Positions 1 through 64,000 of a DNA stretch of 64,000 nucleotides are shown here, one piece after another; position 1 is the first letter of the stretch, and each line of letters opens with the position of its first letter. The stretch is from Spirochaetota bacterium (GTDB lineage Bacteria > Spirochaetota > Spirochaetia > Treponematales > UBA12059), in NCBI GenBank assembly GCA_029547205.1, contig JAKPPT010000092.1, positions 24,626-88,625 of the forward strand. The letters are read 5' to 3'. The notes under the pieces are model-generated. The model made no database searches. It was given only the letters and a program-made list of their open reading frames with translations, and was not told where the DNA came from. The translations under genes and the position numbers were made by a program.

Positions 1-824
1 GTCGTTACAAAACTATATATTTTTATAACACGATTTTTAGAAAAAGGAAGCGCTAAAAGGTTCAAGATATTATACGTATCAATATCATGCCCGCATATTA
101 CCGCAATTTGAAAATCCAATTTAGATTTCATTAATTTTCTAAAAATTGATATTGCTTTTGGCAGCCCATCAGCACCGCCCGCCATTAACACAAGAGGCTT
201 ATCAGGATTAAAACCTTCCTGTACCATAAATGTGTGCACCTCTTGAGCAGTCATTTGATTAAAAAATTTTTCTTGAACCAGCAAATTGTATGCATGAATC
301 CTTCTTGCAGGAACACCGCGCTTTTGCATCCATAGTGCAGCATCACGTGAATAGCAGAAAATCTCAAAAGTATGCCCCTCATACCACAGTCTGGGGGGAT
401 CAAATGGATCAGTAACAACCATCGAAACAGGAAGTTTGTATTTTTTTGCACAATATTTTACAGCATACGAAGGTATTGCATGTGTACATATAATTCTGGT
501 TGGCTGATAAGTTTTACATATTAGGAGCATTCCATATAAAGAAAAAACAAGACCAATAAGATGCGTCAGACATCGCCCAAATCTGGATTCATCATTTAAA
601 TATATTATTTTCCATATCATAGGAATTTTTTGTGAAGCCAGCCTGTAGCCAGTTCCCATTAAAAACTTTCCAAGCGCAGAATAAGGAGAAATAGGATCAT
701 ACAACAGGACATCTGTATAACCCTGTCTTAGTAATTCTTCTCTTAGTGCTTTAGCATTTGAGAGGTGGCCACCACCTGTGGGAAGATAAATTATTAGAAT
801 ACGTTCATTCAATTTTTCTTTCAT
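1..824 (-). CDS. Glycosyltransferase, MGDG-synthase-like (GT28-type); 3' end cut by window edge
   Basis: Absent from the ORF track because it is edge-truncated. My own minus-strand translation from ATG 824 reads MKEKLNERILIIYLPTGGGHLSNAKALREELLRQGY...DKPLVLMAGGADGLPKA. The N-terminal G-rich loop is typical of diacylglycerol glycosyltransferases. It overlaps the upstream ORF stop by 20 nt. Track ORF 251-451 lies in another frame of this gene. Confidence 0.6.
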   Translation of the reverse strand, partial: MKEKLNERILIIYLPTGGGHLSNAKALREELLRQGYTDVLLYDPISPYSALGKFLMGTGYRLASQKIPMIWKIIYLNDESRFGRCLTHLIGLVFSLYGMLLICKTYQPTRIICTHAIPSYAVKYCAKKYKLPVSMVVTDPFDPPRLWYEGHTFEIFCYSRDAALWMQKRGVPARRIHAYNLLVQEKFFNQMTAQEVHTFMVQEGFNPDKPLVLMAGGADGLPKAISIFRKLMKSKLDFQIAVICGHDIDTYNILNLLALPFSKNRVIKIYSFVT

Positions 825-2388
825 AGCATAATTTTAAAACTAGACCTAACGACACATTGAGCTGTTCGTGTATAAGCCCGTCTATATGAGTAAAATTAGT
901 ATAGTATAGATACTCTAATTGTGCAAATATAGAAAAGAGCTGACTAAAAGAATATGTGCACGATGTGTCACCTTTTACTAACCTCTCAGGTATTCCGGTT
1001 GGAGTCTTAAGGTTTACAGCATGCTCGCTTTCTTCATATGGAGTATATGCATTGTTTTCTCCGCGGGTAACAGAAGCGAACGAAGCAGATACTCTTAGTT
1101 TATCAAAAATTTCATACCCCAGTGAAATAGAAAACACTATGCTATCTGGTCCAGTTGGATAACCGAGCGGCATAGTAACTGCCTGTGTTGCACCTGCATA
1201 ATTAGAAGTAAGAGCCCTATACCAGAACCAGGAGTTTAGTTCGTTTTCACGGATATAGAGCCAGGGATTTGTATAAACATATTCGATTACTCCTGTAAAC
1301 CAGCCATCACCAAAAGGAATTGCTGTTTTTATACCTGCAAGAAAACCTATTGCATTTGGTATCGTAGTCGCCTGATAGTAAGATTTTTCAAAATCAGTTT
1401 GAAACTGATTCATTGCAAAGGAGCCATAGAGTTCGATATACTTCCAGGGATTAATGCGAATTTCAGCGCTAAGAAAGCTCGAAGCTGGCATAAAACCCTG
1501 TGAAACACCTGCAATATGATTCCATAAAAAAAGATCATGAAAAATCATAAGAGGATTGAATGCTGCTAGTGGTACATCCATACCTCCTATCATCATAGCT
1601 TCGGTCAGGCCGATTGCAATGCGTTTCCCTATCATTACATCGATATGGTGATACAGTGCATTTTTTTGCCAGGTAGTTATTTTGGAAGCTAATTCACTAT
1701 TATTGACTAAAGGATATATCGAAATAAATTGAATTGTATACGCAAAACCTGGTAGTTTGTACTGGACGCGAACCGTATCGTAGAAATCTGCAGCATCTGA
1801 TAAAACGAGCGAACCAGTGTAGCCATTACCGATTCTTGCTGAATACCTTCCAGCAAGTATTGAAAATACACTTTTTTGTAAACCAATCCATGCCTCAAAT
1901 GGTGCTGTAAAATCAATATATTCAAAATTATCCGGTATATTACTCCAATTATTTGGCGCTCCAGGATACTCAAGCGTGTTATGGTCTTCTCGAATATCAT
2001 ATTGAACAAATGCGGTGAACCAATCAGCATATTGCATTGTTACTGGCACCAGAATTATTGGCTTACGCGTTTTCCAGCTTCCATTATTAATAGTGTACGA
2101 ATCAAAAGAAAAAGCTGAATATATAGCGGGATTAAATTCAATTCCTAGACCAAATACAATATTCGTATTTATAGTTTGTTCAAAAGGAACATTTGCAGTT
2201 TGAGCTAAAATTAATACATCTGTGGAGTCAAATGGAAATACAGTGAAGGGATTGAGAGCACCTTGAGCAAGCGCAATATATTCTAATTTTTTTACTTCCG
2301 AAGCATTATACTGATACCACCCTCCCTGTGCCCAGACAAAAGAAAAGCAAAAGAAAAAGCATATTGCTATTACACTTCTATGTTTCAT
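805..2388 (-). CDS. Secreted/outer-membrane protein, aromatic-rich beta-barrel candidate (possibly Wzi-like)
   Basis: 527-aa ORF with signal peptide MKHRSVIAICFFFCFSFVWAQ. Gly/Tyr/Trp/Phe-rich alternating pattern. Tightly packed in an operon with two similar proteins. Confidence 0.55.
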   Translation of the reverse strand: MKHRSVIAICFFFCFSFVWAQGGWYQYNASEVKKLEYIALAQGALNPFTVFPFDSTDVLILAQTANVPFEQTINTNIVFGLGIEFNPAIYSAFSFDSYTINNGSWKTRKPIILVPVTMQYADWFTAFVQYDIREDHNTLEYPGAPNNWSNIPDNFEYIDFTAPFEAWIGLQKSVFSILAGRYSARIGNGYTGSLVLSDAADFYDTVRVQYKLPGFAYTIQFISIYPLVNNSELASKITTWQKNALYHHIDVMIGKRIAIGLTEAMMIGGMDVPLAAFNPLMIFHDLFLWNHIAGVSQGFMPASSFLSAEIRINPWKYIELYGSFAMNQFQTDFEKSYYQATTIPNAIGFLAGIKTAIPFGDGWFTGVIEYVYTNPWLYIRENELNSWFWYRALTSNYAGATQAVTMPLGYPTGPDSIVFSISLGYEIFDKLRVSASFASVTRGENNAYTPYEESEHAVNLKTPTGIPERLVKGDTSCTYSFSQLFSIFAQLEYLYYTNFTHIDGLIHEQLNVSLGLVLKLCYERKIE

Positions 2389-2396
2389 ACGAACCC

Positions 2397-3956
2397 CTAA
2401 AAAACATACTTACATAACACGGATAGATAATGAAGATTTGCATCAACTCCTTGTTGAAGATTATAATTACTATGATATTCAAAACAATAACCAACATCAA
2501 GTAAAATATTATTAAGCAATTCTACTGTTGTCTTTATCTCAAATTGGAATACTGTTTGAATTACCTGTTGCGATAGAAATCTAAAATATTTTGGTGTTGT
2601 TCCACTTGGATAAGGTGGTTGGTATGTTGGTTTTCCATTTACCCAGCCATCATCCCAATAATCACCAGTCCCTGAATAAACTCCTTCAGAAGCATTGCCA
2701 TGACGTAATATCCGCATCGTGGTGGCTAGATTTAATAAATTCCAATCCAGTGCAAGCTCAAACCTATCCGAATTTGGCAAGAGTCCTGCTCCTAATGATG
2801 CTCCCATATGCGTATAATTATCTTCTCCTGTAGTGTAATGATGTGCATACATATAAGGGAAAACGGCTGTGTAGTCACCTGATATTTTTTTTACAACACT
2901 ATTTAGTGGTGCCCATAGAAATCCAATTTGCATTGCTCCTATTGTTTTTGTATCGAATAGTAATTTTACATAATCAAAAGGATTAATGTCATCTAGAAAT
3001 AATGAACCGCGAACTACAAGGCCATTAGGCATATTCCAGACAATATAACCGCCCGCTAGTGAATTATCAGCATATAGTGCGCCACTAGTCATAGACTGCT
3101 GATAAAAAAAGGCTGTTATTGGTAAAAGATACTGCGGTTTGAATTCTCCACCAAAAATCACAGTTTCAACAAGACCTATTTTTAGATTATCGTTTATTCG
3201 AAAGCTATAATCATGATAGATCGCGTATTTGTTTGCATTGCGCGTAACTGCTGTAAGCTGCAGTAACAGTGTAGAAAATGTAAATTGACCAGCAGTAAAA
3301 TTAAGACCCCAATTTGCTGTTTGCCTCGCTTGAGGTCCAATAAAAATTCCATTATCAAAAAATGGTCCAGCAGAATTTCTTCCCAAACCTGCACTGATCC
3401 AGAATGAGCTTTCCCCATACCATGAATACGATGTCAACGTATACAGTATTGCTGTATTATCACCACTAATTAGTGGAGGCAATAAATAGACAGAATCTTC
3501 ATGAATATCTATCGGTTCTCCTGTACCATATGGATAAAATTTTGACTGCCCATCAATTAAATAAGCGCCTGCATGTACCTTACACAATAGCTTATCAACA
3601 GGTTCTAAAAACAAGTTAAAAGCAATACCCGTTATACCTCTATAATCATCTGCAGTCCCGGCAAGTAATGTATTATTGCTATTTATTTCAAAACCAATAT
3701 CATATCGAGTTAATTTTTTTATATAGTGCTGAGCCTTCTCTTTAGCCCTATCGTCTCCGTTTATGGAGACCTCTTCAAGTATCGCTAAAAGCACTTGAGG
3801 AGCGTACGGACGTATATTATAGATTAGTTTACAATATCCCTGTGCAGCCCAGATATCAATATCTGCATAAATAGGGTCAAATATTTCCTGTGTCAAACCA
3901 AATGAACAAGCCAATAGGATGAGAATCATGAGAAGCAATTTATTTTTACTATTCAT
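2397..3956 (-). CDS. Outer-membrane beta-barrel candidate (Wzi-like, weak recollection)
   Basis: 519 aa with signal peptide MNSKNKLLLMILILLACSFGLTQ. C-terminal ...CKYVF (terminal Phe, OMP beta-signal style). Similar in style to the 805-2388 product. Confidence 0.55.
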   Translation of the reverse strand: MNSKNKLLLMILILLACSFGLTQEIFDPIYADIDIWAAQGYCKLIYNIRPYAPQVLLAILEEVSINGDDRAKEKAQHYIKKLTRYDIGFEINSNNTLLAGTADDYRGITGIAFNLFLEPVDKLLCKVHAGAYLIDGQSKFYPYGTGEPIDIHEDSVYLLPPLISGDNTAILYTLTSYSWYGESSFWISAGLGRNSAGPFFDNGIFIGPQARQTANWGLNFTAGQFTFSTLLLQLTAVTRNANKYAIYHDYSFRINDNLKIGLVETVIFGGEFKPQYLLPITAFFYQQSMTSGALYADNSLAGGYIVWNMPNGLVVRGSLFLDDINPFDYVKLLFDTKTIGAMQIGFLWAPLNSVVKKISGDYTAVFPYMYAHHYTTGEDNYTHMGASLGAGLLPNSDRFELALDWNLLNLATTMRILRHGNASEGVYSGTGDYWDDGWVNGKPTYQPPYPSGTTPKYFRFLSQQVIQTVFQFEIKTTVELLNNILLDVGYCFEYHSNYNLQQGVDANLHYLSVLCKYVF

Positions 3957-4012
3957 ACAACTCCCTTTTATACACTAATTTGAAATGCTAAAAAATCTTA
4001 CAGGTATTTATG

Positions 4013-5170
4013 CTAAAATCCACCAGAGAGAGTGACCAGTAAAGCAGCCATCAACCTCTGTCCAGAAGGATTACTATTGTTCATAACATACGATGATGTA
4101 TCATTGCCATATACCAGAGAAATACCTGACTCTATTTTTACATGATTCCACGCATCCCATTTAATGCCAGCTGTAATTGTTCCAGAGCCATCAGACCAGC
4201 GATGTAACCATTTAAATACCGGATCAACTGGTACACCAAATATATTATTATAACCAAACGCTAATCCTGTATCATGTTGTGGATTCGAAAAATCTGTGCA
4301 TTCATATTCACCATACACATGAAAATCACCCCATTGCTTATAAAAACCAATGAGCATGGTAATAACCGGATCGGTCTCAGAAGACAGTTTTATTGTTGAA
4401 TCAGCATGTATGTCAAATCCAAACACTGTCCGTTTTGCAGAAAAAAGCATTTGCAGGTTTTCAGAAGGTTTCCATCTTCCAGCCAGCCCTAAATATGTAT
4501 TCCATATTATAAAATCAAATTTCGCACCATAAATCGTTGTTGTATACAATGGAAGCATTGGAGAACTGAACTGACTATCTGAAAGCTCAATAAAGATCTG
4601 ACCGCCACTGAAAAGAGTTGGTAACGATGCCATCACCGTATAGTTGCTGCTACTGTCACTTACTAGGTTACCTGGATTAAAAATTCTTCCCTGACCCCAG
4701 GTAAATGCAAATTTACCAACTTTCCAAAACACTGAATCAAGCCAGATATACTCACAATATATGGAACTTAAGCTGAAATTTGTCCACTGTACATTTTCAG
4801 ACGACAGAGGATCCATTTTCGCACCAAATGATGCATAGTAACTGAAATAAGTGTCGGGATGTGCCTCAAGCGATAATACGCTAGAAGCTGTTAGCCCAAC
4901 ATTAAAATCCAGCTGTGGAACAAATCGTTCATCCCAGGGAAGATATGTGTAGCCTGCAGTAATACCACCAATTGTTGTTATGGAACCTGTTATCGTTATT
5001 CCTACATTCCTCTGTACTACATTTTGTACATTTTGATTTGTTTGATTATTCTGATTGTCAGTTATAACAATATCACTGCTCTCATTAAATATATCATCTA
5101 GAGTTTCATCCTGAGCAGTGATAAAAATTGCCATTACAAGACTTATTAGTAGAAATATATATCTTTTCAT
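4013..5170 (-). CDS. Outer-membrane beta-barrel candidate
   Basis: 385 aa with signal peptide MKRYIFLLISLVMAIFITAQ. Asn/Gln-rich linker. C-terminal ...LSGGF. Confidence 0.5.
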   Translation of the reverse strand: MKRYIFLLISLVMAIFITAQDETLDDIFNESSDIVITDNQNNQTNQNVQNVVQRNVGITITGSITTIGGITAGYTYLPWDERFVPQLDFNVGLTASSVLSLEAHPDTYFSYYASFGAKMDPLSSENVQWTNFSLSSIYCEYIWLDSVFWKVGKFAFTWGQGRIFNPGNLVSDSSSNYTVMASLPTLFSGGQIFIELSDSQFSSPMLPLYTTTIYGAKFDFIIWNTYLGLAGRWKPSENLQMLFSAKRTVFGFDIHADSTIKLSSETDPVITMLIGFYKQWGDFHVYGEYECTDFSNPQHDTGLAFGYNNIFGVPVDPVFKWLHRWSDGSGTITAGIKWDAWNHVKIESGISLVYGNDTSSYVMNNSNPSGQRLMAALLVTLSGGF

Positions 5171-5172
5171 AG

Positions 5173-5955
5173 CTATTTATTTATTTTTTCTAGATATTCC
5201 TTTGAATACACATAATCCGGAAGCTTTTCAAGCGATGGCTGCGTGATAGTTATTGTAGTTTTTTCATACTCAACTTTACCCTGAACATTTTTTGATTTTA
5301 AGTGATCTAAAATTATTATGCTTGCAGGTACCCATCGATTACCTATTTTTTGATACGATGGAACAGCAGTGGTTCTTAAAAGCTGACCGGACAGACTGTA
5401 ATCTTCTACTTTGCGTATAAGAAATGTTTCATCGATCCATAGCTTTACTTTTGGAAAGGTGACATTGCTTTTAATCGCCTGAAGCTCAACCAGCGTACAA
5501 TTATATTTACCTAATATAACTTTTTCTGCCTTAATAGGTTTATAATTTACCGAATAGTTTGATCGATCAAAATCAGAGTTTCGTATGCTTGTATTCTGAA
5601 ACCGTTCAGTAGCATTTGAAAACATAAATGTTTTTCCAACAGGGTCATAGAGCCATAGATTATCGCCAATTTTTAAATACCCCTTACCTTTATCTGAAAC
5701 TGGTTCTAAAATTAATACCAAAAACTGATTCGTTCTGTCCCTGCGTGATACAGTTGCACGAGTTATACTTATGCCACCACCAGGTGTTTGGGTTTCAATT
5801 CGATATAAAGCCGTAAAATCAGTATCCAGGTATGTAAGCATTTCATCAGCTTTTGCTACAATTGATTGGATTTCATGAAGGTCTTGTGAAGCTGCTCCTG
5901 AAAGTATTAAACTGAGAAAACATACTATAAATAAAATAAATTTAGATAATTTCAC
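5173..5955 (-). CDS. Outer-membrane lipoprotein-sorting protein (LolA-like fold family)
   Basis: Motifs recalled from the LolA_like family: DNLWLYDP, NSDF, KLWIDETFLIRKVEDYSLSGQLLR, PDYVYSKEYLE. I prefer the GTG start at 5955 (VKLSKFILFIVCFLSLILSGAAS signal) over the track start at 6012, which overlaps the permease. Confidence 0.65.
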   Translation of the reverse strand: MKLSKFILFIVCFLSLILSGAASQDLHEIQSIVAKADEMLTYLDTDFTALYRIETQTPGGGISITRATVSRRDRTNQFLVLILEPVSDKGKGYLKIGDNLWLYDPVGKTFMFSNATERFQNTSIRNSDFDRSNYSVNYKPIKAEKVILGKYNCTLVELQAIKSNVTFPKVKLWIDETFLIRKVEDYSLSGQLLRTTAVPSYQKIGNRWVPASIIILDHLKSKNVQGKVEYEKTTITITQPSLEKLPDYVYSKEYLEKINK

Positions 5956-7222
5956 GTAACGCCTCCGCAGGGGACAACAAACTTGCTCTTCGCGCTGGTC
6001 CTTGCACAGCAAGGAGAACAGCAGCTGTTAATAATATAAAACCAATCATAACATATGAAGGTTTCAAAAATAACATCAAAAACCCATTGTTTGTAAAAAG
6101 TCCAGCACCAGGAATATTTTTTAATGACAATTTAGATATCACAAATAATAGGCCTGTACCAGCTATAAATCCACACAGTGCAGAAACTGCAGCTAAAAAA
6201 AAGGCCTCCAGTAAAAACATAGTTAACACCTGATTTCTCTGAATTCCAAGTGCCCTCATGGTACCAATTTCAACAGTTCTTTCAAAAAGAATAACCCTGT
6301 ATGTATTCATAATTCCAGTCATAATAACAAGAAGAAAAACAGCAAATAATAAATATAAAATAATTGTTAAGGCATCTAAGAGATCTTTTATTGTATCCAG
6401 ATTTGCATCGAGAGAAATTACAGTAAGCACATACGGTCTTTTATCTTTTGAAAGCTTTTCTGTAAGATCCTTTCTGCCAACAAGCGGTAAAACAGGATAG
6501 TGTTCAGCAAGAAATCCATGTAAATATTTTATTAACATATTTTCTGAAATTCCTTTCGGAAAATATATCGCAATATCTGTTGCAGATCCAGCTGACAGAT
6601 TAACTAGTTCATTGAGCATTGCATAATTAACATATGCTGCATAGCCAAAAAGGCTTGTTTCATTAAATATACCCTGTACAATAAGCTCTGCTGTATTCGC
6701 CTGTCCTTCATTAGTAGTAAGATATAAAAGCACAGCATCACCAACATGAGCTCCAAGAATTTTTGAAGCGCTCTTACTGATCAGTATCCCTCTTTTATCT
6801 TTTAACATCGCTTCTGCTGAACCTTCCAGGAAAGGTAACGTAGAAAATTCCTTAAGCTCTTCTTCGAAATTAACACCGACAAGCCTGCGCTGTCGCACTG
6901 ACTCACCACCATAGTAAATAGCGGCATTGGTATGGTAATAAATACTCCGTTTACTGATAGTAGAAAAAGGAAACTTGCCTGTTTTTAATATTGCAACAAG
7001 CTCATCCGGGTTTTCGATATAAGCACTACCATTACGATAACCACGAATGGTAATCTGGCCTGCAAAGTACCGTGAAGCTTTCTGTTTTATTGCCGCAAGC
7101 GCTCCACTTGAAACGCCTAATAGTAATACAACAAGTGAGAAACCAAAAAAAATAGCTAAAAACAGCAACTTATACCTATTTCTGTTCCGCCACAAAGTTC
7201 GCACTGCCAGTCGAGCAATCAT
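5942..7222 (-). CDS. ABC transporter permease, FtsX/MacB-LolCE type
   Basis: 426 aa. One N-terminal TM segment, a large periplasmic domain, then three C-terminal TM segments with TVEIGTMRALG (FtsX-domain style). Confidence 0.8.
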   Translation of the reverse strand: MIARLAVRTLWRNRNRYKLLFLAIFFGFSLVVLLLGVSSGALAAIKQKASRYFAGQITIRGYRNGSAYIENPDELVAILKTGKFPFSTISKRSIYYHTNAAIYYGGESVRQRRLVGVNFEEELKEFSTLPFLEGSAEAMLKDKRGILISKSASKILGAHVGDAVLLYLTTNEGQANTAELIVQGIFNETSLFGYAAYVNYAMLNELVNLSAGSATDIAIYFPKGISENMLIKYLHGFLAEHYPVLPLVGRKDLTEKLSKDKRPYVLTVISLDANLDTIKDLLDALTIILYLLFAVFLLVIMTGIMNTYRVILFERTVEIGTMRALGIQRNQVLTMFLLEAFFLAAVSALCGFIAGTGLLFVISKLSLKNIPGAGLFTNNGFLMLFLKPSYVMIGFILLTAAVLLAVQGPARRASLLSPAEALREII

Positions 7223-8772
7223 GTATTCCCCTTATTTATTGCAACCACTGGTGGTATTTTTAAGGCAAGACGCAATGGATACATCCATGCTACTGCACCA
7301 GCTATGAGCCCTGCAATTAAATGAATAATAACATTGCCAAACGATATATATGGTACAAGAACTTCACCACCAAACATTGAAATTAACAGAGGATTTTTAA
7401 GCACTATTCCTGCTTTTCCAATCATAATACAGAGTATAATACCTGACAGGATACCTGCAAGAGTTCCTACAAATGTTAACAACACAGATTCAGTTGCAAG
7501 CATTTTTGCAATAAAACCTTTACTTGACCCCAAACTACGCATCGTACCAATTTCTGAAGTCCGTTCGAGCACCGCTAAGACAAGTGAATTCATAATAACA
7601 AGTATTGCTCCAAAAATTAAAAATATCATGCCAAAATAAAAAGCTGATTGGAGTGCAAAAAGAATCTGAATACTTGAACCAGAAGCTGTGCGCCAGTATT
7701 GAATTTTAAGCGGAATTTTTTTTATTAAAAACTGCTTTGTTAACTCACGGGCTGCGTATTGATAATCCCCATCTTTTGTTTTAACAAGCACAAAACTCCA
7801 TGCTCCAGTATCCACTGCAGACTGTTCCCGTTCCTCATCAGTTTTTGACAGTAAGTTTTCGATATCAGAAAGTGTAAGTGCTGAATTTTGAGTAACAGTG
7901 CTATCAGTAGAATCGAAAAACAAATCATCGATAGTTGTAGAAGTATTGGAACCAGCACTTTGATTTTGTGATTGCTCCGAAACAGTTGGTACTATGCCAT
8001 TTTCTGGATTATTGTCGCCACTCGTAGAGTGAGACAATTTTGCCTGATCAGCATGTACAACCTTTGACTGTGTTACACCTACTGTATAATTTGCAAGGCC
8101 TCGTGGAATTGAAGGATCCGTGAGCACTATACGATTTATAACATCATGCTTGCCGCTATATACAGCTGTACCTGCATAGTATCCTTTACGGAGCTTGAAG
8201 GAATTGCCCGAATACATGGAAAACACGATTGGCTCATCAAGCACAAGCGGTCTACCAATTGCGGTTTCAATTTCCTCCTTTAACACCTCATTGAGTACGA
8301 CACCACCACGTAATAGCCTCGATTTAGTGTTACTATCAATAGTAATCCCTGAACAAACTACAAAATAGGATTCTGGATCGATGCCAAACACTGGAACCGT
8401 TTTTGAATAACCACCAATTTTCATTGATGCAGCGGTAGAAACAATGGGTGTATATGCTGCTATATCCCTATTTTGTAAAAGCGTATCAACAAGTTCCTGG
8501 TAGTAAGTAAGCGGCGGAATCGTATCATACTCACTCACAATAGGAATCTCGTTTCCAAAAATACTATACTGCTCGTCAGCTTCTGTGCCAATCATAAACT
8601 CACCGGTCAAACTGTTGATCAGCAATTGTTCAAGCCCTCTGTTGGTAGTAAGCAGTATTGAGTTTGCAATAAAAAGACTCATTATTCCTATTGCTATCAA
8701 ACCAGCTATCAGGATATTCTTTTTTGGATGTCTGAGAAGATTTCTTATCGCTAGTTTTAATAGTATACGCAA
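7219..8772 (-). CDS. ABC transporter permease, FtsX/MacB-LolCE type
   Basis: 517 aa with the same architecture, including ERTSEIGTMRSLG. 4-nt overlap with the downstream permease. No ATPase gene is adjacent. Confidence 0.8.
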   Translation of the reverse strand: MRILLKLAIRNLLRHPKKNILIAGLIAIGIMSLFIANSILLTTNRGLEQLLINSLTGEFMIGTEADEQYSIFGNEIPIVSEYDTIPPLTYYQELVDTLLQNRDIAAYTPIVSTAASMKIGGYSKTVPVFGIDPESYFVVCSGITIDSNTKSRLLRGGVVLNEVLKEEIETAIGRPLVLDEPIVFSMYSGNSFKLRKGYYAGTAVYSGKHDVINRIVLTDPSIPRGLANYTVGVTQSKVVHADQAKLSHSTSGDNNPENGIVPTVSEQSQNQSAGSNTSTTIDDLFFDSTDSTVTQNSALTLSDIENLLSKTDEEREQSAVDTGAWSFVLVKTKDGDYQYAARELTKQFLIKKIPLKIQYWRTASGSSIQILFALQSAFYFGMIFLIFGAILVIMNSLVLAVLERTSEIGTMRSLGSSKGFIAKMLATESVLLTFVGTLAGILSGIILCIMIGKAGIVLKNPLLISMFGGEVLVPYISFGNVIIHLIAGLIAGAVAWMYPLRLALKIPPVVAINKGNT

Positions 8773-9063
8773 TGTATTTCCTGCTAATTTTCCAAGAATT
8801 CTGTCGTGATTTTACTACTATAATAATCCAAAATTAACATCACAACAAGCACTGTTGTTCAAATTTTGAACACTTACATGTAGTGTCGCGAAGCTTGTGC
8901 ACAAAAACCCCCCTCTAATTTGTAGATTCATGTATATACCATGCACTGTTTTGAACTTTTATGAAAAACCAATCAAGCAAAACTCAAAAACAGCATGTCC
9001 ATATTTTTCCTAGCATGAGCCTTTCTTTATTTTTCACTCGCTTTGGTATACTATACAATTATC

Positions 9064-10089
9064 ATGAATTTACAGCTGAGACTGTTTCTTTCACTAAGCC
9101 TTATCTTTTTTCTCATCGTACTCGGAGTTGTAGGCTACAGTATACTTGAACACTGGAGCTTACTCGAGAGTCTCTATATGACGATTATCACATTGACAAC
9201 CGTAGGTTTTACAGAGGTACGTCCTCTTTCAGAGTCAGGTAGAATATTTACAATTATATTTATCATACTGGGAATTGGTTCTGCAGGTTTTTCACTGACA
9301 ACCCTTTTCGGGTATATTTTTGAAGGACCAATGATGCAGTCAATAAAGGAACGAAAAATGGAACTATTGCGAAGAAAATTAAAAGACCATCATATTCTAT
9401 GCGGTTATACTGCTATAAGCCGTGAAGTACTCATTGAATTGAACCGGCAGAAAATTCATCATTTGCTTATTGATAAAAATCCTGCTATTTCATTACCACC
9501 TAATTCCAAATACACTGCAATTATTACTGGCGATGTCCATGACGAAGAAATTCTCAAACATGCACGTATTGAGCATGCACAGAGTCTCATTGCTTCGCTC
9601 AACGATGATGCATCCAACTTATTCCTCGTTGTAACTGCCAGACAAATGAATCCTATTATAAAAATTATATCAGAAGCCAGTGACGAGGCTACCGCTAAAA
9701 AGTTGACACGGGCAGGAGCCGATATAATTGTTACCCCCTATCAAATTGCTGCAAGTCTGCTAAAGCCTCGCCTCATTAATTTTCTTGATATTATTTCAGG
9801 AGATGATGAGGATAGTTCACTAAAAATCAAAGATTATCATATCAGCAAGCATTCTGCACTCCTGGGTAAAAGCCTCAGAGAAACTAATATCGGACAAACA
9901 ACTGGAGCTGTGATCCTCTCCATAGTCGATAAAAACGGCAATTCACGAATAACGCAAACAGAACGCATCAGCCTTGCAAGCTTACCACTCAAAGAAGATG
10001 ATTACCTTATTGCAATGGGAAGCTCAGAACAACTCCAGAAACTTGAGGAATTTATTCATGCCCAGGAAAAGTTCTTTAAGCTTAGATAA
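9064..10089 (+). CDS. Two-TM cation channel with RCK/TrkA-N and TrkA-C domains (MthK-like), atypical filter TVGFTE
   Basis: TM-pore-TM segment with LTTVGFTE, followed by an RCK domain (HHILCGYTAISREV...). I prefer ATG 9064 (MNLQLRLF) over the non-ATG track start at 9043. Confidence 0.7.
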   Translation: MNLQLRLFLSLSLIFFLIVLGVVGYSILEHWSLLESLYMTIITLTTVGFTEVRPLSESGRIFTIIFIILGIGSAGFSLTTLFGYIFEGPMMQSIKERKMELLRRKLKDHHILCGYTAISREVLIELNRQKIHHLLIDKNPAISLPPNSKYTAIITGDVHDEEILKHARIEHAQSLIASLNDDASNLFLVVTARQMNPIIKIISEASDEATAKKLTRAGADIIVTPYQIAASLLKPRLINFLDIISGDDEDSSLKIKDYHISKHSALLGKSLRETNIGQTTGAVILSIVDKNGNSRITQTERISLASLPLKEDDYLIAMGSSEQLQKLEEFIHAQEKFFKLR

Positions 10090-10090
10090 A

Positions 10091-10963
10091 TTAATCCCAC
10101 CACACTCTTCCCACATGGTCAGGCTTAAAACCAGATGAGCCATGCCGAATTACAGCACCGGTCCTCAGTTTAAGTCCCATCGAAGAAAGTGATTTTTCTA
10201 GTATTCGGAGGGTCTGTCCCGAAGCACTGTCTTCATCAAATACAAGTACATCAGCATTCTTAAAATGTTCTAAGTAAGTGCGATCGTACTCAGTGATAAC
10301 AGGCCCCGTATCCTTGCGCTTAAACATGCTAAATCGGAGGAACCATAATGGTGCGTCTAAATACAAAGCCAAAACAAGCCCTGCCATAAGAGCACCATGA
10401 GCTGCACCAATAATAAGTGATGGACGACCTTTGCTCATTATTGAATCAGCTAATTTTTTGATCAATTCAGGATTCGAACCCTTCCAGGTGTATGCATCGG
10501 GTTGTGATGTATACACAAAATTGGTGATGATATCCGGTACCTGCTTCTTAAAATGTTCTAGTTTACTCTGTACCGTATCTGACAGAGCATACAATGCTAA
10601 AGCCAGTTCTATGGAATTTATAAAAAGCTGTTCTCCGGCTTTAATAAATTCATTGGAATACCGCTGCGGACATGGTTTATCGGGTACCTCAAAATATTGT
10701 GTAGGATGAAGCGGCAATTGATAATACAGACATATTTTATAGTTGAGCGCAACATTGATAATACCTGGCACCAGAATATATAACAATCGAGCCCATACAG
10801 AGACATTTTCGCAATTATGCACAGTGCCACCGTGCTGTACATCATGTTTTAGTGCACAGTACAGCTTTTCACACATATTGAGCAGTTCATTGTATGGAAG
10901 TTCTACTTCCATTTCTTGAGGAGGCTTATCCCAGGTTTCATGCAATAATTCCATGAGAATCAT
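10091..10963 (-). CDS. Phosphoribosyltransferase-domain protein (function unknown)
   Basis: 290 aa. The C-terminal DVLVFDEDSASGQTL resembles the PRPP-binding loop of type I PRTases. Confidence 0.45.
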   Translation of the reverse strand: MILMELLHETWDKPPQEMEVELPYNELLNMCEKLYCALKHDVQHGGTVHNCENVSVWARLLYILVPGIINVALNYKICLYYQLPLHPTQYFEVPDKPCPQRYSNEFIKAGEQLFINSIELALALYALSDTVQSKLEHFKKQVPDIITNFVYTSQPDAYTWKGSNPELIKKLADSIMSKGRPSLIIGAAHGALMAGLVLALYLDAPLWFLRFSMFKRKDTGPVITEYDRTYLEHFKNADVLVFDEDSASGQTLRILEKSLSSMGLKLRTGAVIRHGSSGFKPDHVGRVWWD

Positions 10964-11084
10964 AGGCTCTCAACTAACTATAAAAAATCTCAGTTCGTTA
11001 CACAAGACTACTTGCAGACTATACTATCACCTTACTCTTCACTGATAATAGCAATTTTTATGATTTTGTTATATTATTGCTTCT

Positions 11085-11513
11085 ATGAACCAGGTAATAG
11101 AAATAATTATTTATTCTATTTTAGCAGCCATTTTTTTAAGTCTTTTTTATTTTCTGCTTATCAATCCTATATTGCGAAAAAAAGAATATAAACACTCAAA
11201 GTATCATAAAGACCAGCACGGAATCAGTCACAAAAAACAGGGAGATACAGTGCGTACCTGCCCTGTCTGCAATGAACCACTTGAAACAGGTATGCGAATC
11301 CATTCTAAACTGGTAAAACCATCGAACAAAGAAAGCTATATGCACATTTATGGCTGCCCATACTGCTGGCCAGAAAACACTGCACACCAGCGTGTCTGTC
11401 CCGTCTGTCATAAAACTGTCCCTAAAGGCGGATTCCTCGTTGCCCGCTACTATGAAAAATTAGGTACAAAACACGTCCATGTCATTGGCTGTTCTGGATG
11501 CAGGAGAGCATGA
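11085..11513 (+). CDS. Membrane-anchored zinc-ribbon protein (hypothetical)
   Basis: 142 aa. N-terminal TM helix. Cys pairs CPVC...CPYC...CPVC...CSGC. Confidence 0.45.
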   Translation: MNQVIEIIIYSILAAIFLSLFYFLLINPILRKKEYKHSKYHKDQHGISHKKQGDTVRTCPVCNEPLETGMRIHSKLVKPSNKESYMHIYGCPYCWPENTAHQRVCPVCHKTVPKGGFLVARYYEKLGTKHVHVIGCSGCRRA

Positions 11514-12361
11514 GCGCGCTCTACTATCATGAGTTCAGTTCTTTTCCACACTGGGTTCAAGAAAGCGCACTGTTTATCTACAATAGTATCAAAACCGCAT
11601 ATGAGTTCCAGAATCAACCTATCGTATGCCTTGCCGGTGGAAATACACCAATTCCGGTGTACCGTGCGCTAACCAACCTGCTTAGTGCGCTTCCAGCAGA
11701 TTTTGCAGTGCCATCAGTGTCAGGTACCTCATCAGTGCCATCAGGGTTCGATACCACCGATGAACCAATTACAACACGAAAACCGCTGCTCATTATTCCA
11801 GGTGACGAACGAATAACAGGTACATCTCATCTGCAATGCAGCAATCGCAATGAATCGATGCTGAGAGAGGTATTCCATACACTCCTCAGCTCCAGACAAG
11901 CTGAACTAATTTCCTGGTATAAGGAATATTACACAAGCTCATATTATGAACGCAACTCAATCAATACTGAAACTGTAGCTTTAAGCACCACTCAAAACAC
12001 ATCACAAATTTGCATACATATGAACGACTATATCACCAGACTTAAGCAGGTTCGCGGTCCGCTCTTTGATTGCGTTGTACTCGGTGTTGGTGCTGATGGT
12101 CATATAGCTGGTATTTTTGACGCAAATGCAAGAACAATAGAAGAAGAAAAATCGGTTTCGGCGCTTTTTACTGCACCAGCAGAACCGCGACAGAGGGTGA
12201 GCTTACTACCTCACATTTTGAGGGACAGTTCTGCTACGCTTGTACTAGTGCAAGCACGCGGGAAAGAAGTAGTCATTAAATCCATACTCGAAGGGACACA
12301 CTACCTCATCAATAAGTCTATATGCCAGAATGCAGTACTATACTGCTATACTGGTAATTGA
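11510..12361 (+). CDS. pgl: 6-phosphogluconolactonase / NagB-family sugar-phosphate isomerase-like
   Basis: Motifs GGNTP, GDER...SN and LGVGADGHIAGIF. An ATGA overlap with the upstream stop suggests a start at 11510; the track gives 11498. Confidence 0.65.
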   Translation: MSALYYHEFSSFPHWVQESALFIYNSIKTAYEFQNQPIVCLAGGNTPIPVYRALTNLLSALPADFAVPSVSGTSSVPSGFDTTDEPITTRKPLLIIPGDERITGTSHLQCSNRNESMLREVFHTLLSSRQAELISWYKEYYTSSYYERNSINTETVALSTTQNTSQICIHMNDYITRLKQVRGPLFDCVVLGVGADGHIAGIFDANARTIEEEKSVSALFTAPAEPRQRVSLLPHILRDSSATLVLVQARGKEVVIKSILEGTHYLINKSICQNAVLYCYTGN

Positions 12362-12526
12362 TACAACCAATAATTAGTGTCATGAAGCATGTGCAAAAGA
12401 GTAGTTCCACATTTTTTAAGACATGTAACTTTTACCCGGACATCAAAACAGAATCACGTAGGAGGCGGGCTTACACCCGCTGACCTCTCACACCACAGAA
12501 CCTACGAAAATCAAAACAGAAAAAAA

Positions 12527-12554
12527 GAAAGCGGCTTCGCATGAAACCGCTTTC
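12527..12554. terminator. Hairpin between convergent genes (GAAAGCGG-N12-CCGCTTTC)
   Basis: 8-bp inverted repeat flanked by A- and T-runs, lying between the pgl stop and the stop of the ATPase gene. Confidence 0.5.
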
Positions 12555-12587
12555 AAAACTAAGGAGGTTTTTATGAAGAAACGTCGC

Positions 12588-13289
12588 TTATTCGTCTGCA
12601 ATGAGCAGTGTTCGCACATCTAATCTAATCTGTAAATCAGTCGGATTAAGCCTTTCGTGGTCCTTTACAACAACAAAGTGAATATGATCAGGCTTTGGTT
12701 CTAACACAATGAGTACTGCAATATCGTCGATAAAATCCCTGAGCATAATAGGGAAATTATTTTTATCGTATAAAGGCTCTTCTCCTTCGAGTGTACAGGA
12801 ATACCATATTTCAAGCGCATGTTTTTTTGCAAAATCCGCCATTCTTTTTAGATCAGACGGATTAGCACGAGCAAAATCATATCCATCAATTATTACAGCT
12901 GAAGCTTTGATATCCGCATTAAGAAGCCCTTCGAGAGATGATATTATCTGTTCAACCTTGAGGGATGTCTGATTAAGGTTGAGTATAACCCGGTTGCGTA
13001 TCGCTTCATCATGCACATCCTTGTAATGATCAAGGTTTTTTCGTTTTGCTACTTCTGTAAAAATGTTGTCGTACCAGGCATGGACATAACTCGTATGCGT
13101 GGTAAATGAAACATGAATAATCTTTTCATTCTTCATGAGCTTATCAAGCGCAATCTGAACGAGCACACTCGTTTTTCCAATACCTTTTTTACTGGCAATG
13201 ATGCCTATATTTCCTGCCTTTAGCCCACCAGCTATACCCTTTTCCAGAATTCTAACCGGACTCCGTGCTATTAGCTCCTCTTTAATCAT
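12588..13289 (-). CDS. RecA-superfamily (KaiC/DnaB-C-like) ATPase, stand-alone
   Basis: Walker A-like SKKGIGKTS. ATG 13289 is preceded by GAAGGAG; the track start at 13349 is TTG. Confidence 0.5.
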   Translation of the reverse strand: MIKEELIARSPVRILEKGIAGGLKAGNIGIIASKKGIGKTSVLVQIALDKLMKNEKIIHVSFTTHTSYVHAWYDNIFTEVAKRKNLDHYKDVHDEAIRNRVILNLNQTSLKVEQIISSLEGLLNADIKASAVIIDGYDFARANPSDLKRMADFAKKHALEIWYSCTLEGEEPLYDKNNFPIMLRDFIDDIAVLIVLEPKPDHIHFVVVKDHERLNPTDLQIRLDVRTLLIADE

Positions 13290-13362
13290 GGAAACTCCTT
13301 CAAATAAGTCTTCAATTTTAATAGTAAAACTATACCAGCTATTTGGCAATAATTAAAATAAT

Positions 13363-15453
13363 TTATTTAGCCAGCTGATCTTTTTTCTTTTCCTGGAAAT
13401 CCTTTATAAGCTGCTCCGACACATTGTTGGGCACTTTTGCGTATTTAAGAAATTCCATAGAGAACTCAGCCTTACCCTGCGTAAGAGAACGCAGTACCGT
13501 TGAATAACCAAACATTTCCGAAAGAGGAACTTCTGCTTCGACACGGCAGAATGCATCTTCCTCGGTGCTAGCAACGATAATGCCGCGTCGCTGGTTGATG
13601 CTGCCAAAGATATTTCCCTGGAACTCGGTCGGTCCCTCGACAACAACCTTCATGATTGGTTCAAGAATTATTGGTTTTGCTTTTGGATATGCTTCCCTAA
13701 AAGCGCCAATTGCTGCAAGCTGGAATGCTATATCCGATGAGTCTACCGGGTGGCTCTGTCCATCATTAATGGTTACACGAACATTAACAATCGGGAAGCC
13801 GATGAGCGTGCCTTTTTTAATTGCCTCCTGGAAGCCCTTATCACAGCTTGGAATGAACTCATTGGGAATAGCGCCTCCCTTAATTGAATCCACAAATTCG
13901 TACAGCTTATCTTCACAGGGTTCAATAAAACCAGCAACACGTCCATATTGACCAGAACCACCTGTCTGTTTTTTGTGGGTATAGTTAAACTCTGCACGTT
14001 GAGAAATAGTTTCTCGATACGCTACCTGCGGCATACCTGTTTCTACTTCACACTTATACTCACGTTTCATGCGCTCGATGTACACATCAAGGTGAAGTTC
14101 GCCCATACCCTGAATAATGGTTTGGTTCGATTCAGGATCCACAAAGGTTCTGAAAGTAGGATCTTCTTTTGTAAATCGATTGAGTGCTTTTGAAAGTTGA
14201 TCTGCACTCTTTTTGTCTTTTGGGTTTATGGCAAGTGATATAACAGGATCAGGTACAAACATGCTCGTCATTGCATAGTTAATGCTCGGATCACAGAATG
14301 TATCACCAGATGCACATTCAATACCAAACAAGGCAACAATGTCCCCTGGATAGCCCTCAGAAATATCTTCCATTGAGGAAGCATGCATGCGCACAAGACG
14401 TCCAATCTTAAAACGCTTTCTTGCACGGGTATTTAATAGTTCATCACCCTTCTTGATACCACCCTGATAGATGCGGATGTAGGTGAGCTGTCCATACTGA
14501 CCATCTTCCAGCTTAAGCGCGAGCGCTACTGTTGGCTTATCGCCAGATGCTTCAAGTTTTACAGGCTGTTCGTTTGCATCAAGGTTGAGTGCAACATTTT
14601 CCCTATCATTTGGTGCTGGCAGGTAGTGCGTAACACCATCGAGGAGCAGCTGTACACCTTTATTCTTATAAGCAGAACCAACAAAAATAGGAGCAAATTT
14701 AAGCTGAATTGTTCCTGTACGAATTGCACTACGTATCATATCTGGAGTAACCGTACCCTCAAGATATGCTTCTGCAAGTTCATCAGAGAACATTGAAACG
14801 GCGTCTACAAGTTCTTCATGATACCGCTTAGCATCATCAAGGAGATGTGCCGGAATCTCAGCAAAACGCAACTCTTCACCACCAGGACCATCGAAATACA
14901 CTGCTTTCATATCAACAAGATCGATAATACCTTCAAGCTTATCTTCGAGACCAATTGGCAATGTTACGAATGCTGCATTAAGACCAAGCTTTTCGGTGAT
15001 TTGTGATTTAACTTTATAAGGATTTGCTCCAGTACGATCACACTTATTGATAAAGATAAGACGGGGTACATTATACCGTTTGAGCTGTCTATCTACAGTT
15101 AAAGTTTGGGACTGAACGCCGCCAACAGAACACAAAACTAAAATTGCGCCGTCCAAAACACGGAGCGCGCGTTCAACTTCAATGGTAAAATCCACGTGGC
15201 CTGGAGTATCAATGAGATTTATTGTGTAATCTTTCCACTGTACATTCGTTGCTGCTGACTGAATGGTAATGCCTCGTTCCCGTTCCAGTTCCATGGAATC
15301 CATTGTAGCACCAACACCATCTTTACCTTTAACTTCATGAATCGCATGTATTTTGCGGCAATAAAAAAGAATGCGCTCAGAAAGTGTTGTCTTTCCTGAG
15401 TCAATGTGAGCGCTAATACCTATGTTCCGCATTTTACTGATATCAAATGCCAT
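13363..15453 (-). CDS. fusA: Elongation factor G
   Basis: 696 aa with [17 protein letters not shown] and NKCD G-motifs. Full EF-G domain order. Confidence 0.95.
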
Positions 15454-15715
15454 CGTCTTTGTTCATCCTCAATCTTCAAATATAACAGGCATTACATGCC
15501 TGTACTGTAGGGGTACAATATAGTATTTTTTTCTAAAATATTCAAGTATATAGCAATATTTTCTCTATGGTTTACTATAAACGTAGCCTTTCTTAGCCAC
15601 GAGCAGTGTTAAAGCAGTGTACACAACGAAACCAATACTTGCATATTCGTTACTATCACGCCATACGAAGCGTTTATTTCATTTATTAAAACTATATTGC
15701 TTATAGTAAAATACT

Positions 15716-15744
15716 TTGACGAAACAGTAAAAAAACTATACAAT
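15716..15744 (+). promoter_or_regulatory. Sigma-70-like promoter (TTGACG-17 nt-TACAAT)
   Basis: Read directly from the sequence. It lies ~40 nt upstream of the lyase gene's RBS (GAAGGAG). Confidence 0.45.
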
Positions 15745-15785
15745 AGAGCAGCCTAAATCTATTCAAAGATACGAAGGAGTGATCA

Positions 15786-17183
15786 ATGCAGCTGCCAATT
15801 CCCGAACCATATCGCATAAAAATGGTTGAACCTATCTACCCTTCAACACGCAAAGAACGTGAACAGTGGATACGAGAAGCAAAATATAATCTTTTTAACC
15901 TACGGTCCGAACAGGTTATCATCGATTTGTTAACGGACTCTGGAACAGGCGCTATGTCGAGCGCACAATGGGCAGAAATCATGCTTGGCGATGAAAGCTA
16001 TGCGGGAGCAAGTTCATACTACAAGCTCAAACAAACCATAAAAGATATATTTGGATTCGATTATTTTTTACCTACACACCAGGGGCGGGCAGCTGAAAAT
16101 GTGCTTTTTAGTACATTAATTGGTGTTGGAAACGCAGGTGTCGGGAAACTGGTACCAGGCAACAGTCATTTTGACACGACCAAAGGACACATTGAATTTC
16201 GGGGAGCACATGCTATTGATTGTACCATTAATGAAGCTTTTGACACACAGGTCGAGCATCCATTTAAGGGCAATGTTGATCTTGAAAAGCTGGAAAAAGT
16301 TTTTAAGACATATCCGCGAGAACAAATACCTGTCTGTATGCTTACTATTACCTGCAACAGTTCCGGAGGACAGCCCGTCAGCATGGAAAATGTAAAGGCG
16401 GTATCTGGTCTCTGCAAAAAGTATAAAGTTCCGCTCTATATCGATTCCGCTCGTTTTGCTGAAAATGCTTATTTTATCAAAATACGTGAACCTGGTTATC
16501 AAAATAAGACGATTCCTGAAATTGTCAGAGAACTCTACAGCTATGCAGATGGCATGACCATGTCGAGTAAAAAGGATGGTATCGTTAATATTGGTGGTTT
16601 TATTGGTTTCCGAGATGAAGAAACATTTAAAAAAGCAAGTACCTTTAACATAATGTTTGAAGGTTTTAATACGTATGGCGGTATGGCAGGAAGAGATATG
16701 GGAGCACTATCAGTTGGGCTCCGCGAAGCTACTCAATTTGAATACCTGGAATCCCGCATCAATCAAGTTGCTTATTTAGGTAAAAAGTTAACCGATGCTG
16801 GCATCGTAGTTCAGAGACCATACGGTGGTCACGCAATCTTTGTCGATGCAAAACGATTTTTCCCCAATGTGCCCAAAGAAGAATTCATCGCCCAAACACT
16901 CGGCATTGAGCTTTACAAAGAAGGTGGTATCCGCGGAGTGGAAATTGGTACGCTGCTTGCCGACCGTGATCCGGAAACGAGGCAGGAACGGTACCCAGCA
17001 TTAGAGCTATTGCGGCTTGCTATCCCTCGACGAACCTATACCAACGCACATATGGACTATGTAGCAGCAGCGCTTATCAATCTTAAAGAACGGAGTGCTG
17101 AGATTAAACATGGCTACCGCATCATCCGAGAGGCACCGATTATGCGGCACTTTACAGTTGAGTTAGAACCGGTGCAGCAGTAA
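15786..17183 (+). CDS. Beta-eliminating lyase: tryptophanase / tyrosine phenol-lyase family
   Basis: 465 aa. DLLTDSGTGAMS, PTHQGRAAE and the PLP-lysine motif SSKKDGIVNIGG. I cannot separate TnaA from TPL by eye. Confidence 0.85.
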   Translation: MQLPIPEPYRIKMVEPIYPSTRKEREQWIREAKYNLFNLRSEQVIIDLLTDSGTGAMSSAQWAEIMLGDESYAGASSYYKLKQTIKDIFGFDYFLPTHQGRAAENVLFSTLIGVGNAGVGKLVPGNSHFDTTKGHIEFRGAHAIDCTINEAFDTQVEHPFKGNVDLEKLEKVFKTYPREQIPVCMLTITCNSSGGQPVSMENVKAVSGLCKKYKVPLYIDSARFAENAYFIKIREPGYQNKTIPEIVRELYSYADGMTMSSKKDGIVNIGGFIGFRDEETFKKASTFNIMFEGFNTYGGMAGRDMGALSVGLREATQFEYLESRINQVAYLGKKLTDAGIVVQRPYGGHAIFVDAKRFFPNVPKEEFIAQTLGIELYKEGGIRGVEIGTLLADRDPETRQERYPALELLRLAIPRRTYTNAHMDYVAAALINLKERSAEIKHGYRIIREAPIMRHFTVELEPVQQ

Positions 17184-17236
17184 TAAACCATAATTAGTGT
17201 CACCAGGCTGCATTTACACAGTCTTCGCAGCACTAT

Positions 17237-18595
17237 CTATGGCTGAATATCACACATAATTCGATTGCGGCCAGCTTCTTTTGCTTTATAGAGAAGCTGG
17301 TCAGCCTTTTGGATGAACATTTCTAAACTGTGTGTATCATCTAGACAGTGCCAGTCTAATACTTCGATTGCAGTCACTCCAATCGAAACTGTTATATATG
17401 GTAAAACCGGAGAGTTTCGGTTTGGGATTTCCATTGCCCTAATAGATTCCTGTATTCGCTGCGCTACGGTGAGCGCACCATTTGCTTTTGTATTTCCCAA
17501 AAAAAGAATAAATTCTTCTCCGCCATACCGAGCAGCTATATCAGCAGGACGTCGCGCAGACTGATTGATTACGTCTGCAACCTTAATGAGTACCTCATCA
17601 CCTGCGGGGTGACCATACGTATCATTAAAAATCTTAAAATGATCGATGTCTATCATAAGTATTGAAACTGATAGACAATTGCGCAGTGAATTAGCCCATT
17701 CACGCTGTGCTAATTCTTTGAAACCTCTGCGATTATACAGCCCTGTCAGCGCATCTTTAATAGCCAGTTCTGAAAGCTCCCTGAGCTTTAATTCTTTTTC
17801 AGAAATATCAGTGAGCGCAGCCACCATACCGCTGCATTTTTGACCATCTTTTTCATAAGGAGAACATTGCATTGACATAAGTACCGGTTCATGACCAGGA
17901 ACAAGCATTCTGGCTTCTATTGTAAATGAATCTGATTGCTTTTCTTTATGGTAGATAAATTGCTCTTTAACTGCATCAATATTTTCTTTTTCTATCAAAT
18001 CAAAAATACTCATGCCAACAAAAGAGCTTTTAGTCTCATCAGAAAAAAACCTGTAAAACGCATTATTGTAACCAGCAATAATCAAATTGCAGTCTGTATA
18101 AAACACCGGAGCACTCAAGGTATTAATAAGCTGATACACAAAATCCCGTTCTTCTTTAGCCTGCTGCAGTGCGTGTTTTAGCAGAGTAATATATGTTGAC
18201 GCTCCAATTATTCGTACTACTTTTCCTTCGTTATTTTTTATAGGAGTGAGCCGTGTAACCCAGTCAGTCATTTTCCCTTCAAAGGGAATCGATTCTTCAT
18301 ACTCTATTGTTTTCCCGGCTAAAACACAATTAATATAATTTCTTTCTACCTGTGCCGCTATTTCTTCCGGCACAAATTCATGGGCAGTTTTTCCTTTAAC
18401 CAAATCAGACTTTAAACCCGTAAGCCGTTCATGCGCTGGATTGAGCCCTTCAAAAACAAACCTGGAATCGTTTTCAACGCGAATCATGAAAATAGCAGTA
18501 TCAATAGTATTATAAACAGTTTCAAAAGAATATTTACATTCTTCGAGTTCCCGTTGTAATTGTTCTACCTTGTTTGTGTTGCTTTTACCGCTCAT
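17237..18595 (-). CDS. PAS-domain diguanylate cyclase (GGDEF)
   Basis: 452 aa. Two PAS-like segments. GGEEF active site with an RxxD I-site (RRPAD) just upstream. Confidence 0.85.
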   Translation of the reverse strand: MSGKSNTNKVEQLQRELEECKYSFETVYNTIDTAIFMIRVENDSRFVFEGLNPAHERLTGLKSDLVKGKTAHEFVPEEIAAQVERNYINCVLAGKTIEYEESIPFEGKMTDWVTRLTPIKNNEGKVVRIIGASTYITLLKHALQQAKEERDFVYQLINTLSAPVFYTDCNLIIAGYNNAFYRFFSDETKSSFVGMSIFDLIEKENIDAVKEQFIYHKEKQSDSFTIEARMLVPGHEPVLMSMQCSPYEKDGQKCSGMVAALTDISEKELKLRELSELAIKDALTGLYNRRGFKELAQREWANSLRNCLSVSILMIDIDHFKIFNDTYGHPAGDEVLIKVADVINQSARRPADIAARYGGEEFILFLGNTKANGALTVAQRIQESIRAMEIPNRNSPVLPYITVSIGVTAIEVLDWHCLDDTHSLEMFIQKADQLLYKAKEAGRNRIMCDIQP

Positions 18596-18733
18596 TCTGC
18601 GACTCCAATGTCTCTAGTATAATACTAAATAATTAAAAAATCGACACCATACATAGCAACTTATAGTTTTTTAGCATCGATAACTATGACATTGGTTATA
18701 TTTACATTTCAAGCAACGTAATACGTTCAAAGC

Positions 18734-18772
18734 ATGACCAGGTATTCATAGTTTACATGGGTACCTGGTCAT
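18734..18772. repeat. Inverted pair of repeat-family variants (ATGACCAGGTA-17 nt-TACCTGGTCAT)
   Basis: Perfect 11-bp arms. The core CCAGGTAT/ATACCTGG is shared with the main 13-mer family. Confidence 0.6.
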
Positions 18773-18785
18773 CAATTTTATTTAG

Positions 18786-19571
18786 TTACATATTTTTCCA
18801 AAATTTATAGTATTTGCGTTCGACTTCTTCAAGCGGCAGCAACGGATAAAACTTAGTATCAGCATGAGAAGCAAACATAAATCCATGTCTGAGGTATTTG
18901 TATGAAATCCTATCAATAGGACAATCGAGCGAAATACCTTTTGTATTTTTTCCAGGCTTGCTCCGTACTTCAAAAATAGCTTCCCGAAGGCGAGCTGGGT
19001 GAATTCCAGGAACAAAACTGCGTATAAATGGATTTTCCTGAAATTCTTTTAAGAAATCTTCTACATTGAACTCAAGCTGAGTGTAAAACATTTTTGGTGC
19101 ACCTTTAGGCATTTTGGGGTCGGTAATAAAACGAGCGTATTCAAGGAAGTTATATTTTGTTAACACCATCATTTTAATTGGATTTAGTTCTAGAATTATG
19201 CGCATTTCATCACCACGGATTGATGGATCATTATCGTTTGCTGTTAGCTCAACATAATCCCCCAGTGAATTAGCATAGTATAGTTTTCCTAAAGCTTTAA
19301 AATCGATATGCTCGAGCGTTCGATAGCTTGAAACAAACTTTGTGGCTTTAGGGCGACCATCCTCATGAGGGACAAGCTCTGCCATCGCACCGTCGATATT
19401 AAAGTACGGATGGCGGAAATCCGGATCAACCTCTACAAAAATAAGTCTTCCTTCAAAATATCGGGTAGAACCTTGTGTATAGTGTTTAGCAAAATGTTCT
19501 GGATCAAGCTGGCTTGCAATAAGCGAGTGGTTCGGATGTAAAACCATGTACAAATGTTTTTCGTTACTCAT
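18786..19571 (-). CDS. Conserved hypothetical protein, immediately downstream of hppA
   Basis: Intact ORF. ATG 19571 lies 2 nt after the hppA stop. No motif recognised. Confidence 0.5.
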   Translation of the reverse strand: MSNEKHLYMVLHPNHSLIASQLDPEHFAKHYTQGSTRYFEGRLIFVEVDPDFRHPYFNIDGAMAELVPHEDGRPKATKFVSSYRTLEHIDFKALGKLYYANSLGDYVELTANDNDPSIRGDEMRIILELNPIKMMVLTKYNFLEYARFITDPKMPKGAPKMFYTQLEFNVEDFLKEFQENPFIRSFVPGIHPARLREAIFEVRSKPGKNTKGISLDCPIDRISYKYLRHGFMFASHADTKFYPLLPLEEVERKYYKFWKNM

Positions 19572-19573
19572 AT

Positions 19574-21645
19574 TTATAACCCCCAATAAGATTTTAACAT
19601 TGGTGCTATCACCAGTGCAATAATAGACATTAATTTTATTAAAATATTGAGTGCTGGACCAGCTGTATCCTTAAATGGATCTCCCACGGTATCACCAACA
19701 ACAGCAGCCTTGTGAGCATCTGACCCCTTACCGAATTCCTTCGATTCAATGAGCTTCTTAGCATTATCCCATGCGCCACCAGAGTTTGCCATAAAAATTG
19801 CAAGGAGCACGCCAGTAACTGTAGCTCCAGCTAAGAGTCCGCCAAGCATGTACACACCGAATAAGAATCCTACAGCAATGGGAACAAGAACGGCAAGCAC
19901 ACCTGGTACGATCATGCGAATGAGCGCCGATTTTGTTGAAATATCAACGCAAGCACGATAGTCAGGGTATTCGGTTTCTTCCAGAATGCCGGGTTTCTCA
20001 CGGAACTGTCTTCGGACTTCCTCTATCATTGCGAATGCAGCTATGCCAATTGCATCCATGGACAGAGCAGAAAATAAAAACGGTATCATTCCTCCGATCA
20101 AAAGACCAATGAGCACCTCAGGCTTTGCAATATCAAAACTCGCAAGCACATTTCCAAAAACCGTCTGCCCGAATGCTGAAAACAAAATAATTGAAGTCAG
20201 TGCAGCTGACCCGATTGCAAAGCCTTTACCAATTGCTGCTGTGGTATTTCCTACTGCATCAAGTTCATCTGTTATGTCGCGCACATGAGGATCCATGGCT
20301 GACATCACTGCAAGACCGCCTGCATTATCTGCAATAGGACCATAGGCATCGACCGAGAGCTGGATTCCCAATGTAAGGAGCATACCAAGCGCTGCAATGC
20401 CTACACCATATAGACCAGCAAGTGCATAGCTCCCGCCAATTGCGACGCTAATAACCAGTATCGGTGGCATAGTTGAGACCATACCGACAGAGAGCCCCGA
20501 TATAATTGTTGTAGCTGCTCCAGTCAAACAGGATTGTTCAATTTTACGAACTGGCGTTGTATTGGTACCGGTAAAGTATTCTGTGAGCATACCAATCAGC
20601 ACACCACCTACAAGACCAACTACAGCGGAAAATGCAATAGCGAGTGCACCCTTGCCGCCATCAAATGTGCTCGCTCCAAGCAGCCAGAAACTTGCAGGGA
20701 ACACCAGCACCATTGCGATAATTGCGGCCACTATTGTACCGGTATTGAGTGCCCGCTGAGGAGAGGTACCAGGTTTCCCCCGCACAAAAAATGTTCATAC
20801 GAACGACGCTGCAATACCGATACCACAGAGCAAAAGAGGCAAGAATGATAGGGCGATACGAACCGAATCTGAGGCATTGATAGAAGCTCCCAAAACCACA
20901 CAGCCAATTGCCGAACCAACGTATGACTCAAAGAGGTCTGCACCCATACCAGCAACATCGCCAACATTGTCACCAACATTATCAGCAATAACTGCTGGAT
21001 TACGCGGATCATCCTCTGGAATACCAGCTTCAACTTTACCCACAAGATCAGCACCGACATCTGCAGCTTTGGTAAAAATACCACCGCCCACACACAAGCA
21101 AAAAGTGCAACAGTTGAAGCTCCAAGGCTAAAACCAGTTACAATCGGGAAAATAGTATTCTTAAACGTTCCAATATCAACACCAAACAGCTGCATACCAA
21201 GTGTAATGAGCACGGTAATTCCAAGAAGCGCTAAACCGACTACCGTCATACCCATAACCGAGCCTCCAGCAAAAGCAACACGGAGTGCATGGTTAATACC
21301 CTTTTCGGCTTGCTGCGCTGTTCTCGCATTTGCTTTTGTAGCTACCATCATGCCAAAGTATCCCGCTAAAGCCGAAAAAAGTGCCCCCATAAAAAAAGCC
21401 AATGCTTGCAAACGGAGCGCTCCGCTGTTTGCAACCAGTAAAAACAGGGCAACAATCACTACAAACGGCAGGAGTACCAGGTATTCTCGGTTAAGAAATG
21501 CCCGTGCGCCTTCTGCAATGTAGCCTGAAATACGCTCAAGATTTTTATTGTCCACCGCTATGCGGCTAATCCGCAAGCTCTGTATTACGGCATATCCCAG
21601 TGCGAGAAGACTGCCTAAAAATGCTATCAGTAGAATTTCTGTCAT
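19574..21645 (-). pseudogene. hppA: K+-dependent-type membrane pyrophosphatase, disrupted (frameshift plus in-frame TGA)
   Basis: Three track ORFs tile one protein (20731-21711, 20795-21097, 19574-20785). The frame changes in a (CA)4 tract at 21089-21096, between ...GASTVALFA and [22 protein letters not shown]. An in-frame TGA sits at 20795-20797 (SFV*TFFVRGKPGT). The GNTTAA motif is present. ATG 21645 is preceded by AGGTGAGG. Confidence 0.8.
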
Positions 21646-21774
21646 AAACACCTCACCTTTTTTAGTATGTATGAGTACTTGTATTGTACAATAGGAACCA
21701 TGCTTGAACAATCAAAAAATCTGTACTACAACTACATATGCATATAAAAAGAATACTGTTGCAGAGGTGCATGC

Positions 21775-22188
21775 ATGAAAAGTTTTAGAAAAGAAATCAC
21801 GGTAACTACAAAAAAACGGTATGATATTGTCCACATAACCCCGCTCGTAGAAGAAGCACTCCGCGAAAGCGGTATTCGTGAAGGAATCTGTCTTGTAAAT
21901 CCAATGCATATTACTGCAAGTATATTCATTAATGACAACGAATCTGGATTACACGCCGATTTTCTGGAATGGCTTGAACACCTGGCACCATATAATCCTA
22001 AAGGGTATCGACACAATGTCGGTGAGGATAATGGGGACGCACATCTTAAACGACAGATCATGGGCAGAGAAGCAGTCATTGCTGTTACCAATGGCAAACT
22101 GGATTTTGGGACATGGGAACAAATATTTTATGGTGAATTTGACGGTCAGCGACCCAAACGAATCCTCATAAAAATAATTGGTGAATAG
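21775..22188 (+). CDS. YjbQ/UPF0047 family protein (secondary thiamine-phosphate synthase-like)
   Basis: 137 aa. [18 protein letters not shown]...GDAHLK is typical of the YjbQ family. Confidence 0.8.
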
Positions 22189-22242
22189 TTTCAAATAACG
22201 TAATCCTTGAAAATTATCGCAATACGGGCTACTATTTTGGAT

Positions 22243-25200
22243 ATGTCCGAAGAAAAAAGTGCTATCACAGGTAATGAAACAGAACCAAACGATAATTCTA
22301 ATCAAGAATATTCTCCGGATGATGAATTTCTCTATGGTCCCGGAGATGATGAGGTTGAACAGGAATTATACATATCTCCTAAAGAAGAACACCATAACCC
22401 TGCCCGGCTACAATCATTAAAAATATCAGACACATTGCGAGGGCGAATCGCAGAGTACGAACACAGCCCGGAGACAAAAACTCAATTCAGACACCGCATT
22501 GCGCTCATCGGCGCTGTAGAGCTCGATAGTAAACGGCAGCTTCGCGCCCAATCTGGAGCGTGGCCGCTGCTTGAAGCCTTTTATCAATATGGAAAACCAC
22601 ACTGGATTGATCCCATCAAAGTAATAATGCCTATCAAAGAAATCATGTTTAAAATGCAAGCACCGCCAATGGCTGATCGCGGTATTTTTTATGTACTGAC
22701 GCGAGTTGCACGTGCCGGCATATCGCCTGCAGCATTTGCAATGCATATCGTGCTTCCGCGCATGGCTCAAGATTACAACTGGAAACTCTGGCGGGCTCGC
22801 CATATCTGGATCCTTGATTCTATTGCAGACCTGCTCGTTGAACTAAGAACCAAAGCTCCCTGGAATACGCACTATCTCGGTAAAACAAAAGTCCTCACCG
22901 ATATTGCCCTGTGCAAGTATGTTGGCCGACCGCTTGCTCGTCTCCAGAGTGAACGTATCGAAGAACAAAAAGATTCATTGGCCGCATGGGCAAATGCATG
23001 GATTAACTTTACCTTTACAAGCCCTCATTTTTTAACATTTTTAAGAAAGGCAATATTGCCATGTTTCTATAGGCTATCTGGTAAAATTGATCCAGAACAG
23101 CTTGCCCCAATGGCAAACATCATGTCTAACCTTGAAAAGAAACTTGGTAAACGGTTCGATGTGATACCTTTTGATGGCATAAAAAAACTGATCATGCAGT
23201 CTGGATTTTTACAGACATTAGAAGACCGCATTAAGCTGCGAGTAAATGAAGAAATTGGTTACCTCCATGTTGTACGTGAACTCATGGCATATCTTGAGCT
23301 TGTAGAAGCCTTGAGCAACACACATGCAGGCCTATCAATGCTTCGAGAAATCTGTCAGCTTAGCCTCCTATCAGAACCTACGTTTTTAGGACATGCAGCA
23401 AAGCTTGCAGCAGCAATAAAGCCATCTGAAGGTATACTCATATTGCGAAAACATATTCTTGCATTGCAAAAAATCCCAGAAAACCGCCGTGATGCTTTTA
23501 TTGATGAAATTAGAACGAGCAACGGAATCCACGGTACAGTCTCACTTCCACAAAAGCCAGCCGATGTATTTCGCTATCCCGCTCCGTTTGAAATTGCTCA
23601 GCAATGCGGCATTAGTCAAGATGTTTATGACGGTTTAGAATTTAATAAAAAAGCTCCACTCGATTATAAAGACATATCAACATACTTAACAAAAAACAAC
23701 CAGACTTATGCAAAAACACTTTTGACAATAGCTCAGGCACTACAAAACAATTCTGATAGAGATTGGAACGAAACCACTGTAAAAGAAATTGATTCCATTG
23801 ATCCTGCACTATTAAAACTGTGCATCTACACCTGCATTGCAGGCTCAGGAAACCGCTATACGCGCTCAACACTACCAGAATTAACCAGTGTTTATAAAGG
23901 ACTTAAACCCTTTATCAAAACTAGCTGGCCTCCAATTCGATTTGAATTTGCTATTAACACAATTCCTCTTGAAGAAACAACACTTGAACCATATGCATGT
24001 GATCTCATGCGATCACGAATTAATCGAAGTTTATTTATAAACACACTTCGAGCTTTGACAGTACCATCACCAGATAGTGACTGTTCAGAAGCAATCGCAG
24101 AACTCGGAAAATATTATACCGAAGTTTCACGAGCGCTCAACGCAGAATTATCTCGTGCTATTGAAGAAACACAAAACAACGTTTCTGCAAACCAGGAAAA
24201 ATCCGATCCACACAAAGACCCAAAAGTCAAGCAGCTTAAAAAAAAGCAATGGATCCTCAACGAATTATTCAAAGCACTGGAGGATGTCCCTGTAAACCGC
24301 GGTGATCCAAGACGTTTTGTTCTGGCTGTACTGGGATGCGCAATATTTTTACCTGATAATGAAAAATCATCCTTTTCCATACTCATGGCAGTAAAATCCC
24401 GTTATAGTACTATAACAGAAATTGCAAAAGCCCTTGATTGGCTTGAAACTGATGCAGATAGCAATTTTATAGGTATCAATCATGCAAAGACACTAATTTC
24501 TGTTTCAGAAGGTCTGTCAAATTATGTTGGAAATGATGAAGTCTTAAATAAGACACTCTATACGCCGGAAATTCATTTTACTAACTTTGTCAATGAGGCT
24601 CTTGGAATCCTCAATCTTCCTATTTCGAGTTCGACACTGGAATATGCATTCAGAAAATCCACCATGCTCGATGCGCTTGAAATAGAGCTTGCTAAATGGC
24701 GCGATCTAGCTATCAAACTTGCACCTCAAGAACAAAAGCAACATAAATTAGTATTTGCTCTTGGGAAAGGGTATCTAGATATACTACATGGTGAAATGGG
24801 AGGAAGCATATTTACCGGTTTTATTGATATACTTACCAATCCTGATACACTACTCTGCCGTGTATATGACAAGGACAGTGGCGAAAACATCGGTTCCTGT
24901 ATTTTCATGCTTTCACGAAAAGGTATTCCGAGTGCACGAATAAGCGCATTCTGGCAATTTTATGCTATTAATATAGCTCCCGGAATGCTACACCGTATGA
25001 GTCTTTCGCAAATTACCCGCCTGTATCTGGGATTCAGGTATATGGCAGAACAGCTCGCGGTTAAGAGCGGTTTTCCTGTTGCACTATGTGGAATAACCGA
25101 ACTCAATATTGTTTCATCAGACCCTACACTTGCGCTTATAGCAAAAAATTTTGAAGTTTCTGCAAAAGCCCAGCTCATACGAGATGCCGAATGCCAGGCT

Positions 25201-25296
25201 CTCTTATACCCTGACAGCAAGTTTAAAACTGCGCTACTCATCATCGATCCACAAAGACCTGAAACACTCAAAGCAGCCAGGATGCTCCGTAAGTGA
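22243..25296 (+). CDS. Large hypothetical protein (~1017 aa from ATG 22243)
   Basis: Long uninterrupted ORF with an acidic N-terminus. No domain recognised. The track start at 22207 is TTG. Confidence 0.6.
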   Translation: MSEEKSAITGNETEPNDNSNQEYSPDDEFLYGPGDDEVEQELYISPKEEHHNPARLQSLKISDTLRGRIAEYEHSPETKTQFRHRIALIGAVELDSKRQLRAQSGAWPLLEAFYQYGKPHWIDPIKVIMPIKEIMFKMQAPPMADRGIFYVLTRVARAGISPAAFAMHIVLPRMAQDYNWKLWRARHIWILDSIADLLVELRTKAPWNTHYLGKTKVLTDIALCKYVGRPLARLQSERIEEQKDSLAAWANAWINFTFTSPHFLTFLRKAILPCFYRLSGKIDPEQLAPMANIMSNLEKKLGKRFDVIPFDGIKKLIMQSGFLQTLEDRIKLRVNEEIGYLHVVRELMAYLELVEALSNTHAGLSMLREICQLSLLSEPTFLGHAAKLAAAIKPSEGILILRKHILALQKIPENRRDAFIDEIRTSNGIHGTVSLPQKPADVFRYPAPFEIAQQCGISQDVYDGLEFNKKAPLDYKDISTYLTKNNQTYAKTLLTIAQALQNNSDRDWNETTVKEIDSIDPALLKLCIYTCIAGSGNRYTRSTLPELTSVYKGLKPFIKTSWPPIRFEFAINTIPLEETTLEPYACDLMRSRINRSLFINTLRALTVPSPDSDCSEAIAELGKYYTEVSRALNAELSRAIEETQNNVSANQEKSDPHKDPKVKQLKKKQWILNELFKALEDVPVNRGDPRRFVLAVLGCAIFLPDNEKSSFSILMAVKSRYSTITEIAKALDWLETDADSNFIGINHAKTLISVSEGLSNYVGNDEVLNKTLYTPEIHFTNFVNEALGILNLPISSSTLEYAFRKSTMLDALEIELAKWRDLAIKLAPQEQKQHKLVFALGKGYLDILHGEMGGSIFTGFIDILTNPDTLLCRVYDKDSGENIGSCIFMLSRKGIPSARISAFWQFYAINIAPGMLHRMSLSQITRLYLGFRYMAEQLAVKSGFPVALCGITELNIVSSDPTLALIAKNFEVSAKAQLIRDAECQALLYPDSKFKTALLIIDPQRPETLKAARMLRK

Positions 25297-25494
25297 ATGC
25301 AGGGTTAGTGTCACGAAGGCTGTGTAGACAGGTGCTTCTAGCATTTTTCATTACACTATGTTTTGGTAATTAAATAAGTAAAAACTACTTGCTTTTTTAA
25401 TAAAAATAGATAATTATCGATATATAAGGATTTATATATTACATCAAGGTGGTACAGCAATCATTCATTCACGAATAAAATAAGGAGTAGCAGG

Positions 25495-27501
25495 ATGACT
25501 ACCAAAATTGTAATAATTGGGGGAGGCTATGCCGGTGTCTGGGCTGGTAAAATCCTCGAAAAACATTTTCGTAAACATAAAGATGTAGCAATTACGCTCG
25601 TTGACCCAAAACCCTACCATACACTCATGACCGAACTTCATGAGGTAGCAGGCTGGCGCACCGAACCAGAATCGGTCCAGGTAAGTTTTAGAAAAATTTT
25701 TGGCGCACGACATATCAACATAGTGCTCGATGCAATAAAAACTATCGATTTTGAGAAAAAACAGGCATATGGCAAAGCCGGGACATATGATTTTGACTAC
25801 TGCATTATTGCTACAGGTTCAGAACCTGAGTATTTTAATATACCTGGTGTCAAAGAAAACAGCTTCTCGCTATGGTCTTTTGATGATGCAATGAGGCTCA
25901 GGCACCACATTGAAACTGTTTTCAGAAAAGCAGCTGAAGAACCCGATAGCGAAAAACGAAAAAGGCTCTTAACGTTTGCTGTAGCAGGTGCTGGTTTTAC
26001 CGGCATTGAAATGCTTGGAGAGCTGCTTGATCACAGAGATGTCATGTGCTCAAAACTCCATCTTAATAAAGATGAAGTTCGCATTATCAATATCGAGGCA
26101 TTGCCGTCGATACTACCTATCCTTGAACCGAAACTCCGTGAAAAAGCAGAAAAATACCTCAAAAAGCGCGGCGCAGAACTTATACTTAACGCTGCAATCA
26201 CCGGAGCTGAACCAGGAAAGATTATCCTCAAAGATGGCACACTAATAGAAACGGAAACATTTATCTGGACATGCGGGGTAAGGGGTTCGTCATTCTCGGA
26301 CAGTATCGATTTAGAAAAACCAGAAAGGAGCCGAGGACGTCTTGCTGTCAATGAAGAGCTTCGCAGCACAAAATATCCCTATGTATTTGTAGGTGGCGAT
26401 GTTTCCTATTTTATGGAAAACAGTAAACCTCTGCCACAAATTGTTGAAACCGCTCATCAAACTGCAGAGGTAATTGCACATAACATTATTGCAGATATTG
26501 AACACAAAGAAATTCCTAAGCAATTCAAATCAAACTATCACGGTTTTATGATTTCTCTTGGAAGCCATTATGCTGTAGCAAATGCTGGAGGACTCAAAAC
26601 AAGTGGTTTCATAGCAATGGCTATGAAACATTTTATTAACGTACTTTACCTTGTGCAAATTGCTGGAATTAACCAGGTATGGGAATATATAAAACATGAG
26701 TTCCTAGACATCAAAAACAACCGGTCATTTATTGGCGGTTTTGCTGCATACAAAATCCGCAGTTACTGGGGTGTGTTATTACGCATGTTCCTTGGCTTTA
26801 GCTGGTTTGCCGAAGGGCTGAACAAAATTGGTGAAGGTTGGCTAGCCTGGTCTACAGGCAGTAAGAGTCAGTGGATGTTTAGTCCTGGAGTCATTCAGGC
26901 AACATTAGCCCGCACTTCCGTAACTCCGGAGGGTGCCAGTGCAGCAAGTGAGTATGTAGATCAAGCTGCTCAAGCTGTGAGCAGCGCATCCGAAGCTGTT
27001 ACACAAACTGTTACCCAGGTAGCCGATGCAGCAAGTGCAGCCAGCCAGACAGTCTCTGAAGCCGTAACCAATGGCGCTCAGGCAGCAGAAACAGTTTTTG
27101 GCAAAATACTTGATTTATCAAAGCCAATTTTTAATATCAATGGTCCTGTTGCTACCTGGTTCCGCAAAACCTTTATGGATGGCATTGCTGCGCACATACC
27201 TTTTGAGCTGTTTCAACTCATGATAGTGATTGTAGAGATTGGTGTCGGTCTCGCGCTCTTTGGAGGCTTCTTTACCTGGATTGCCGCCGCTGTTAGCATC
27301 GTCATGTGCATTGTCTTTACCCTATCAGGAATGTTCTCATGGGATCAGCTCTGGTTTGTGTTCGCTGCTGTACTCTGCCTCGGTGGTATGGGACGTGCAT
27401 TTGGTCTGGATTATTTTACAGTACCGCTCTGGAAACGCTGGTGGAATGGTACCAGGTTCGCTCGTAAAACGCATCTCTATGCCGATGAACCGACAAAATA
27501 A
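25495..27501 (+). CDS. Type II NADH dehydrogenase (NDH-2) fused to a C-terminal multi-TM (DoxX-like) domain
   Basis: N-terminal IVIIGGGYAGV plus a second dinucleotide fold (FAVAGAGFTGIE). Ala/Ser/Gln/Val low-complexity linker. C-terminal TM helices. Confidence 0.75.
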   Translation: MTTKIVIIGGGYAGVWAGKILEKHFRKHKDVAITLVDPKPYHTLMTELHEVAGWRTEPESVQVSFRKIFGARHINIVLDAIKTIDFEKKQAYGKAGTYDFDYCIIATGSEPEYFNIPGVKENSFSLWSFDDAMRLRHHIETVFRKAAEEPDSEKRKRLLTFAVAGAGFTGIEMLGELLDHRDVMCSKLHLNKDEVRIINIEALPSILPILEPKLREKAEKYLKKRGAELILNAAITGAEPGKIILKDGTLIETETFIWTCGVRGSSFSDSIDLEKPERSRGRLAVNEELRSTKYPYVFVGGDVSYFMENSKPLPQIVETAHQTAEVIAHNIIADIEHKEIPKQFKSNYHGFMISLGSHYAVANAGGLKTSGFIAMAMKHFINVLYLVQIAGINQVWEYIKHEFLDIKNNRSFIGGFAAYKIRSYWGVLLRMFLGFSWFAEGLNKIGEGWLAWSTGSKSQWMFSPGVIQATLARTSVTPEGASAASEYVDQAAQAVSSASEAVTQTVTQVADAASAASQTVSEAVTNGAQAAETVFGKILDLSKPIFNINGPVATWFRKTFMDGIAAHIPFELFQLMIVIVEIGVGLALFGGFFTWIAAAVSIVMCIVFTLSGMFSWDQLWFVFAAVLCLGGMGRAFGLDYFTVPLWKRWWNGTRFARKTHLYADEPTK

Positions 27502-27532
27502 AGCATTTACTGTACTAGCTTAAGGATCTATT

Positions 27533-28501
27533 ATGAGTGATTTCTGGAAACCATATCCAGAGCTTTACAACCAGTTAGAATTAGTTCATAAAAAAACAGT
27601 AGAAGCGGTTCATAATTTCCCTTTATTGGAAAGCATCGAACCGCTCCTCATGCAAAGAGGCAAAATGCTCCGACCTGCCTTTTTGCTTATTGGCAGCAAA
27701 TATGGTAAACAGCCAGACACAATTATCGATGCTGCTGCTGCCATAGAATTATTACATATTGCAACACTCCTCCATGATGATGTTCTCGATGATGCTGCGT
27801 TACGCAGAAATGTCCCCACATTCCATATCAGCGCTGGTATTAAAAACGCAATCCTCGCAGGTGATTGGCTCTTTGCAAAATCTATATCACTCATTGCACC
27901 AATGCTCAAACAGGACCAAATACCGATACTCACCACTGCAGCACAGAGAATATGTAGTTCAGAAATTGAGCAGGATATTCGCAAAGGAAAGGTCTTTACC
28001 AGTACACGAACGTATCTCCGAACAATTGCAGGAAAAACCGCAGCTCTCATTACCCTGGCTCTGCGCTCTGGTGCTGAGCTTGCACAGGCAGAGCCGGCAA
28101 TAAAAATAACACTGCAGCGTCTTGGATACAATATTGGAATAGCATTTCAAATCCAGGATGACATTCTCGATTATGCAGGCGATACTAAAAATCTTCAAAA
28201 GCCAACTGGCAAAGATATTTATGAAGGCATCTGTACATTGCCACTTATTTTAGCTTTACAAAAAGCAACCAAACAATCTTCTCAACAGCAAATTTTTAAT
28301 AACTCCTTGCCACCATTGACCAACGCATATAAATCCTATTATGAGAATTTTGTACAAAAGTACAACGGAATTCAGGACGCGGTTCAATTTTCAAAAATGT
28401 ATATCACGAGAGCCAACAGAGAAATTGAAACATTGCCACAAATTCCTGAAACCGAAATATTAAAAGATATAGTAAAAAGACTTATTGAAAGACAATATTA
28501 G
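27533..28501 (+). CDS. Long-chain polyprenyl diphosphate synthase
   Basis: First and second Asp-rich motifs, LLHDDVLDD and FQIQDDILD. Confidence 0.85.
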   Translation: MSDFWKPYPELYNQLELVHKKTVEAVHNFPLLESIEPLLMQRGKMLRPAFLLIGSKYGKQPDTIIDAAAAIELLHIATLLHDDVLDDAALRRNVPTFHISAGIKNAILAGDWLFAKSISLIAPMLKQDQIPILTTAAQRICSSEIEQDIRKGKVFTSTRTYLRTIAGKTAALITLALRSGAELAQAEPAIKITLQRLGYNIGIAFQIQDDILDYAGDTKNLQKPTGKDIYEGICTLPLILALQKATKQSSQQQIFNNSLPPLTNAYKSYYENFVQKYNGIQDAVQFSKMYITRANREIETLPQIPETEILKDIVKRLIERQY

Positions 28502-28587
28502 CATAACAGAAATTTTTTCCAGCCTGATTGATTTTTTAAACCTAAAATTATACCATGTAGCCTAATAATCTTTTTTTCGGAGCTATC

Positions 28588-29160
28588 ATGCTTGTCTATA
28601 TTCTTGCTGGAATAAGCCTTTCTATGGATGCTTTTGCAATTGCAGTCTCATCGAGCATATGTATGCCTCACATGCCTCTGAAACTTGCATTGAGAACATC
28701 TTTTATGTTTGGTTTTTTTCAATTTCTCATGCCAGTAATTGGATTTTTTCTTGGTATATCTACAATACAGTTTATCGAAAAATTTGATCACTGGGTTGCG
28801 TTTCTGCTTCTTGGCTTTATCGGAATAAAAATGATAATTGAATCATTCGGAATAAAATCAGAACAAGCCTGCAGTGATGATGAAAAAAAGAAAACCGATA
28901 TTGCCGATTTTAAAACACTTTTAATGCTCTCAATTGCTACGAGCATTGATGCTCTTGCTATTGGTATTTCTTATAGCATAATTTATGCGCCAATCTGGAT
29001 AGCAGCGCTCCTGATTGGAATCACAACCTTTATAATTTGTGTGATTGGCTGCGAATTTGGTAAAAGGTTAGGTACCAAATTTGAAAAAAGCGCTGTTCTC
29101 GTTGGTGGGATAGTACTTATTGGTATAGGTACAAAAATATTACTCGAGCACTTGCTCTAA
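28588..29160 (+). CDS. mntP: Manganese efflux pump MntP
   Basis: 190 aa. Duplicated SMDAFA / SIDALA motifs. Six TM helices. Confidence 0.8.
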   Translation: MLVYILAGISLSMDAFAIAVSSSICMPHMPLKLALRTSFMFGFFQFLMPVIGFFLGISTIQFIEKFDHWVAFLLLGFIGIKMIIESFGIKSEQACSDDEKKKTDIADFKTLLMLSIATSIDALAIGISYSIIYAPIWIAALLIGITTFIICVIGCEFGKRLGTKFEKSAVLVGGIVLIGIGTKILLEHLL

Positions 29161-29187
29161 ATTGCATATAGCAGACAATTAATTTCA

Positions 29188-30594
29188 CTATTCACATTTA
29201 TTGTGTTCAAGCTTTCTCAACCTGTCATCATCAAGCACAATATGCAAGTTTTTTTCCTGCGTTGGAATCACAAGGCCTTTTGGTCCATTTTTAGCCCTTC
29301 GTAAATATTTAACGCGTGTATAATACAAATCTGCTTCACGCGCATTACGTGCTTTAGAATAAAATACAGCAAGATTTCCTGCGTCAATAAGAACATCAAG
29401 CGGTACCGATTTATCTTTTTTTGCTTTTATAAAAATATAACCACCAGGAACATCACGTGTATGCAGCCAGATATCCTGACCTTTCACATAATGACGCAAG
29501 AGCTCATCATTTTCTGAAGCGTCACGACCAGCCAGTATTAACCATCCATTGCTCATAAATGCTACACCTGGTCTTTTCTTATCATGAACTTGCTTTCGCT
29601 TTACTTCGAGAGTCAGTGCTTTATGTAATTCAAGAGGGTTTTCGAGGGAAAGAAGCCAAGATTTCTCTTTCTCCATTCGAGAAAGCTCTTGTTTTGAAGT
29701 TTCCATATCTTTTTTTAACTCATCAAGTCCGCTTTTTGATTTTCTATAGAGCTCATAATAGTGTTCGGCATTTTGTACTGCTGATTTTTGAGGATCTAGC
29801 TTTATAGTAATAGAGCCCCCAGTATAGAAATTTTCCCCCTGAAACCATTCACTGCCAGCTCTGATTGCAGCAATGTTCGCCATAATGATATCAGCCTGTT
29901 CTTTGAATAATTCAGCATCTTCTGCCTGTCGTATTTTTTTTTCTAACATTACGATGGACGCTTCAAGCCGTTCCATTTTTGCAGAAAACAATTTCTTAAC
30001 CTGCTCTCTAAGCATTTCAAGCGATAATGCAGTTCCATGTTCAGCATACCAGGTATCGATGTAATCATTAAAAATCATCCCCTGCGGATAGTCTCGAATT
30101 TCATAAATTCGTTTACTTTTTTCCTGATTTTGTATGATCGCATAGTCATAGCGCTTTCCGCCTATCTCTCCTTTATTGGGCTTTCTTCTCATAACATCGA
30201 GTATCGTATAGGAATCATCTGTTACTATTACATTACCTGCATTGGACCATAAACGAATAAACATATACAGTATTTCTTTTCCTCGATGCAGTGAAAGTTT
30301 TACGATTCTTTCCTCGCCAATTTGTACAGCTTCATCAATCCATGCATTTACTATATGAGCTTTTAGAAATTCTACGAATCGCAAAGGTTTTTCTGGTTTT
30401 GGAATATTCTGTTTTGTTTCATGAATTCTACATGCTCCCGGTGCAATTGAAATAAGAATATTTTTATAAACGCCTGTTCTGTATACTCCAAATACGACGA
30501 TATCATACGCTGGCTGAAATACTTTTTGTATTTGTGAACCAGGTAAATTTATTTCATCTAAAACGAGATTTATTTCTTTCCAATTTAGTGACAT
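29188..30594 (-). CDS. NFACT-family protein (FbpA N-terminal plus DUF814; RqcH-like)
   Basis: 468 aa. Coiled-coil middle region. C-terminal NFACT-R style segment WLHTRDVPGGYIFIK...AVFYSKAR. Confidence 0.7.
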   Translation of the reverse strand: MSLNWKEINLVLDEINLPGSQIQKVFQPAYDIVVFGVYRTGVYKNILISIAPGACRIHETKQNIPKPEKPLRFVEFLKAHIVNAWIDEAVQIGEERIVKLSLHRGKEILYMFIRLWSNAGNVIVTDDSYTILDVMRRKPNKGEIGGKRYDYAIIQNQEKSKRIYEIRDYPQGMIFNDYIDTWYAEHGTALSLEMLREQVKKLFSAKMERLEASIVMLEKKIRQAEDAELFKEQADIIMANIAAIRAGSEWFQGENFYTGGSITIKLDPQKSAVQNAEHYYELYRKSKSGLDELKKDMETSKQELSRMEKEKSWLLSLENPLELHKALTLEVKRKQVHDKKRPGVAFMSNGWLILAGRDASENDELLRHYVKGQDIWLHTRDVPGGYIFIKAKKDKSVPLDVLIDAGNLAVFYSKARNAREADLYYTRVKYLRRAKNGPKGLVIPTQEKNLHIVLDDDRLRKLEHNKCE

Positions 30595-30595
30595 G

Positions 30596-31540
30596 CTATA
30601 ACTTCCGCTGCTTATTTATTGATGAACCCTCGAGCCTATTGAGTACGCGGTACGTAATAAAACCAATAATTACCATAGCTATTGAAAATAAACCATATGC
30701 AATTGGCCACCCCCACTGCTCTGTCATCATAGAATACTCGGACATGCCTCCAATACCTGCAATGAGATTTAACGGCAAGAAAATTATATTAATAATTGTT
30801 AACCTTTTTATAAGATTATTCATATTATTATTGACAATCGAACCACGTGCATCCATAAGGCCTGTAAAAACCTGCGAATATATTTCTGTTTGCCTTGCTG
30901 CCTGATCGACTTCAATGAGAATATCTTCCATATAATCGATATCACCTACATTTTGTTTTTCCATCCATCCATTAAGCTTTACTAAAACGGACTTATTGCT
31001 ATTTATAGCATCAAGATAATAAATAAGAATTTCGCTCAAATTAAACATCTGCAAAAGATATTCATTACCCATAGATGTATTAATTTTTTCCTGGATTTCC
31101 TTTGATAACATTTTAATTACTCTCAGATGCTCTACAAAATGCTTTATCGTACGCTCTATTACCACCATGACTACATCATACGGATCATCGATACTCAGGT
31201 TTAAGGAGCCAGTAAAAAATTCTTTGTCTTCACTGGTAATTAAAATCACATGCTTTTTTACCACAAAAATTCCCATTGTTGACACATTAAAGCTTTTAAT
31301 TTCTTTTAAATTAAAATTAGTAGGAAGTTTCCAGATTATAGAAAGAATACCGTCTTCATATTCCATTCGTGGTACTTCATCCGGATCAAGTGCAGAAGCG
31401 ATTGTGTGAGGATCAAGTTTATAGAGAGTAATAAGTTCATCCATTTCTTCCTGACTCATAGCATAGTAATGGAATATCTTCCCCTTTTGAGATGGTGTGA
31501 TGGTATGCACGTTTGCCTGGTATTGCTTTTTCATTTTCAA
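30596..31540 (-). CDS. CorA-family divalent metal transporter with GMS in place of GMN
   Basis: 314 aa. Cytoplasmic domain plus two C-terminal TM helices. The loop reads IAGIGGMSEYSMM. Confidence 0.7.
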   Translation of the reverse strand: MKMKKQYQANVHTITPSQKGKIFHYYAMSQEEMDELITLYKLDPHTIASALDPDEVPRMEYEDGILSIIWKLPTNFNLKEIKSFNVSTMGIFVVKKHVILITSEDKEFFTGSLNLSIDDPYDVVMVVIERTIKHFVEHLRVIKMLSKEIQEKINTSMGNEYLLQMFNLSEILIYYLDAINSNKSVLVKLNGWMEKQNVGDIDYMEDILIEVDQAARQTEIYSQVFTGLMDARGSIVNNNMNNLIKRLTIINIIFLPLNLIAGIGGMSEYSMMTEQWGWPIAYGLFSIAMVIIGFITYRVLNRLEGSSINKQRKL

Positions 31541-31543
31541 TTC

Positions 31544-32428
31544 CTATTGAATTAATATTGCAAGAATTTTATCATTTTTCTTCCAGTTGGGCTCTACTCG
31601 TACCTGCAATGAAAGTTTAACAGCATATGGGAAAATAAGCGCTAACTCTTTTTCCGATTCCTCCCGGATTCTCTGTATCATTTTCCCGGCAGCTCCGATA
31701 ACAATGCCCTTTTGAGATTCGCGTTCTACCACAATATTTCCCGAATATACTAGCGTACCATCTTTCTGAAAATGATGCTGTTCATACTCAACAAAGACTG
31801 CATGAGGAATTTCTTCACGGAGATTTCTGAATATTTTTTCTCTGATAATTTCTGCTATTCTAAAAACAGGTTCTTGATCGGTATAAACATCTTCGGGATA
31901 ATAGAGAGGACATTCTGGTGCTCGCTGCATAATGTCTACCAGTAATTCATTTACACCTTTTACTTCCAATGCTGATATTTCGTATACCTGTACATTGGGT
32001 ATATATTCTGCTAAAAAATTACGAGTACGAATTGTATCTGCACGTGAGTGATCAATTTTATTAATTACCGCAATGACTTTAGGTTGATATTGCACCAGTT
32101 GTTTCACTATGTATGCTTCTTCTTTTCCAGGTTCTCGTGCAGCATCAACAATATATAAAATGAAATCAGCATCCTTAAGCTGTTCAAGCGCAATTTCTTT
32201 AAGCTTTTGGTTAAGTTTTTTTTCTGAATCATGTATACCTGGTGTATCGACAAAAACAAGTTGAGCATTATCTCTCGTCACAATGCCTCGAATTGCATTA
32301 CGTGTGGTTTGAGGAACTGATGATACAATTGCAACTTTTCCGCCACAAACAGCATTGAGAAATGTCGATTTACCGCAAGAAGGACGCCCAACAATTGCAA
32401 CAAATGCCGATTTTGTTTTTACTGCCAC
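31544..32428 (-). CDS. era: GTPase Era
   Basis: GRPSCGKST, DTPG and NKID motifs plus a C-terminal KH domain. Confidence 0.9.
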   Translation of the reverse strand: MAVKTKSAFVAIVGRPSCGKSTFLNAVCGGKVAIVSSVPQTTRNAIRGIVTRDNAQLVFVDTPGIHDSEKKLNQKLKEIALEQLKDADFILYIVDAAREPGKEEAYIVKQLVQYQPKVIAVINKIDHSRADTIRTRNFLAEYIPNVQVYEISALEVKGVNELLVDIMQRAPECPLYYPEDVYTDQEPVFRIAEIIREKIFRNLREEIPHAVFVEYEQHHFQKDGTLVYSGNIVVERESQKGIVIGAAGKMIQRIREESEKELALIFPYAVKLSLQVRVEPNWKKNDKILAILIQ

Positions 32429-32455
32429 AAATACTCCTTACACAAACTAATTACA

Positions 32456-33961
32456 TTAAATAATAGAGTAAATATCAATATCAGGGAATTTCTTTTCGGT
32501 AAATAATTCAAACTGAGCTACAGCCTGCCACTTGAGCATTGAAAGTCCATTCATAGTACGACAGCCAGCCTTTCGTGCGCGCTCCAGCATTGGTGTTTCT
32601 GCAGGGCTATAAATAGTATCAAAAACCATTTCAGTCCCCTTAAAATCATACCATTCAAGAGGGTCTCCTGGTTCACCACCATTCATTCCAACCGGTGTCG
32701 CCTGTATGATAAGATCATTATATTCATTTACTAAGTTGACCGCATGTTCGGTAATACCAGCCCAGGGAAATCCATATGTCTCTGCAAGTTTTCTTGCTTT
32801 ATTCATATTACGATTAATGATGCAGGCTTTCCCACCTAATTTATGAATCACATACGCAATAGCACGAGCTGCACCACCAGCACCAACAATTGTTGTGCTC
32901 ATTGAAGACAAATCAGGACTACCCGTAAACTCTATAATAGCCTTTTCAAAACCATACCCATCAGTATTATATCCAATTAACCCTTGTTTGGTTCGTATTA
33001 CGGTATTGCAAGCCCCGATTTCCTTAACTTCCGGAGAATATTCTGAAAGATAATGAATTATTTTTTCTTTATGCGGCACAGTTACTGAAAAACCATGAAT
33101 ATTTAAAAAATCTGCAAGACTTAGAAAATTCTCAATAGAATCGACCGGGAATGGCAGATAAACCGCATTTTCATCGCAAAGCGCAAACCCAGCATTATGA
33201 AAATATGGTGATAAAGAATTTACAACAGCAGCGCTCCCAATAATGCCATATATTCGCTTATGAATAATATGCTGATTAATTCTGTAAATTTTAACCAATA
33301 TTTCGGGATCTAGCTGTCCTGGTGCAGCAAGCGGTAGTCCAGCATGCGATGCGCTTGCATACATGAGCATGCTGCCAGTTATATCAGTGAGAATTCTCGT
33401 ACAAAAACCATAGCTTCCCATTCCCACAATAATTCTATGTTCACCTTTTGGCCGTGCTGAAAAATATCTAAGAATTTTTTCTGTATCGGAAATTGATTCC
33501 GTCAGGACAGAGAGTTTTGGTATTTCTAAATGATTTTCTGAAATTTTTTTCCAGATAGCATCAATATCATCTGGGAAACTATGAGCATGATATGATCGTA
33601 TCACCTTTGTCCCGAACGTGCAGGTAGCTTCCTGAAGAGCTGGAGCATACATATCATGTTCAATATCGACATAAGAAAAATTTTTTGATTTATCATTACT
33701 TGCAAAAGCCAATGCTTTTGCAATAATTACAAGCCGTACAGCTTCTCCTTCTTTGAACTGACCCCCGTCTGAATACCGTCTTACCGTGAGTATACTAGGT
33801 ATATGAGCTAACTCAGGAAAACGGCGAATATAAAAATATTCTTCAGGCCTTAAAAAATCAACTCTCAGCTCGACAAGATCGATAATCGATCGATACCGTT
33901 CAAGCACCTTGAGGTTTTCTTCTATTGTTGGTGCCGTCAAACATAGGCACAGCTTAGCCAC
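32456..33961 (-). CDS. aroDE: Bifunctional 3-dehydroquinate dehydratase (type I) / shikimate 5-dehydrogenase
   Basis: 501 aa. N-terminal DHQase-I-like half. C-terminal YGIIGS...SLSP, NTDGYGF and GAGGAARA. Confidence 0.85.
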   Translation of the reverse strand: MAKLCLCLTAPTIEENLKVLERYRSIIDLVELRVDFLRPEEYFYIRRFPELAHIPSILTVRRYSDGGQFKEGEAVRLVIIAKALAFASNDKSKNFSYVDIEHDMYAPALQEATCTFGTKVIRSYHAHSFPDDIDAIWKKISENHLEIPKLSVLTESISDTEKILRYFSARPKGEHRIIVGMGSYGFCTRILTDITGSMLMYASASHAGLPLAAPGQLDPEILVKIYRINQHIIHKRIYGIIGSAAVVNSLSPYFHNAGFALCDENAVYLPFPVDSIENFLSLADFLNIHGFSVTVPHKEKIIHYLSEYSPEVKEIGACNTVIRTKQGLIGYNTDGYGFEKAIIEFTGSPDLSSMSTTIVGAGGAARAIAYVIHKLGGKACIINRNMNKARKLAETYGFPWAGITEHAVNLVNEYNDLIIQATPVGMNGGEPGDPLEWYDFKGTEMVFDTIYSPAETPMLERARKAGCRTMNGLSMLKWQAVAQFELFTEKKFPDIDIYSII

Positions 33962-33988
33962 CTACTTCTCCTTAATAATTAAATATCA

Positions 33989-34531
33989 TTAAATATCCGA
34001 ACGGTATAAAAAAAGTGCAACTATTTTGCCATCATGATCGGTTAAAGCGCGCAAGCGCATTGGCCAGCTTTCAAAAGGCATTACCCACTCTGTATATTGA
34101 TTTTCTTGAACTTTTGGGAGCCCAAATAGTGTTACTGCCATATCGACAGATGAGCCTATTACGATCCCCATAAAGGGCTGACGATACCCTGAACCTATTC
34201 GTAATTTCCATACCCGATCTTTATATATGTAAAATGACAAACCATTTTTATAATTAAAAACAATATCATCCTGCCATGGTTCAATACCACGAACAGCAGT
34301 AACAGAAACTGGCACACCAAACGAAACAAGCAATTCCTGCAGTGTCATACCAATAAGCTTTATAGGTGCTTCCTGCAATTTTTGCAAAGCTTCTGGAAGC
34401 GGATCAGGTGGCAACACAGACATTGTATTAACATTAGAAACATTCTGTGGTTGAGCAAGGAGTGTCCCCACAGAGCTAAAAACAAGAGATGCAAGTAGTA
34501 TAGTTGCTACACGTTTATACTGAAAAATCAT
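33989..34531 (-). CDS. Secreted hypothetical protein
   Basis: 180 aa with an N-terminal signal peptide. Confidence 0.45.
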   Translation of the reverse strand: MIFQYKRVATILLASLVFSSVGTLLAQPQNVSNVNTMSVLPPDPLPEALQKLQEAPIKLIGMTLQELLVSFGVPVSVTAVRGIEPWQDDIVFNYKNGLSFYIYKDRVWKLRIGSGYRQPFMGIVIGSSVDMAVTLFGLPKVQENQYTEWVMPFESWPMRLRALTDHDGKIVALFLYRSDI

Positions 34532-34588
34532 ATAATAATACTGTAACTGAGAGCATGAATTAGTGCAAGAGTGCTCATATAGCAGCTA

Positions 34589-35350
34589 CTATGCAGCTCG
34601 GGGAGGTTTTATCGGCCTATCATCCCGCATCAGTGTATAAAAAAGTATTTTTTCTATTGCAGATACTGTGAGTGGCTTTATTTTTGAGAGTTTTTCATAC
34701 CCCTGAAGCCGAAAAGCATAATCGCTCATTACAGGTATTTCAGAAGCAGACTCCTGAAGTTCAAGCATAGTAAGCGATTGCCTGTTACTGAACGAATGTT
34801 GGCTCATAGTATTCATTGGTTGTCCGCACTTGCCTTTTAATACTTTACAGGGGCTAAATCGTACTATTCCGTCTTTATCTCTGTCCCCAGCTGCACCAAA
34901 AAGCCTACAAATCAAAGGTCGTCCACTATAAATCATACAAAAGTGAGGCCCATCATTTGAACGAAAAGGACACCCTCTAGCATCATTATTAAAGTTGGGG
35001 AAAATTCTTTCCAAAAGCGCAATTACAGAATATTGTTTTTCTAACTCAGGATACAATGCGCTACTCAGCATAGCATCGTCATGATAATTCTTTTGCCTTT
35101 TACTAAGAGAAGATTCAAACAACGAAAATCTCTCCCAGTGTTCAAACAGTATGCTCACAGCAGTAAATACTGCCTCCTGTTCTGTGACATCAGGATTATA
35201 TTCATTGCAGCATACACCACAGTTTGGAATACAGGATGTCGATGCACTTAAAACCTTTTGTGCACCGAGAAGATCCTCATACACCTTATCGACCAGGAGA
35301 AATTGATCAAGATAATAGGGTTGCAAAAGTATTTTAGCCCATGTTTTCAT
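34589..35350 (-). CDS. Cys-cluster protein, YkgJ/UPF0153-like (putative Fe/Zn binding)
   Basis: 253 aa with CIPNCGVCC plus further Cys residues. Confidence 0.4.
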   Translation of the reverse strand: MKTWAKILLQPYYLDQFLLVDKVYEDLLGAQKVLSASTSCIPNCGVCCNEYNPDVTEQEAVFTAVSILFEHWERFSLFESSLSKRQKNYHDDAMLSSALYPELEKQYSVIALLERIFPNFNNDARGCPFRSNDGPHFCMIYSGRPLICRLFGAAGDRDKDGIVRFSPCKVLKGKCGQPMNTMSQHSFSNRQSLTMLELQESASEIPVMSDYAFRLQGYEKLSKIKPLTVSAIEKILFYTLMRDDRPIKPPRAA

Positions 35351-35463
35351 CTTGCATGGTGATGTAGCAAAAATTAGTACCGTTAGTCAAGTAAACTCAT
35401 CTAGTGTGTCAACAGTAAACTGAGCTAGTGTCAGAAAACATGTACAAACTTCGTGACACCACG

Positions 35464-37398
35464 CTAGTTTTGCTCTAAAAAATGTTCACGGATAAAAGCA
35501 GCATATGCTGGCAACAACATAAGTTCTTCATGTGTACCAAAGCCGACTACCTTTCCTCTATCCAAGAACAGTATTTTGTCTACATACTGCAGCGTAGAGA
35601 GCCGGTGTGATACAATAATAAATGTCAGATTCTGTGCAAACGCATTGAGTTCATTCATGAGACGCTCTTCGTTTGCTGCATCAAGACTCGCTGTAATATC
35701 ATCAAAAACCATAAGCTCTGGTTTCCTGGCTATTGCGCGAGCTATAGCCATCCGCTGTTTTTGTCCACCAGAAAGACTTAAGCCTCGCTGTCCCACAACG
35801 GTAAGTTCTCTATCGGTAAAGTTAGCGACTTCATCGCTCATCTGGGATATACGTAAGGCTTGATTGAATACCGTGTCGTTCGGTTCATCAATAAAAAAAT
35901 CTATATTTTCCTTAAGCGTTCCAGAAAACAAAAGAGCTTCCTGCGGGACATACCCTATTTTTTTTGCATATGTTTCTGTATCGATTGCATCTAGCGGTAC
36001 GCCATTTATTTTTACCATACCTGAATCTGGAGGCAGCAAGCCGAGCAATACTTTAATGAGCGTCGATTTACCTGAGCCTACTGGACCAATAACCCCAAGT
36101 CGTTCACCCTTTGTTACTCTAAAACTTACCCCATCGAGCGCTTTTTCTACACGCCCCGGATAAGTGAACGATACTTCATTAAAATCGATTGTAGCTATAT
36201 CTATTGCTATTGTTTTCTCCTGAGGTGCGATACCTGGCACCGATACTCCGCCCTGCACCTGGATACCTGGCACCGGAACACTGCCCTCTAGCGGTACGTT
36301 GCCCTGCACCTGGATACCTGGCACCGATACGCCGCCCTGCACATGGATACCTGGCACCGGGTCCTTTTCCGAAGCGCTTTTTCCTGGTACCGGAAAGCTC
36401 GCCATCTCTTCCAGCCTATCAATATTTACAAAAGCTTTTTTGCCATATACGAAGAGCTGTGGTATATCCAGAATTGGATAAATGAGCATCATGAGGTATG
36501 TATAGAACGCATAAAACGTTCCGATGCTTATTTTTCCTCTCACCGCCATTAAGCCGCCGGCAAATACAATACCTACTTGAGCAACGAGGTCAATGTACTG
36601 ATAGATAAGGTGCAGAATCACATCGAGTTTTGCTGCAGTCATTTCGGTTTTCCAGCGTTTTTGCAACACCTCATTAAAAAACCTTCGATATTTATCCTCG
36701 CAGGCATACGCTTTGATAATTCGCACACCCGAAAAGCTCATTTCAAGCTGTTCATTGACCTCACTCACAGCTTTTTCGTTTTTCCTGTAAACATCATATA
36801 CCTTATCAGATGTTACCCAGAAGACTGCCAGCATGAGCGGCAAGGGAATGAGCGAAAAAAGCGTCAGCTTTGGACTAATGAGCATCATTGCAATGAGACA
36901 AAACAGCACTTTACTGATTGATTCCACTGCGCGAAAAATTCCTGAACACAAAAACCACGACAGCTTTGGAAAATCATAGAGATCGCTCGTCAGCCGTGTA
37001 ACAATATCACCCGTAGCAAATTCTGAAAAAAACTTATAATTCTTTTCAAGAATTTTCTTAAAAAATTTCATTCGGAGCAAATGTTCAAAAACAGAGTTTG
37101 TCATGCCACGTATTGCAGGAAAAAATGAGGCAATAAAACCACCAAATCCCACTGCAATTAAAAGCATTAAGAGTCTATCTATTTCCAACATCGGGTCGGT
37201 TGTGCCAGGATGCTCCAAAAGCCGTTGGATAGTATCAAGCAACAATTTAGAAATATATGGAAGCAACACCGCCACCGCACTCGAAATTAATGTGAGTACA
37301 AATAATAGTGCTACAAGTCCTTTTTTCTCACTCCAGAGTTTTCTAATCCAGGCAATATGATTAATGTTCAGCTGTTTGTAGTGTATTGTATCTGACAT
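35464..37398 (-). CDS. ABC exporter, fused permease/ATPase (MsbA-type), with repeat-derived linker insert
   Basis: Six-TM domain, then GPVGSGKST, LSGGQKQR and LMVFDD. ATG 37398 is preceded by GGAGGAGGAG. The linker carries VPGIHVQGGVSVPGIQVQG... repeats. Confidence 0.9.
   Translation of the reverse strand: MSDTIHYKQLNINHIAWIRKLWSEKKGLVALLFVLTLISSAVAVLLPYISKLLLDTIQRLLEHPGTTDPMLEIDRLLMLLIAVGFGGFIASFFPAIRGMTNSVFEHLLRMKFFKKILEKNYKFFSEFATGDIVTRLTSDLYDFPKLSWFLCSGIFRAVESISKVLFCLIAMMLISPKLTLFSLIPLPLMLAVFWVTSDKVYDVYRKNEKAVSEVNEQLEMSFSGVRIIKAYACEDKYRRFFNEVLQKRWKTEMTAAKLDVILHLIYQYIDLVAQVGIVFAGGLMAVRGKISIGTFYAFYTYLMMLIYPILDIPQLFVYGKKAFVNIDRLEEMASFPVPGKSASEKDPVPGIHVQGGVSVPGIQVQGNVPLEGSVPVPGIQVQGGVSVPGIAPQEKTIAIDIATIDFNEVSFTYPGRVEKALDGVSFRVTKGERLGVIGPVGSGKSTLIKVLLGLLPPDSGMVKINGVPLDAIDTETYAKKIGYVPQEALLFSGTLKENIDFFIDEPNDTVFNQALRISQMSDEVANFTDRELTVVGQRGLSLSGGQKQRMAIARAIARKPELMVFDDITASLDAANEERLMNELNAFAQNLTFIIVSHRLSTLQYVDKILFLDRGKVVGFGTHEELMLLPAYAAFIREHFLEQN
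36229..36393. repeat. In-CDS copies of GATACCTGGCACC (4 exact, 1 degenerate)
   Basis: Copies start at 36229, 36262, 36313 and 36346. Spacings are 33, 51 and 33 nt, all multiples of 3. Confidence 0.9.
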
Positions 37399-37421
37399 AG
37401 TCTCCTCCTCCCCTATAAAGC

Positions 37422-39215
37422 TCACGTTGCCTCATCAAGTTCTGCATCTGCAGAAAGATCAGGGAATTGCAGACGGACCAGTTCTTCATACTCAGAATAC
37501 TCTGCAAGCAACTCATGATGCTTTCCTCGTGCTGCTATTCTGCCATTTTTGAAAAAAAGAATTTCATCAGCAGTAAGTATTGAAGAAAGCCTGTGCGCCA
37601 CAATGATAGCCGTTCTACCTTTAAGAAGATCTTTCATGCTCCGTTGAATTTTCTTTTCTGTAACTACATCAACACTTGCGGTTGCTTCATCCATAATGAT
37701 AATATCCGCATTAAAAACAACCGCTCGTGCAAATGAAATGAGCTGCTTTTCACCCATCGATAGATTGCCACCTCGTTCTGCAAGTTCAGTGTACGCACCA
37801 TGAGGTAGCCGCCGAACAAAATCATCAGCATGAACCGTTTCCAATGCTTTGAAAACATCGAGTTCGGTAAACTTATCATTATATACGCGTACATTTTCAA
37901 GGACTGTCCCCGGGAATAAATATATATCCTGCAACACAAGTCCAATATGTTTCCGCCATTCATGTAAATCAAGTGATTCCAATCGTACGCCATCAACAAG
38001 AATCTCACCACTCGTATATGGGTAAAACCTGCAGAGGAGGCTTACAGTTGTTGTTTTACCGGAACCAGAAGGACCAACAAGTGCAATGGTCTGTCCCTTT
38101 TTTACAGTAAATGAGACATGATCAAGCACCGGTTCGCCTTCTTTATAAGCAAAGGAAACATCACGGAACTCAATTGCATGCTTAAATTCAGGTTTGTTTG
38201 TAGGCGTTGCCACTGCTTCTTCAGGTTCAAGGCTCATAATCGAAAAAATACGTTCCATTGCAACGCGAGCCTGCTGAATACTCCGTACATTTTCCCCAAT
38301 TGCAAACAAAGGTTCAAACAACCGCATCCCATATTCAATGAAAACCAAGAGTGTCCCTACGGTTAAAACTCCTTTAAAGATTTGCGGCGCTGTTAATTTA
38401 ATGATGAGTGTAAGAAACAGCGGCCCAGCTAAAAATTGCAGCCCGCCCATAAAGATATACTCGATAAGACCAGCCCGAATCTCGATATCACGTTTTTCTT
38501 TACTTACTTTTTCTAGCTTGGAAACAGCCTTCTCTGTTTTTTTAAACACCTGGAGAACTTCTATACCCTGCACAAACTCTGTCACCACAGCACACACTTC
38601 TGCATACTTTTTTCTCGCTTTTTCATAAAGTGGCCTCAATTTATCAAAAACAAGTAAAAATGCAGCGAGTAAAAACGGTATCGGAATAAAAATAATGCCA
38701 GCAAGTTTTGCATCAATAGTAATGAAAACAATAAACATTCCAATAAAATAGATAATATTGGTGATGAGCATGATTGCAGTTTCGCTAAAAAGCTGTTTAA
38801 CCCGCTCAGTATCATTTTCCACACGAGCCATAAGCTCGCCAACCTGATGCTTATCAAAATATGCAACAGGTAGAGTAACCATGTGTGCAAACAGATCTGA
38901 TTTTATATTTGTCACAACATTTAGTCCCAGACGAACCATAAGCATGCTTTCGAAGTATGTGATAACACCCATAAAAATCACGAGAGCAAAATAGAGAAAC
39001 GCATACTGCAGCATGAGACTAACATCTTTTTGTGGAATAGCCTTATCGATAATTGCCCGGAGAATGAGCGGACCTGCCAGTCTAGAAGCAGTCACCGCCA
39101 GGAGTGCTAGCAAACCCAGAGCAAACAGAAACCAATACGGCTTGAAATATGAAAAAAATCGCTTGAACACCAGCCTCTTGCTGATATTTGTGTTTTGAAC
39201 TTGTGCTTCTGACAT
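37422..39215 (-). CDS. ABC exporter, fused permease/ATPase (MsbA-type)
   Basis: GPSGSGKTT, LSMGEKQL and IIIMDEATA. I prefer ATG 39215 (MSEAQVQNT, preceded by GGAGA). The track's N-terminal 59 aa are read through repeat DNA. Confidence 0.85.
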   Translation of the reverse strand: MSEAQVQNTNISKRLVFKRFFSYFKPYWFLFALGLLALLAVTASRLAGPLILRAIIDKAIPQKDVSLMLQYAFLYFALVIFMGVITYFESMLMVRLGLNVVTNIKSDLFAHMVTLPVAYFDKHQVGELMARVENDTERVKQLFSETAIMLITNIIYFIGMFIVFITIDAKLAGIIFIPIPFLLAAFLLVFDKLRPLYEKARKKYAEVCAVVTEFVQGIEVLQVFKKTEKAVSKLEKVSKEKRDIEIRAGLIEYIFMGGLQFLAGPLFLTLIIKLTAPQIFKGVLTVGTLLVFIEYGMRLFEPLFAIGENVRSIQQARVAMERIFSIMSLEPEEAVATPTNKPEFKHAIEFRDVSFAYKEGEPVLDHVSFTVKKGQTIALVGPSGSGKTTTVSLLCRFYPYTSGEILVDGVRLESLDLHEWRKHIGLVLQDIYLFPGTVLENVRVYNDKFTELDVFKALETVHADDFVRRLPHGAYTELAERGGNLSMGEKQLISFARAVVFNADIIIMDEATASVDVVTEKKIQRSMKDLLKGRTAIIVAHRLSSILTADEILFFKNGRIAARGKHHELLAEYSEYEELVRLQFPDLSADAELDEAT

Positions 39216-39392
39216 ATCTTGTCTCCAAACCTGCATACGATGCGGCACAATGCGGTAATCGGCATATCTTGTCTCCAAACCTGCATACGATGCGGCACAA
39301 TGCGGTAATCGGTACCAGGTATCCAATGCATGCTGTAATTCTGTACCAGGTATTGTGCAGTACCAGGTGCCAGGTTTTCTTAAATCTAGCAT
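39213..39392. repeat. 50-bp tandem duplication (x2) followed by four degenerate core-motif copies
   Basis: Unit catatcttgtctccaaacctgcatacgatgcggcacaatgcggtaatcgg at 39213-39262 and 39263-39312. It is followed by GGTACCAGGTATC, TGTACCAGGTATT and AGTACCAGGTGCCAGGTTTTC. Confidence 0.85.
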
Positions 39393-39774
39393 AGTATTAA
39401 AATAGTTTCAACGTTCAAGTAGTTTGAACGTCCCCTGCCATATGACTCAGTGGCATTAGTTCATTAGTGCGAGTTTCTCGATGTACCTTAAAATGGGGAT
39501 AGACCTGCAGCGATACTTCTATAATGTAGGGCTCCATGCTCATCATTGAAGCGCTTGGATAATAGAAGGGAATACATAGGGAAACTCCTGCATTCCTGTA
39601 TCTGACTCTGTATCTGCAGCTCTGTGTCTCATCCTGAATCTGCTGTCCTGTAAAGTACCGTACATTATTAAAAACCAGTCTAATTATTTTGTCCAAAAAA
39701 ATGGATAGTTAAATAGACTGGTTTAGCTATGGCTACTTACAGTTGCATGTAAAAAAAGCGTATTACGACGAAGC

Positions 39775-41100
39775 TTATTCAATAGGCTTATCTAAAGCCT
39801 CACCTCGCTTAACTTTGCTCATTACAAAAAAGGCCGACAGCATGCAGAGTGCAGCAAACAGGAAAATACCGCTATAGAGATATTCCAGGGAAGGCTTGAA
39901 TACCCGTTTTGTAATATCGATAATGAGCCCTGTTATTGGTGGTGCAAGAATACTAGCACTCTGTGAAAACAAATAGTAAACACCAGTATAAATGCCAATA
40001 TTTCCAAATGTGGATAACTGCCAGAGCATTGGAAATGAATTCGTTATAACCGATCCCCAAAAAATTCCATATATAAACATCAGTGCAAGAAATACAAGAA
40101 ATGCACTATTTTTTATTGCTGTAATTCCCGGACCAAATAAGCTGACAAGGAAGAAAAGACCAGTTATTGATGCCAGGGCTATAAGTGATATTTTAATAAG
40201 CTTTTTGCGTCCTATTTTATGTGCGAGAGCACCCATGGGGATGGCAAACAGTGCATACGCAACACCTGCTATTCCCTGTGGAAGCGCCATACTACCCTCA
40301 GATGCCTTAAGAGCATCTCGTGCATAAAGTCCCAGGTATGGTTTAACTCCCTCATGCGCCATAAACCAGAGGAAAATACTGATGAGAATATACACAGCAC
40401 TCTTATCCTCATGTCTGAAAATTGATGTAAGGGATTTCAATAGCGGTTCTTTTTGTTCTTCTTCGGTTACTTCAGGATGCTCTTTTTCTCGCACAAATAA
40501 CACGAGCGTTATTACCGCAAGAACAACAAACAAGCTCGCTACCGGGAATGCCAGTTTACCCTGTGTCTGACCAATTACTGGAAGCACCATCTTTACATCC
40601 ATCAGGCGTGCCAGTACCAGCGTTCCTAAAATTGTACCAAGACCGCCCATAGTGTTAATGACACCATTTGCTTCAGAACGATACTCTCCCGGTATTGTAT
40701 CAGGCATTAAAGCGACAATAGGTCCTCGCACACTTGTTTTAAAAATATTGAGCATGAATATTACCAATATGAGCGCAACAAGCGATACACCTGCGGAGTC
40801 CGGGATTAGTCCAAAAAACAGTGCTGCTAGCGGCAGCATCACAATAATAAAAGGCATGCGTCGCCCTATTTTTGTTCTTGTTTTATCACTCCATGCAGCA
40901 ACAATAGGAATAAGAAATAATTGGAGTACATTATCAAGAGTCATTACAAGGCCAATCAATGAAAACGAGCTGATATATTTTTGTAAAAACTTTGGGACAT
41001 ACGTATCGTAAAGCGGATCCATTAATCCCATAGTAAAAAAACCAAAACCAATAAGAAATGTCAGTCCCAGATATTTTCTAAACCCCTTATCGTTTGCCAT
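39775..41100 (-). CDS. MFS transporter (GPH/SLC45-like)
   Basis: 441 aa, about 12 TM helices, with AWSDKTRTKIGRRMPF after TM2. Confidence 0.75.
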   Translation of the reverse strand: MANDKGFRKYLGLTFLIGFGFFTMGLMDPLYDTYVPKFLQKYISSFSLIGLVMTLDNVLQLFLIPIVAAWSDKTRTKIGRRMPFIIVMLPLAALFFGLIPDSAGVSLVALILVIFMLNIFKTSVRGPIVALMPDTIPGEYRSEANGVINTMGGLGTILGTLVLARLMDVKMVLPVIGQTQGKLAFPVASLFVVLAVITLVLFVREKEHPEVTEEEQKEPLLKSLTSIFRHEDKSAVYILISIFLWFMAHEGVKPYLGLYARDALKASEGSMALPQGIAGVAYALFAIPMGALAHKIGRKKLIKISLIALASITGLFFLVSLFGPGITAIKNSAFLVFLALMFIYGIFWGSVITNSFPMLWQLSTFGNIGIYTGVYYLFSQSASILAPPITGLIIDITKRVFKPSLEYLYSGIFLFAALCMLSAFFVMSKVKRGEALDKPIE

Positions 41101-41346
41101 GCCATACTCCTCATCAAATAATGAAGTGAATTATGTTAGTGCCAATCCTGATTAATATGATTAAACACCTGCTAATAGCATTAAACATTCGGTATGAATT
41201 TTACAATGCTTTTTTTAAAAATGCAAATAGAATTATTTGCTATTTACTTCTAACTGTGTAATATTTATTTTAATATTAGTATTATGATTTTAAAAAATTT
41301 GGGCTGACTATAGAGTAGCAACAATCAGCCCGTATTAAAAGTTTGT

Positions 41347-41541
41347 TTATGCGGACATTTCTGCAATATAACCTGTTCTTAAACAAGTTTCAAAAAGATC
41401 TTTTGAAATAAATTCTTCACTTACATCTTCCCAATCATCACGTGTTCTGATGATTCTTACAATAAAGCCATTCTCAATTTCTTCAAGTAGTTCCATTACC
41501 GAAGGTGCCGAATCATAGCCTTTTATAGCAAATTGTTTCAT
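41347..41541 (-). CDS. Small hypothetical protein (64 aa)
   Basis: ATG preceded by AAAGGAG. No motif recognised. Confidence 0.4.
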   Translation of the reverse strand: MKQFAIKGYDSAPSVMELLEEIENGFIVRIIRTRDDWEDVSEEFISKDLFETCLRTGYIAEMSA

Positions 41542-41667
41542 GTTCTGCTCCTTTGCTATAGAATCCAGACATAGCGAGCAGTATCAGCACAACAGCATTT
41601 TGATCATTCTGTGAGCTGCATTGCTCGTGATGCTTTGTATTATTTTTCGGATAAATTTTCGAGTGAA

Positions 41668-42450
41668 TTAAGTATTTTGTAATGAAACTAACTGGTCTTC
41701 AAAATCTTTCTGTAATTTTCGACGTATAAAACTGTGGATTTTTTCTTCTTTTACTTTATCTAATGATTTTAGATCAAACAAAATTACATTTACTTGTTGT
41801 CCATTTACATTGCGAGTTTCTTCAGTTTTATAAGATATTCCATCAATGGTCAGAATTGTTCCATGAAGATTTAACTGAATATTTGGTATTTTGATGTTTG
41901 GAGGCAAACTCTCTTGATCTTCAAGCAGCACAGCCATACCAGCTATAGATAAATCTATAATGTGCCCACGAATATTAAGACCATTAAGCTCAAAATTAAA
42001 CGATGCATAGTTTACTGGACATTTTACTCGAATGTATTTCCTTCTTCCTTTTACCTGTTTTTGTGCGCATATCTGTAAAATCGATTGGAGCACTCTCTGT
42101 TTATCTGTAATAATAAAATAACCACAATCAATTTGCAGCGTTTTACTCAGCTCAACATATTGGCTATTAAGATCACGAACAGAAAATAAACCTATTTCGA
42201 TATGCTTGCATGACTCATCTGCTCGCAAAGCACTTATATTTTGTTGTAACTTATGAAGAGCTTGTTTATCGGTTTCAAAATTAAATAAGAGTATGGCATC
42301 AGCATTCATGCGAAGATAAGGTAACAATAATGAAAAATCACTTACCGTATACGCTTCAATCTCGTAATTCCATAACTCATCAATATATTCTTTTAAAATT
42401 GCAGGTGCATATACAAAATAAAGCTTTTTACCCATTAGTTCTATTGACAT
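41668..42450 (-). CDS. PilZ-domain c-di-GMP receptor candidate
   Basis: RRKYIR (RxxxR) and DLSIAG (DxSxxG) motifs in the C-terminal half. The start is uncertain (ATG 42450 or TTG 42486). Confidence 0.65.
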   Translation of the reverse strand: MSIELMGKKLYFVYAPAILKEYIDELWNYEIEAYTVSDFSLLLPYLRMNADAILLFNFETDKQALHKLQQNISALRADESCKHIEIGLFSVRDLNSQYVELSKTLQIDCGYFIITDKQRVLQSILQICAQKQVKGRRKYIRVKCPVNYASFNFELNGLNIRGHIIDLSIAGMAVLLEDQESLPPNIKIPNIQLNLHGTILTIDGISYKTEETRNVNGQQVNVILFDLKSLDKVKEEKIHSFIRRKLQKDFEDQLVSLQNT

Positions 42451-42631
42451 ACATGGTATTATAGTACTCTTAAACAGTTGAGGCAATGGATCTGTAATGC
42501 CATGAAGATGCTGAATGCAATTTATCTTTAATAATTTTTACTTATAATGACACAAAATGATTTTTGCAAAGCAACGAGCATTCCGCATATATTGACATTT
42601 ATTTATGCATATCGTATTTATTTAAGTCTCT

Positions 42632-44086
42632 ATGAATAACGATCAGCAACAAAACATTTCTACTCCAAGTCAAACTATACTCAAACACAACAAATTCTGG
42701 CTTACAGTAGAAGGCGCTGCATCATCTGTATATCTCATTTTAACACAGGGTGCTCTTTTTACTGCTATTGCGATCTATTTCAAACTTACGACATTCTGGC
42801 TTTCTGTTACCACTGCATTTCCACTTGTGTTCCAGGTATTCCAGCTTATTGCTCCAACCATTATTAAACGGTCAAAAAACAGAGTAAGGCTGATGATTAT
42901 TTTCAATGCTGGCCGATTCATCTGGTTTATTCCGCTTGCAACTTCGCTCTTTGGCTTTTCATCTGCCTTAGAATTCATTGTGATTTTTGCAGTGAGCCAG
43001 CTCGCAAACGCTCTTGCTGGCAATGTGTGGGTGGGATTAAGCCGGGACCTCATTCCAGAACACGAACGCGGAAAATTTCTTGGGAGAAGAAATGTTGCAA
43101 TCAGCATTACCACAATGATTTCGACATATATCTATACTGCTATTCTCGATATACTCAGCAAACCTTTATCCATCATTATAACTATACTCATTGGCATGAT
43201 TGCTACAATCATTTCAATCATTGCCACGTTCCCAATTCGAGATATCAGTCTCCAGGAAATCAGCCAACAAAGCACAGGAAACCTGGCACCAGGAACAACA
43301 TTCGAAGAAAAATCGGCTGGAAACCTGGCACCAGGAACAAATAAACAAAAAACAGATTCTATAAAATCAAACTTGGTTTATTTATTTAGCTACAACAAGC
43401 AGTTGCTCCAGGATAGCAACATCAAACGATTTGTAATTGCAATGTTCGCGTGGAACTTTATTCTTCAACTAACTGCTCCGTTTTTTGCATATCACCAGAT
43501 CACCAATCTTTCTATGTCGATGCGATTGATCGGAATTACTTCCATCCTTACGAGTCTTCTTTCCATAATTTTTTACAGGATTTGGGGTGTTTTAGGTGAT
43601 AAACTTGGCCATAAATCAGTATTGGTGACAGGTATCAATATCGTTAGCCTTATCCCTATGCTATGGTTCTTTATGGGAAAACCGCTTTGGCCATACATGA
43701 TGGGTGTTGATGTACTCTTAACCGGACTTGGATGGTCAGCTATCGATCTTGGCATTTTAACCTTTGGAATGGAAATCGGTGGTAAAAACTCCAGTGCATG
43801 CTTTGCTCTCGCTAATGCAGGAGCGGGCATCAGCGGACTCGCTGGAGCTGTAGTAGGAGGCTTCCTGGGACAAAAACTTAAGCCAATAAACCTGACACTC
43901 TGGTCTTTCGAAATCAATGGTCTTCAATTTTTATTTCTTGTTGGTGGACTTTTACGGTTTTTAGGTCTTGCTCTCTTCAAAAAAGTACAGGCAGCTAACT
44001 ATGCAAAACCAGGTGTCATGGTTACGAATGTGCTTTCAATTATTGCACGACGCTTTGCAATCCGTCCCGCTGAACTTGATGAGTAA
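42632..44086 (+). CDS. MFS transporter with repeat-derived central-loop insert
   Basis: 484 aa with multiple TM helices. The central loop contains GNLAPGT twice. Confidence 0.7.
   Translation: MNNDQQQNISTPSQTILKHNKFWLTVEGAASSVYLILTQGALFTAIAIYFKLTTFWLSVTTAFPLVFQVFQLIAPTIIKRSKNRVRLMIIFNAGRFIWFIPLATSLFGFSSALEFIVIFAVSQLANALAGNVWVGLSRDLIPEHERGKFLGRRNVAISITTMISTYIYTAILDILSKPLSIIITILIGMIATIISIIATFPIRDISLQEISQQSTGNLAPGTTFEEKSAGNLAPGTNKQKTDSIKSNLVYLFSYNKQLLQDSNIKRFVIAMFAWNFILQLTAPFFAYHQITNLSMSMRLIGITSILTSLLSIIFYRIWGVLGDKLGHKSVLVTGINIVSLIPMLWFFMGKPLWPYMMGVDVLLTGLGWSAIDLGILTFGMEIGGKNSSACFALANAGAGISGLAGAVVGGFLGQKLKPINLTLWSFEINGLQFLFLVGGLLRFLGLALFKKVQAANYAKPGVMVTNVLSIIARRFAIRPAELDE
43277..43340. repeat. 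Two in-CDS copies of GGAAACCTGGCACCAGGAACAA
   Basis: Identical 22-mers at 43277 and 43319, 42 nt apart. They contain the perfect palindrome CCTGGCACCAGG. Confidence 0.9.
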
Positions 44087-44230
44087 TCATCCACTATTAA
44101 GCTGCTGTTTTATAGTAAAACTTTTCTTAAGAGTACTTGTACTAGCTAAAGGATCTCTGTATAATGATGCAAATAAATTCCATGCACGATTATTGAACAT
44201 AAGAGACTTAACTTTTTAAAAGAGGTAACC

Positions 44231-45193
44231 ATGTCAGATATACAAAACACTCATGCAGAAGACGAAATTTCTCTCATTGATCTTATAGCAGTAATGCTTA
44301 AATACCGATGGCTTATTATCGGGCTAACCTGTGCAAGTATAGTTATCACCACATTAGCATATTTCATTCTTCCAGCACTAAAAACAAGCGAGATATCAAC
44401 GAACAATGCAACTGCAGCAGTTTTGTCACCTTATGAAACAGTAACAACGCTATCATTCACACCAGGTATTGAATTATTAGTTCAATATAGTAATCTTCAC
44501 TATTTTACTATAACTACATTATCAAATCCTCTTACAATTGACACAGCACTCACTGCAGCGCATTTAGACTTTGGTTTTCTCAGCCGTTCTCCTGATGAAA
44601 GGCTTGCAACAATACGGCAAGAACTAAAAAAGACAAAACCTGCTGATGCGGTAAATTCCTGGAGCGCAGAATTGACCTTTAAAGATTACAAAGCGACCGT
44701 ATTAAATGGCATAATTACACTTACTATAAAAAGCCCTGATAAGGAGAAAAATGAAAAGTTCATCGATGCAACTATTCGTTCCTTAAACGAAACTCTTAAA
44801 CAATATCTTATAGCGCCAGCAAGCGCACTATTAACGCAAGGAATTAGCACAAACCAGAAAAATTCTTTTGCAGAACTCGATGCAGCAAAGCTGAATCAAC
44901 AGCGTTCTTTAGCAAATGCTATAGTTAACCGTTCATTTAATCCAGTTGTCAAACTCATGAGCTATACGCTTCAGGAGCAAAAGGATATACAACAGGAAAT
45001 ACAACAGGAAATACAACAGAAAATACAGATAAAAAATCAAATAAAAAAATATGGTACAATTGGTACTATTGGTATGTTATTTTTAAGTATCATGCTTGCA
45101 TTTATTCTGCAATGGATAAATTCTATAAAAAATGACCCAGAAGCTATGCAAAAAATTACAGCAGCTCTAGGGAAAAATAAAACACAGAAATGA
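44231..45193 (+). CDS. Wzz-like polysaccharide chain-length determinant
   Basis: N-terminal EDEISLIDLIAVMLKYRWLII TM helix, a periplasmic coiled coil, and a C-terminal TM helix. Internal QQEIQQEIQQKIQ repeat. Confidence 0.6.
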   Translation: MSDIQNTHAEDEISLIDLIAVMLKYRWLIIGLTCASIVITTLAYFILPALKTSEISTNNATAAVLSPYETVTTLSFTPGIELLVQYSNLHYFTITTLSNPLTIDTALTAAHLDFGFLSRSPDERLATIRQELKKTKPADAVNSWSAELTFKDYKATVLNGIITLTIKSPDKEKNEKFIDATIRSLNETLKQYLIAPASALLTQGISTNQKNSFAELDAAKLNQQRSLANAIVNRSFNPVVKLMSYTLQEQKDIQQEIQQEIQQKIQIKNQIKKYGTIGTIGMLFLSIMLAFILQWINSIKNDPEAMQKITAALGKNKTQK

Positions 45194-45331
45194 AAATTCA
45201 CAGCAAGTAACACAAGTGCTGAAATTGAGGCTAAAATAGTAACTATAATTCAAAAAATCGCGACAGCAAAAATTGCTCAATTTTATAAACACTTGCTTTT
45301 TAGTTAGCTAATTGCATATAATAGCGCTACG

Positions 45332-46906
45332 ATGCAGCTGGAAATACAGGAAGTAAACAGGCAGGTCCTCGAGCTCGTCTATCCAGAATTAAAGTATGGA
45401 GAAGATCCGGATATTGAGCGCTATTTTGATTACCGAAGTCAGGGGCGCATGTTCGATGCTCTCGTCATCTATCAATCAAAATTAAAACCTCGTTATCCTG
45501 ATGATGCAAAACGTATAGAATTGCTATCGTTATATAGAAAAAAATCACCATTATTTTCACAGTATCTCTATGAACTACTAAGTGAGCGTGCAGATAGTAT
45601 CATAAAACAACTTAAAATCAATCTCGACACGATGCTCATGCCAATAGAAAATATATCACTCAAAAATACATATCGTGTATTAAAAGCTGTTGAAACAATT
45701 GCGCGTTTATTGCCTGAAAATAACGAACAGGCTTTGAATATGCTATCTTTTTATGAAACTGTTTCGCAGACTTTGCAATACCGTTATAAAGAGTTTAAAA
45801 AACTCAGCGAACTACTTACCGACTTTTATGAGCAGACAGCAATTAAGGAATTGGAAGCGTTTGATTTTCTTTCATTAAATGAATCTGCGCTATTAGAACA
45901 AAAACGCCGCGAAGAAGAATATCGCAAACACGAAAATTATTTTGATATTAGCAAAATCGAGTTTGATGAAACTGACAAACAGGCGATAGAAATTTCTCCC
46001 CGACTCGAGCGCAATGAAGATAAAGTTCTAGCATTCTGTTACAAATACTGGTTACGAATTGATGATGCTGCTTTTGAAAGAATCGTGTTCCTCTATTCAC
46101 AAAAATATCATTCAAAACATTACGATATTTTTCGCACCATCAAATTCTGTAGAAAACGAAAATATTCCGATGATGATATACTCACCATGGTCGCTACTGC
46201 CTTATCCACAGATTATTCATACACAGTTCAAGGCGATATTTACATGCAGGAAACCTGGCGACGGCTCAAGGCTAGTCTGTATGGAACAGGAAAATTAAAT
46301 GCAACAGTACCTGTCACCACTCAAAGTAAATTACCCGGCACCAATCAAAACAAATCAGGTTCCGCACTCAATCACAAAAAAAGTTCTGCCCACCTGCGTA
46401 CAGAGAAACCTTTATCCAGAAAAACTGTTCCTGTACTTAAACCAATAGAAAAAGCTGTCCCTAAAAATAAAACAAACAACGAAGCCCAATCTCTAGCCAA
46501 AGAGCTAGAACAGAGAAGAAAACTGCTGACCAGGCCAGTTTCATCAACAAAACAAGACACAGTCCATCTCATCTACACAGGATCAATTTCAGACAAAGTC
46601 AGAAAAATTTCCGGACGTTCGTACGATGTGTTTCAGGATCTCTTTTTTTCAAAAGTCCGAACCTTTATACAAGACGCACTTCATAAAGCGCGAATACCTG
46701 GCTCAAAAGTGCCAGGAGATAAGCTTAACATGGCAGAAGATCTCGTTTACGCCTGTATGAAAAAAAACTATCTAAACACCTACTTTGACTGGCCAAATTC
46801 TCATGAGTATAGGCAGCTTAAAGAATATGGATTTGACTTACAAACACTCGATGGCATCATAGAGCACTGCATGCTTCAAATCCTCGAAAAAGAACAAGTT
46901 ATTTAG
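45332..46906 (+). CDS. Hypothetical protein (524 aa)
   Basis: Long ORF with a basic C-terminal half. No domain recognised. Confidence 0.5.
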   Translation: MQLEIQEVNRQVLELVYPELKYGEDPDIERYFDYRSQGRMFDALVIYQSKLKPRYPDDAKRIELLSLYRKKSPLFSQYLYELLSERADSIIKQLKINLDTMLMPIENISLKNTYRVLKAVETIARLLPENNEQALNMLSFYETVSQTLQYRYKEFKKLSELLTDFYEQTAIKELEAFDFLSLNESALLEQKRREEEYRKHENYFDISKIEFDETDKQAIEISPRLERNEDKVLAFCYKYWLRIDDAAFERIVFLYSQKYHSKHYDIFRTIKFCRKRKYSDDDILTMVATALSTDYSYTVQGDIYMQETWRRLKASLYGTGKLNATVPVTTQSKLPGTNQNKSGSALNHKKSSAHLRTEKPLSRKTVPVLKPIEKAVPKNKTNNEAQSLAKELEQRRKLLTRPVSSTKQDTVHLIYTGSISDKVRKISGRSYDVFQDLFFSKVRTFIQDALHKARIPGSKVPGDKLNMAEDLVYACMKKNYLNTYFDWPNSHEYRQLKEYGFDLQTLDGIIEHCMLQILEKEQVI

Positions 46907-46967
46907 CAACAATCTAATTGCCTATCCAAACGTGTTTTCTTAGTCGATAATAAGCACCTGGCATTAT

Positions 46968-47000
46968 TAGTGTCATGAATATTATAAATTCATGACACTA
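46968..47000. terminator. Perfect 13-bp hairpin (TAGTGTCATGAAT-7 nt-ATTCATGACACTA) between convergent genes
   Basis: Read directly. The arms are copies of the TTAGTGTCAYGAA motif. There is no adjacent T-run, so terminator function is uncertain. Confidence 0.35.
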
Positions 47001-47026
47001 AAGAGGCACTGTCTGTTCTATACAAT

Positions 47027-48715
47027 CTAAACATCAAGCTTTTTAAGCCGCTTTTCAGCAAATGGCATAAACACAATCAGCATCACTACGGAAAGAAAAA
47101 TTGGTATAATAGCTGTAAAAACAAATAACTCTGTTATAGTTTTAATATATGTAATACTAAAATAACCAACAACTCCCAGTATCACCATTTCTGCAAGAAT
47201 TACAATGACTGCATTGATATTTTGCTTCATTGCTGCAACTGGAGTTTCCCACTTTAATCGCGGATTAATTGTATCTACAATAAGACCTGCGATATTGAGC
47301 ATAACCGCAATAGAAAAACCTATTACCATAGCAAGCAAGAGTTCACTCACTCGCATCTTAAATAAAAAAACACCCAGGAGCACACTCATCGCTATACCTA
47401 AAAATCCAAAAATACACCCATGAATGAGCTTGGCTGCTAAATATGCTTTTCCGCTTATGGGAAGACTCTTCATAAATGAAAGCTGTTTTGCATCACGAGA
47501 TATCGATGTGCAGGTAATACTCGTCGCGGAACCTAAAAAAGCACCAATGAGACTCACCAGCACTACTCTGATTATTGGTGTTATTGATGAAACAAGTTCG
47601 GTTATTTCTTGTGCAGAACTCTTATTGTTTGACAAATTAAAATAAAAACTGATTCCTAAAATAAGTGGCATAAGAATAATGATAAAAGGACCATTTAAGA
47701 AGTAAACAGGTTCCCTATTCATGAGCCGTATTTCTCTCAATACCAGCGATACAATTTTTGGATTTTGTTGAGTTTCTTTTCCCAACAGAATCTTTGCCTG
47801 CTTTTTATCAAGCTTCTTAATATAGTTTTCAGAAAAATTCCGTACCACATATCGATAGAGCGGTGCCATGAGTTCAAAAATCAAATACACCAGACCAAGT
47901 ATCGCTATCAGTAAAGCTGTTAGTGCAATCACGTAGATTGGCTTTTGTGGTTCTAAAAGTGTTGCTAAAATGAATTGGAATACAGGATTTTTATTATATA
48001 GCTGCAAAAATCCCTGATTACTGCCCTCAAGTAGCTTCATGAGAGCTTCTGGTGACGAAGCCATAGCCATGATTCTATTTGTTGTAGCATTGAAAAACAG
48101 CATAAAACCTATTGCTATAAGGCCTACAAGAATCATGACCATATCACGGTTTCTAAAAAACTTGCTAATCGATAACAACGGCAGGCCAATGATATAACCC
48201 AATGCGGTTGCAACAACAGTAATAATAAGGATAAGCAGCACCGCATTGATCAAAAACATAACCGATGAGTGTTCAAAATACCAATAGATACCAAGGCCAC
48301 TCCCTATGATGAGCAGTGCCAATCCGAATTGAGCAAAAGCAATTGTACTTGCTTTTGCAGAAAGGATATAGGAAGTTCGTAGGGGTAACGTTGTGATATA
48401 TATTTCCATATCATTCGAATAAATAGTGGAAATAGCTGTCAAAACACAAAGAATCGTAATAGCTACTGCTCCATACAGCAGTGCATACATGATGAGTAGC
48501 TTTTGAATACCAACTGATGCAAAGAGACTATACATTGAGTAATAAACTTCCCAGGCCAAAAAACCAAACGATGCTAAAACATACAAAACTAAAAACAAAA
48601 TGCCCAATAGTTTTGCAATACTCTTGAAGCTTATCTTATCATTGTTGTCTTTAATTTCTGGTAGCGCATAAAAACTTTTGAAATAGAATCGTATTGTAGA
48701 AAATATTTTTTTCAT
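47027..48715 (-). CDS. ABC-2-type exporter permease (multi-TM)
   Basis: 562 aa with more than 10 predicted TM helices. 4-nt overlap with the ATPase gene. Confidence 0.65.
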   Translation of the reverse strand: MKKIFSTIRFYFKSFYALPEIKDNNDKISFKSIAKLLGILFLVLYVLASFGFLAWEVYYSMYSLFASVGIQKLLIMYALLYGAVAITILCVLTAISTIYSNDMEIYITTLPLRTSYILSAKASTIAFAQFGLALLIIGSGLGIYWYFEHSSVMFLINAVLLILIITVVATALGYIIGLPLLSISKFFRNRDMVMILVGLIAIGFMLFFNATTNRIMAMASSPEALMKLLEGSNQGFLQLYNKNPVFQFILATLLEPQKPIYVIALTALLIAILGLVYLIFELMAPLYRYVVRNFSENYIKKLDKKQAKILLGKETQQNPKIVSLVLREIRLMNREPVYFLNGPFIIILMPLILGISFYFNLSNNKSSAQEITELVSSITPIIRVVLVSLIGAFLGSATSITCTSISRDAKQLSFMKSLPISGKAYLAAKLIHGCIFGFLGIAMSVLLGVFLFKMRVSELLLAMVIGFSIAVMLNIAGLIVDTINPRLKWETPVAAMKQNINAVIVILAEMVILGVVGYFSITYIKTITELFVFTAIIPIFLSVVMLIVFMPFAEKRLKKLDV

Positions 48716-49452
48716 GAAACCTGCTCCTTATCATCCACAAGTTCCAAAAATAGATTTTCAAGTGACGTATCTTTTCCTTTAAGTTCACGAAGCTCATCAA
48801 GCGAACCGGTGAATAGTATCTTCCCCTTATTGATAATAGCAAGCTTATCGCATACCCGCTCTGCAACCTCCATTACATGCGTCGAAAAGAAAACACACTT
48901 ACCGGCATTAGCACGTTCCCGCATGAGCTCTTTGAGCTTAAATGCCGCATGCGGATCAAGCCCAACCATCGGTTCATCGAGAAGCCAATTTTGCGGATCT
49001 GGAAGCAAACTTCCCGCAATAATAAGCTTTTGCTTCATACCGCGAGAATAACTTGCTATTTTAGCATTGAGCACATCTGCAATTTCGAATATCGTCGTGT
49101 ACCGTTCTATCGCAGCATACCTGGCACCTTTGCCTAAATCATAAACATCTGCGATAAAATTGAGATATTCAATACCTTTTAACCGGCTAAACAACTCAGG
49201 ATTATCTGGTACAAACCCTATAGCATGTTTCGCCTTCAAATCATCGGAGATGGTAGAATGACCATTGACAAGAACCGTACCCTCATCCGCTTGCAGCGAG
49301 CCGGTTATTAATTTAAGCGTTGTTGTTTTTCCAGCTCCATTTGGCCCCAAAAAACCAAAAATACAGCCATCAGGTACTGTAAGGCTAATAGCATCAAGCG
49401 CTTTTGTTTTTGCTCGGTTATACGTCTTGCTCACCGCATTAATCTCAATCAT
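48712..49452 (-). CDS. ABC transporter ATP-binding protein
   Basis: GPNGAGKTT, YSRGMKQKL and WLLDEP. Confidence 0.9.
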   Translation of the reverse strand: MIEINAVSKTYNRAKTKALDAISLTVPDGCIFGFLGPNGAGKTTTLKLITGSLQADEGTVLVNGHSTISDDLKAKHAIGFVPDNPELFSRLKGIEYLNFIADVYDLGKGARYAAIERYTTIFEIADVLNAKIASYSRGMKQKLIIAGSLLPDPQNWLLDEPMVGLDPHAAFKLKELMRERANAGKCVFFSTHVMEVAERVCDKLAIINKGKILFTGSLDELRELKGKDTSLENLFLELVDDKEQVS

Positions 49453-49476
49453 ATCGTCTCCTCTCGTTCTTTATTA

Positions 49477-49727
49477 GAAACCTGGCACCGCAATCTATCG
49501 ATACCTGGCACTGCAAAGTTCAAATCAGTCCAAAGGGAACCCTGACACCGCTTGCACAGCCAGAACGCGCCCGCTGACTGAAACATGGGGAAACCTGGCA
49601 CCGCAGACACTTTCCGCAGGCACTTTAGGAAACCAAGGGCTCGCTTTTGATACCTGGCACCTAACTGGCTAATGGCTCATGGCTTGTTATACCTGGCACC
49701 TAACTGGCTACTGGCTCATGGCTTGTT
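49477..49727. repeat. Intergenic repeat cluster A (~6 copies, CCTGGCACC orientation)
   Basis: GAAACCTGGCACCGC appears twice and GATACCTGGCACTGC once. A 39-bp unit, ATACCTGGCACCTAACTGGCTA(A/C)TGGCTCATGGCTTGTT, appears twice. Confidence 0.9.
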
Positions 49728-49750
49728 TATTTAACTGCCGCTTAATTTAG

Positions 49751-50338
49751 CTATAAAGCAATTCTTCCTCTAAACGAATGTGCAAGAGTGATTCTATCTG
49801 CATATTCAAGATCACCCCCAAATGGAATACCAGTTGCAAGTTTCGTTACACTTACTGAATATTCAGCAAACAACTTCTTTATATACAAAGCGGTTGTGTC
49901 TCCTTCCACAGTTGGATTTGTGGCTATAACCAATTCCTTAACCTGAAGCCTTTGAACACGTTTTTGCAAAAGGTCGAGCGTTAGCGCCTCTGGTCCTACT
50001 CCATCGAGTGGTGAAATGAGCCCTCCAAGTACATGGTATAGCCCATGAAATTCTTGCGAAGCCTCAATTGTCAATACATCTTGGGGCTGCTCTACCACAC
50101 AAATTATTGATTTATCCCGCAAAGGCGATGAACAAATAGGACAAGGATCTGTTTCGGTATATGACCCGCATTCTGGACAAAAGTGTACAACACTTTTTAA
50201 CTGCCTGATTGATTCAGCAAGAGCTTCTGCAAAATCATAATTTGAACGCAAAATATAGAATGCCATTCGCGATGCTGTTTTTTTCCCTATTCCAGGCAGC
50301 CGAGACAATAGATTTACCGTATCATCAAGCGTTTTCAT
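49751..50338 (-). CDS. recR: Recombination protein RecR
   Basis: LPGIGKKTA helix-hairpin-helix, C4 zinc finger and Toprim region. Confidence 0.92.
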   Translation of the reverse strand: MKTLDDTVNLLSRLPGIGKKTASRMAFYILRSNYDFAEALAESIRQLKSVVHFCPECGSYTETDPCPICSSPLRDKSIICVVEQPQDVLTIEASQEFHGLYHVLGGLISPLDGVGPEALTLDLLQKRVQRLQVKELVIATNPTVEGDTTALYIKKLFAEYSVSVTKLATGIPFGGDLEYADRITLAHSFRGRIAL

Positions 50339-50339
50339 A

Positions 50340-50696
50340 CTATTGTTTGAACAAATTATTAAAAATTGAGCTGAGATCTTCTGGATTTATTCCACCTGGC
50401 AATCCTGCAGCATTGGCAGGAATAATATCTTTCATTGCTTCTTTTAATTTAGCCTGAGCGTCATTATATGCTGCTTTAAACAAGTCTTGAACAATAACAA
50501 CATCTCCTGAAGCAAAAATCTCTGGTGACAGGTATACATTTGTTATTTGCATAGCACCATTGAGCGTTACAGATGCCATATTCCCCCCAGCAGTTCCTGT
50601 CACACTCACCTTAGCTAATCGCTCCTGAGTTTCTTTGACTTGCTGTTGTAAAAGCGCTGGATTGCTAAGCATCTTAAAAAGATCCGATATTTCCAT
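50340..50696 (-). CDS. ybaB: Nucleoid-associated protein YbaB/EbfC
   Basis: 118 aa, positioned between dnaX and recR. The sequence style fits the family. Confidence 0.8.
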   Translation of the reverse strand: MEISDLFKMLSNPALLQQQVKETQERLAKVSVTGTAGGNMASVTLNGAMQITNVYLSPEIFASGDVVIVQDLFKAAYNDAQAKLKEAMKDIIPANAAGLPGGINPEDLSSIFNNLFKQ

Positions 50697-50700
50697 ATTG

Positions 50701-52563
50701 TTATTCCTCCGTCAATCGAGTTCCCCTGAATACCTTTTCAACTATTTGCGCAGGACTTTCAGTTGTACCAGAATCTTCTATCTCATGAGATTCTTGACTA
50801 TGCTCGGTTGAATTTTGCACAACATATGCATGTATTTGAATAACTCGATTAAACACTTTTTGTAAAATAGGATTGATTACCGAACTTTCTGCATTAATTT
50901 TATCTGCCTCAAAATTTGAAACACAGGATACTTCTAACCTGTCACCCTTTATCGACCAATCTTCTGTTCTGGAAAGAATCGCATTAAGCATCAAATTTTG
51001 CTTACCCAGTGCAGTAATTACCCTCTCCTTTTCAGCTATTGCAGTATCAGTAGCAGAATCTGACTGTTCAGAAATATAACCACTGGAATCTACACTTTTG
51101 CCGCGAGAAACCGCGATTGAAACTGCGCCGATGCCTGGTTTAACTGCACTGGTGCCAGGTTTCCCATCACCGATGCCAGGTTTAGTTGCGCTAGCAGTGC
51201 TAACTGTACTGGTACCAGGTTTTGAATCGACTGCTGATGCACCTCGGCTACTACCCACCATGTTGGCCTCGCTGGCCAGTTCAACGGTGCCAGGTTTAGT
51301 TGCGCTGGAAACTGCGCTGGTGCCAGGTTTCCCATCAGGTTTATTTGATTTATCCACTGAAGAAGCTTGAGAACTCAATGAGATTAGTTTTTCTGCAATT
51401 CCACTTGCGTTTTGAGTATTCCCTTCACTAAGAGCATGTTTCAAATTGGTTAAGATTTCAAAAATCTCAGAACGTGAAATAAGCGCTCGTATTTCACAGA
51501 GCATTACCAATGCAAGTTCTATTTCATATCGGGGGTTAACGCTGTACCGCATGTTTCTATAGATATCAAGAAGCACAGCAAGCATCCGTTCCAGGTGTCG
51601 TGTTTCGAGCGCTGACACTTGTTCCGGCACTGATTCTTTTGAAAACCCTAAAAGTTCCTGTTTCTCGACACCAGCTTTTATAAAAAGGAGCGTACGAACA
51701 TATTGAATAGTATCAACTAAGAGCTGCTCAATTGAAACACCTGAAGATACAATTGATTCAACAAGTTCGATTGTTTTAGCCTTATCTCCTTGTGCTACCG
51801 TGCTTATCAGCATACCAATTCGTTCAGAACCGACAATACCTAGTTTATCCTGAATTACCGACAGCCTGATATGTCCCTCAGAAAATGAAGCCACTTGATC
51901 AAACATGGTATACGCATCGCGGAGAGAACCAGTTGCCTCTCGCGCTATCCACATGAGCGCATCATCATCAGCCACAATACCTAAATCCTGCGCTGCCGAT
52001 GCAAGCCTTTCCTTAATAACAGCAAGCGGAATCAATCTAAAAACAAATTGCTGACACCGGCTGCGGATGGTAGCTGGTACCTTATGCAGTTCAGTCGTTG
52101 CAAATATAAAAACAATATATGGCGGAGGTTCTTCGATAGTTTTCAACAGTGCATTAAAGGCACTGTTAGAGAGCATGTGTACTTCATCAATAATGTAGAT
52201 TTTATATTTAGAGAAGTTAGGCGGGAAAAGCACCTCATCTTTAATTTGACGTACATTATCAACTGACGTGTTGGACGCACCATCAATTTCAATAACATCC
52301 AATGACGCACCTTTGGTGATAGCATGACACGAATTGCATACCCCGCATGGTTCTGCGGTTGGCCCTCGTTCACAATTGAGAGATTTTGCAAGTATTCGTG
52401 CTGTACTTGTTTTACCGCAACCTCGAGGACCAGAGAAAAGATATGCATGCGCTATCCTTCCCGATTCTATTGAAGCCTTGAGCGTAATCGAAACAAAATC
52501 CTGTCCCGCCAGCTCATCAAAATTCTGAGGCCGCTTGCGGTTTGCTGTCACTTCATACGCCAT
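50701..52563 (-). CDS. dnaX: DNA polymerase III subunit gamma/tau, with repeat-derived insert
   Basis: GPRGCGKTS, zinc module CERGPTAEPCGVCNSC, and DEVHML. The variable region carries KPGT repeats. Confidence 0.93.
   Translation of the reverse strand: MAYEVTANRKRPQNFDELAGQDFVSITLKASIESGRIAHAYLFSGPRGCGKTSTARILAKSLNCERGPTAEPCGVCNSCHAITKGASLDVIEIDGASNTSVDNVRQIKDEVLFPPNFSKYKIYIIDEVHMLSNSAFNALLKTIEEPPPYIVFIFATTELHKVPATIRSRCQQFVFRLIPLAVIKERLASAAQDLGIVADDDALMWIAREATGSLRDAYTMFDQVASFSEGHIRLSVIQDKLGIVGSERIGMLISTVAQGDKAKTIELVESIVSSGVSIEQLLVDTIQYVRTLLFIKAGVEKQELLGFSKESVPEQVSALETRHLERMLAVLLDIYRNMRYSVNPRYEIELALVMLCEIRALISRSEIFEILTNLKHALSEGNTQNASGIAEKLISLSSQASSVDKSNKPDGKPGTSAVSSATKPGTVELASEANMVGSSRGASAVDSKPGTSTVSTASATKPGIGDGKPGTSAVKPGIGAVSIAVSRGKSVDSSGYISEQSDSATDTAIAEKERVITALGKQNLMLNAILSRTEDWSIKGDRLEVSCVSNFEADKINAESSVINPILQKVFNRVIQIHAYVVQNSTEHSQESHEIEDSGTTESPAQIVEKVFRGTRLTEE
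51130..51331. repeat. Six in-CDS motif copies inside dnaX
   Basis: GATGCCTGGTTTA 51130, GGTGCCAGGTTTC 51151, GATGCCAGGTTTA 51172, GGTACCAGGTTTT 51211, GGTGCCAGGTTTA 51286, GGTGCCAGGTTTC 51319. Confidence 0.9.
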
Positions 52564-52579
52564 GCGTTTAGCATATCAT

Positions 52580-53070
52580 GGTGCCAGGTTTATAGTAAAC
52601 TAGGCAACAGGTTATTGTTATTTTTGTTTTTTTGGTACCAGGTATCAGATTTTGTTTGCTGCGCCAAGCCATTGGCGAAAACCTTCGGTGCCAGGAAAAC
52701 CTTCGGTGCCAGGTATCTAATAGCTGAATGTTTCATGAAAACCATTGGTGCCAGGTAATACATGGCCAAGTCTTTGAGAAGATTTTAGGTGTCAAGTTTC
52801 CCTAGCATATAGGTTTATGATAACATTTTCCCAGCATGCAAATGCACATGGCCAAGTATGCGGTGCCAGGTTTCTGATAGTTAAGTATACGGTGCCAGGT
52901 TTCTGATAGCTACCAGGTTTCTGATAGCTATAGCTAAGTATAGCTAAGTATGCGGTGCCAGGTTTCTGATAGCTAAAATATTGGATTTATGACACGTTTT
53001 ATTGACTACACGTAATCCGACAAGCAGTCCGGTGCCAGGTATCTCTAGATACGGTGCCAGGTATCTCTAG
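52580..53070. repeat. Intergenic repeat cluster B (~12 copies, GGTGCCAGG orientation)
   Basis: Begins 17 nt upstream of the dnaX ATG. Includes local tandems such as CGGTGCCAGGTTTCTGATAGCTA and CGGTGCCAGGTATCTCTAGATA (x2). Confidence 0.9.
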
Positions 53071-53159
53071 ATATAACCTCTATCTATGTAGCAATAATAT
53101 GGCAATACGAGAAGAACAGACAATTAAACGGGGAAAATTACAAATTAGCTATTAACCGT

Positions 53160-53292
53160 GTGGGTTCCTGCAACCATAAGGTCAGGCTTGGCATGGCACA
53201 AGATCATTCTGCTTACCGTTGCTTCCTTCCGGACCTGGCGGGGTTAGGCAGCGAACCTTTGCATGGAGCCTGACCATATTGTTGCAGGAAAA
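53160..53292 (-). ncRNA. ffs: Signal recognition particle RNA (small/4.5S type)
   Basis: The minus strand reads ...CCAGGUCCGGAAGGAAGCAACGGUAAGCAG..., matching the conserved domain IV core. The flanking arms UUCCUGCAAC..GGUCAGGCU and AGCCUGACC..GUUGCAGGAA pair into one long hairpin. Classic position upstream of dnaX. Confidence 0.8.
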
Positions 53293-53360
53293 TAGTACCG
53301 CCCATTTTGATATTAGTAGTCTTGCTATCAGTTATTAGCGGCTATTGATATTTTAAAATA

Positions 53361-53448
53361 CGGAGAGAGAGGGATTTGAACCCTCGGTGCCCTTTAGGAG
53401 CACACACGACTTCCAATCGTGCACCTTCGGCCGCTCGGTCATCTCTCC
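53361..53448 (-). tRNA. tRNA-Ser (anticodon GGA)
   Basis: Minus strand: GGAGAGA acceptor stem, anticodon stem CACGA/TCGTG with loop TTGGAAG, long variable arm, and T-arm GGTTCAAATCC. CCA is not encoded. Confidence 0.88.
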
Positions 53449-53630
53449 AAAATCAGTCTTGATAATAACAAAGCAAGCCACTTTTGGCAAGCCAATGAGC
53501 ATTAAAACAAGCCATTAGATCAAAAAAGCGTGAATCTTACCGAAGTTGAAACAATATCTAAAATTTACTAAAGATTTTGGTCATTGAAATGACCACTCAT
53601 AAAAGGTTTTAATGCAAAGATAAAAGATAA

Positions 53631-54173
53631 TTATGTTGCAATAACTGAACTAAAGTCATAGTTTTCTTGAGAAAATTTTTCATATAGATTTTTAATTTCA
53701 TCGCTTATCCAATTTAAAAATATTTTAAAGCCCTTTTTAAAAAATAACAAACCACTCCAAAACCACTCGTCTGGCCTTTTTACCATTTTTGCTTTCACAG
53801 GATTTAAAATTATATATTTCAAAACACGTTCTACATCCTGTATTCTCATCAACGGCTCTGAAAAATATCTACCAGCCCAAAAATGTCCTACTAAATCGTT
53901 AATTGCATTAAATTTCTTTGCAAACGTTACTAAAAGCCTTTGCATTATCTTAGGAAGCTCCTTACAATCCCTTGGTTTAATAAGCAGATGAATATGATTA
54001 TCCATTAAAGTAAAACCTTCTACATTAAACTGATACTCTTTTTGCAACTTTTTTAATATTTTCATAAACATCTTTTTTAGACCAGAACGTTGCAGAAAGT
54101 AAGTTTGATAATTCGTTCGCGCTGTAATATGATACGTTGCCCCTGGAATTAGCAATCTCGGTTTTCTTGGCAT
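53631..54173 (-). CDS. rayT: REP-associated tyrosine transposase (RAYT; IS200/IS605-like Y1 HUH family)
   Basis: 180 aa. YHITARTN, HUH motif DNHIHLLIKP, GHFWAGRYFSEP, and the catalytic-Tyr motif KYIILNPVKAKMV. Single gene with no IS ends or tnpB. Visibly more AT-rich than its neighbours. Confidence 0.8.
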   Translation of the reverse strand: MPRKPRLLIPGATYHITARTNYQTYFLQRSGLKKMFMKILKKLQKEYQFNVEGFTLMDNHIHLLIKPRDCKELPKIMQRLLVTFAKKFNAINDLVGHFWAGRYFSEPLMRIQDVERVLKYIILNPVKAKMVKRPDEWFWSGLLFFKKGFKIFLNWISDEIKNLYEKFSQENYDFSSVIAT

Positions 54174-54307
54174 TTTGATTCCTCCTAATTAAAGGTAAAA
54201 ATATTAAGTTTTCTCCTACTTTAATTGATTAAATTTAAGTGATTAAACAATCACATCTAAATATACTTGCTGGCAAACTCTCTTGCATGCAGAGAAATCC
54301 ATGCAGT

Positions 54308-54469
54308 GAAACCTGACACCATAAATCCAGAAACCTGACACCATAATTTTTTAAGTTCTAGTTTTGGTGGCAGGTTTCTAATTTTCTACAAGAAGTGCGC
54401 TTATTGGTGCTTGTGAAGCATTTAGCTGTGATTCGTACCATGTTTCCATGTTTCTCGGTGCCAGGTTTC
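54308..54469. repeat. Repeat cluster C upstream of RAYT (2 copies in each orientation)
   Basis: GAAACCTGACACC at 54308 and 54330. GGTGGCAGGTTTC at 54366 and GGTGCCAGGTTTC at 54457. Confidence 0.85.
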
Positions 54470-54532
54470 CCTCTAGCCAATAACCAAAGATATGCGCCCA
54501 TTGGCGCCTGTGAGGCGCCTAACCGGGCGCAC

Positions 54533-54566
54533 ATAAAAAAAGCTGCCTACTTTCGTAGGCAGCTTC
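54533..54566 (-). terminator. Rho-independent terminator of the OMP gene
   Basis: Minus strand: AAGCTGCCTAC-GAAA-GTAGGCAGCTT followed by TTTTTTT, about 28 nt after the stop. Confidence 0.85.
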
Positions 54567-54593
54567 GCTGTTACTTACTAGATTTCTAAAGAA

Positions 54594-55625
54594 TTAGAAA
54601 TTGAAAATGCATAATGCATAAACATTGTAAGTAGAATCATCAGCAACACCAGCCGTTGTTGACATATCATAGTTCATACCAAGTTCTATAGAACCTTTTT
54701 TAAGCGCATAGGTAACGGATGGATTAATATTAAATGCCCATGTTTCTTCTGCAGCTCCTAAAGCATAAGTTAAACTGAGTTTTGGAGTATATTTATCTAT
54801 TGTATAAGAAACTGCAGGATTCACTGTAAGAGCTAATGCTGTATTAGGTGCAGTAACATCAGCATATATATCCTGGTCTAAATACAGCTCGAGAGTAAGC
54901 GCATCCATTGCATAGGCAAAATATTCTGAAACAAAGAAAGCTTCTCTGCCAGCGGTATCGTCACCTAAATTGAATACTTTTCCTTCAATATATACATCTA
55001 AATTCTCAATGGCTGAAATATATGCACTAAACATAAGATCGCTGAAAACTGCTGCATCCTCTGCATTTACTCTTGGATCAAGATCATAAACCAGGGCAAA
55101 ATCACCAATTCCTTCTGCAGAATATGAAACACCAATTGCAGTGTCTTTCAGAACATTTACTGGAGGAACAGTACCTGCAATACTCATTGGCATAAAGGTA
55201 CCTATTTTTAATCCTGCGATGGGTGAAACTATTGTTTCAAGACCAGTTGCTCCATCAAAATTACCAAACGCCCATACAGCACCTTTAGCAAATGTATAAT
55301 CGCCAAGCTTGCCTACATTGAACTGTAGTAAGCCATCAAACAATTTTGCCCAACCAAAAGCGCGAGTAAATGCTGGTGCAGTGAAATCGTTGCTCTGGAG
55401 ACGGAAAGCAATTCCCATGTCTTCATTTGAATAAGAACCATTCAGGCGTACACGGGTTCCAGGTGTTCCATAATAACGTATCAATTGCGTAGTGTCATTT
55501 GCAGAATCATACCAGAAACCAGTGTATACAGCACCACTCCACTTGAGTGCTGGTGCTGCATCCTGCGCAAATACAAATGCGCCAACGAGAGCAAAGGCTA
55601 TAAGGAAAGCTAGTGCTTTCTTCAT
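54594..55625 (-). CDS. Outer-membrane beta-barrel/porin-like protein
   Basis: 343 aa with signal peptide MKKALAFLIAFALVGAFVFAQ. Alternating beta pattern. C-terminal ...CIFNF. Strong RBS and terminator. Confidence 0.65.
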   Translation of the reverse strand: MKKALAFLIAFALVGAFVFAQDAAPALKWSGAVYTGFWYDSANDTTQLIRYYGTPGTRVRLNGSYSNEDMGIAFRLQSNDFTAPAFTRAFGWAKLFDGLLQFNVGKLGDYTFAKGAVWAFGNFDGATGLETIVSPIAGLKIGTFMPMSIAGTVPPVNVLKDTAIGVSYSAEGIGDFALVYDLDPRVNAEDAAVFSDLMFSAYISAIENLDVYIEGKVFNLGDDTAGREAFFVSEYFAYAMDALTLELYLDQDIYADVTAPNTALALTVNPAVSYTIDKYTPKLSLTYALGAAEETWAFNINPSVTYALKKGSIELGMNYDMSTTAGVADDSTYNVYALCIFNF

Positions 55626-55762
55626 GAATGTCCTCCTTAAAGGATTTTTTTAGTAAGCTGGGGGCACTGGTGCACGACCCTGTCTCCCCATACTTTTGTT
55701 GTAAGTATACCAGCACGAATTTTAGCTGTCAAGTTTTTTTTTCAGGAATAACGTAACCTTTC

Positions 55763-55915
55763 GGTGCCAGGTATCAGGTATATCAAATATTGTCAGGTAT
55801 CAGGTATTTCAAATATTGTTATGTAATGATGTATTGTTGAGCAGCCAGCGAGTGCCAGGAATATTACCAAACTTATTTCCAGACTTATTTCAGCGGTGCC
55901 AGGTTTCGCCCCTGG
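55763..55915. repeat. Intergenic repeat cluster D
   Basis: CGGTGCCAGGTATCAGGTAT, GTCAGGTATCAGGTAT, GAGTGCCAGGAAT, and CGGTGCCAGGTTTCGCCCCTGG at 55894-55915. Confidence 0.85.
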
Positions 55916-56159
55916 ATTTTTCTCTACGGGTGCGTCGATATTTGACATACCAAGTATAAAATCAGTAAACTAACGGTTGCATAACAGCTGCGATTTGGCT
56001 TAGTTTTAATTTTTATTTAGTTTTACCCTATTTTGCCGAGTATAAAATCAGTAAATTAAAAAACCGTGCATTTATCGATAATCCATTATAAAATTACATA
56101 AGACGAGGCTTGATTCAACACAGGCCTGGATATTTTGTTCGATTGGAGCTATTGATAGT

Positions 56160-57788
56160 ATGATTAAGCTATTTTTCCCGCTAAAACACCGCGAAAATCT
56201 CCCTATTGAATTCATTAAACGTGTACCTATACTCATCAACACAAATTTTATACTTATTCTTTATTTTGTGTTCGCTTCATTTACACGGTATCGAGCTGAC
56301 CCAGAAGCTACTCGTATATTTTTTATTGCAGTACTGGCTTCATGCTCCTCATTTGTAATATCGCTGATGCTCATCCGATTCAAGCATTATATCATTGCAT
56401 CGACCTTCTCAATGTTGGGGATTTTTTTAAACAGTCTCTGGATTGGGATTTTGCTACCGCTCACTAACTACATGGATTTATATCGATTTTCAGTCTATAT
56501 TATCGCTGCAAGCACGGTAAATATCTTACTTTCCTTCAGGCGGCTTCAAATATGGCTCTATAGCATTACAACTTTTGCAGCATTCGTGTGTGTTTCGCTG
56601 TTTTACTATGCGCCTCGTTTTGGCGGTTTTACGGGTGAAATTAGAACGATATTTACCACGCTTTCAATGTTATACATTGCCGTTACAATTGTTTTCTTCA
56701 TTATCAACAAAATCTCTACAGATCTACTGACCGTAGCTAATGTGGAAATGCAAAAAAACAAAGCAAAGGCTGATGCTTTAAACGAGCTCATTCGCAATAC
56801 TAAAAACACCATGAAAGTCGGCGCTGATCTTGTGGAATATGCAGGACAGAGTACCGCTAGCGCTAATCAAATTAAAAACGAACTCCTCTCGATTGCAGAC
56901 TCAGCTCGAAAACTTTCCACCGATGCAACATGTGCCGATGAAACAAACCGTGGCATCGTCGAGTTTGCCCAAAAAATGCAGGAAGCAGTAGACAATCAGA
57001 ACTCATTTCTCCAGGAAACAAGCAGTGCTGTTACAGAAATTATGACTACAATCCAGAACATAGCGCAGCTTGCTGAGCAAAAAAAGTCGATAATGAATGC
57101 GGTTGTCAATAAAATTGAAGCACAGGGCAATGAAATAAAAAAACTTACCGAGGGCTTTGAAGCAATTCAGGAATCTTCTCGCAGTGTACTGTCAGTCATA
57201 TCGAGCATTCTCGATATTTCAGAGAAAACAAACATGCTCGCAATGAACGCCTCGATCGAGGCTGCACATGCCGGTGCAGCAGGTAAAGGCTTTGCAGTCA
57301 TTTCAGGAGAAATTCGCAAACTCTCTTCAGAAACACAGGTAAGCACGCAACTCATCAGTCAGGCACTCTCTCGCAATCAGGAAGTCATCGATACCGCATC
57401 AAACTTGATACATCGGTATACCGCAAGCCTTAAAGATGTCATTGAGGACGTTCGCGATACTTTTAATTCATTTGAAGAAATTATTGCCGGCTTGAGCGAA
57501 ATCAATATAGGGGCAAAAGAACTAACCACCGCAACAGGCAACATGGTCAACATATCAGCAGAGACCCGAGAAACCATAAAAGGCGTAGCCACGCAGATTT
57601 CGGACAGCTCCGCAAGCATTGAACACATCTCATCATTTGCATGCGCACTCGACGAGCGCATCAACAAACTCAAAGAGGACTTTGCCCGCATCGAAGCCAT
57701 TATCCAGCAAATCCGAAACATCGGCGATCTCAACATCGAGCAAATCAAACGCCTCGAGACCGAACTCGATACCATTACCGGCAGGTAA
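56160..57788 (+). CDS. Methyl-accepting chemotaxis protein with multi-TM N-terminal domain
   Basis: 542 aa with the highly conserved signalling hairpin [35 protein letters not shown]. Confidence 0.88.
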
Positions 57789-57797
57789 TCTTAATCA

Positions 57798-59221
57798 AAT
57801 TAGCAACTCACTAGCGCCTCGCAGAAACCAAAACCTGGCACCTTTCTCCCCATTCTCTCAGATCCAACGAAACATGGCACCCTTTGGCCCTCCGCAACCG
57901 GGGACCCTTTATTGAGAAACCTGACACCGTTCTCCCCATTCTCTCAGACCCAACGAAACATGGCACCGTTCTCGCAGACCTCGCCGAAGAGCTGCGCCTA
58001 TCAAACCGAAACCTGGCACCATTCCCGCAAACCTAAAACCTGGAACCTGGAAACCTGGCACCGATCTCGCAGTTCTCAAAACCTGGAAACCTGGCACCGT
58101 TCTCGCAAACCTAAAACCTGGAACCTGGAAACCTGGCACCGATCTCGCAGTCCTCGCCGAAGAGCTGCGCCCATCAAACCGAAACCTGGCACCGTTCTCG
58201 CAGACCTCGCCTGGAAACCTGGCACCTTTCTCCCCATTCTCTCAGACCCAACGAAACCTGACACCTTTCTCGCAGTCCTCGCCGATTAAGAGCCGCGCCC
58301 ATCAAACCGAAACCTGAGGAAACCAACCTGGAAACCTGGCGCCCTTTATTGGGAAACCTGGCACCGTTCTCGTAGTCCCGATTCGAAACCTGGCACCCTT
58401 TGGCCCTCTGCAAATTAGCAACTCACTAGCGCCTCGCAGAAACCAAAACCTGGAAACCTGGAACCAAATGAAACATGGAAAGCAACCTGGAACCCGGAAA
58501 CCTGGAAACCAACCTGGAACCCGGAAACCTGGCACCAAATACTTTGAGACGCCCACCGCAACATGGGACCCCTTATTGAGAAACCTGGCACCTTTCTCCC
58601 CGTTCTCTCAGACCCAACGAAACCTGGCACCCTTTGGCCCTCTGCAACCTGGGACCCGGAAACCTGGAAACCTGGCGCCCTTTATTGGGAAACCTGGCAC
58701 CGTTCTCGTAGTCCCGATTCGAAACCTGGCACCATTCCCGCAGACATCGCCGATTAAGAGCTGCGCCCATCAAACCGAAACCTGGCACCCTTTGGCCCTC
58801 CGCAACCTGGCGCCCTTTATTGAGAAACCTGGCACCGTTCTCGCAGACATCGCCGATTAAGAGCTGCGCCTATCAAACCGAAACCTGACACCATGGCACT
58901 TGATTTCTTTCAAACCGAAACCTGGCACCGTTCTCGCAGTCCCGATTCGAAAACCTGGCACCGTTCTCGCAGTCCCGATTCGAAAACCTGGCACCGTTCT
59001 CGCAGTCCTCGCCGAAGAGCTGCACCCATCAAACCGAAACATGGAACCTGGCACCCTTTGGCCCTCCGCAACCTGGGACCCCTTATTGAGAAACCTGGCA
59101 CCGTTCTCGCAGTCCCGATTCGAAACCTGACACCATGGCACTTGATTTCTTTCAAACCGAAACCTGGCACCACGGCACTTCAGGCACTTATTTCTTAAGG
59201 CACCATGGCACTTGATTTCTT
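57798..59221. repeat. ~1.4 kb single-orientation array of GAAACCTGGCACC modules (about 30-35 copies by hand count)
   Basis: Every module starts with the core and carries one of about four tail types. Includes a 33-bp tandem (x3) at ~58915-59013. A higher-order repeat, AAATTAGCAACTCACTAGCGCCTCGCAGAAACCAAAACCTGG, occurs at 57798 and 58413. Confidence 0.95.
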
Positions 59222-59349
59222 AAAAAAATCTATTATTCTTTATTTGTGGAGTTTGTTTTGCTGTTTGTATTTGACAACTTGATTATGATAGTTCTATCAT
59301 ATATAGTAGATATAAAATATCAAACAATATCATTTGCAAGAGGGGTACC

Positions 59350-59901
59350 ATGACAAATAACGATATTGTCCCTGGTTTCGATGATGAAAAAGATGACAGC
59401 CTCAAAATACGTCTTCAAAAAGTCGATGAAGTGGAAAACTGTATCGCTATGTATCTTACAGGTTATATCGATACATACAATTCTATTTTCTTCCAGAAAC
59501 GGATCAATAAAGCTATTGAAGCAGGCTTTAATAAGCTCATTTTTAACTGTGCAGCTTTAAACTACGTTTCATCAACCGGTATTGGATCTTTCACAGCATT
59601 TCTTAAATCGGTTAAACCTCGCGGTGGAGATATAGTACTATTCGAAATTCAACCAAAAGTGTACGAAGTATTCCAACTCCTGGGCTTTTCACAATTTTTT
59701 AATATCCGAGACAGCCTTGATGATGCTATTCTCTTTTTCAAGCAAGGCACCACGGTATCAACACAATCTGTATTCCCTAAAATTTTTAACTGCCCTATCT
59801 GCAATAAAAAGCTCAAAGCTGCAAAACCCGGCAGATTCCGCTGTTCGGAATGTAAAACAATTCTTGCAATTGATAATCAGGGACAGGTTTTCCTGGGTTA
59901 A
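59350..59901 (+). CDS. STAS-domain (anti-sigma-factor antagonist-like) protein with C-terminal zinc ribbon
   Basis: 183 aa. NYVSSTGIGSF resembles the SpoIIAA phospho-Ser loop. C-terminal CPIC...CSEC. Confidence 0.65.
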   Translation: MTNNDIVPGFDDEKDDSLKIRLQKVDEVENCIAMYLTGYIDTYNSIFFQKRINKAIEAGFNKLIFNCAALNYVSSTGIGSFTAFLKSVKPRGGDIVLFEIQPKVYEVFQLLGFSQFFNIRDSLDDAILFFKQGTTVSTQSVFPKIFNCPICNKKLKAAKPGRFRCSECKTILAIDNQGQVFLG

Positions 59902-59923
59902 CTACTATACAAGGAGCTAAAGC

Positions 59924-60310
59924 ATGGCTGATATAAACACGATAGAAACCTTTCTCATCGACAACAATATTGGTTTTAAAGAGCTCGACCCAACCACACT
60001 CTATATCGAAGATGCAGCTAATTCAATTCCTGGACTCTTTATCGCTGTAAACGATCCAATCGTCGTCGTCAAAGCACGGGTTATGACACTGCCAAACGCT
60101 CCTAACATTCAGTTTTTCAAAAAACTGCTTGAATTAAATGCAAAAGATCTACCTCATGGGGCATATGGCCTCGATGGTGATGATGTTGTGCTTGTCGATA
60201 CCTTAGAACTTAACACACTCGACAAAGAGGAACTCATGGCATCGATAGATTCAATCAGTTTTGCACTGGTAAACCATTATTCAATCTTAAAAAAAACGAT
60301 TACTGCATAA
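59924..60310 (+). CDS. YbjN/CesT-like small acidic protein
   Basis: 128 aa. Composition and length are typical of YbjN-type chaperone-like proteins. Weak assignment. Confidence 0.4.
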   Translation: MADINTIETFLIDNNIGFKELDPTTLYIEDAANSIPGLFIAVNDPIVVVKARVMTLPNAPNIQFFKKLLELNAKDLPHGAYGLDGDDVVLVDTLELNTLDKEELMASIDSISFALVNHYSILKKTITA

Positions 60311-60340
60311 ACATGCAGACATAGTAAAGGGGGCATTACA

Positions 60341-61042
60341 ATGGGAATATTTGATCGTCTGAAAACCTTAATTTCTTCAAATATCAATGACTTGATTTCC
60401 AAAGCAGAGAATCCAGAAAAAATGCTTAACCAGCTCATTCTCGATATGAATCAGCAAATGGTTGAATCAAAAAAAGCTGTAGCAATGGCTATTGCTGATG
60501 AAAAACGGCTTGAGCGTGAAATGCTCGAACAAAAGCGCCAGGCAGAGGATTGGGAAAAGAAAGCCATGCTCGCAGTCAAAGCTGGCAGAGATGATCTTGC
60601 AAAAGAGGCACTGCTCAGAAAGGCTGAGGCAGAGAATTACTACAATCAACTCAAACCACAGTGGGAATCTCAACGAGCATCGGTTGAAAAACTCAAGGAG
60701 TCACTGCGAGAACTTCAAAACAAAATTGATGAAGCAAGCCGTAAGAAAAATATTCTTATTGCCCGAGCTAAACGAGCAGAAGCACAGGAAAAAATTCAAA
60801 AAACTATGGGCTCGCTTCAAAACAACAAAAGCGCTTTTGAAACATTTGACCGTATGGCCAAAAAAGTTGATGAAATGGAAGCTAGAATTGAGGCTCAAGC
60901 TGAACTAGCTGATCTTTCAAGTTCTGCATCACTAGAAAAAGAATTTGCTAAGCTAGGCAATTCTTCTGCTTCAGCAGACCTGTTGCTCGAAGAACTCAAA
61001 CAAAAAATGCAGCAGGAAGGCCAGACCGGCACTCAAAATTAA
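60341..61042 (+). CDS. pspA: PspA/IM30 family protein
   Basis: MGIFDRLKTLISSNINDLISKAENPEKMLNQLILDM is the family's N-terminal signature. The rest is a long coiled coil. Confidence 0.88.
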   Translation: MGIFDRLKTLISSNINDLISKAENPEKMLNQLILDMNQQMVESKKAVAMAIADEKRLEREMLEQKRQAEDWEKKAMLAVKAGRDDLAKEALLRKAEAENYYNQLKPQWESQRASVEKLKESLRELQNKIDEASRKKNILIARAKRAEAQEKIQKTMGSLQNNKSAFETFDRMAKKVDEMEARIEAQAELADLSSSASLEKEFAKLGNSSASADLLLEELKQKMQQEGQTGTQN

Positions 61043-61162
61043 GCCCCGGTATTCTTCTTAGCACCGCAAGTAAATTACCTCATTAAAAATACGAGCCAAC
61101 AGCCATATGAGCCAACAGCCATGCCTTAATAAAATGCCCTAATAAAAATCTTGGAGCCGTTT

Positions 61163-61580
61163 GGTGCCAGGTTTCAAAATAGCCATTTGGTGCCAGGTTT
61201 CGTTCCAAGTGCAGATATAGAGAAAAACCGGTGCCAGGTATCGCTATAAATCCCAAAGTCTGTGACAAGCAAGAAGGCCGGTGCCAGGTTTCCCATTTGT
61301 GTCATTTGGAGGTGCCAGGTATCCCCACTGGTACCCTACAGCTTCAACAAAAGTTAGCAATGGAGCGATTGGTGCCAGGTATCCCCACTGGTACCCCACA
61401 GCTTCAACAAAAGTTAGCAATGGAGCGATTGGTGCCAGGTATCAGTATGGGATTGGTGCCAGGTATCGCTATACCAGGTTTCCCATTTGTGTCATTTGGA
61501 GGTGCCAGGTATCCCCACTGGTGCCCCACAGCTTCAACAAAAGTTAGCAATGGAGCGATTGGTGCCAGGTATCAGTATGG
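61163..61580. repeat. Intergenic repeat cluster F (~11 copies, GGTGCCAGG orientation) with 60-bp tandem units
   Basis: The 60-bp unit GGTGCCAGGTATCCCCACTGGTACCC(T/C)ACAGCTTCAACAAAAGTTAGCAATGGAGCGATT occurs at 61311, 61371 and 61501. Confidence 0.92.
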
Positions 61581-61625
61581 AGCGGCCTATTTACAAAATA
61601 CCGTAATACTGTACAATGAAGATTA

Positions 61626-62798
61626 ATGAAATTTGCCTCAAGAATATTGCACCCTGCGGTATATATTTGCTGGTTTCTGGTTTTAGTTTTCTCAGCTTGC
61701 AAACAAGCAGAAACCACCACAAAACCTCCGAATCCTCATGAATCGGTCAAATTTTCTGTGACACTATCAAAAACAGAACCTGAAATTGTCTATTTTGATG
61801 CAGACAGGCCACTCAACGAAGCTTTTTCTCTTACGAAACCTGGCACCAAAGCGTTATTACCTTATCCACTCCAAAAGCGGCCTGCGCTTTTTGTTCCGTT
61901 GGACAAATCCTCAATACTTCTCTTAGTTAACAAAGTAGGCTTTGTTCAACTCACTTTTACAGCAAACGCAGATGTATCTACAACGATACAATTTGATTCT
62001 CCAGTCTCTGTTGAAGGTGTACCAGTAAACCAGTACTCTGCAGGTTCAGTTTGGCAAACGAATAATCACCAATATCTACTATTGTATAAAGATCATGTAC
62101 TCGACACTGACTGGGCAGCAACAGTTTTATTTGAATTTTCTGGTGACACTGTCTCACGGATAGAAATCCCACCACATCCTGAAAATAAACGCTATGAACC
62201 GTACTGGATTTTCCCAACAAGCGAAAACACCTGGCTTATCCAATATCGTTACATAATTGGAGACCGATCGTATACAACATATGCTTCATGGGACCGTAAA
62301 CACAATAAACTTTCGGAGCTCACACGCACCTCTTTTGAACGCCAACTCACTCCAATCACCTTTGAAAAAGCTCCTGCACCCATTCGTCTCATAGCTGAAC
62401 ATATATCAGAACCCGTTCTATTAGAGTACCGTGATAGCAATGGAGCCATTCATTATATCAATAACAAAAATCTCGATGATGCTGTTCTTGGCATCGCAGA
62501 AACCAACAATTACGGCACTTTTGTCCTTCTGGAAGATGGCCGATACTGGATCGCTCGGGGACAGGTACCACCATCAGTTTCTTCATCTGAAAATCAAACA
62601 ATCACTCCGAAACAACAGCAATCAGCAATATCCTTTTCAGGAACACCACCAGTGACTATAGGGCAGGCTACTGTACCTGTTGATGATGTTCATTTTAGAA
62701 ATGCAATATTGACTGATACCGTGTTTATCAGCACCTGGGAAGAAAATGGTTTTCCAGAGACGGGAATGAGCGGTCTCTTTCTTTTTCAGCTTCCGTAA
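61626..62798 (+). CDS. Hypothetical lipoprotein
   Basis: 390 aa with a lipobox-like LVFSAC. Contains one exact motif copy at 61835-61847, read as KPGT. Confidence 0.55.
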   Translation: MKFASRILHPAVYICWFLVLVFSACKQAETTTKPPNPHESVKFSVTLSKTEPEIVYFDADRPLNEAFSLTKPGTKALLPYPLQKRPALFVPLDKSSILLLVNKVGFVQLTFTANADVSTTIQFDSPVSVEGVPVNQYSAGSVWQTNNHQYLLLYKDHVLDTDWAATVLFEFSGDTVSRIEIPPHPENKRYEPYWIFPTSENTWLIQYRYIIGDRSYTTYASWDRKHNKLSELTRTSFERQLTPITFEKAPAPIRLIAEHISEPVLLEYRDSNGAIHYINNKNLDDAVLGIAETNNYGTFVLLEDGRYWIARGQVPPSVSSSENQTITPKQQQSAISFSGTPPVTIGQATVPVDDVHFRNAILTDTVFISTWEENGFPETGMSGLFLFQLP

Positions 62799-62868
62799 TG
62801 TTTCATAATATTGTAAAACTCATTGAATCTATCATCGAGATGAGTATATAGTAAGATAAGAGGAAGCT

Positions 62869-63645
62869 ATGAAATATCGGTGCCAGGTATCAAAAAAGGT
62901 TTTCCGTTTATCAAAACATGCAATCAAAAAATATTTGTGCATCCTTGCTATTTTTTTAACATCGTATTCCGTTTTTGCCTTTGATATTACTCATGCAGGC
63001 GGATCACTCGGTGTGCTCATCATCAATAATACGGTTCCCGAATCAGCACCGAACCCGGTTGTAAATACCATTGGTGGATTTGCCAATTTTACATTTACTT
63101 CGGTGCCAGGTTTCGCCCCTGGTTCTTCGGTGCCAGGTTTCGCCCCTGGTTTTTTCCTCTCAACAGCTCTCGACATACTCTGGCTCAATTATGAAAACCG
63201 AGACGGTATTGCTGTGCCTACAGAAACAGAAACTGGTAACGGCAATAACGTTTTTGTTATCGGTTTACTGCTCGATGTACCGTTAGGATATGTATTTTAT
63301 TTTGGACCGCCTGTTACCGAATCATTACCGCATCGATTTTCAGCTACCTTACTTGCAGGCACATCTTTTTTATTTCGTATCTGCATGAATGGTGATACAA
63401 CCGAAGCTTATGCAAGCGTGATGGAACAAAACCGCATTGCTGTTGCCCAGTACCTCTGGGGGAATGGTAGGTGGTTTTATCCAATGATAAGCGGGAAATT
63501 CGGTATTGTGCTTCAAGAAACGTTTACATTCACAGTAGGCGCAAAGTGGTACATCCCCATATTCAATCTTTGGACAACCGATGATAATTCATTTTTCAAT
63601 GCAAGTATGCTGGCAATTCAGCTTGCAATGCAAATTTCCCTGTAA
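62869..63645 (+). CDS. Hypothetical exported/OM protein with repeat-derived segments
   Basis: 258 aa with a hydrophobic N-terminus. Motif copies at codons 3-8 (YRCQVS) and in SVPGFAPGSSVPGFAPG. Confidence 0.5.
   Translation: MKYRCQVSKKVFRLSKHAIKKYLCILAIFLTSYSVFAFDITHAGGSLGVLIINNTVPESAPNPVVNTIGGFANFTFTSVPGFAPGSSVPGFAPGFFLSTALDILWLNYENRDGIAVPTETETGNGNNVFVIGLLLDVPLGYVFYFGPPVTESLPHRFSATLLAGTSFLFRICMNGDTTEAYASVMEQNRIAVAQYLWGNGRWFYPMISGKFGIVLQETFTFTVGAKWYIPIFNLWTTDDNSFFNASMLAIQLAMQISL
63099..63149. repeat. Two in-CDS copies of TTCGGTGCCAGGTTTCGCCCCTGG
   Basis: Copies at 63099-63122 and 63126-63149, 27 nt apart. Their 22-mer core is identical to the intergenic copy at 55894-55915. Confidence 0.9.
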
Positions 63646-63662
63646 AAGGCAGAACAGACACT

Positions 63663-64000
63663 ATGCGCTCACATCATTTTCAACACGACGAACCGTCTGA
63701 CATCCTGCGAGTTGCTGTTGATGCAGGCCGGCTAATGCTTGAAGCTGGAGCTGAAACATACCGTGCAGAAGAAACGATGGCAGGCATAGCTCAAAATTTA
63801 GGAGCACTTGAAACCGAAAGTTTTGCACTACCTACTGGCATCATGGCTTCTACTGTTGATATTCAGGGGAACAGCATATCGACAGTCCGAAGGATTCGTA
63901 CTCGATCCATTAACCTTGAAAAAATCTGTAAGCTTGAAACACTTACCAAAATGTCAGGTAGACATACACTCGACAGCCTCGAACGTGAATTATGTATCAT
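63663..64000 (+). CDS. ThrE/YjjP (DUF1212) family exporter protein, 3' end cut by window edge
   Basis: Absent from the track because it is edge-truncated. My own translation reads MRSHHFQHDEPSDILRVAVDAGRLMLEAGAETYRAEETMAGIAQNLG..., typical of the ThrE N-terminal domain. Confidence 0.65.
   Translation, partial: MRSHHFQHDEPSDILRVAVDAGRLMLEAGAETYRAEETMAGIAQNLGALETESFALPTGIMASTVDIQGNSISTVRRIRTRSINLEKICKLETLTKMSGRHTLDSLERELCI

Follow-up and report, generated by a model that had tools for sequence, protein, structure and literature searches.

A window of 64,000 nucleotides, by which we mean the whole stretch of DNA analysed here, carries a gene for a RAYT-superfamily enzyme of the TIRYT clade inside a zone about 30 kb long that is crowded with copies of a 13-nucleotide motif. 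Judged by its sequence, this 13-mer is the lineage's own version of GGGGTCAGGTCTT, a conserved end core found beside such genes in different phyla, and for this reason the RAYT probably seeds the repeats. The explanation that we favour, and which as a whole we consider fairly probable, is that the RAYT is the cognate single-stranded DNA (ssDNA) enzyme of the 13-mer and the driver of a locally amplified repeat family. The gene and its immediate setting comprise the following features:

53631 to 54173, minus strand: gene for a Y1 HUH tyrosine nuclease/transposase of the RAYT/TIRYT clade, 180 amino acids, ATG start.
54181 to 54186, minus strand: ribosome-binding site AGGAGG, 7 nucleotides 5' of the ATG, from direct reading of the sequence.
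53360 to 53449, minus strand: tRNA-Ser(gga), adjoining the RAYT gene.
53177 to 53275, minus strand: SRP RNA (ffs), identified by Rfam, beside tRNA-Ser.

The protein contains the HUH motif DNHIHLLI (H60/H62) and the Tyr motif KYIILNPVKAKMV (Y120), and all three residues occupy invariant columns in a family alignment of 41 sequences. Y1_Tnp (PF01797; 59.6 bits, E = 4e-16) is its sole Pfam domain. The NCBIfam model REP_Tyr_transpos (NF047646) is matched with 87 bits against a cutoff of 80, and the IS200 model with 29.8 bits, under its cutoff of 55. The AlphaFold model (pLDDT 87.8) has E. coli TnpA_REP (4ER8) as its top PDB match, with TM scores of 0.73/0.79, and scores 0.45–0.49 against the TnpA proteins of IS608 and ISDra2. 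The initial annotation, which had named the ORF a RAYT-type HUH/Tyr transposase and proposed its placement by HMM, is thus borne out by profile models, invariant residues and a TnpA_REP-like fold. Since NF047646 also accepts HTH-bearing TIRYT-type relatives, which it scores at 74–97 bits, the model cannot tell the sub-kinds apart. Most of the nearest relatives are 265–320 amino acids long with HTH_23-, HTH_28- or DnaA_C-like tails, and nearly all relatives with flanking ends possess an HTH. The window protein stops at residue 180; the C-terminal HTH (Bac_DnaA_C, HTH_23, HTH_28) is absent, and the family alignment places the missing tail at 100–150 residues. The ORF at 53631–54173 on the minus strand therefore encodes a RAYT-superfamily Y1 HUH enzyme of the TIRYT clade (TnpA_Y1 subclass 2.1-like) without the usual HTH. 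As had been noticed from the letters, the gene is richer in AT than its neighbours, with a GC content of 31% vs 36–44% in the adjoining genes.

Throughout the annotated 15–74 kb stretch, tnpB and IS-type inverted ends are absent, as is any further transposase, integrase or RT domain, in agreement with the initial annotation on the first two points, and Rfam finds nothing in the window beyond the tRNA and the SRP RNA. One copy of the RAYT gene is present within about 74 kb of contiguous sequence, and the identical protein always occurs in one and the same synteny (22 contigs read). A syntenic orthologue is found in the sister species with a dN/dS of 0.12 at a dS of 1.15, values like those of the adjoining genes. 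Comparison of the orthologues shows vertical inheritance under purifying selection, and we regard the gene as a domesticated, single-copy, vertically inherited ssDNA nuclease/transposase that is presumably catalytic. The sister gene carries a premature stop, a TGA in place of the invariant R102, despite which the sister species retains many copies of the 13-mer.

The 13-mer GGTGCCAGGTWTC occurs 79 times in the 64-kb window at no more than one mismatch, vs 0.06 occurrences expected, and its consensus in the window is GGTG(C/T)CAGGT(A/T)TC. Its distribution is local: 85% of 80 copies lie no more than 10 kb from the RAYT gene, a span that makes up 27% of the 73.6 kb examined, while the first 36 kb hold only two copies and the 10 kb past the window end only one. 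The gene's central position among the clusters is modestly unusual, falling in the top 5–8% of positions in the 73.6 kb. With 32 copies on the plus and 47 on the minus strand there is no replication-strand bias. The 13-mer core alone is the conserved part of the repeats. Spacers are private to each cluster, those of the array in the ABC exporter gene described below recur nowhere else in the sequence examined, and accordingly no unit has been seen moving between places. When the 79 copies were folded as ssDNA with 22-nucleotide flanks, the mean z-score was +0.37 and 1% fell below −2, compared with z = −3.5 for a REP control in the same test. Base counts around the core revealed no GTAG/CGTC tag. 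The 13-mer repeats are not REPs: they have neither a palindrome or hairpin excess nor the tag, and the initial likening of them to REPs needs to be changed. The hairpin GGTGCCAGGTATCCCCACTGGTACC, put forward as an assay substrate, is specific to one cluster at 61.3 kb and does not characterise the family.

The copies closest to the gene are these:

54308 to 54342, minus strand: two GGTGTCAGGTTTC copies, at 54308 and 54330, on the gene's sense strand, 135 and 157 bp 5' of the ATG.
54366 to 54469, plus strand: two copies of opposite orientation, GGTGGCAGGTTTC at 54366 and GGTGCCAGGTTTC at 54457.
54329 to 54379, no strand assigned: inverted doublet of two copies with 18-nucleotide arms, 89% complementary, and a 15-nucleotide spacer.
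52580 to 53065, plus strand: 8-copy cluster on the strand expected of a downstream end, with tRNA-Ser and ffs intervening.

Both the four upstream copies, two in each orientation, and the lack of any copy in the immediate 3' flank are precisely as first described; the stretch 53065–54308 has none, including the 182 bp 3' of the gene. The broader claim that repeats flank the gene holds for its upstream side; there is no bracketing, and downstream two RNA genes come before the first copies. The copies at 54308 and 54330 point the same way as the upstream end repeat of relatives, and the orientation of the upstream copies differs in the sister species. The inverted doublet folds as an ssDNA hairpin (−14.6 kcal/mol, z = −4.1) and is REPIN-like.

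Further clusters, several of them inside genes, occur at the following places:

57830 to 59171, minus strand: 1.3-kb array of about 31–35 same-orientation copies, 50–57% GC.
61163 to 61573, plus strand: 10-copy cluster with a 60-bp local unit.
55763 to 55907, plus strand: two copies in the interval between an OMP-like gene and an MCP gene.
49477 to 49700, minus strand: 5-copy cluster in the interval between recR and an ABC ATPase gene, with a 39-bp local unit.
51151 to 51331, plus strand: in-frame copies in the dnaX linker, read KPGT, with a 21-bp unit polymorphic among strains.
36229 to 36358, minus strand: four in-frame copies in the TMD-NBD linker of an ABC exporter, read VPGI.
43278 to 43332, minus strand: two in-frame copies in an MFS transporter gene, read NLAPGT.
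63102 to 63141, plus strand: two in-frame copies in ORF 62869–63645, read VPGFAPG.
39311 to 39378, plus strand: two copies that precede the first ABC exporter gene or fall at its 5' end.

In the 1.3-kb array the copies are separated by at least six reshuffled spacer modules, and the intergenic space that holds it measures 489–1661 bp across assemblies. An isolated sixth copy stands at 49116, outside the cluster at 49477–49700. The ORFs at 57912–58289, 58468–58860 and 61231–61626, considered as evidence that the arrays code for protein, have no Pfam matches and were rejected as composition artefacts. Copies within genes use three reading frames and both orientations relative to transcription, and the in-frame arrays have a period of 33–51 bp. 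All of the polymorphisms seen at strain level are gains or losses of whole units between direct repeats within arrays. An indel in L004 turned out to be a run of 100 N, a scaffold gap, and was discarded together with a 100-bp gap in L006 that looks alike. The ABC exporter provides a case of growth: its array is found neither in the sister species nor in any other orthologue, one strain variant has five units, and where the window species has four units the sister linker has one native CGGTGCCAGGT, which codes for PVPG. Comparison of the two linkers shows an array gained at a pre-existing GGTGCCAGGT site that is still single in the sister species. The place syntenic to 39311–39378 has no copy in the sister at up to one mismatch.

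The core itself has diverged between the two species. GGTG-C-CAGGT is found in 62 of 71 copies in the window species and GGTG-A-CAGGT in 20 of 29 in the sister, whose core variant reads GGTGACAGGTATC and which also contains GGGGACAG and GGGGACAGGTATC variants. Positionally orthologous copies show the same C/A difference, such that KPGT in DnaX becomes KPVT. These counts show each species to have its own dominant core variant, a pattern indicative of concerted evolution.

A pairing of gene and motif is apparent among 80 metagenomic relatives of 30–39% identity, of which 72 loci could be tested upstream and 59 downstream. The exact window 13-mer stands beside none of the 80, and the related core GGGGTCAGGTCTT emerged only from a de novo inverted-repeat search. 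Allowing up to two mismatches, this core lies on the sense strand in 54 of the 72 loci, at a median distance of 53.5 bp 5' of the ATG, and is found inverted downstream in 35 of the 59; it agrees with the window core at 9–10 of 13 positions. A motif-only genome scan identified the exact GGTGCCAGGTATC bracketing a RAYT-family gene, in inverted arrangement, in L042, L058 and L080, which represent three unrelated phyla and whose GGTGCCAGGTATC ends carry species-specific extensions. The nearest tree neighbour of the window protein, L143, has ends that read GGTGCCAGTGACC. In a rough NJ tree the window protein does not group with L042, L058 and L080, so that close protein kinship is no explanation for the sharing of the exact core. 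P0003 and P0005, the closest short relatives, have no flanking motif. Next to proteins that are only 20–39% identical, the end core has been kept in phyla from Spirochaetota to Elusimicrobia and Proteobacteria, and conservation over such a range suggests a constrained recognition mode. Heptad arrays of the form (GGTNTCA)n are present in more than a dozen phyla, and most of the 8-kb loci retrieved with them contain no RAYT gene. By motif comparison, GGGGTCAGGTCTT is the "GGGGWSAS" end motif of TIRYTs and TIRtrons.

The RAYT is the candidate agent, and the annotation of the 15–74 kb stretch contains no competing gene of recombinase type. The enzyme would cut and rejoin ssDNA at the cores, in the manner of other Y1 enzymes at their own sites, with a preference for cores close to its own gene, and core-plus-spacer units would be added where a core already exists or where a core-like site happens to occur. 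Slippage and unequal recombination among the cores could later grow, shrink and reshuffle the arrays, and the end state would be a core-saturated neighbourhood of about 30 kb in which protein linkers, too, tolerate in-frame arrays. We infer the binding, the chemistry of core cleavage, the action in cis and the making of the first duplication by the enzyme rather than by slippage. The original proposal that this gene mobilises the 13-mers stands in so far as the enzyme is a credible agent and the core is paired with RAYT genes in relatives; mobilisation itself we infer. Counting against a role for the RAYT are the missing HTH, the unbracketed gene and the upstream copies at −135/−157 instead of about −54, as well as the sister's copies alongside a stopped RAYT, the motif-less P0003 and P0005, strain polymorphisms that slippage alone explains, the cluster-private spacers, the modest centrality and the lack of strand bias.

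An extended form of this explanation, which we put forward as possible but rather unlikely, holds that the HTH-less TIRYT acts essentially in cis, that GGTGCCAGGT-like sites within about 15 kb of its gene nucleate arrays and that heptad arrays are products of the same family. If true, TIRYTs would be general 'array writers' and not transposases, and the enzyme would build kilobase arrays and give essential proteins and transporters low-complexity linkers (VPGI, KPGT, NLAPGT).

The most serious competitor, in our judgement an unlikely one, has the 13-mer as the binding or structural site of some other host factor, its arrays growing by slippage and unequal recombination only, and the RAYT as a bystander, a decayed TIRtron whose end happened to be co-opted or amplified. 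Slippage alone suffices for the strain polymorphisms, since every one of them adds or removes a unit between direct repeats, and the cluster-private spacers are what local tandem duplication predicts; it is nevertheless unable to start a duplication at a single-copy proto-site or to bring in new spacer DNA. The richness in copies of a sister species with a nonsense-mutated RAYT, and the arrays of similar heptad units in many phyla with mostly no RAYT in the 8-kb loci, would fit a bystander, but the core keeps a fixed distance to RAYT-family genes in different phyla. A regulatory site, moreover, is a poor fit to copies in three reading frames and both orientations within genes, and neither a candidate binding protein nor another recombinase is annotated nearby.

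Less probable still is the reading in which the RAYT is an inactive TIRYT remnant that lost its HTH and the repeats are fossils of an ancestral full-length enzyme, now drifting and slipping. A protein of 180 residues beside relatives of 265–320 with HTH tails invites this interpretation; its confident, full RAYT-like fold, however, matches the 165-residue E. coli TnpA_REP, which likewise has no HTH. The stop codon already present in the sister orthologue has to be set against a dN/dS of 0.12 across a dS of about 1.15, and the missing adjacent downstream end and an AT-rich composition atypical of the region against a full set of intact catalytic residues and a strong ribosome-binding site. New clusters and the species-specific dominant core arose after the split from the sister, which also argues against fossils. 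The remaining reading, an autonomous insertion sequence of the IS200/IS605 type or a mobile element recently acquired by horizontal transfer beside a tRNA gene, is effectively refuted, for although the Y1_Tnp domain, the low GC content and the adjoining tRNA-Ser would suit it, the IS200 model gives 29.8 bits against a cutoff of 55, no tnpB or subterminal hairpin ends surround the gene, the context is one and the same on all 22 contigs read and syntenic in a species at dS ~1, and the gene lies 5' of the tRNA, not at its 3' end.

Other candidates for the repeats were rejected. The reverse complement contains CTGGCAC as in sigma-54 promoters; the −12 TTGC is misplaced in most copies and the conservation is on the wrong side. 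A CRISPR-like array or CsrA-type sponge RNA was discarded in view of the 13-nucleotide repeat, spacers that recur within the array, the absence of GGA and Rfam matches to tRNA and SRP RNA only, and a phage association in view of one match in 2.9 million viral contigs. Literature searches on the motif strings and on heptanucleotide repeats returned nothing relevant.

TIRYTs, or RAYT subclass 2.1, are widespread and essentially unstudied, and the literature searched contained no biochemical characterisation of any of them. At this locus a minimal member, consisting of the catalytic domain only, occurs together with a well-defined and very short candidate site, and there are natural comparisons in the nonsense-mutated sister gene, the filled array vs the single 'empty' proto-site and the unit gains at strain level; the action of a TIRYT on DNA thereby becomes testable with a 13-nucleotide oligonucleotide. 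The in-frame arrays also show how protein linkers could be reshaped by a domesticated nuclease. Intragenic REPs are known (PMC3733652), and like these and the Rickettsia palindromic elements the window arrays are short in-frame repeats tolerated in conserved genes, replication genes included. Unlike in either of these, their unit is a 13-nucleotide non-palindromic core, arranged in arrays and read in three frames (VPGI/F, KPGT, NLAPGT).

With the IS200/IS605 TnpA proteins (IS608, ISDra2) the enzyme shares the Y1 HUH core, and growth at a pre-existing core-like site recalls the insertion of these elements beside a short target resembling their end cleavage site; the gene differs in having no tnpB, hairpin ends or multiple copies, a score below the family cutoff and a TM of about 0.47. 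The resemblance to classical REP/RAYT and REPIN systems (PMC2817692, Nunvar 2010; PMC3116915, Bertels & Rainey 2011; PMC3479197 for 4ER8) is closer, and comprises a vertically inherited gene under housekeeping-like purifying selection with one copy seen in about 74 kb, a 4ER8-type fold of similar size, an abundant repeat in the flank, one inverted doublet upstream and a species-specific dominant repeat sequence. Classical REPs are, by contrast, imperfect palindromes of 20–40 nucleotides that form hairpins and bear a GTAG/CGTC tag, both lacking in the window repeats, and they lie inverted and abundant on both sides of the gene, where the window gene has them upstream only. Instead of inverted pairs or BIMEs, the window copies are mostly same-orientation arrays with heterogeneous spacers; their distribution is local as far as visible, not genome-wide, and a core of their type is conserved across phyla whereas classical REPs are species-specific.

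TIRYTs and TIRtrons consist of a RAYT-like Y1 gene and non-palindromic flanking repeats with a GGGGWSAS-type core, which in some genomes form families in dimers or clusters (Di Nocera 2013, PMC3733652); they are also classed as TnpA_Y1 subclass 2.1 (Quentin 2018, PMC6006769). The flank of the window gene likewise has non-palindromic repeats, with a core, GGTGYCAG, that differs from GGGGWSAS at one or two of eight positions, and the nearest homologues of the protein are long HTH proteins. The window protein departs from this pattern in having no HTH and the gene in having no end repeat directly downstream; in TIRtrons the upstream end lies about 45–60 bp from the ATG and inverted ends bracket the gene, and the window gene has neither. 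Its repeats share only a 13-nucleotide core, as opposed to an end repeat of 20–40 nucleotides, and are far denser (79 per 64 kb), concentrated around the gene and expanded into a 1.3-kb array and intragenic in-frame arrays. The system nonetheless belongs with TIRYT/TIRtron, or TnpA_Y1 subclass 2.1, which it fits better than classical REP/RAYT, and represents a known kind in an unusual, locally hyper-amplified form.

The initial annotation placed a gene for an HUH/Y1 transposase here, and its open reading frame proves to be real: an ATG start with AGGAGG upstream is joined by matches to Pfam Y1_Tnp (E=4e-16) and to NCBIfam NF047646, 'REP-associated tyrosine transposase' (87 bits, cutoff 80). 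The IS200/IS605 NCBIfam model scores 29.8 bits, below its cutoff of 55. The proposed HUH motif and catalytic tyrosine correspond to H60, H62 and Y120, all invariant columns in the family alignment. In a sequence search for solved structures the sole relative was E. coli TnpA_REP (4ER8, E=3e-4), which is also the best structural match (TM 0.73/0.79) of an AlphaFold model of the protein (pLDDT 87.8, pTM 0.84); the TnpA proteins of IS608 and ISDra2 fit more poorly (TM ~0.47). The gene is indeed AT-rich (31% GC vs 36–44% in its neighbours), and the annotation between 15 and 74 kb includes no further transposase, integrase or reverse transcriptase. The gene and its RNA neighbours are:

53631-54173, minus strand, RAYT-type ORF, 180 aa, ATG start, AGGAGG 7 nt upstream
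53360-53449, minus strand, tRNA-Ser(gga)
53177-53275, minus strand, SRP RNA

The associated motif GGTGCCAGGTWTC occurs 79 times in the window at ≤1 mismatch, against 0.06 copies expected. The four copies noted earlier upstream of the gene were confirmed in position, and the 182 bp downstream are, as described, empty of the 13-mer. When all 79 copies are aligned, their common part is the 13-mer alone; spacers are private to each cluster and the local unit varies from 22 to 60 bp, cluster by cluster. Folded as single-stranded DNA with 22-nt flanks, the copies show no structure above that of shuffles (mean z +0.37; z < -2 in 1%), compared with z = -3.5 for a REP control, and the 13-mer repeats are therefore not REPs. 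The exception is an inverted doublet directly upstream of the gene (54329-54379; -14.6 kcal/mol, z = -4.1).

Counted in consecutive 4-kb bins of the window, copies number 0, 0, 1, 0, 0, 1, 0, 0, 0, 6, 3, 0, 9, 14, 31 and 14, and the 10 kb past its end hold one more. Among these 80 copies, spread over 73.6 kb, 59% are no more than 5 kb from the gene and 85% no more than 10 kb; their mean position is 54.15 kb and the midpoint of the gene 53.9 kb, a centrality equalled by just 5–8% of positions. Within the 73.6 kb examined, this clustering is suggestive of local action.

The exact 13-mer was found in none of the loci of 80 metagenomic relatives fetched by protein, but when their two gene flanks were searched de novo for sequences repeated in inverted orientation, a common end sequence emerged. 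At ≤2 mismatches GGGGTCAGGTCTT stands on the sense strand in 54 of 72 testable loci, a median of 53.5 bp upstream of the ATG, and inverted downstream in 35 of 59. This end is the 'GGGGWSAS' motif of TIRYT/TIRtron elements (Di Nocera et al. 2013; PMC3733652), which form TnpA_Y1 subclass 2.1, with HTH-bearing proteins and without detected REPs (Quentin et al. 2018; PMC6006769). The sequences to be compared are:

GGGGTCAGGTCTT, consensus of the relatives
GGTGTCAGGTTTC, two copies beside the window gene
GGTGCCAGGTATC, dominant window copy

Consensus and window copies agree at 9–10 of 13 positions, CAGGT being invariant, and L143, the nearest neighbour of the window protein in a rough NJ tree, has ends reading GGTGCCAGTGACC. 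On both grounds we regard the window 13-mer as the form that the enzyme family's conserved end core takes in this lineage. The present analysis documents conservation of a 13-nt core across phyla, extending the motif of 8 nt described in 2013. Most of the remaining homologues, all at ≤42% identity, are 250–320 aa long with a C-terminal HTH. The closest short, HTH-less homologues, P0003 and P0005 (189–195 aa; L219:1-110, L220:260-520), are encoded on contigs of high AT content; a Mg-chelatase/ComM-like gene and dprA lie downstream of P0005, and the gene following P0003 has no Pfam match on record. The end-type motif is absent from both loci, and the two may represent a distinct branch that lacks repeats and from which the AT-rich window gene took its composition.

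A search of 185,579 species genomes for pairs of 13-mers 9–39 nt apart returned at least 118 stretches in many phyla. Among the matches listed, three loci in unrelated lineages, an Enterobacterales MAG (L058; 71% GC), an Elusimicrobia MAG (L080) and an unclassified bacterium (L042), carry a RAYT-family gene bracketed by exact inverted GGTGCCAGGTATC with species-specific extensions. In the Enterobacterales MAG (CAZTOW01), 27-bp units (GGTGCCAGGTATCTTGATCMCCGGTCA) bracket the RAYT-like gene (L058:808-1865) and, inverted, a 430-bp segment of non-coding appearance on a second contig (L056:6168-6710), a MITE-like derivative.

Most of the stretches are heptad tandem arrays, (GGTGTCA/GGTTTCA/GGTATCA)n, from well over a dozen phyla at 30–71% GC (among L015-L132, for example L054:4009-4161, L032:319-450, L018:1667-1900 and L040:2881-2977). 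Among the matches listed, 178 of 218 spacings from one 13-mer to the next in other phyla are multiples of 7, compared with 8 of 40 in the window, whose arrays are not phased by 7. A RAYT gene is present in 3 of the 118 listed 8-kb loci, and 16 have a copy in the opposite orientation no more than 700 bp away; some arrays have an inverted partner after a short spacer, giving long foldback potential. Arrays of unrelated heptamers sometimes occur beside them (GCTGACC/GCTGACT at L054; TCAAGTA and TAACTAT at L047). Viral contigs contained essentially none in the scan. The arrays are reminiscent of cyanobacterial STRR repeats, and our literature search found no report of them.

In the window, in-frame copies within real genes use three different frames:

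VPGI, ABC exporter
KPGT, DnaX and a DUF8086 protein
NLAPGT, MFS transporter
VPGFAPG, ORF 62869-63645

The ABC exporter (35464-37425) offers a clean contrast between a filled array and a lone proto-site. It has 653 aa, compared with 594–596 aa in the sister species (GCA_964630305.1) and the next-closest orthologues and 586–606 aa in most others; the insert (36229-36358) adds 55 aa to the TMD-NBD linker as four units of 33–51 bp. In a strain variant (P0089) five units give 66 aa, the surplus residues coinciding exactly with motif units in both. Since the DNA of the sister has one native CGGTGCCAGGT coding PVPG at this spot (L223:10990-11100), the array grew at a chance proto-site once the two species had separated. 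The sister likewise has no 39.3-kb cluster. The first ABC exporter ORF (37422-39392; 656 aa) opens with a motif-derived stretch (MLDLRKPGTWYCTIPGT...); because its sister orthologue has 597 aa, the true start is probably downstream, with copies 39311 and 39366 in the 5' leader. The DnaX linker (51151-51331; dnaX 50701-52563) is ~39 aa longer than the sister's, from KPGT-bearing units. At the place of the 484-aa MFS transporter (42632-44086) no gene is called in the sister (L223:3706-5160), the gap holds two motif copies, and the gene is possibly inactivated there. A 131-aa ORF (61231-61626), called by some pipelines, lies wholly over the 61.2–61.6 kb repeat cluster, has no Pfam match and is unlikely to be a genuine gene.

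The largest array (57830-59171, minus strand; 1.3 kb) is mosaic: six or more spacer modules recur in shuffled order (e.g. GGTTTGATGGGCGCAGCTCTTCGGCGAGGACTGCGAGAAC, GAATCGGGACTGCGAGAAC, TCAATAAGGGGTCCCAGGTTGCGGAGGGCCAAAG), with partial CCAGGTT(T/C) runs between them. The MCP-STAS intergenic space that it occupies measures 1561 bp with 31–35 copies, compared with 508 bp and 5 copies in the sister; it spans 489–1661 bp across conspecific assemblies, a spread that assembly collapse may partly explain.

We favour, with moderate confidence, a domesticated TIRYT-clade RAYT with the 13-mer as its cognate site. Near its gene the enzyme would seed units of core plus spacer, both at cores and at sites resembling them, and slippage or recombination would afterwards reshape the arrays. 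Several reservations attach to this reading: the protein has no HTH, no bracketing end lies downstream, the upstream copies are at an atypical distance and their orientation is not conserved in the sister, no unit transfer between loci was seen, and the literature searched held no biochemistry of any TIRYT. Considerably less probable is a host-factor site enlarged by slippage, with the gene a bystander; polymorphisms between near-identical strains are solely unit gains or losses, such as a 21-bp in-frame dnaX deletion (L002; 613 vs 620 aa) or extra modules in the largest array.

It is unlikely that the gene is an inactive remnant and the repeats fossils. In the sister (~80–88% nucleotide identity) the gene occupies the same place (L011:10001-10543) with TGA instead of the invariant R102 and the frame otherwise intact, on five contigs from four independent samples; the gene there either became a pseudogene recently or has a stop that is read through. 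The dominant core is GGTG-C-CAGGT in the window (62 of 71 copies) and GGTG-A-CAGGT in the sister (20 of 29), a difference shared by positionally orthologous copies, even turning DnaX KPGT into KPVT; the copies evolve in concert at the DNA level. Species variants, post-split arrays and unit gains and losses among strains are evidence that the 13-mer family has been active in this lineage. An IS-like or recently acquired element is very improbable: the protein is identical on all 22 contigs read (anaerobic-digester metagenomes and Spirochaetia MAGs) with constant synteny, and a dN/dS of 0.12 at dS 1.15 against the sister, within the range of neighbouring genes, argues for an old, vertically inherited and constrained gene.

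RAYT-like genes with non-palindromic end families are an already known kind. The present system is a distinct variant of it: the protein consists of the catalytic domain alone, the copies share nothing but a 13-nt core, their density is extreme and, it appears, local, mosaic arrays reach kilobase size, and conserved genes contain arrays in frame.

Follow-up and report, generated by a model that had tools for sequence, protein, structure and literature searches.

A classical REP element is an imperfect palindrome of 20-40 bp with a stem-loop and a GTAG or CGTC tag, and in BIMEs such elements alternate in orientation with defined linkers. Families of this type that occur with a RAYT (REP-associated tyrosine transposase), as in Escherichia coli and Pseudomonas, are short, high in copy, and mainly extragenic, and in "REPtrons" a single-copy RAYT gene has inverted family members on both sides. 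In neisserial mosaics, kilobase-scale and intergenic, a constant short core (dRS3) alternates with a few longer unit families (RS), and most of the elements belong to large clusters; the dRS3 palindrome is of the CGTC type and serves as a phage/IS110-type integration site. The MIRU-type VNTRs of mycobacteria lie between genes at many loci, as direct tandem repeats with a unit of tens of bp, and their copy number varies between strains. The passages of PMC3733652 that deal with REPs document large clusters tandemly reiterated along with their flanking DNA and occasional intragenic copies, notably in replication genes. The same source (Di Nocera et al. 2013) describes RAYT-like genes, the TIRYTs, that have inverted repeats with a GGGGWSAS motif on their flanks ("TIRtrons"); in those passages the inverted-repeat families are moderately abundant and are reported as dimers or clusters. 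Heptamer families (cyanobacterial STRR, TAACTGA, and GGGNATC) have a scattered phylogenetic distribution, and their mechanism is given as unknown (PMC4679880, PMC4692102).

Organization of the array between the MCP and STAS genes

The window (the whole 64-kb stretch of DNA analyzed) derives from an uncultured digester spirochaete. An MCP gene (56160-57788, + strand) is followed by the main array (57830-59171, + strand) and then by an operon of STAS (59350-59901, the first gene), CesT-like (59924-60310), and PspA (60341-61042) genes; the sequence-only reading, from which this work started, had both the coordinates and the flanking genes right. Scanning the region with GAAACCTGGCACC revealed 40 copies of a core, all on the + strand as had been claimed; 18 of them are exact, 13 carry a single mismatch, and 9 carry two. 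The whole window contained 95 core matches compared to 1.0 expected from shuffles. After each GA[A/T]ACCTGGCACC core in the array comes a tail drawn from a small recurring set, giving modules of 7-78 bp. All four tail types quoted earlier recur in the array, whereas the variable base of the core had been misplaced, the varying position being the third (GA[A/T]ACC). Among the copies only the 13-mer core, which is non-palindromic and comprises two heptamers, is conserved, and the sequence around the cores is not. The array strand is C-rich and G-poor (35.8% C, 19.6% G), and the GC content of the array is 52-56% in comparison to 33-45% for the flanks.

The bulk of the array consists of core-plus-tail modules of 22-56 bp rather than pure heptamers, with 7-8-nt subarrays detected by TRF at 58037-58062 and 58446-58532. 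Decomposition into tandem repeats recovered the previously noted 33-bp perfect tandem of core and tail 1 at 58918-59008 (+ strand; 2.8 copies, 100% identity). The 43-bp sequence immediately 3' of the MCP stop codon (57796-57838, + strand) has an exact duplicate in the array interior (58411-58453, + strand). Apart from about 110 bp of collinear modules, this duplicate is all that was found of a proposed higher-order duplication of ∼615 bp; the global identity at an offset of 615 was 64%, and other offsets gave 56-66%. A native promoter-proximal 26-bp piece, CACCATGGCACTTGATTTCTT (59201-59226, + strand), which is partly conserved in relatives, has been copied to two sites in the array interior, 58889-58914 and 59131-59156. 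Contrary to the statement that the whole gap is built of modules, the last ∼130-150 bp (about 59222-59349) are unique sequence with the promoter and the 5' leader.

Open reading frames of 101-130 aa cross the array and were annotated by gene callers in some assemblies, which would be in keeping with a decayed or unannotated repetitive-protein gene; a structured noncoding RNA was considered alongside it. Module lengths are not multiples of three, however, and five array ORFs gave no match to Pfam. No Rfam family matched the array at the gathering thresholds (searched over the whole window) or at E ≤ 1 (searched over the array), the only matches elsewhere in the window being the SRP RNA and one tRNA. 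A search for inverted repeats in the MCP-STAS gap found none, single modules folded no better than shuffles (z = +0.45 to +2.1), and the two halves of the array folded worse than shuffled controls (z = +2.9 and +3.7). With modules less structured than shuffles, the ideas of a REP hairpin, a terminator, or a structured RNA were dropped; a terminator search after the MCP gene returned one weak terminator-like site, fewer than in shuffles. Considering also that the array region is missing in a close relative and that strains differ by indels of 78 and 33 bp without SNPs, we regard a gene or RNA of this kind as scarcely credible. Published literature searched for the core and heptamer-array strings yielded no relevant paper.

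Because the modules are not hairpins and the core GA[A/T]ACCTGGCACC lacks the GTAG or CGTC tag (GTAG was seen only as a GCAG variant in two modules), the array is not a classical REP cluster, and a BIME is ruled out by the location of all 40 cores on the + strand. A CRISPR array was also rejected, as the core spacing is irregular (7-78 bp), the "spacers" are a few recurring tails, and no cas genes occur among the annotated neighbors. The locus nevertheless resembles REP/BIME families in being part of a short, high-copy, mainly extragenic family with occasional intragenic copies, and in the reiteration of units together with flanking DNA, as documented in PMC3733652; it differs in its non-palindromic units, the same-way run of 40 of them, an invariant part of only 13 nt, and locus-specific tails. 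Neisserial clusters share the core-plus-unit mosaic, but dRS3 has no sequence relationship to the core. Like MIRUs, the repeats are dispersed, intergenic, and direct, and they vary between strains; MIRU units, in contrast, are 40-100 bp long and homogeneous at each locus, with no common 13-nt core bearing free tails and no RAYT link. The 7-8-nt tandems and the two heptamers of the core recall the heptamer families, from which the array differs in sequence and in its predominance of longer modules.

Dispersal of the core and variation between strains

The array had been presented as an oddity of one locus, a notion that the distribution of the core contradicts. Cores occupy at least nine spacers (the MCP-STAS gap and at least eight others with smaller arrays) and occur in three genes, on both strands and with locus-specific tails, so that within the 64-kb window the family is high in copy, dispersed, and mainly extragenic, as REPs are. 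The second-largest array (61163-61573, − strand) has 10 cores with their own tail types and occupies the spacer that follows PspA, running antisense to this gene and to the one after it. Further clusters are situated between recR and an ABC ATPase gene (49477-49700, + strand), upstream of dnaX (52580-53065, − strand; in inverse orientation to the copies at 54308-54342), in the divergent spacer preceding a 343-aa gene (55763-55907, − strand), and, as three cores, at or inside the 5' part of a 258-aa ORF (62879-63141, − strand). Within genes, in-frame cores encode KPGT... peptide repeats in dnaX (51151-51331, − strand) and two in-frame cores encode GNLAPGT repeats in an MFS-type transporter (43278-43332, + strand), while four antisense cores in an ABC-transporter gene (36229-36358, + strand) encode VPGI repeats in the linker. 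The core region of dnaX is expanded in comparison to a sister species and shows a 21-bp polymorphism between strains. Four clusters are sense and three antisense to transcription, and adjacent spacers share no uniform strand bias; the lack of an orientation rule argues against an RNA-level function and against simple insertion on the lagging strand only.

A short, non-palindromic, and strongly over-represented core that lies in coding DNA in three different frames, and that has species-specific dialects (see below), recalls DNA uptake sequences. The core could thus be a signal of that type, or a protein-binding signal, made abundant by biased uptake or conversion or by selection for a nucleoid protein, with the arrays as a side effect. 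Known uptake sequences are evenly spread, whereas the cores are extremely clumped (0-2 per 4 kb over the first 36 kb and then 13-38 per 4 kb), and uptake sequences are not known to form 40-copy direct arrays. The window showed neither competence genes nor a candidate for a binding protein, and the relationship to RAYT flanks described below would be left unaccounted for. We therefore consider an uptake or binding signal very improbable.

All of the assemblies compared were of short reads. An identical 1561-bp gap was assembled independently from another sample (L003), and a second gap haplotype was found in five assemblies (L002, L004, L007, L009, and L010); on the basis of these two results the array is probably not an assembly artifact. 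The second haplotype has a 78-bp, two-module insertion at 58127/58128 (+ strand), bounded by a direct repeat of 24 nt that has the core at its start. The number of 33-bp units also varies, with two in L005, three in the window, and an N-gap in L001. In one MAG, 100 N are located exactly at the 33-bp tandem, indicating that its copy number is not secure in short-read data. Four gap haplotypes were distinguished, one of them by the 100-N gap only, and the rest of the gap is 100% identical. Gap lengths were 1561, 1606, and 1639 bp and differed by whole modules, confirming the strain-to-strain length variation that had been suggested as a check; the tandem unit number thus differs between strains, as in a VNTR or minisatellite, according to these short-read assemblies. 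Over 14.6 kb, two strains differed by 14 SNPs and three indels, two of which were flanked by cores (78 bp in the array and 21 bp in dnaX), and neither the 78-bp nor the 33-bp array indel was accompanied by SNPs. Indels of whole modules flanked by cores fit slippage or unequal recombination in situ, and the earlier suggestion of in situ amplification is borne out by these haplotypes and by the copying of flank sequences into the array interior. A pattern scan of metagenomes recovered one contig of the species (L070, the same as L009), the other matches being soil and freshwater heptamer arrays; in a scan of a genome collection the species itself was not among the matches.

The gap in related species and the operon promoter

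The MCP gene allowed the gap to be compared with that of a sister species (91% MCP identity) and of two further relatives, L089 (73%) and L090 (66%). The cores of related spirochaetes are dialects that differ by one-base changes: in the sister species ACCTGTCACC predominates, with 21 copies over 20 kb, and in L090 CACCTGGTACC predominates, with a 16-bp tandem (five copies) in the same gap. A nonsyntenic contig of another Spirochaetota MAG (L041) carried the same core-plus-tail units, and three other Spirochaetales loci taken as negative controls (60 kb; paralogous MCP loci that proved to belong to other species) carried no cores. Gap lengths across the related species range from 165 bp with no repeats (L089) to 1561 bp. 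Downstream of the array, the STAS/CesT-like/PspA operon has a sigma-70-type promoter, TTGACA-18-TATCAT (59271-59300, + strand), that is conserved in four related species whatever the gap contains, including the one without repeats. Since that relative retains the same promoter behind a 165-bp repeat-free gap, comparison of the sequences indicates that the array is dispensable for the operon and unneeded by the neighboring genes.

These data do not support the structural or regulatory role that the sequence-only reading had proposed. One regulatory reading is that the array is a tandem set of sigma-54 sites. Ten modules of the form TGGCACCG[TA]TCTCGCA match TGGCAC-N5-TTGCW with one mismatch, keep the GG-N10-GC spacing, and are aimed at the operon, and could thus act as multiple promoters, as a holoenzyme decoy, or as a roadblock. 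The window contains 16 sigma-54-like matches compared to 3.1 expected and a sigma-54 activator gene about 7 kb downstream; the TCGC variant of the −12 element is known from E. coli glnAp2, and enterobacterial PspA operons depend on sigma-54. The −12-like element is, however, confined to one amplified tail type, most cores elsewhere are without it, and since TGGCAC is a constant part of the core, about 25 tail types are expected to yield one sigma-54 match by chance. In the relatives there is no GG-N10-GC in the gap, the cores read TGTCAC or TGGTAC, the sigma-70-type promoter is kept downstream of the array, and L089 has no repeats at all. We conclude that a dedicated regulatory role is unlikely and that an array of sigma-54 sites in particular is highly so.

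The RAYT gene and the proposed origin of the arrays

An intact RAYT gene (53631-54173, − strand; 180 aa) is located 3.6 kb from the array. Its product matches NCBIfam REP_Tyr_transpos (NF047646; 87 bits, cut-off 80), and its HUH (HIH) motif and catalytic Tyr align to those of E. coli TnpA-REP (PDB 4ER8); the RAYT-class Y1 transposase characteristic of REPtrons and TIRtrons is therefore present. Among the RAYT-proximal cores (54308-54469), two are GGTGTCAGGTTTC on the RAYT coding strand and two have the opposite orientation; the two G-rich GGTGTCAGGTTTC copies lie 135-169 nt upstream of the RAYT start, and the core pair at 54329-54379 forms a hairpin (z = −4.3). C-rich inverted partners, those of the 52580-53065 cluster, are found 566-1050 nt downstream of the gene, past tRNA-Ser and the SRP RNA. 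The arrangement recalls REPtrons, in which a single-copy RAYT has inverted family members on both sides, but with the RNA genes in between, the gene is not tightly bracketed in the manner of TIRYTs. In reverse complement (GGTG[CT]CAGGTTTC) the core represents a one-off variant of the TIRYT motif, and its polarity to the gene is the same. The passages of PMC3733652 on TIRYT families mention no 40-copy direct arrays, in-frame coding copies, or species dialects.

Core abundance is high in the 15-kb neighborhood, so nearness to the RAYT gene is not significant by itself. L075 provides a clean case of two-sided flanking: around a RAYT of 26% identity, the same core lies in three copies upstream and in six downstream, and the polarity is also the same. 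At seven other loci (L095, L098, L099, L101, L103, L104, and L105) GGGGTCAG, GGGGACAGGTTT, or similar sequences are inverted or tandem RAYT flanks. Beside the closest RAYT relatives examined, GGGG[AT][CG]AG-type motifs occur in inverted or tandem form, and such flanks match the GGGGWSAS motif published for inverted repeats around TIRYT genes (PMC3733652). The RAYT genes with motif-bearing flanks are only 26-39% identical. Among 10 non-spirochaete RAYT relatives, a strict GG[GT]G[ACT][CG]AG was present in only four, variants in four, and no such motif in two; a scan of viral contigs for RAYT relatives gave two loci only. Also counting against the link, the sister species has a RAYT pseudogene and still about 27 cores in 20 kb, and the Y1 transposases studied so far recognize hairpins, whereas the modules here do not fold. 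As far as the sequences allow a judgment, the core family looks tied to the nearby RAYT gene.

We read the array as a hypertrophied, variable-length cluster of RAYT/"TIRYT"-associated non-palindromic repeats, that is, as the largest local cluster of a lineage-specific dispersed family with no dedicated role in the operon, and assign this reading a probability of about 0.6. The 13-mer core would be what the RAYT-type HUH tyrosine transposase, encoded by a single-copy gene, uses as a recognition or end motif, and the enzyme may have seeded cores into spacers and tolerant coding linkers. Once two cores are close together, slippage or unequal recombination would duplicate or delete the DNA between them, possibly stimulated by RAYT nicking of single-stranded DNA at cores. 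The outcome would be unidirectional mosaics of core and local tail acting as variable-number repeats, and the MCP-STAS gap would be the site where the most copies have accumulated. To its neighbors the array would offer no more than spacing and perhaps a Rho entry region past the MCP gene, as RNA made from it would be rich in C and lack structure.

In a rival reading the array is simply a minisatellite or a long simple-sequence repeat: polymerase slippage generated a heptamer or octamer microsatellite (AACCTGG, ACCTGNN), which decayed and was later amplified again, and the RAYT is a bystander. This would account for the 7-8-nt subarrays, the two-heptamer core, and the direct repeats at the endpoints of strain indels. 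The string also lies within (ACC[TC][GA]NN) runs of at least four units at 59 of 74 loci of other phyla, and among the long simple-sequence repeats of bacteria heptamers are the most frequent class (Mrazek 2007, as reported in a passage of PMC4679880). Slippage alone leaves unaccounted for the recurrence of one and the same 13-mer, with unrelated tails, at over 12 separate loci that include genes and involve both strands. It also fails to explain why the core has changed in concert by one base between sister species and why RAYT genes of only 26-39% identity share the flanking motif. We consider this explanation rather unlikely.

If the RAYT-core relationship is true, RAYT-associated repeats reach beyond palindromes and are linked to the widespread heptamer arrays, heptamers being the repeats that dominate bacterial long simple-sequence repeats. 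The locus offers a compact test case for the unsettled spread of RAYT repeats and the origin of heptamer repeats, with one intact RAYT, a 13-nt non-hairpin core, sister species one core base apart (one with a dead RAYT), whole-module changes between coexisting strains, and in-frame copies in the essential dnaX. On the practical side, short-read assemblies break at arrays of this kind, as seen from the contig ends and N-gaps of the MCP-STAS locus, and gene callers are led to false ORFs of 101-130 aa.

A wider extension of the RAYT-associated reading is possible, though doubtful. A broad RAYT-like ("TIRYT") clade might use an end motif that is short and not palindromic, GG-N-G-N-CAGG(TTT), which reads AAACCTGNCNCC in reverse complement, and the spirochaete array might be a hypertrophied case of a general building of direct repeats by HUH transposases from which bacterial heptamer repeats originate. 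Since this motif starts and ends with GG, overlapping head-to-tail copies have a 7-nt period, which would explain (ACCTGNN)n heptamer microsatellites. An HMM search for RAYT at the 74 cross-phylum repeat loci found the gene at L075 only. In a single pattern scan, (ACCTGNN)n was present in Acidobacteriota, Chloroflexota, Cyanobacteria, Bacteroidota, Planctomycetota, Myxococcota, Bdellovibrionota, and others.

Repeat content of the MCP-STAS gap and its neighbourhood

A gap of 1561 bp separates the gene for a methyl-accepting chemotaxis protein (MCP, 542 aa, 56160-57788, + strand) from downstream genes encoding a STAS protein (59350-59901), a CesT-like protein (PF22550, 59924-60310), and PspA (60341-61042). 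Within it, 40 matches to the 13-nt core GAAACCTGGCACC span 57830-59171 (18 exact, 13 with one mismatch, and 9 with two mismatches), and all 40 lie on the + strand, which confirms the single-orientation repeat block described in the sequence-only reading. The four tail types quoted there all recur in the array, and the perfect 33-bp tandem was recovered by Tandem Repeats Finder at 58918-59008 (2.8 copies). The supposed 615-bp higher-order duplication reduces to 43 bp that recur exactly (57796-57838 = 58411-58453) and collinear modules over ∼110 bp, with a global identity of 64% at offset 615 and equally good values at arbitrary offsets. The variable base of the core is corrected to the third, GA[A/T]ACC, and the modular structure ascribed to the whole gap holds for the array but not for the last ∼130-150 bp, which are unique promoter and leader. 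The GC content of the array is 52-56% versus 33-45% in the flanks, its + strand is C-rich (C 35.8%, G 19.6%), and no inverted repeats were found in the gap. Across the loci of the family, the 13-mer and the following purine alone are conserved, and the tails differ at each locus.

The core is not restricted to this gap: the 13-mer also forms smaller same-strand arrays at 49477-49700 (+), 52580-53065 (-), 55763-55907 (-), 61163-61573 (-), and 62879-63141 (-), together with one having copies on both strands at 54308-54469. The whole window contains 95 core matches versus 1.0 expected from dinucleotide shuffles, distributed very patchily: ∼3 weak matches in the first 36 kb versus ∼90 in the last 28 kb, with 82 in 48-64 kb and two weak matches over the 6 kb that follow the window (on L001, a MAG of the same locus). 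Three genes also carry the core inside their coding sequence, each in a different reading frame and in linker regions. The core encodes in-frame KPGT... repeats in dnaX (50701-52563) and GNLAPGT repeats in an MFS-type transporter gene (42632-44086), and it lies antisense to an ABC transporter gene (35464-37425), encoding VPGI repeats. The linker of dnaX exceeds that of the sister species by 39 aa and differs between strains by one 7-aa (21-bp) unit. We conclude that the array is the extreme member of a dispersed repeat family, probably linked to a REP-associated tyrosine transposase (RAYT), rather than an element with the dedicated structural or regulatory role at the STAS/PspA locus that had been proposed.

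Classical REP/BIME elements do not account for the modules, which are not palindromic (z +0.45 to +2.1), lack the GTAG/CGTC tag, and do not alternate in orientation; each half of the array gives a poorer fold than its shuffled controls (z +2.9 and +3.7). CRISPR is contradicted by the irregular spacing and by the recurrence of the "spacers," and the array is neither coding sequence nor a known RNA. The array contains ORFs of 101-130 aa (57912-58289, 58468-58860, and 58893-59198), of which two (130 and 101 aa) are annotated as genes in several public assemblies; no family matches were found for these ORFs, which are most likely false gene calls. Ten modules match the sigma-54 pattern TGGCAC-N5-TTGCW with one mismatch. 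The -12-like part is limited to one amplified tail type, is missing from most cores elsewhere, and is missing in relatives, whose cores lose even TGGCAC. This resemblance is probably due to chance, one such match being expected because TGGCAC is fixed in the core and the window holds ∼25 tail types.

No convincing intrinsic terminator was found after the MCP gene. Rho entry sites are C-rich, G-poor, unstructured RNA, and a transcript reading through the array would share these properties, so the array may help to end MCP transcription. Other arrays are antisense to their neighbouring genes, and ending transcription therefore cannot be the reason for the existence of the family. The sequence TTGACA-18-TATCAT (59271-59300, 11 of 12 consensus positions) and its downstream leader are conserved in near-identical form in all four syntenic species, indicating that the STAS/PspA operon is served by a sigma-70-type promoter of its own, 3' of the array, and can thus dispense with the array. 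The gene order MCP/STAS/CesT-like (PF22550)/PspA is kept in at least four related spirochaete species (that of the window and those of L011, L089, and L090), and a Psp operon with a STAS/chaperone-like pair ahead of PspA is unusual.

Variation among strains and relatives

The STAS protein is present on 19 public contigs. An identical 1561-bp gap was assembled from another sample (L003), and haplotypes of 1639 and 1606 bp occur in five independent assemblies and one assembly, respectively; two contigs terminate 429 bp upstream of STAS. All assemblies compared for gap length are short-read; the array is probably not an assembly artefact, but its precise length is not firmly fixed. Sequence identity among the gap haplotypes is 100% apart from three differences: an insertion of 78 bp, exactly two modules long, bounded by a 24-nt direct repeat with the core at its start; the gain or loss of one 33-bp tandem unit; and a 100-N assembly gap in L001, located exactly at the 33-bp tandem. 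A comparison of two strains over 14.6 kb showed 14 SNPs and three indels. Cores flank both the 78-bp indel in the array and the 21-bp indel in dnaX, which falls between two AAACCTGGCA repeats. The 16-bp indel (GAGCCAACAGCCATAT) at window position 61093, just 3' of the PspA stop, is the only one without flanking cores. The 43 bp following the MCP stop are copied into the array interior, as is the promoter-proximal CACCATGGCACTTGATTTCTT (three copies in total). Module-wise indels and copied-in flanks are as predicted by slippage or unequal recombination between nearby cores, a process that would change the array and would also give rise to locus-specific tails. The earlier idea of in situ amplification was thus right, strain haplotypes differing by whole modules.

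The source organism is an uncultured Spirochaetia/Spirochaetales bacterium of anaerobic digesters, and syntenic loci in its relatives were located via MCP orthologues. In the window, the sister species (L011), L089, and L090, the MCP identities are 100%, 91%, 73%, and 66%, and the gaps measure 1561, 508, 165, and 452 bp, respectively. The dominant core is ACCTGGCACC in the window and ACCTGTCACC in the sister species, one base apart (TGGCACC versus TGTCACC), and 20 kb of the latter contain 21 copies of ACCTGTCACC versus 6 of ACCTGGCACC. L089 has no repeats in 8.5 kb; in L090, CACCTGGTACC predominates, at 17 copies in 12 kb, and 16-bp units occur five times in tandem. L041, a non-syntenic contig from another Spirochaetota MAG, has the core of the window followed by 16-nt tails, and no core was found in three other Spirochaetales loci (60 kb in total). 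This series points to a family confined to a narrow clade, with a core that changes concertedly between species; the expansion of the gap was independent or progressive. An uptake-signal-like drive would fit the one-base dialects and the coding copies, and the extreme clumping of cores argues against it.

A RAYT gene and its candidate end motif

The window encodes a RAYT of 180 aa (53631-54173, - strand) that scores 87 bits against the NCBIfam equivalog model (cut-off 80) and, when aligned to Escherichia coli TnpA-REP (PDB 4ER8), has the HUH motif (HIH) and catalytic Tyr in place. The G-rich form of the core (GGTGTCAGGTTTC) occurs twice on the RAYT coding strand, 135-169 nt upstream of the start, where one core pair folds as a hairpin (z = -4.3), and the C-rich form occurs downstream, past tRNA-Ser(GGA) (53360-53449, -) and the SRP RNA (53177-53275, -; Rfam, 69 bits). 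The order of these two RNA genes between RAYT and dnaX is kept in the sister species. Because the neighbourhood is core-rich, proximity of the RAYT alone means little, and other RAYT genes were therefore examined.

A contig retrieved solely by the core-pattern search (L075) encodes a RAYT 26% identical to that of the window, flanked by three copies of [AC]GT[GA]CCAGGTTG upstream and six of CAACCTGGCAC[CT] downstream; the two loci share core and polarity around the gene. RAYT relatives of 27-39% identity have inverted or tandem flanking motifs: GGGGTCAGACTTT (L095, a perfect 28-bp inverted repeat), GGGGACAGGTTT (L098, two copies upstream and inverted copies downstream), GGGGACGTTTCG (L099), AGGGTCAGGCCTT (L101), GGGGTCAGGCCT (L103), ATGGGGTCAG (L104, three copies), and TAGGGACGGTT (L105, two copies). 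The reverse complement of the core, GGTGCCAGGTTTC, agrees with GGGGACAGGTTTA of L098 at 10 of 13 positions (11 of the first 12). The strict pattern GG[GT]G[ACT][CG]AG is six-fold denser in oriented RAYT flanks than in background, but is found at only 4 of 10 non-spirochaete RAYT loci. An earlier study describes a GGGGWSAS motif in the inverted repeats that surround RAYT-like "TIRYT" genes, and a subset of these repeats makes up families organized as dimers or clusters; the flanking motifs of the relatives match this motif (PMC3733652). Given the shared flank motifs and polarity at other RAYT genes, this comparative anatomy makes the core the likely cognate end motif of the window RAYT. The RAYT of the sister species is a pseudogene (L011, 10001-10543) split into 101 + 72 aa by an in-frame TGA, a break reproduced in five contigs from different samples, yet cores are many, so that they are maintained without a live RAYT.

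The L098 contig (IMG/VR, classed viral) has two tandem RAYT-like genes (1-720 and 1980-2760), the second with GGGGACAGGTTT inverted repeats on both sides, in the loops of short AGGAC/GTCCT hairpins.

Known systems and heptamer arrays

Neisserial dRS3/RS mosaics most resemble the array in architecture and MIRU-type VNTRs in behaviour. Large REP clusters that reiterate units and flanking DNA in tandem, REPs within replication genes, and non-REP inverted repeats flanking RAYT-like genes are already on record (PMC3733652). New here are the non-palindromic 13-nt core, its composition of two heptamers, the single-orientation mosaic of 40 copies, the one-base dialects between sister species, and the in-frame spread into dnaX and transporter genes. 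No paper with the core or heptamer-array strings was found in the literature library searched.

One scan of a genome collection and one of metagenomes, both for paired cores, yielded 74 loci from many phyla (L015-L088). In 59 of these, the GAAACCTGGCACC string lies within ACC[TC][GA]NN heptamer runs of at least four consecutive units, often with an inverted run nearby, in the form ACCTGGC ACCTGAA ACCTGAC ... (e.g., L023, L034, L042 (Oscillochloris), L064, L076, and L088); at 13 loci, runs on both strands form long hairpin arms. The RAYT motif has GG at both ends, so copies that overlap would repeat every 7 nt, which suggests that the cross-phylum arrays may be arrays of RAYT motif. This possible tie is the most valuable lead. 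Four Oscillochloris/Chloroflexales MAG loci (L023, L028, L029, and L034) share a recurrent element that consists of a GC-rich hairpin (GGGCTTCCAGCC...GGCTGGAAGCCC) followed by (GAAACCTGGCACCT)n and ending in GAAACCTTGTCT, which looks like a dispersed composite repeat or a mobile-element end.

What the first reader, a model, noticed from the sequence alone, without database searches (positions are those of the whole stretch)
63099..63149. An identical 22-mer is shared between intergenic DNA and a coding sequence
CGGTGCCAGGTTTCGCCCCTGG is identical at 55894-55915 (intergenic) and twice inside ORF 62869-63645 (63101-63122 and 63128-63149). In the ORF it encodes SVPGFAPGSSVPGFAPG. The same ORF also carries a copy at codons 3-8 (62879-62891, YRCQVS). 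Perfect identity at unrelated loci argues for recent copy-and-paste rather than convergent protein sequence.
Basis: seen in the sequence. Interest (0 to 1): 0.6.

Follow-up and report, generated by a model that had tools for sequence, protein, structure and literature searches.

The report
Short selfish repeat inside membrane-protein gene
The shared 22-mer is one copy of a 13-base repeat, GGTGCCAGGT(T/A)TC, that crowds about 27 kb of an uncultured spirochaete genome around a REP-type transposase gene and has also settled, in frame, in flexible loops of several real proteins.

Summary
CGGTGCCAGGTTTCGCCCCTGG occurs exactly three times, at 55894, 63101 and 63128, with none expected by chance.

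It is not a private link between two loci. Its first 14 bases are a sharply bounded 13-bp repeat, GGTGCCAGGT(T/A)TC, plus one preceding C. The 10-bp core occurs 97 times in the window (at most 1 mismatch; 1.6 expected). Nearly all copies lie between 36 and 63 kb, as same-strand arrays that differ in length between strains.

ORF 62869-63645 is a real gene. It has homologues in Spirochaetia, conserved gene order and dN/dS of about 0.08. Its predicted fold is an OmpA/OmpW-like outer-membrane barrel.

The two in-ORF 22-mers are a perfect 27-bp in-frame tandem duplication (63098-63151) in a disordered inter-strand loop. The duplication is polymorphic: two assemblies of the same species carry one unit. 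The sister species also has one copy, so the loop copy is old and only the duplication is recent.

The same repeat sits in frame in linkers of DnaX, an ABC transporter and an MFS transporter.

A single-locus REP-associated tyrosine transposase gene (53631-54173) lies in the middle of the dense zone. It is the likely but unproven driver. Most copies lack the palindrome that defines REPs.

The parts
63098..63151 (+). Perfect 27-bp x 2 in-frame tandem duplication (CTTCGGTGCCAGGTTTCGCCCCTGGTT) holding both in-ORF 22-mers. It encodes SVPGFAPGS twice, within aa 77-94 of the protein.
   Evidence: TRF reports period 27, 2.0 copies, 100% matches. One-unit alleles occur in two assemblies of the same species (L195, L196). 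The sister species has one unit. The segment falls in the pLDDT<50 stretch aa 79-90, between two beta-strands.
62879..62891 (+). 13-mer GGTGCCAGGTATC read as codons 4-8 (RCQVS), in the basic n-region of the signal peptide.
   Evidence: It is present at the same place in all relatives, including L004 as GGTACCAGGTGT. Residues 1-15 have low pLDDT and the signal helix spans 16-35.
62869..63645 (+). Real gene for a 258-aa secreted protein with an 8-stranded OmpA/OmpW/OmpX-like beta-barrel.
   Evidence: Ten homologues with E from 1e-38 to 1e-171. Gene order is conserved. dN/dS is 0.07-0.09. The AF2 model has pLDDT 80.8. Foldseek matches OmpA-TM, OmpW and OmpX at E 2e-7 to 4e-5.
55894..55915 (+). 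Solo 22-mer copy in the divergent promoter region between the 343-aa gene (minus strand) and the MCP gene (plus strand).
   Evidence: It is present in all same-species strains that cover the site. It is absent from the sister species, where this spacer does not align.
53631..54173 (-). REP-associated tyrosine transposase (RAYT) gene, 180 aa, with a HUH motif (HIH) and the catalytic-Tyr motif LKYIILNPVK.
   Evidence: NCBIfam NF047646 scores 87 bits against a cut-off of 80. Pfam Y1_Tnp E 4e-16. The best solved relative is E. coli TnpA-REP 4ER8. All 22 contigs read show the same neighbours. The sister species carries an in-frame TGA at codon 102.
54329..54379 (.). The only inverted doublet of the repeat in the window: 18-nt arms, 89% complementary, 15-nt spacer. 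It is a REP/REPIN-like hairpin about 160-200 bp upstream of the RAYT start.
   Evidence: As ssDNA it folds at -14.6 kcal/mol, z = -3.6. It is not conserved in the sister species.
57830..59171 (-). Largest array: about 38 core copies in a mosaic of 5-6 module types, between the MCP and STAS genes.
   Evidence: Its length is 1507, 1552 or 1585 bp in different strains. The sister species has only about 380 bp here.
61163..61573 (+). Array of 10 copies upstream of the DUF8086-barrel operon, including a 60-bp unit repeated about 4 times.
   Evidence: It is 539, 523 or 409 bp in different strains. The spacer is 35 bp with no copy in relative L197. L001-L003 carry variant GGTGACAGGT copies here.
52580..53065 (+). 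Array of 10 copies between the dnaX start and the SRP-RNA and tRNA-Ser genes.
49477..49700 (-). Array of 5 copies between the ABC-ATPase gene and recR.
51151..51331 (+). Five copies antisense to dnaX, translated as KPGT(S) in the domain III-IV linker (aa 412-472).
   Evidence: The DnaX alignment with the sister species is alignable everywhere except this linker. A 21-bp in-frame deletion between two copies occurs in strains L188 and L193, giving 613 vs 620 aa.
36229..36358 (-). Four sense copies in an ABC exporter, translated (S/P)VPGI, in the linker between the membrane and ATPase domains (aa 356-399).
   Evidence: The linker is about 50 aa longer than in the adjacent paralogue.
43278..43332 (-). 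Two antisense copies in an MFS transporter, translated NLAPG (aa 217-235, in the middle of the 484-aa protein).

Best explanation
The 22-mer is one variant of a short dispersed repeat whose conserved unit is the 13-mer GGTGCCAGGT(T/A)TC.

Shown:
- The unit is sharply bounded.
- It fills almost every intergenic spacer between about 49 and 63 kb as same-strand mosaic arrays.
- The arrays change length between strains by loss or gain of whole units.
- The unit has also entered coding DNA, but only where extra flexible residues are tolerated: the loop and signal-peptide n-region of this outer-membrane barrel, and the linkers of DnaX, an ABC exporter and an MFS transporter.
- In this gene one copy was already in the loop before the split from the sister species.
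- In the window's species a 27-bp unit around that copy was then duplicated in tandem. The duplication is still polymorphic.

Inferred:
- The duplication and the array length changes arise by replication slippage or unequal exchange between neighbouring copies.
- New sites are seeded by the RAYT (a Y1/HUH single-strand DNA transposase) encoded in the middle of the dense zone. On this view the 13-mer is the left arm of a REP palindrome that mostly survives as half-sites.
- The 22-mer is the form that keeps a loop and a stub of the right arm (CCAGG-TTTCGCC-CCTGG).
- The copy at 55894 and the loop copy descend from one such unit.

Rough confidence: membership of the family and the tandem duplication, about 0.95. 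Permissive-site insertions, about 0.85. RAYT as the driver, about 0.4.
For: Family and boundaries:
- There are 97 core matches against 1.6 expected.
- Information content drops to about 0 immediately outside the 13 bp.

Coding copies:
- Copies are read in different frames and orientations in different genes.
- Each lies in a linker or loop by Pfam coordinates and by the AF2 model.

Gene reality.

History of the loop copy:
- It is absent in orthologues of 40-65% identity.
- There is one copy in the sister species.
- There are two perfect copies here.
- One-copy alleles occur in two 99.2-99.9% identical strains.

Slippage at the repeat:
- A 21-bp in-frame deletion between two copies occurs in dnaX of two strains.
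- The arrays show reproducible alternative lengths.

RAYT link:
- The gene passes the curated RAYT model, and its best PDB relative is TnpA-REP.
- It occupies one fixed locus in all 22 contigs read.
- The window's most abundant 13-mer is in its 5' flank.
- The only hairpin-forming doublet lies just upstream of it.
- The dense zone (36-63 kb, about 90 copies) surrounds it. About 45 kb to the left and 9.6 kb to the right hold about 7 copies in total.
- The sister species has a nonsense-mutated RAYT and about 3-fold fewer copies in the syntenic 12 kb.
- In another metagenome-assembled contig (L047) the same CGGTGCCAGGTTT is the left arm of strong REP-type hairpins, z -4.6 to -5.9.
Against: - Most copies are not palindromic and have no complementary partner nearby.
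- The arrays are direct, not alternating.
- No GTAG or CGTC tag is present.
- The doublet next to the RAYT is not conserved in the sister species.
- The correlation between an intact RAYT and larger arrays rests on a single species pair.
- A distant RAYT homologue locus (L182) has no repeats.
- Whole-genome distribution could not be seen.
- Core conservation at orthologous sites, in coding and non-coding DNA alike, would also fit a selected binding site.
- Similarity between 55894 and the ORF beyond the 22 bases is not significant, so a direct copying event is not proven.
- The one-copy alleles come from short-read assemblies. Collapse of a 54-bp tandem repeat is unlikely but not excluded.
Confidence: 0.6

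Rival explanations
1. The 13-mer is a functional recognition site. It could be a DNA-uptake-type signal or the binding site of a nucleoid or regulatory protein, kept and multiplied by selection or biased conversion. On this view the RAYT is a bystander and the copies in genes are maintained sites rather than junk.
For: The boundaries are sharp at 13 bp, with random flanks. At 7 alignable orthologous sites the 10-bp core differs at 3 of 70 positions and the flanks at 17 of 78 (Fisher p = 0.0017). All 3 core changes are at position 5. There are species 'dialects': GGTGCCAGGT here and GGTGACAGGT in the sister species. Three orthologous sites switch C/A in step with the dialect, two of them inside genes. 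The motif has no stop codon in any of the six frames.
Against: The density is extremely local: about 90 copies in 27 kb, then about 0.1 per kb on both sides. Thirty-eight copies packed into 1.3 kb is unlike known uptake sequences. No competence gene or candidate binding protein was found in the window. Relative L197 lacks the array entirely and has let the loop copy decay to GGTCACAGGT. Array length is not conserved even within the species.
Confidence: 0.15
2. There is no dedicated enzyme. The family is a local minisatellite system that spreads only by slippage, unequal crossing-over and short-patch gene conversion among nearby copies. The RAYT is coincidental.
For: The arrays behave as variable-number tandem repeats. 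The in-ORF event is a plain tandem duplication. The distribution is local. Copies lack the hairpins a Y1 transposase would need.
Against: Slippage cannot seed a 13-bp unit with unrelated flanks in separate genes up to 17 kb apart, on both strands. The same arm occurs in true REP hairpins in another genome. A curated-model RAYT in the centre of the zone, with the repeat in its flank, is the classic REP signature.
Confidence: 0.2
3. The repeated peptide (S)VPGFAPG is a selected protein motif, and the DNA identity follows from protein-level convergence.
For: The in-ORF copies are in frame and encode a Pro/Gly-rich loop.
Against: The same DNA is read in other frames and in antisense elsewhere, and is mostly non-coding. 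The loop is absent in most orthologues and is disordered in the model.
Confidence: 0.01
4. The reverse complement (CTGGCACC) marks sigma-54 promoters (-24 element), so the arrays are promoter clusters.
For: CTGGCAC resembles the -24 consensus. One module gives TGGCAC-N5-TCGC. A sigma-54 activator gene lies downstream.
Against: None of the 74 CTGGCAC sites has TTGC at the -12 position, and only 13 have GC there. The conserved GAWACC side has no counterpart in the sigma-54 consensus. Many sites are inside genes.
Confidence: 0.01

Closest known systems
REP / REPIN elements with their RAYT (REPtrons; Nunvar 2010 PMC2817692; Bertels & Rainey 2011 PMC3116915; Bertels 2017 PMC5581495)
   Same: A single-locus Y1/HUH transposase of the RAYT type. 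The locally most abundant short oligomer lies in its flanking non-coding DNA. A hairpin-forming inverted doublet sits beside the gene. There are many non-autonomous copies and species-specific sequence variants.
   Different: The conserved unit is only 13 bp and is not palindromic. Copies form direct, same-strand arrays rather than inverted pairs. There is no GTAG or CGTC tag. In the 83 kb that could be seen, the copies are concentrated within about 27 kb around the RAYT rather than dispersed.
Intragenic REPs and Rickettsia palindromic elements (Di Nocera 2013 PMC3733652, which also cites RPE-1 in R. conorii genes; RPE unit length from general knowledge)
   Same: Selfish repeats inserted in frame into otherwise conserved genes, including replication genes. 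They sit at N-termini, loops and linkers, where they are tolerated and translated.
   Different: The units here are far shorter than RPEs (about 100-150 bp) and are not hairpins. They occur as small intragenic tandem arrays that vary in copy number between strains (dnaX 613 vs 620 aa; the barrel 249 vs 258 aa).
Bacterial interspersed mosaic elements (BIMEs) of enterobacteria (PMC2817692)
   Same: Intergenic clusters built as mosaics of one core repeat plus a small set of other short modules in varying order.
   Different: BIMEs alternate REP orientation with regular spacing. These arrays are unidirectional with irregular 15-78 bp spacing.
DNA uptake sequences and their dialects (Neisseriaceae DUS, Pasteurellaceae USS; from general knowledge)
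   Same: A sharply bounded motif of about 10-13 bp. It is present in genes in several frames. It differs by one base between sister species, and orthologous sites track the dialect.
   Different: Uptake sequences are spread at about 1 per kb genome-wide and do not form dense direct arrays. No competence link was found here.
Variable-number tandem repeats in surface-protein genes (from general knowledge)
   Same: An in-frame 27-bp unit present once or twice in different strains, in an exposed loop of an outer-membrane barrel.
   Different: Only two states were seen. The unit is seeded by a genome-wide repeat family rather than arising from the gene's own sequence. No evidence of phase or antigenic switching was found.

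Membership tests
REP/REPIN-RAYT system | An adjacent gene for a RAYT-type Y1 (HUH) transposase | tested here: met
   NF047646 scores 87 bits against a cut-off of 80. Pfam Y1_Tnp. HIH and LKYIILNPVK motifs. Best PDB hit is 4ER8 TnpA-REP.
REP/REPIN-RAYT system | The most abundant short oligomer of the replicon occurs in the RAYT's flanking extragenic DNA | tested here: inconclusive
   Met within the 64-kb window: GGTGCCAGGTTTC, 35 copies and the top 13-mer, lies in the 5' flank. The whole replicon could not be examined.
REP/REPIN-RAYT system | The repeat unit is a 20-40 nt imperfect palindrome that folds into a stem-loop | tested here: not met
   59 of 81 copies have no downstream complement of 4 nt or more, and none has more than 5 nt. 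Arrays and the 22-mer fold no better than shuffles. The only exceptions are the doublet at 54329-54379 (z -3.6) and the related hairpins in L047.
REP/REPIN-RAYT system | A conserved GTAG or CGTC tetranucleotide at one end of the unit | tested here: not met
   Neither occurs in the 13-mer or in the positions next to it (logo).
REP/REPIN-RAYT system | Units paired in inverted orientation (REPIN doublets or alternating BIMEs) | tested here: not met
   All arrays are same-strand. There is one inverted doublet in the window.
REP/REPIN-RAYT system | RAYT present as a single, vertically inherited copy | tested here: inconclusive
   All 22 contigs read show the same neighbours. The sister species has a syntenic, pseudogenised copy. 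Complete genomes were not available.
DNA uptake sequence | Roughly even genome-wide density (about 1 per kb), in both orientations | tested here: not met
   About 90 copies between 36 and 63 kb, against about 7 copies in the other 55 kb or so that could be seen.
DNA uptake sequence | A cognate competence and uptake-receptor machinery | not tested
   None was seen among the window genes scanned.
In-frame intragenic selfish repeat (RPE-like or intragenic REP) | An insertion relative to orthologues that keeps the reading frame, at a structurally permissive site of a gene under purifying selection | tested here: met
   The loop segment is absent in orthologues P0004-P0010. The unit is 27 bp, or 9 codons. 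The segment has pLDDT below 50 between strands. dN/dS is 0.08. The same holds for the DnaX linker.
Variable-number tandem repeat | Head-to-tail units whose number differs between strains | tested here: met
   The barrel gene has 1 or 2 units. dnaX shows a 21-bp difference. Arrays measure 1507/1552/1585 bp and 539/523/409 bp. The caveat is that these are short-read metagenome assemblies, and one apparent +100 bp was an N gap.
Sigma-54 promoter | GG at -24 and TTGC/GC at -12 with fixed spacing | tested here: not met
   0 of 74 sites have TTGC and 13 of 74 have GC at the -12 position.

The most novel reading that the evidence does not exclude
A RAYT-linked repeat family that multiplies as a 13-bp non-palindromic half-REP. 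It builds unidirectional, strain-variable arrays confined to the chromosomal neighbourhood of its transposase gene. It also colonises the linkers of essential genes such as dnaX. Its core is held constant, and switched between species dialects, by concerted evolution. This would be a mode of REP/RAYT biology (local, direct, half-site) not covered by the REPIN model.
Probability: 0.3. Interest if true: 0.65.

Novelty: new variant of a known kind. Interest (0 to 1): 0.45.

Why it matters
Short selfish repeats inside genes are known. Here, one 64-kb stretch shows the whole life cycle side by side:
- a candidate transposase;
- a hairpin form next to it;
- dozens of half-site copies in arrays that vary between strains;
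- old solo copies fixed inside genes;
- a still-segregating in-frame duplication in an outer-membrane loop, and another in the DnaX linker.

If the RAYT link holds, REP-type systems can work with non-palindromic half-sites and act locally. That would bear on how RAYTs recognise DNA.

There are practical consequences too. These arrays break metagenome assemblies (N gaps) and generate spurious 'hypothetical protein' calls. They also create protein-length variants that could be mistaken for strain markers of functional significance.

Tried and rejected
1. Genome-collection scan for pairs of the 10-mer. Nearly all hits were unrelated GC-rich coding repeats. Only L047 was informative.
2. Metagenome scan for pairs of the 13-mer. 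Of 40 stretches, only one (L160) was from this organism, and it was the same locus. Genome-wide distribution therefore stayed unknown.
3. Protein search with concatenated translations of array ORFs, meant to find other arrays through spurious gene calls. There were no hits.
4. Literature search for the motif string on both strands. It returned only unrelated primer sequences.
5. Sigma-54 promoter reading. Rejected.
6. Hairpin or terminator reading of the 22-mer. The stem is 5-6 bp, at -3.6 kcal/mol, no better than shuffles. The terminator-like count in the region is below the shuffle expectation.
7. Extended homology between 55894 and the ORF beyond 22 nt. Not significant.
8. A distant RAYT homologue locus (L182) examined for similar arrays. 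None found.
9. Viral contigs scanned for either dialect. None found.
10. Rfam scan of the window. It found only the SRP RNA and tRNA-Ser, and nothing in the arrays.
11. The apparent +100-bp array variant in GCA_035418525.1. It turned out to be a run of N.
Full report
OBSERVATION. The 22-mer CGGTGCCAGGTTTCGCCCCTGG is present exactly at 55894-55915, 63101-63122 and 63128-63149 on the + strand. None of 100 dinucleotide-preserving shuffles gave a single match. ORF 62869-63645 translates to a 258-aa protein in which the two copies encode SVPGFAPGSSVPGFAPG. A further copy of the first 13 bases, with A for T at position 11, lies at 62879-62891 and is read in another frame as RCQVS. Tandem Repeats Finder shows that the two in-ORF copies are a perfect 27-bp x 2.0 tandem repeat at 63098-63151.

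THE 22-MER BELONGS TO A LARGE FAMILY. The 10-bp core GGTGCCAGGT occurs 97 times in the window at up to 1 mismatch, against 1.6 expected. Sixty-four of these are exact. Aligning all exact copies on the core shows that conservation extends only to the next three bases (T/A, T, C). It falls to zero information immediately on both sides. The unit is therefore the 13-mer GGTGCCAGGT(T/A)TC in free-varying context.

Copies are concentrated between 36 and 63 kb. They form same-strand arrays in almost every intergenic spacer from 49 to 63 kb:
- 49477-49700;
- 52580-53065;
- 54311-54466;
- 57830-59171, with about 38 copies;
- 61163-61573.

The first 36 kb of the window hold 4 copies. A further 9 kb to the left holds 1 copy, and 9.6 kb to the right holds 2.

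The arrays are mosaics of a few module types, each beginning with the 13-mer. Rfam finds no known RNA in them.

THE ORF IS A REAL GENE. It has ten homologues in Spirochaetia metagenome genomes (E 1e-38 to 1e-171). The gene order STAS-CesT-PspA-DUF8086-ORF-ThrE-ThrE-Alr is conserved. dN/dS is 0.07-0.09 against three relatives. AlphaFold2 gives pLDDT 80.8. Foldseek matches the OmpA transmembrane domain, OmpW, Ail, OmpX and NspA (E 2e-7 to 3e-4).

Only two segments of the model have pLDDT below 50. They are residues 1-15 and 79-90, exactly the parts encoded by the repeat. The loop copy lies between strands 64-76 and 94-111. The N-terminal copy lies in the basic n-region ahead of the signal helix at 16-35.

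ATG 62869 is preceded by AGAGGAA and by a promoter-like TTGAAT-18-TATAGT. Both are conserved in relatives. The start is therefore upstream of the first copy.

HISTORY AT THIS LOCUS.
- Orthologues of 40-65% identity lack the loop segment.
- The sister species (85% aa identity, dS about 0.84) has one copy, GGTGCCAGGTTTCACGCCGGG, at the orthologous position.
- A third relative has two diverged copies.
- A fourth has one decayed copy, GGTCACAGGTTTC.
- The N-terminal copy is present in all relatives, even at 65% identity, as GGTACCAGGTGT.

Within the window's species, the two-unit protein is indexed in 36-39 blocks of the assembly collection. Two assemblies that are 99.2-99.9% identical in DNA (L195, L196) carry an allele lacking exactly one 27-bp unit. 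The loop copy is therefore old. The tandem duplication is recent and still segregating.

The copy at 55894 is present in every strain of this species that covers the site. It lies in a spacer that does not align with the sister species. It shares 9 bases with the loop copy beyond the 13-mer, which chance does not explain. Similarity does not extend further, so the direction of copying cannot be told.

THE SAME REPEAT IN OTHER GENES. Each of the following falls between Pfam domains:
- Four sense copies in the linker of an ABC exporter, between the membrane and ATPase domains (aa 356-399, read as VPGI).
- Five antisense copies in the DnaX domain III-IV linker (aa 412-472, read as KPGT).
- Two antisense copies in the middle of an MFS transporter (aa 217-235, read as NLAPG).

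DnaX of the sister species aligns closely with the window's protein everywhere except this linker (81% identity overall). Two strains of the window's species have a 21-bp in-frame deletion whose ends lie in adjacent repeat copies, giving 613 vs 620 aa. Spacings between copies inside genes are all multiples of three. Those in the intergenic arrays are not.

DYNAMICS. Array lengths differ reproducibly between independent assemblies: 1507, 1552 or 1585 bp for the large array, and 539, 523 or 409 bp for the second. One apparent 100-bp insertion is a scaffold gap.

Between species the arrays do not align, while the flanking genes are 77-88% identical in DNA. The syntenic 12 kb holds 62 copies here and 19 in the sister species. 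In relative L197 the PspA-DUF8086 spacer is 35 bp with no copy.

The sister's copies are mostly GGTGACAGGT. At seven alignable orthologous sites the 10-bp core differs at 3 of 70 positions, all at position 5 (C here, A there). The flanks differ at 17 of 78 positions, p = 0.0017. Two of these three switches are inside genes.

A CANDIDATE DRIVER. ORF 53631-54173 (minus strand, 180 aa) passes NCBIfam's curated model for REP-associated tyrosine transposase, at 87 bits against a cut-off of 80. It also matches Pfam Y1_Tnp. It has the HUH and catalytic-Tyr motifs. Its best solved relative is E. coli TnpA-REP, 4ER8.

All 22 contigs read that carry it show the same neighbours. Its 5' flank contains the window's most abundant 13-mer. 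That flank also holds the only inverted doublet of the repeat: 54329-54379, with 18-nt arms, folding at z = -3.6.

The sister species has the gene at the same place with an in-frame TGA before the catalytic tyrosine, seen in the two assemblies aligned (L139, L141).

In an unrelated-labelled contig (L047), CGGTGCCAGGTTT is the left arm of three strong REP-type hairpins, CGGTGCCAGG-loop-CCTGGCTCCG, with z -4.6 to -5.9. Seen this way, the window's 22-mer is that hairpin with a truncated right arm (CCAGG-TTTCGCC-CCTGG).

LIMITS OF THE RAYT LINK.
- Most copies have no complementary partner.
- The arrays and the 22-mer fold no better than shuffles.
- The arrays are direct, and there is no GTAG or CGTC tag.
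- The doublet is not conserved in the sister species.
- A distant RAYT homologue has no such repeats.
- The whole genome could not be inspected.

The family therefore fails several defining features of REPs while resembling them in organisation. The RAYT link is an inference, at about 0.4.

RIVALS.
- A selected binding or uptake site is favoured by the sharp boundaries, core conservation and species dialects. It is disfavoured by the extreme local clustering and by the loss of arrays in relatives.
- Pure slippage explains array length changes and the 27-bp duplication. It cannot seed a 13-bp unit with unrelated flanks in separate genes on both strands.
- Protein-level convergence is excluded.
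- Sigma-54 promoters are excluded.

VERDICT. It is one small facet of a dense, RAYT-centred family of 13-bp repeats that also inserts in frame into permissive protein segments. The event specific to this ORF is a recent, polymorphic 27-bp tandem duplication of an old insertion in an outer-membrane-barrel loop. It is not a fresh transfer from the intergenic site. Selfish repeats inside genes and REP/RAYT systems are both known. The non-palindromic, direct, locally confined form makes this a new variant of a known kind, of moderate interest.

Noticed in passing
window 53631-54173 (-): An intact RAYT (REP-associated tyrosine transposase) gene lies in the centre of the repeat-dense zone. The syntenic copy in the sister species has a premature TGA at codon 102.
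   Followed up: yes
window 51121-51331 (dnaX linker); L188, L193: The essential clamp-loader gene dnaX carries five antisense repeat copies in its linker. Natural strains differ by a 21-bp in-frame unit (613 vs 620 aa).
   Followed up: yes
window 36229-36358 and 43278-43332: An ABC exporter linker (4 copies, read as VPGI) and the middle of an MFS transporter (2 antisense copies, read as NLAPG) also carry translated repeat copies. Orthologues were not compared.
   Followed up: partly
window 39213-39312 and 39311-39375: A perfect 50-bp x 2 tandem duplication and two repeat copies lie at the annotated 5' end of ABC gene 37422-39392. The Pfam membrane domain starts only at aa 91, so the true start may be downstream and these may be non-coding.
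   Followed up: no
window 49643-49727, 55768-55819, 61089-61147: Other short tandem modules accompany the arrays. Examples are a 39-bp unit with AAGCCATGAGCCATTAGCCAGTTA and a 26-bp CAGGTATCAGGTATATCAAATATTGT x 2. Similar 'AAGCCA(T/A)T' words occur just downstream of the RAYT gene.
   Followed up: no
window 53177-53275 (-) and 53360-53449 (-): The SRP RNA and tRNA-Ser(GGA) genes sit between the RAYT gene and the 52580-53065 array, next to dnaX-ybaB-recR.
   Followed up: yes
L133 5953-6052 (= window ~58920); L186 in the dnaX linker: Public assemblies carry runs of N exactly inside the repeat arrays. The arrays break or confuse short-read assembly, so array-length differences need long-read confirmation.
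   Followed up: partly
window 61231-61626 (+), 55793-55948 (-), and ORFs within 57800-59200: Gene callers annotate 51-131-aa 'hypothetical proteins' inside the arrays in several public assemblies. They are almost certainly spurious translations of the repeat.
   Followed up: partly
L047 1509-1685 (LVAX01000021.1, labelled Clostridiales bacterium Firm_18): Three strong REP-type hairpins use the same CGGTGCCAGGTTT arm, upstream of a DegT-family gene with a duplicated 5' end. The contig has GC 0.43 and may be mis-binned from a related spirochaete.
   Followed up: partly
window 49116 (ABC ATPase), 52580, 61835 (DUF8086 gene): Orthologous solo copies differ from the sister species only at core position 5 (C vs A), matching each species' dominant variant. 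At 61835 the sister species is itself polymorphic: L001 has A and L002 has C.
   Followed up: partly
window 59350-61042 and L133 13791-18295: A STAS / CesT-like / PspA (IM30) gene cluster lies upstream. A sigma-54 activator plus a hybrid histidine kinase lies downstream of the barrel-ThrE-Alr genes. No link to the repeat was examined.
   Followed up: no
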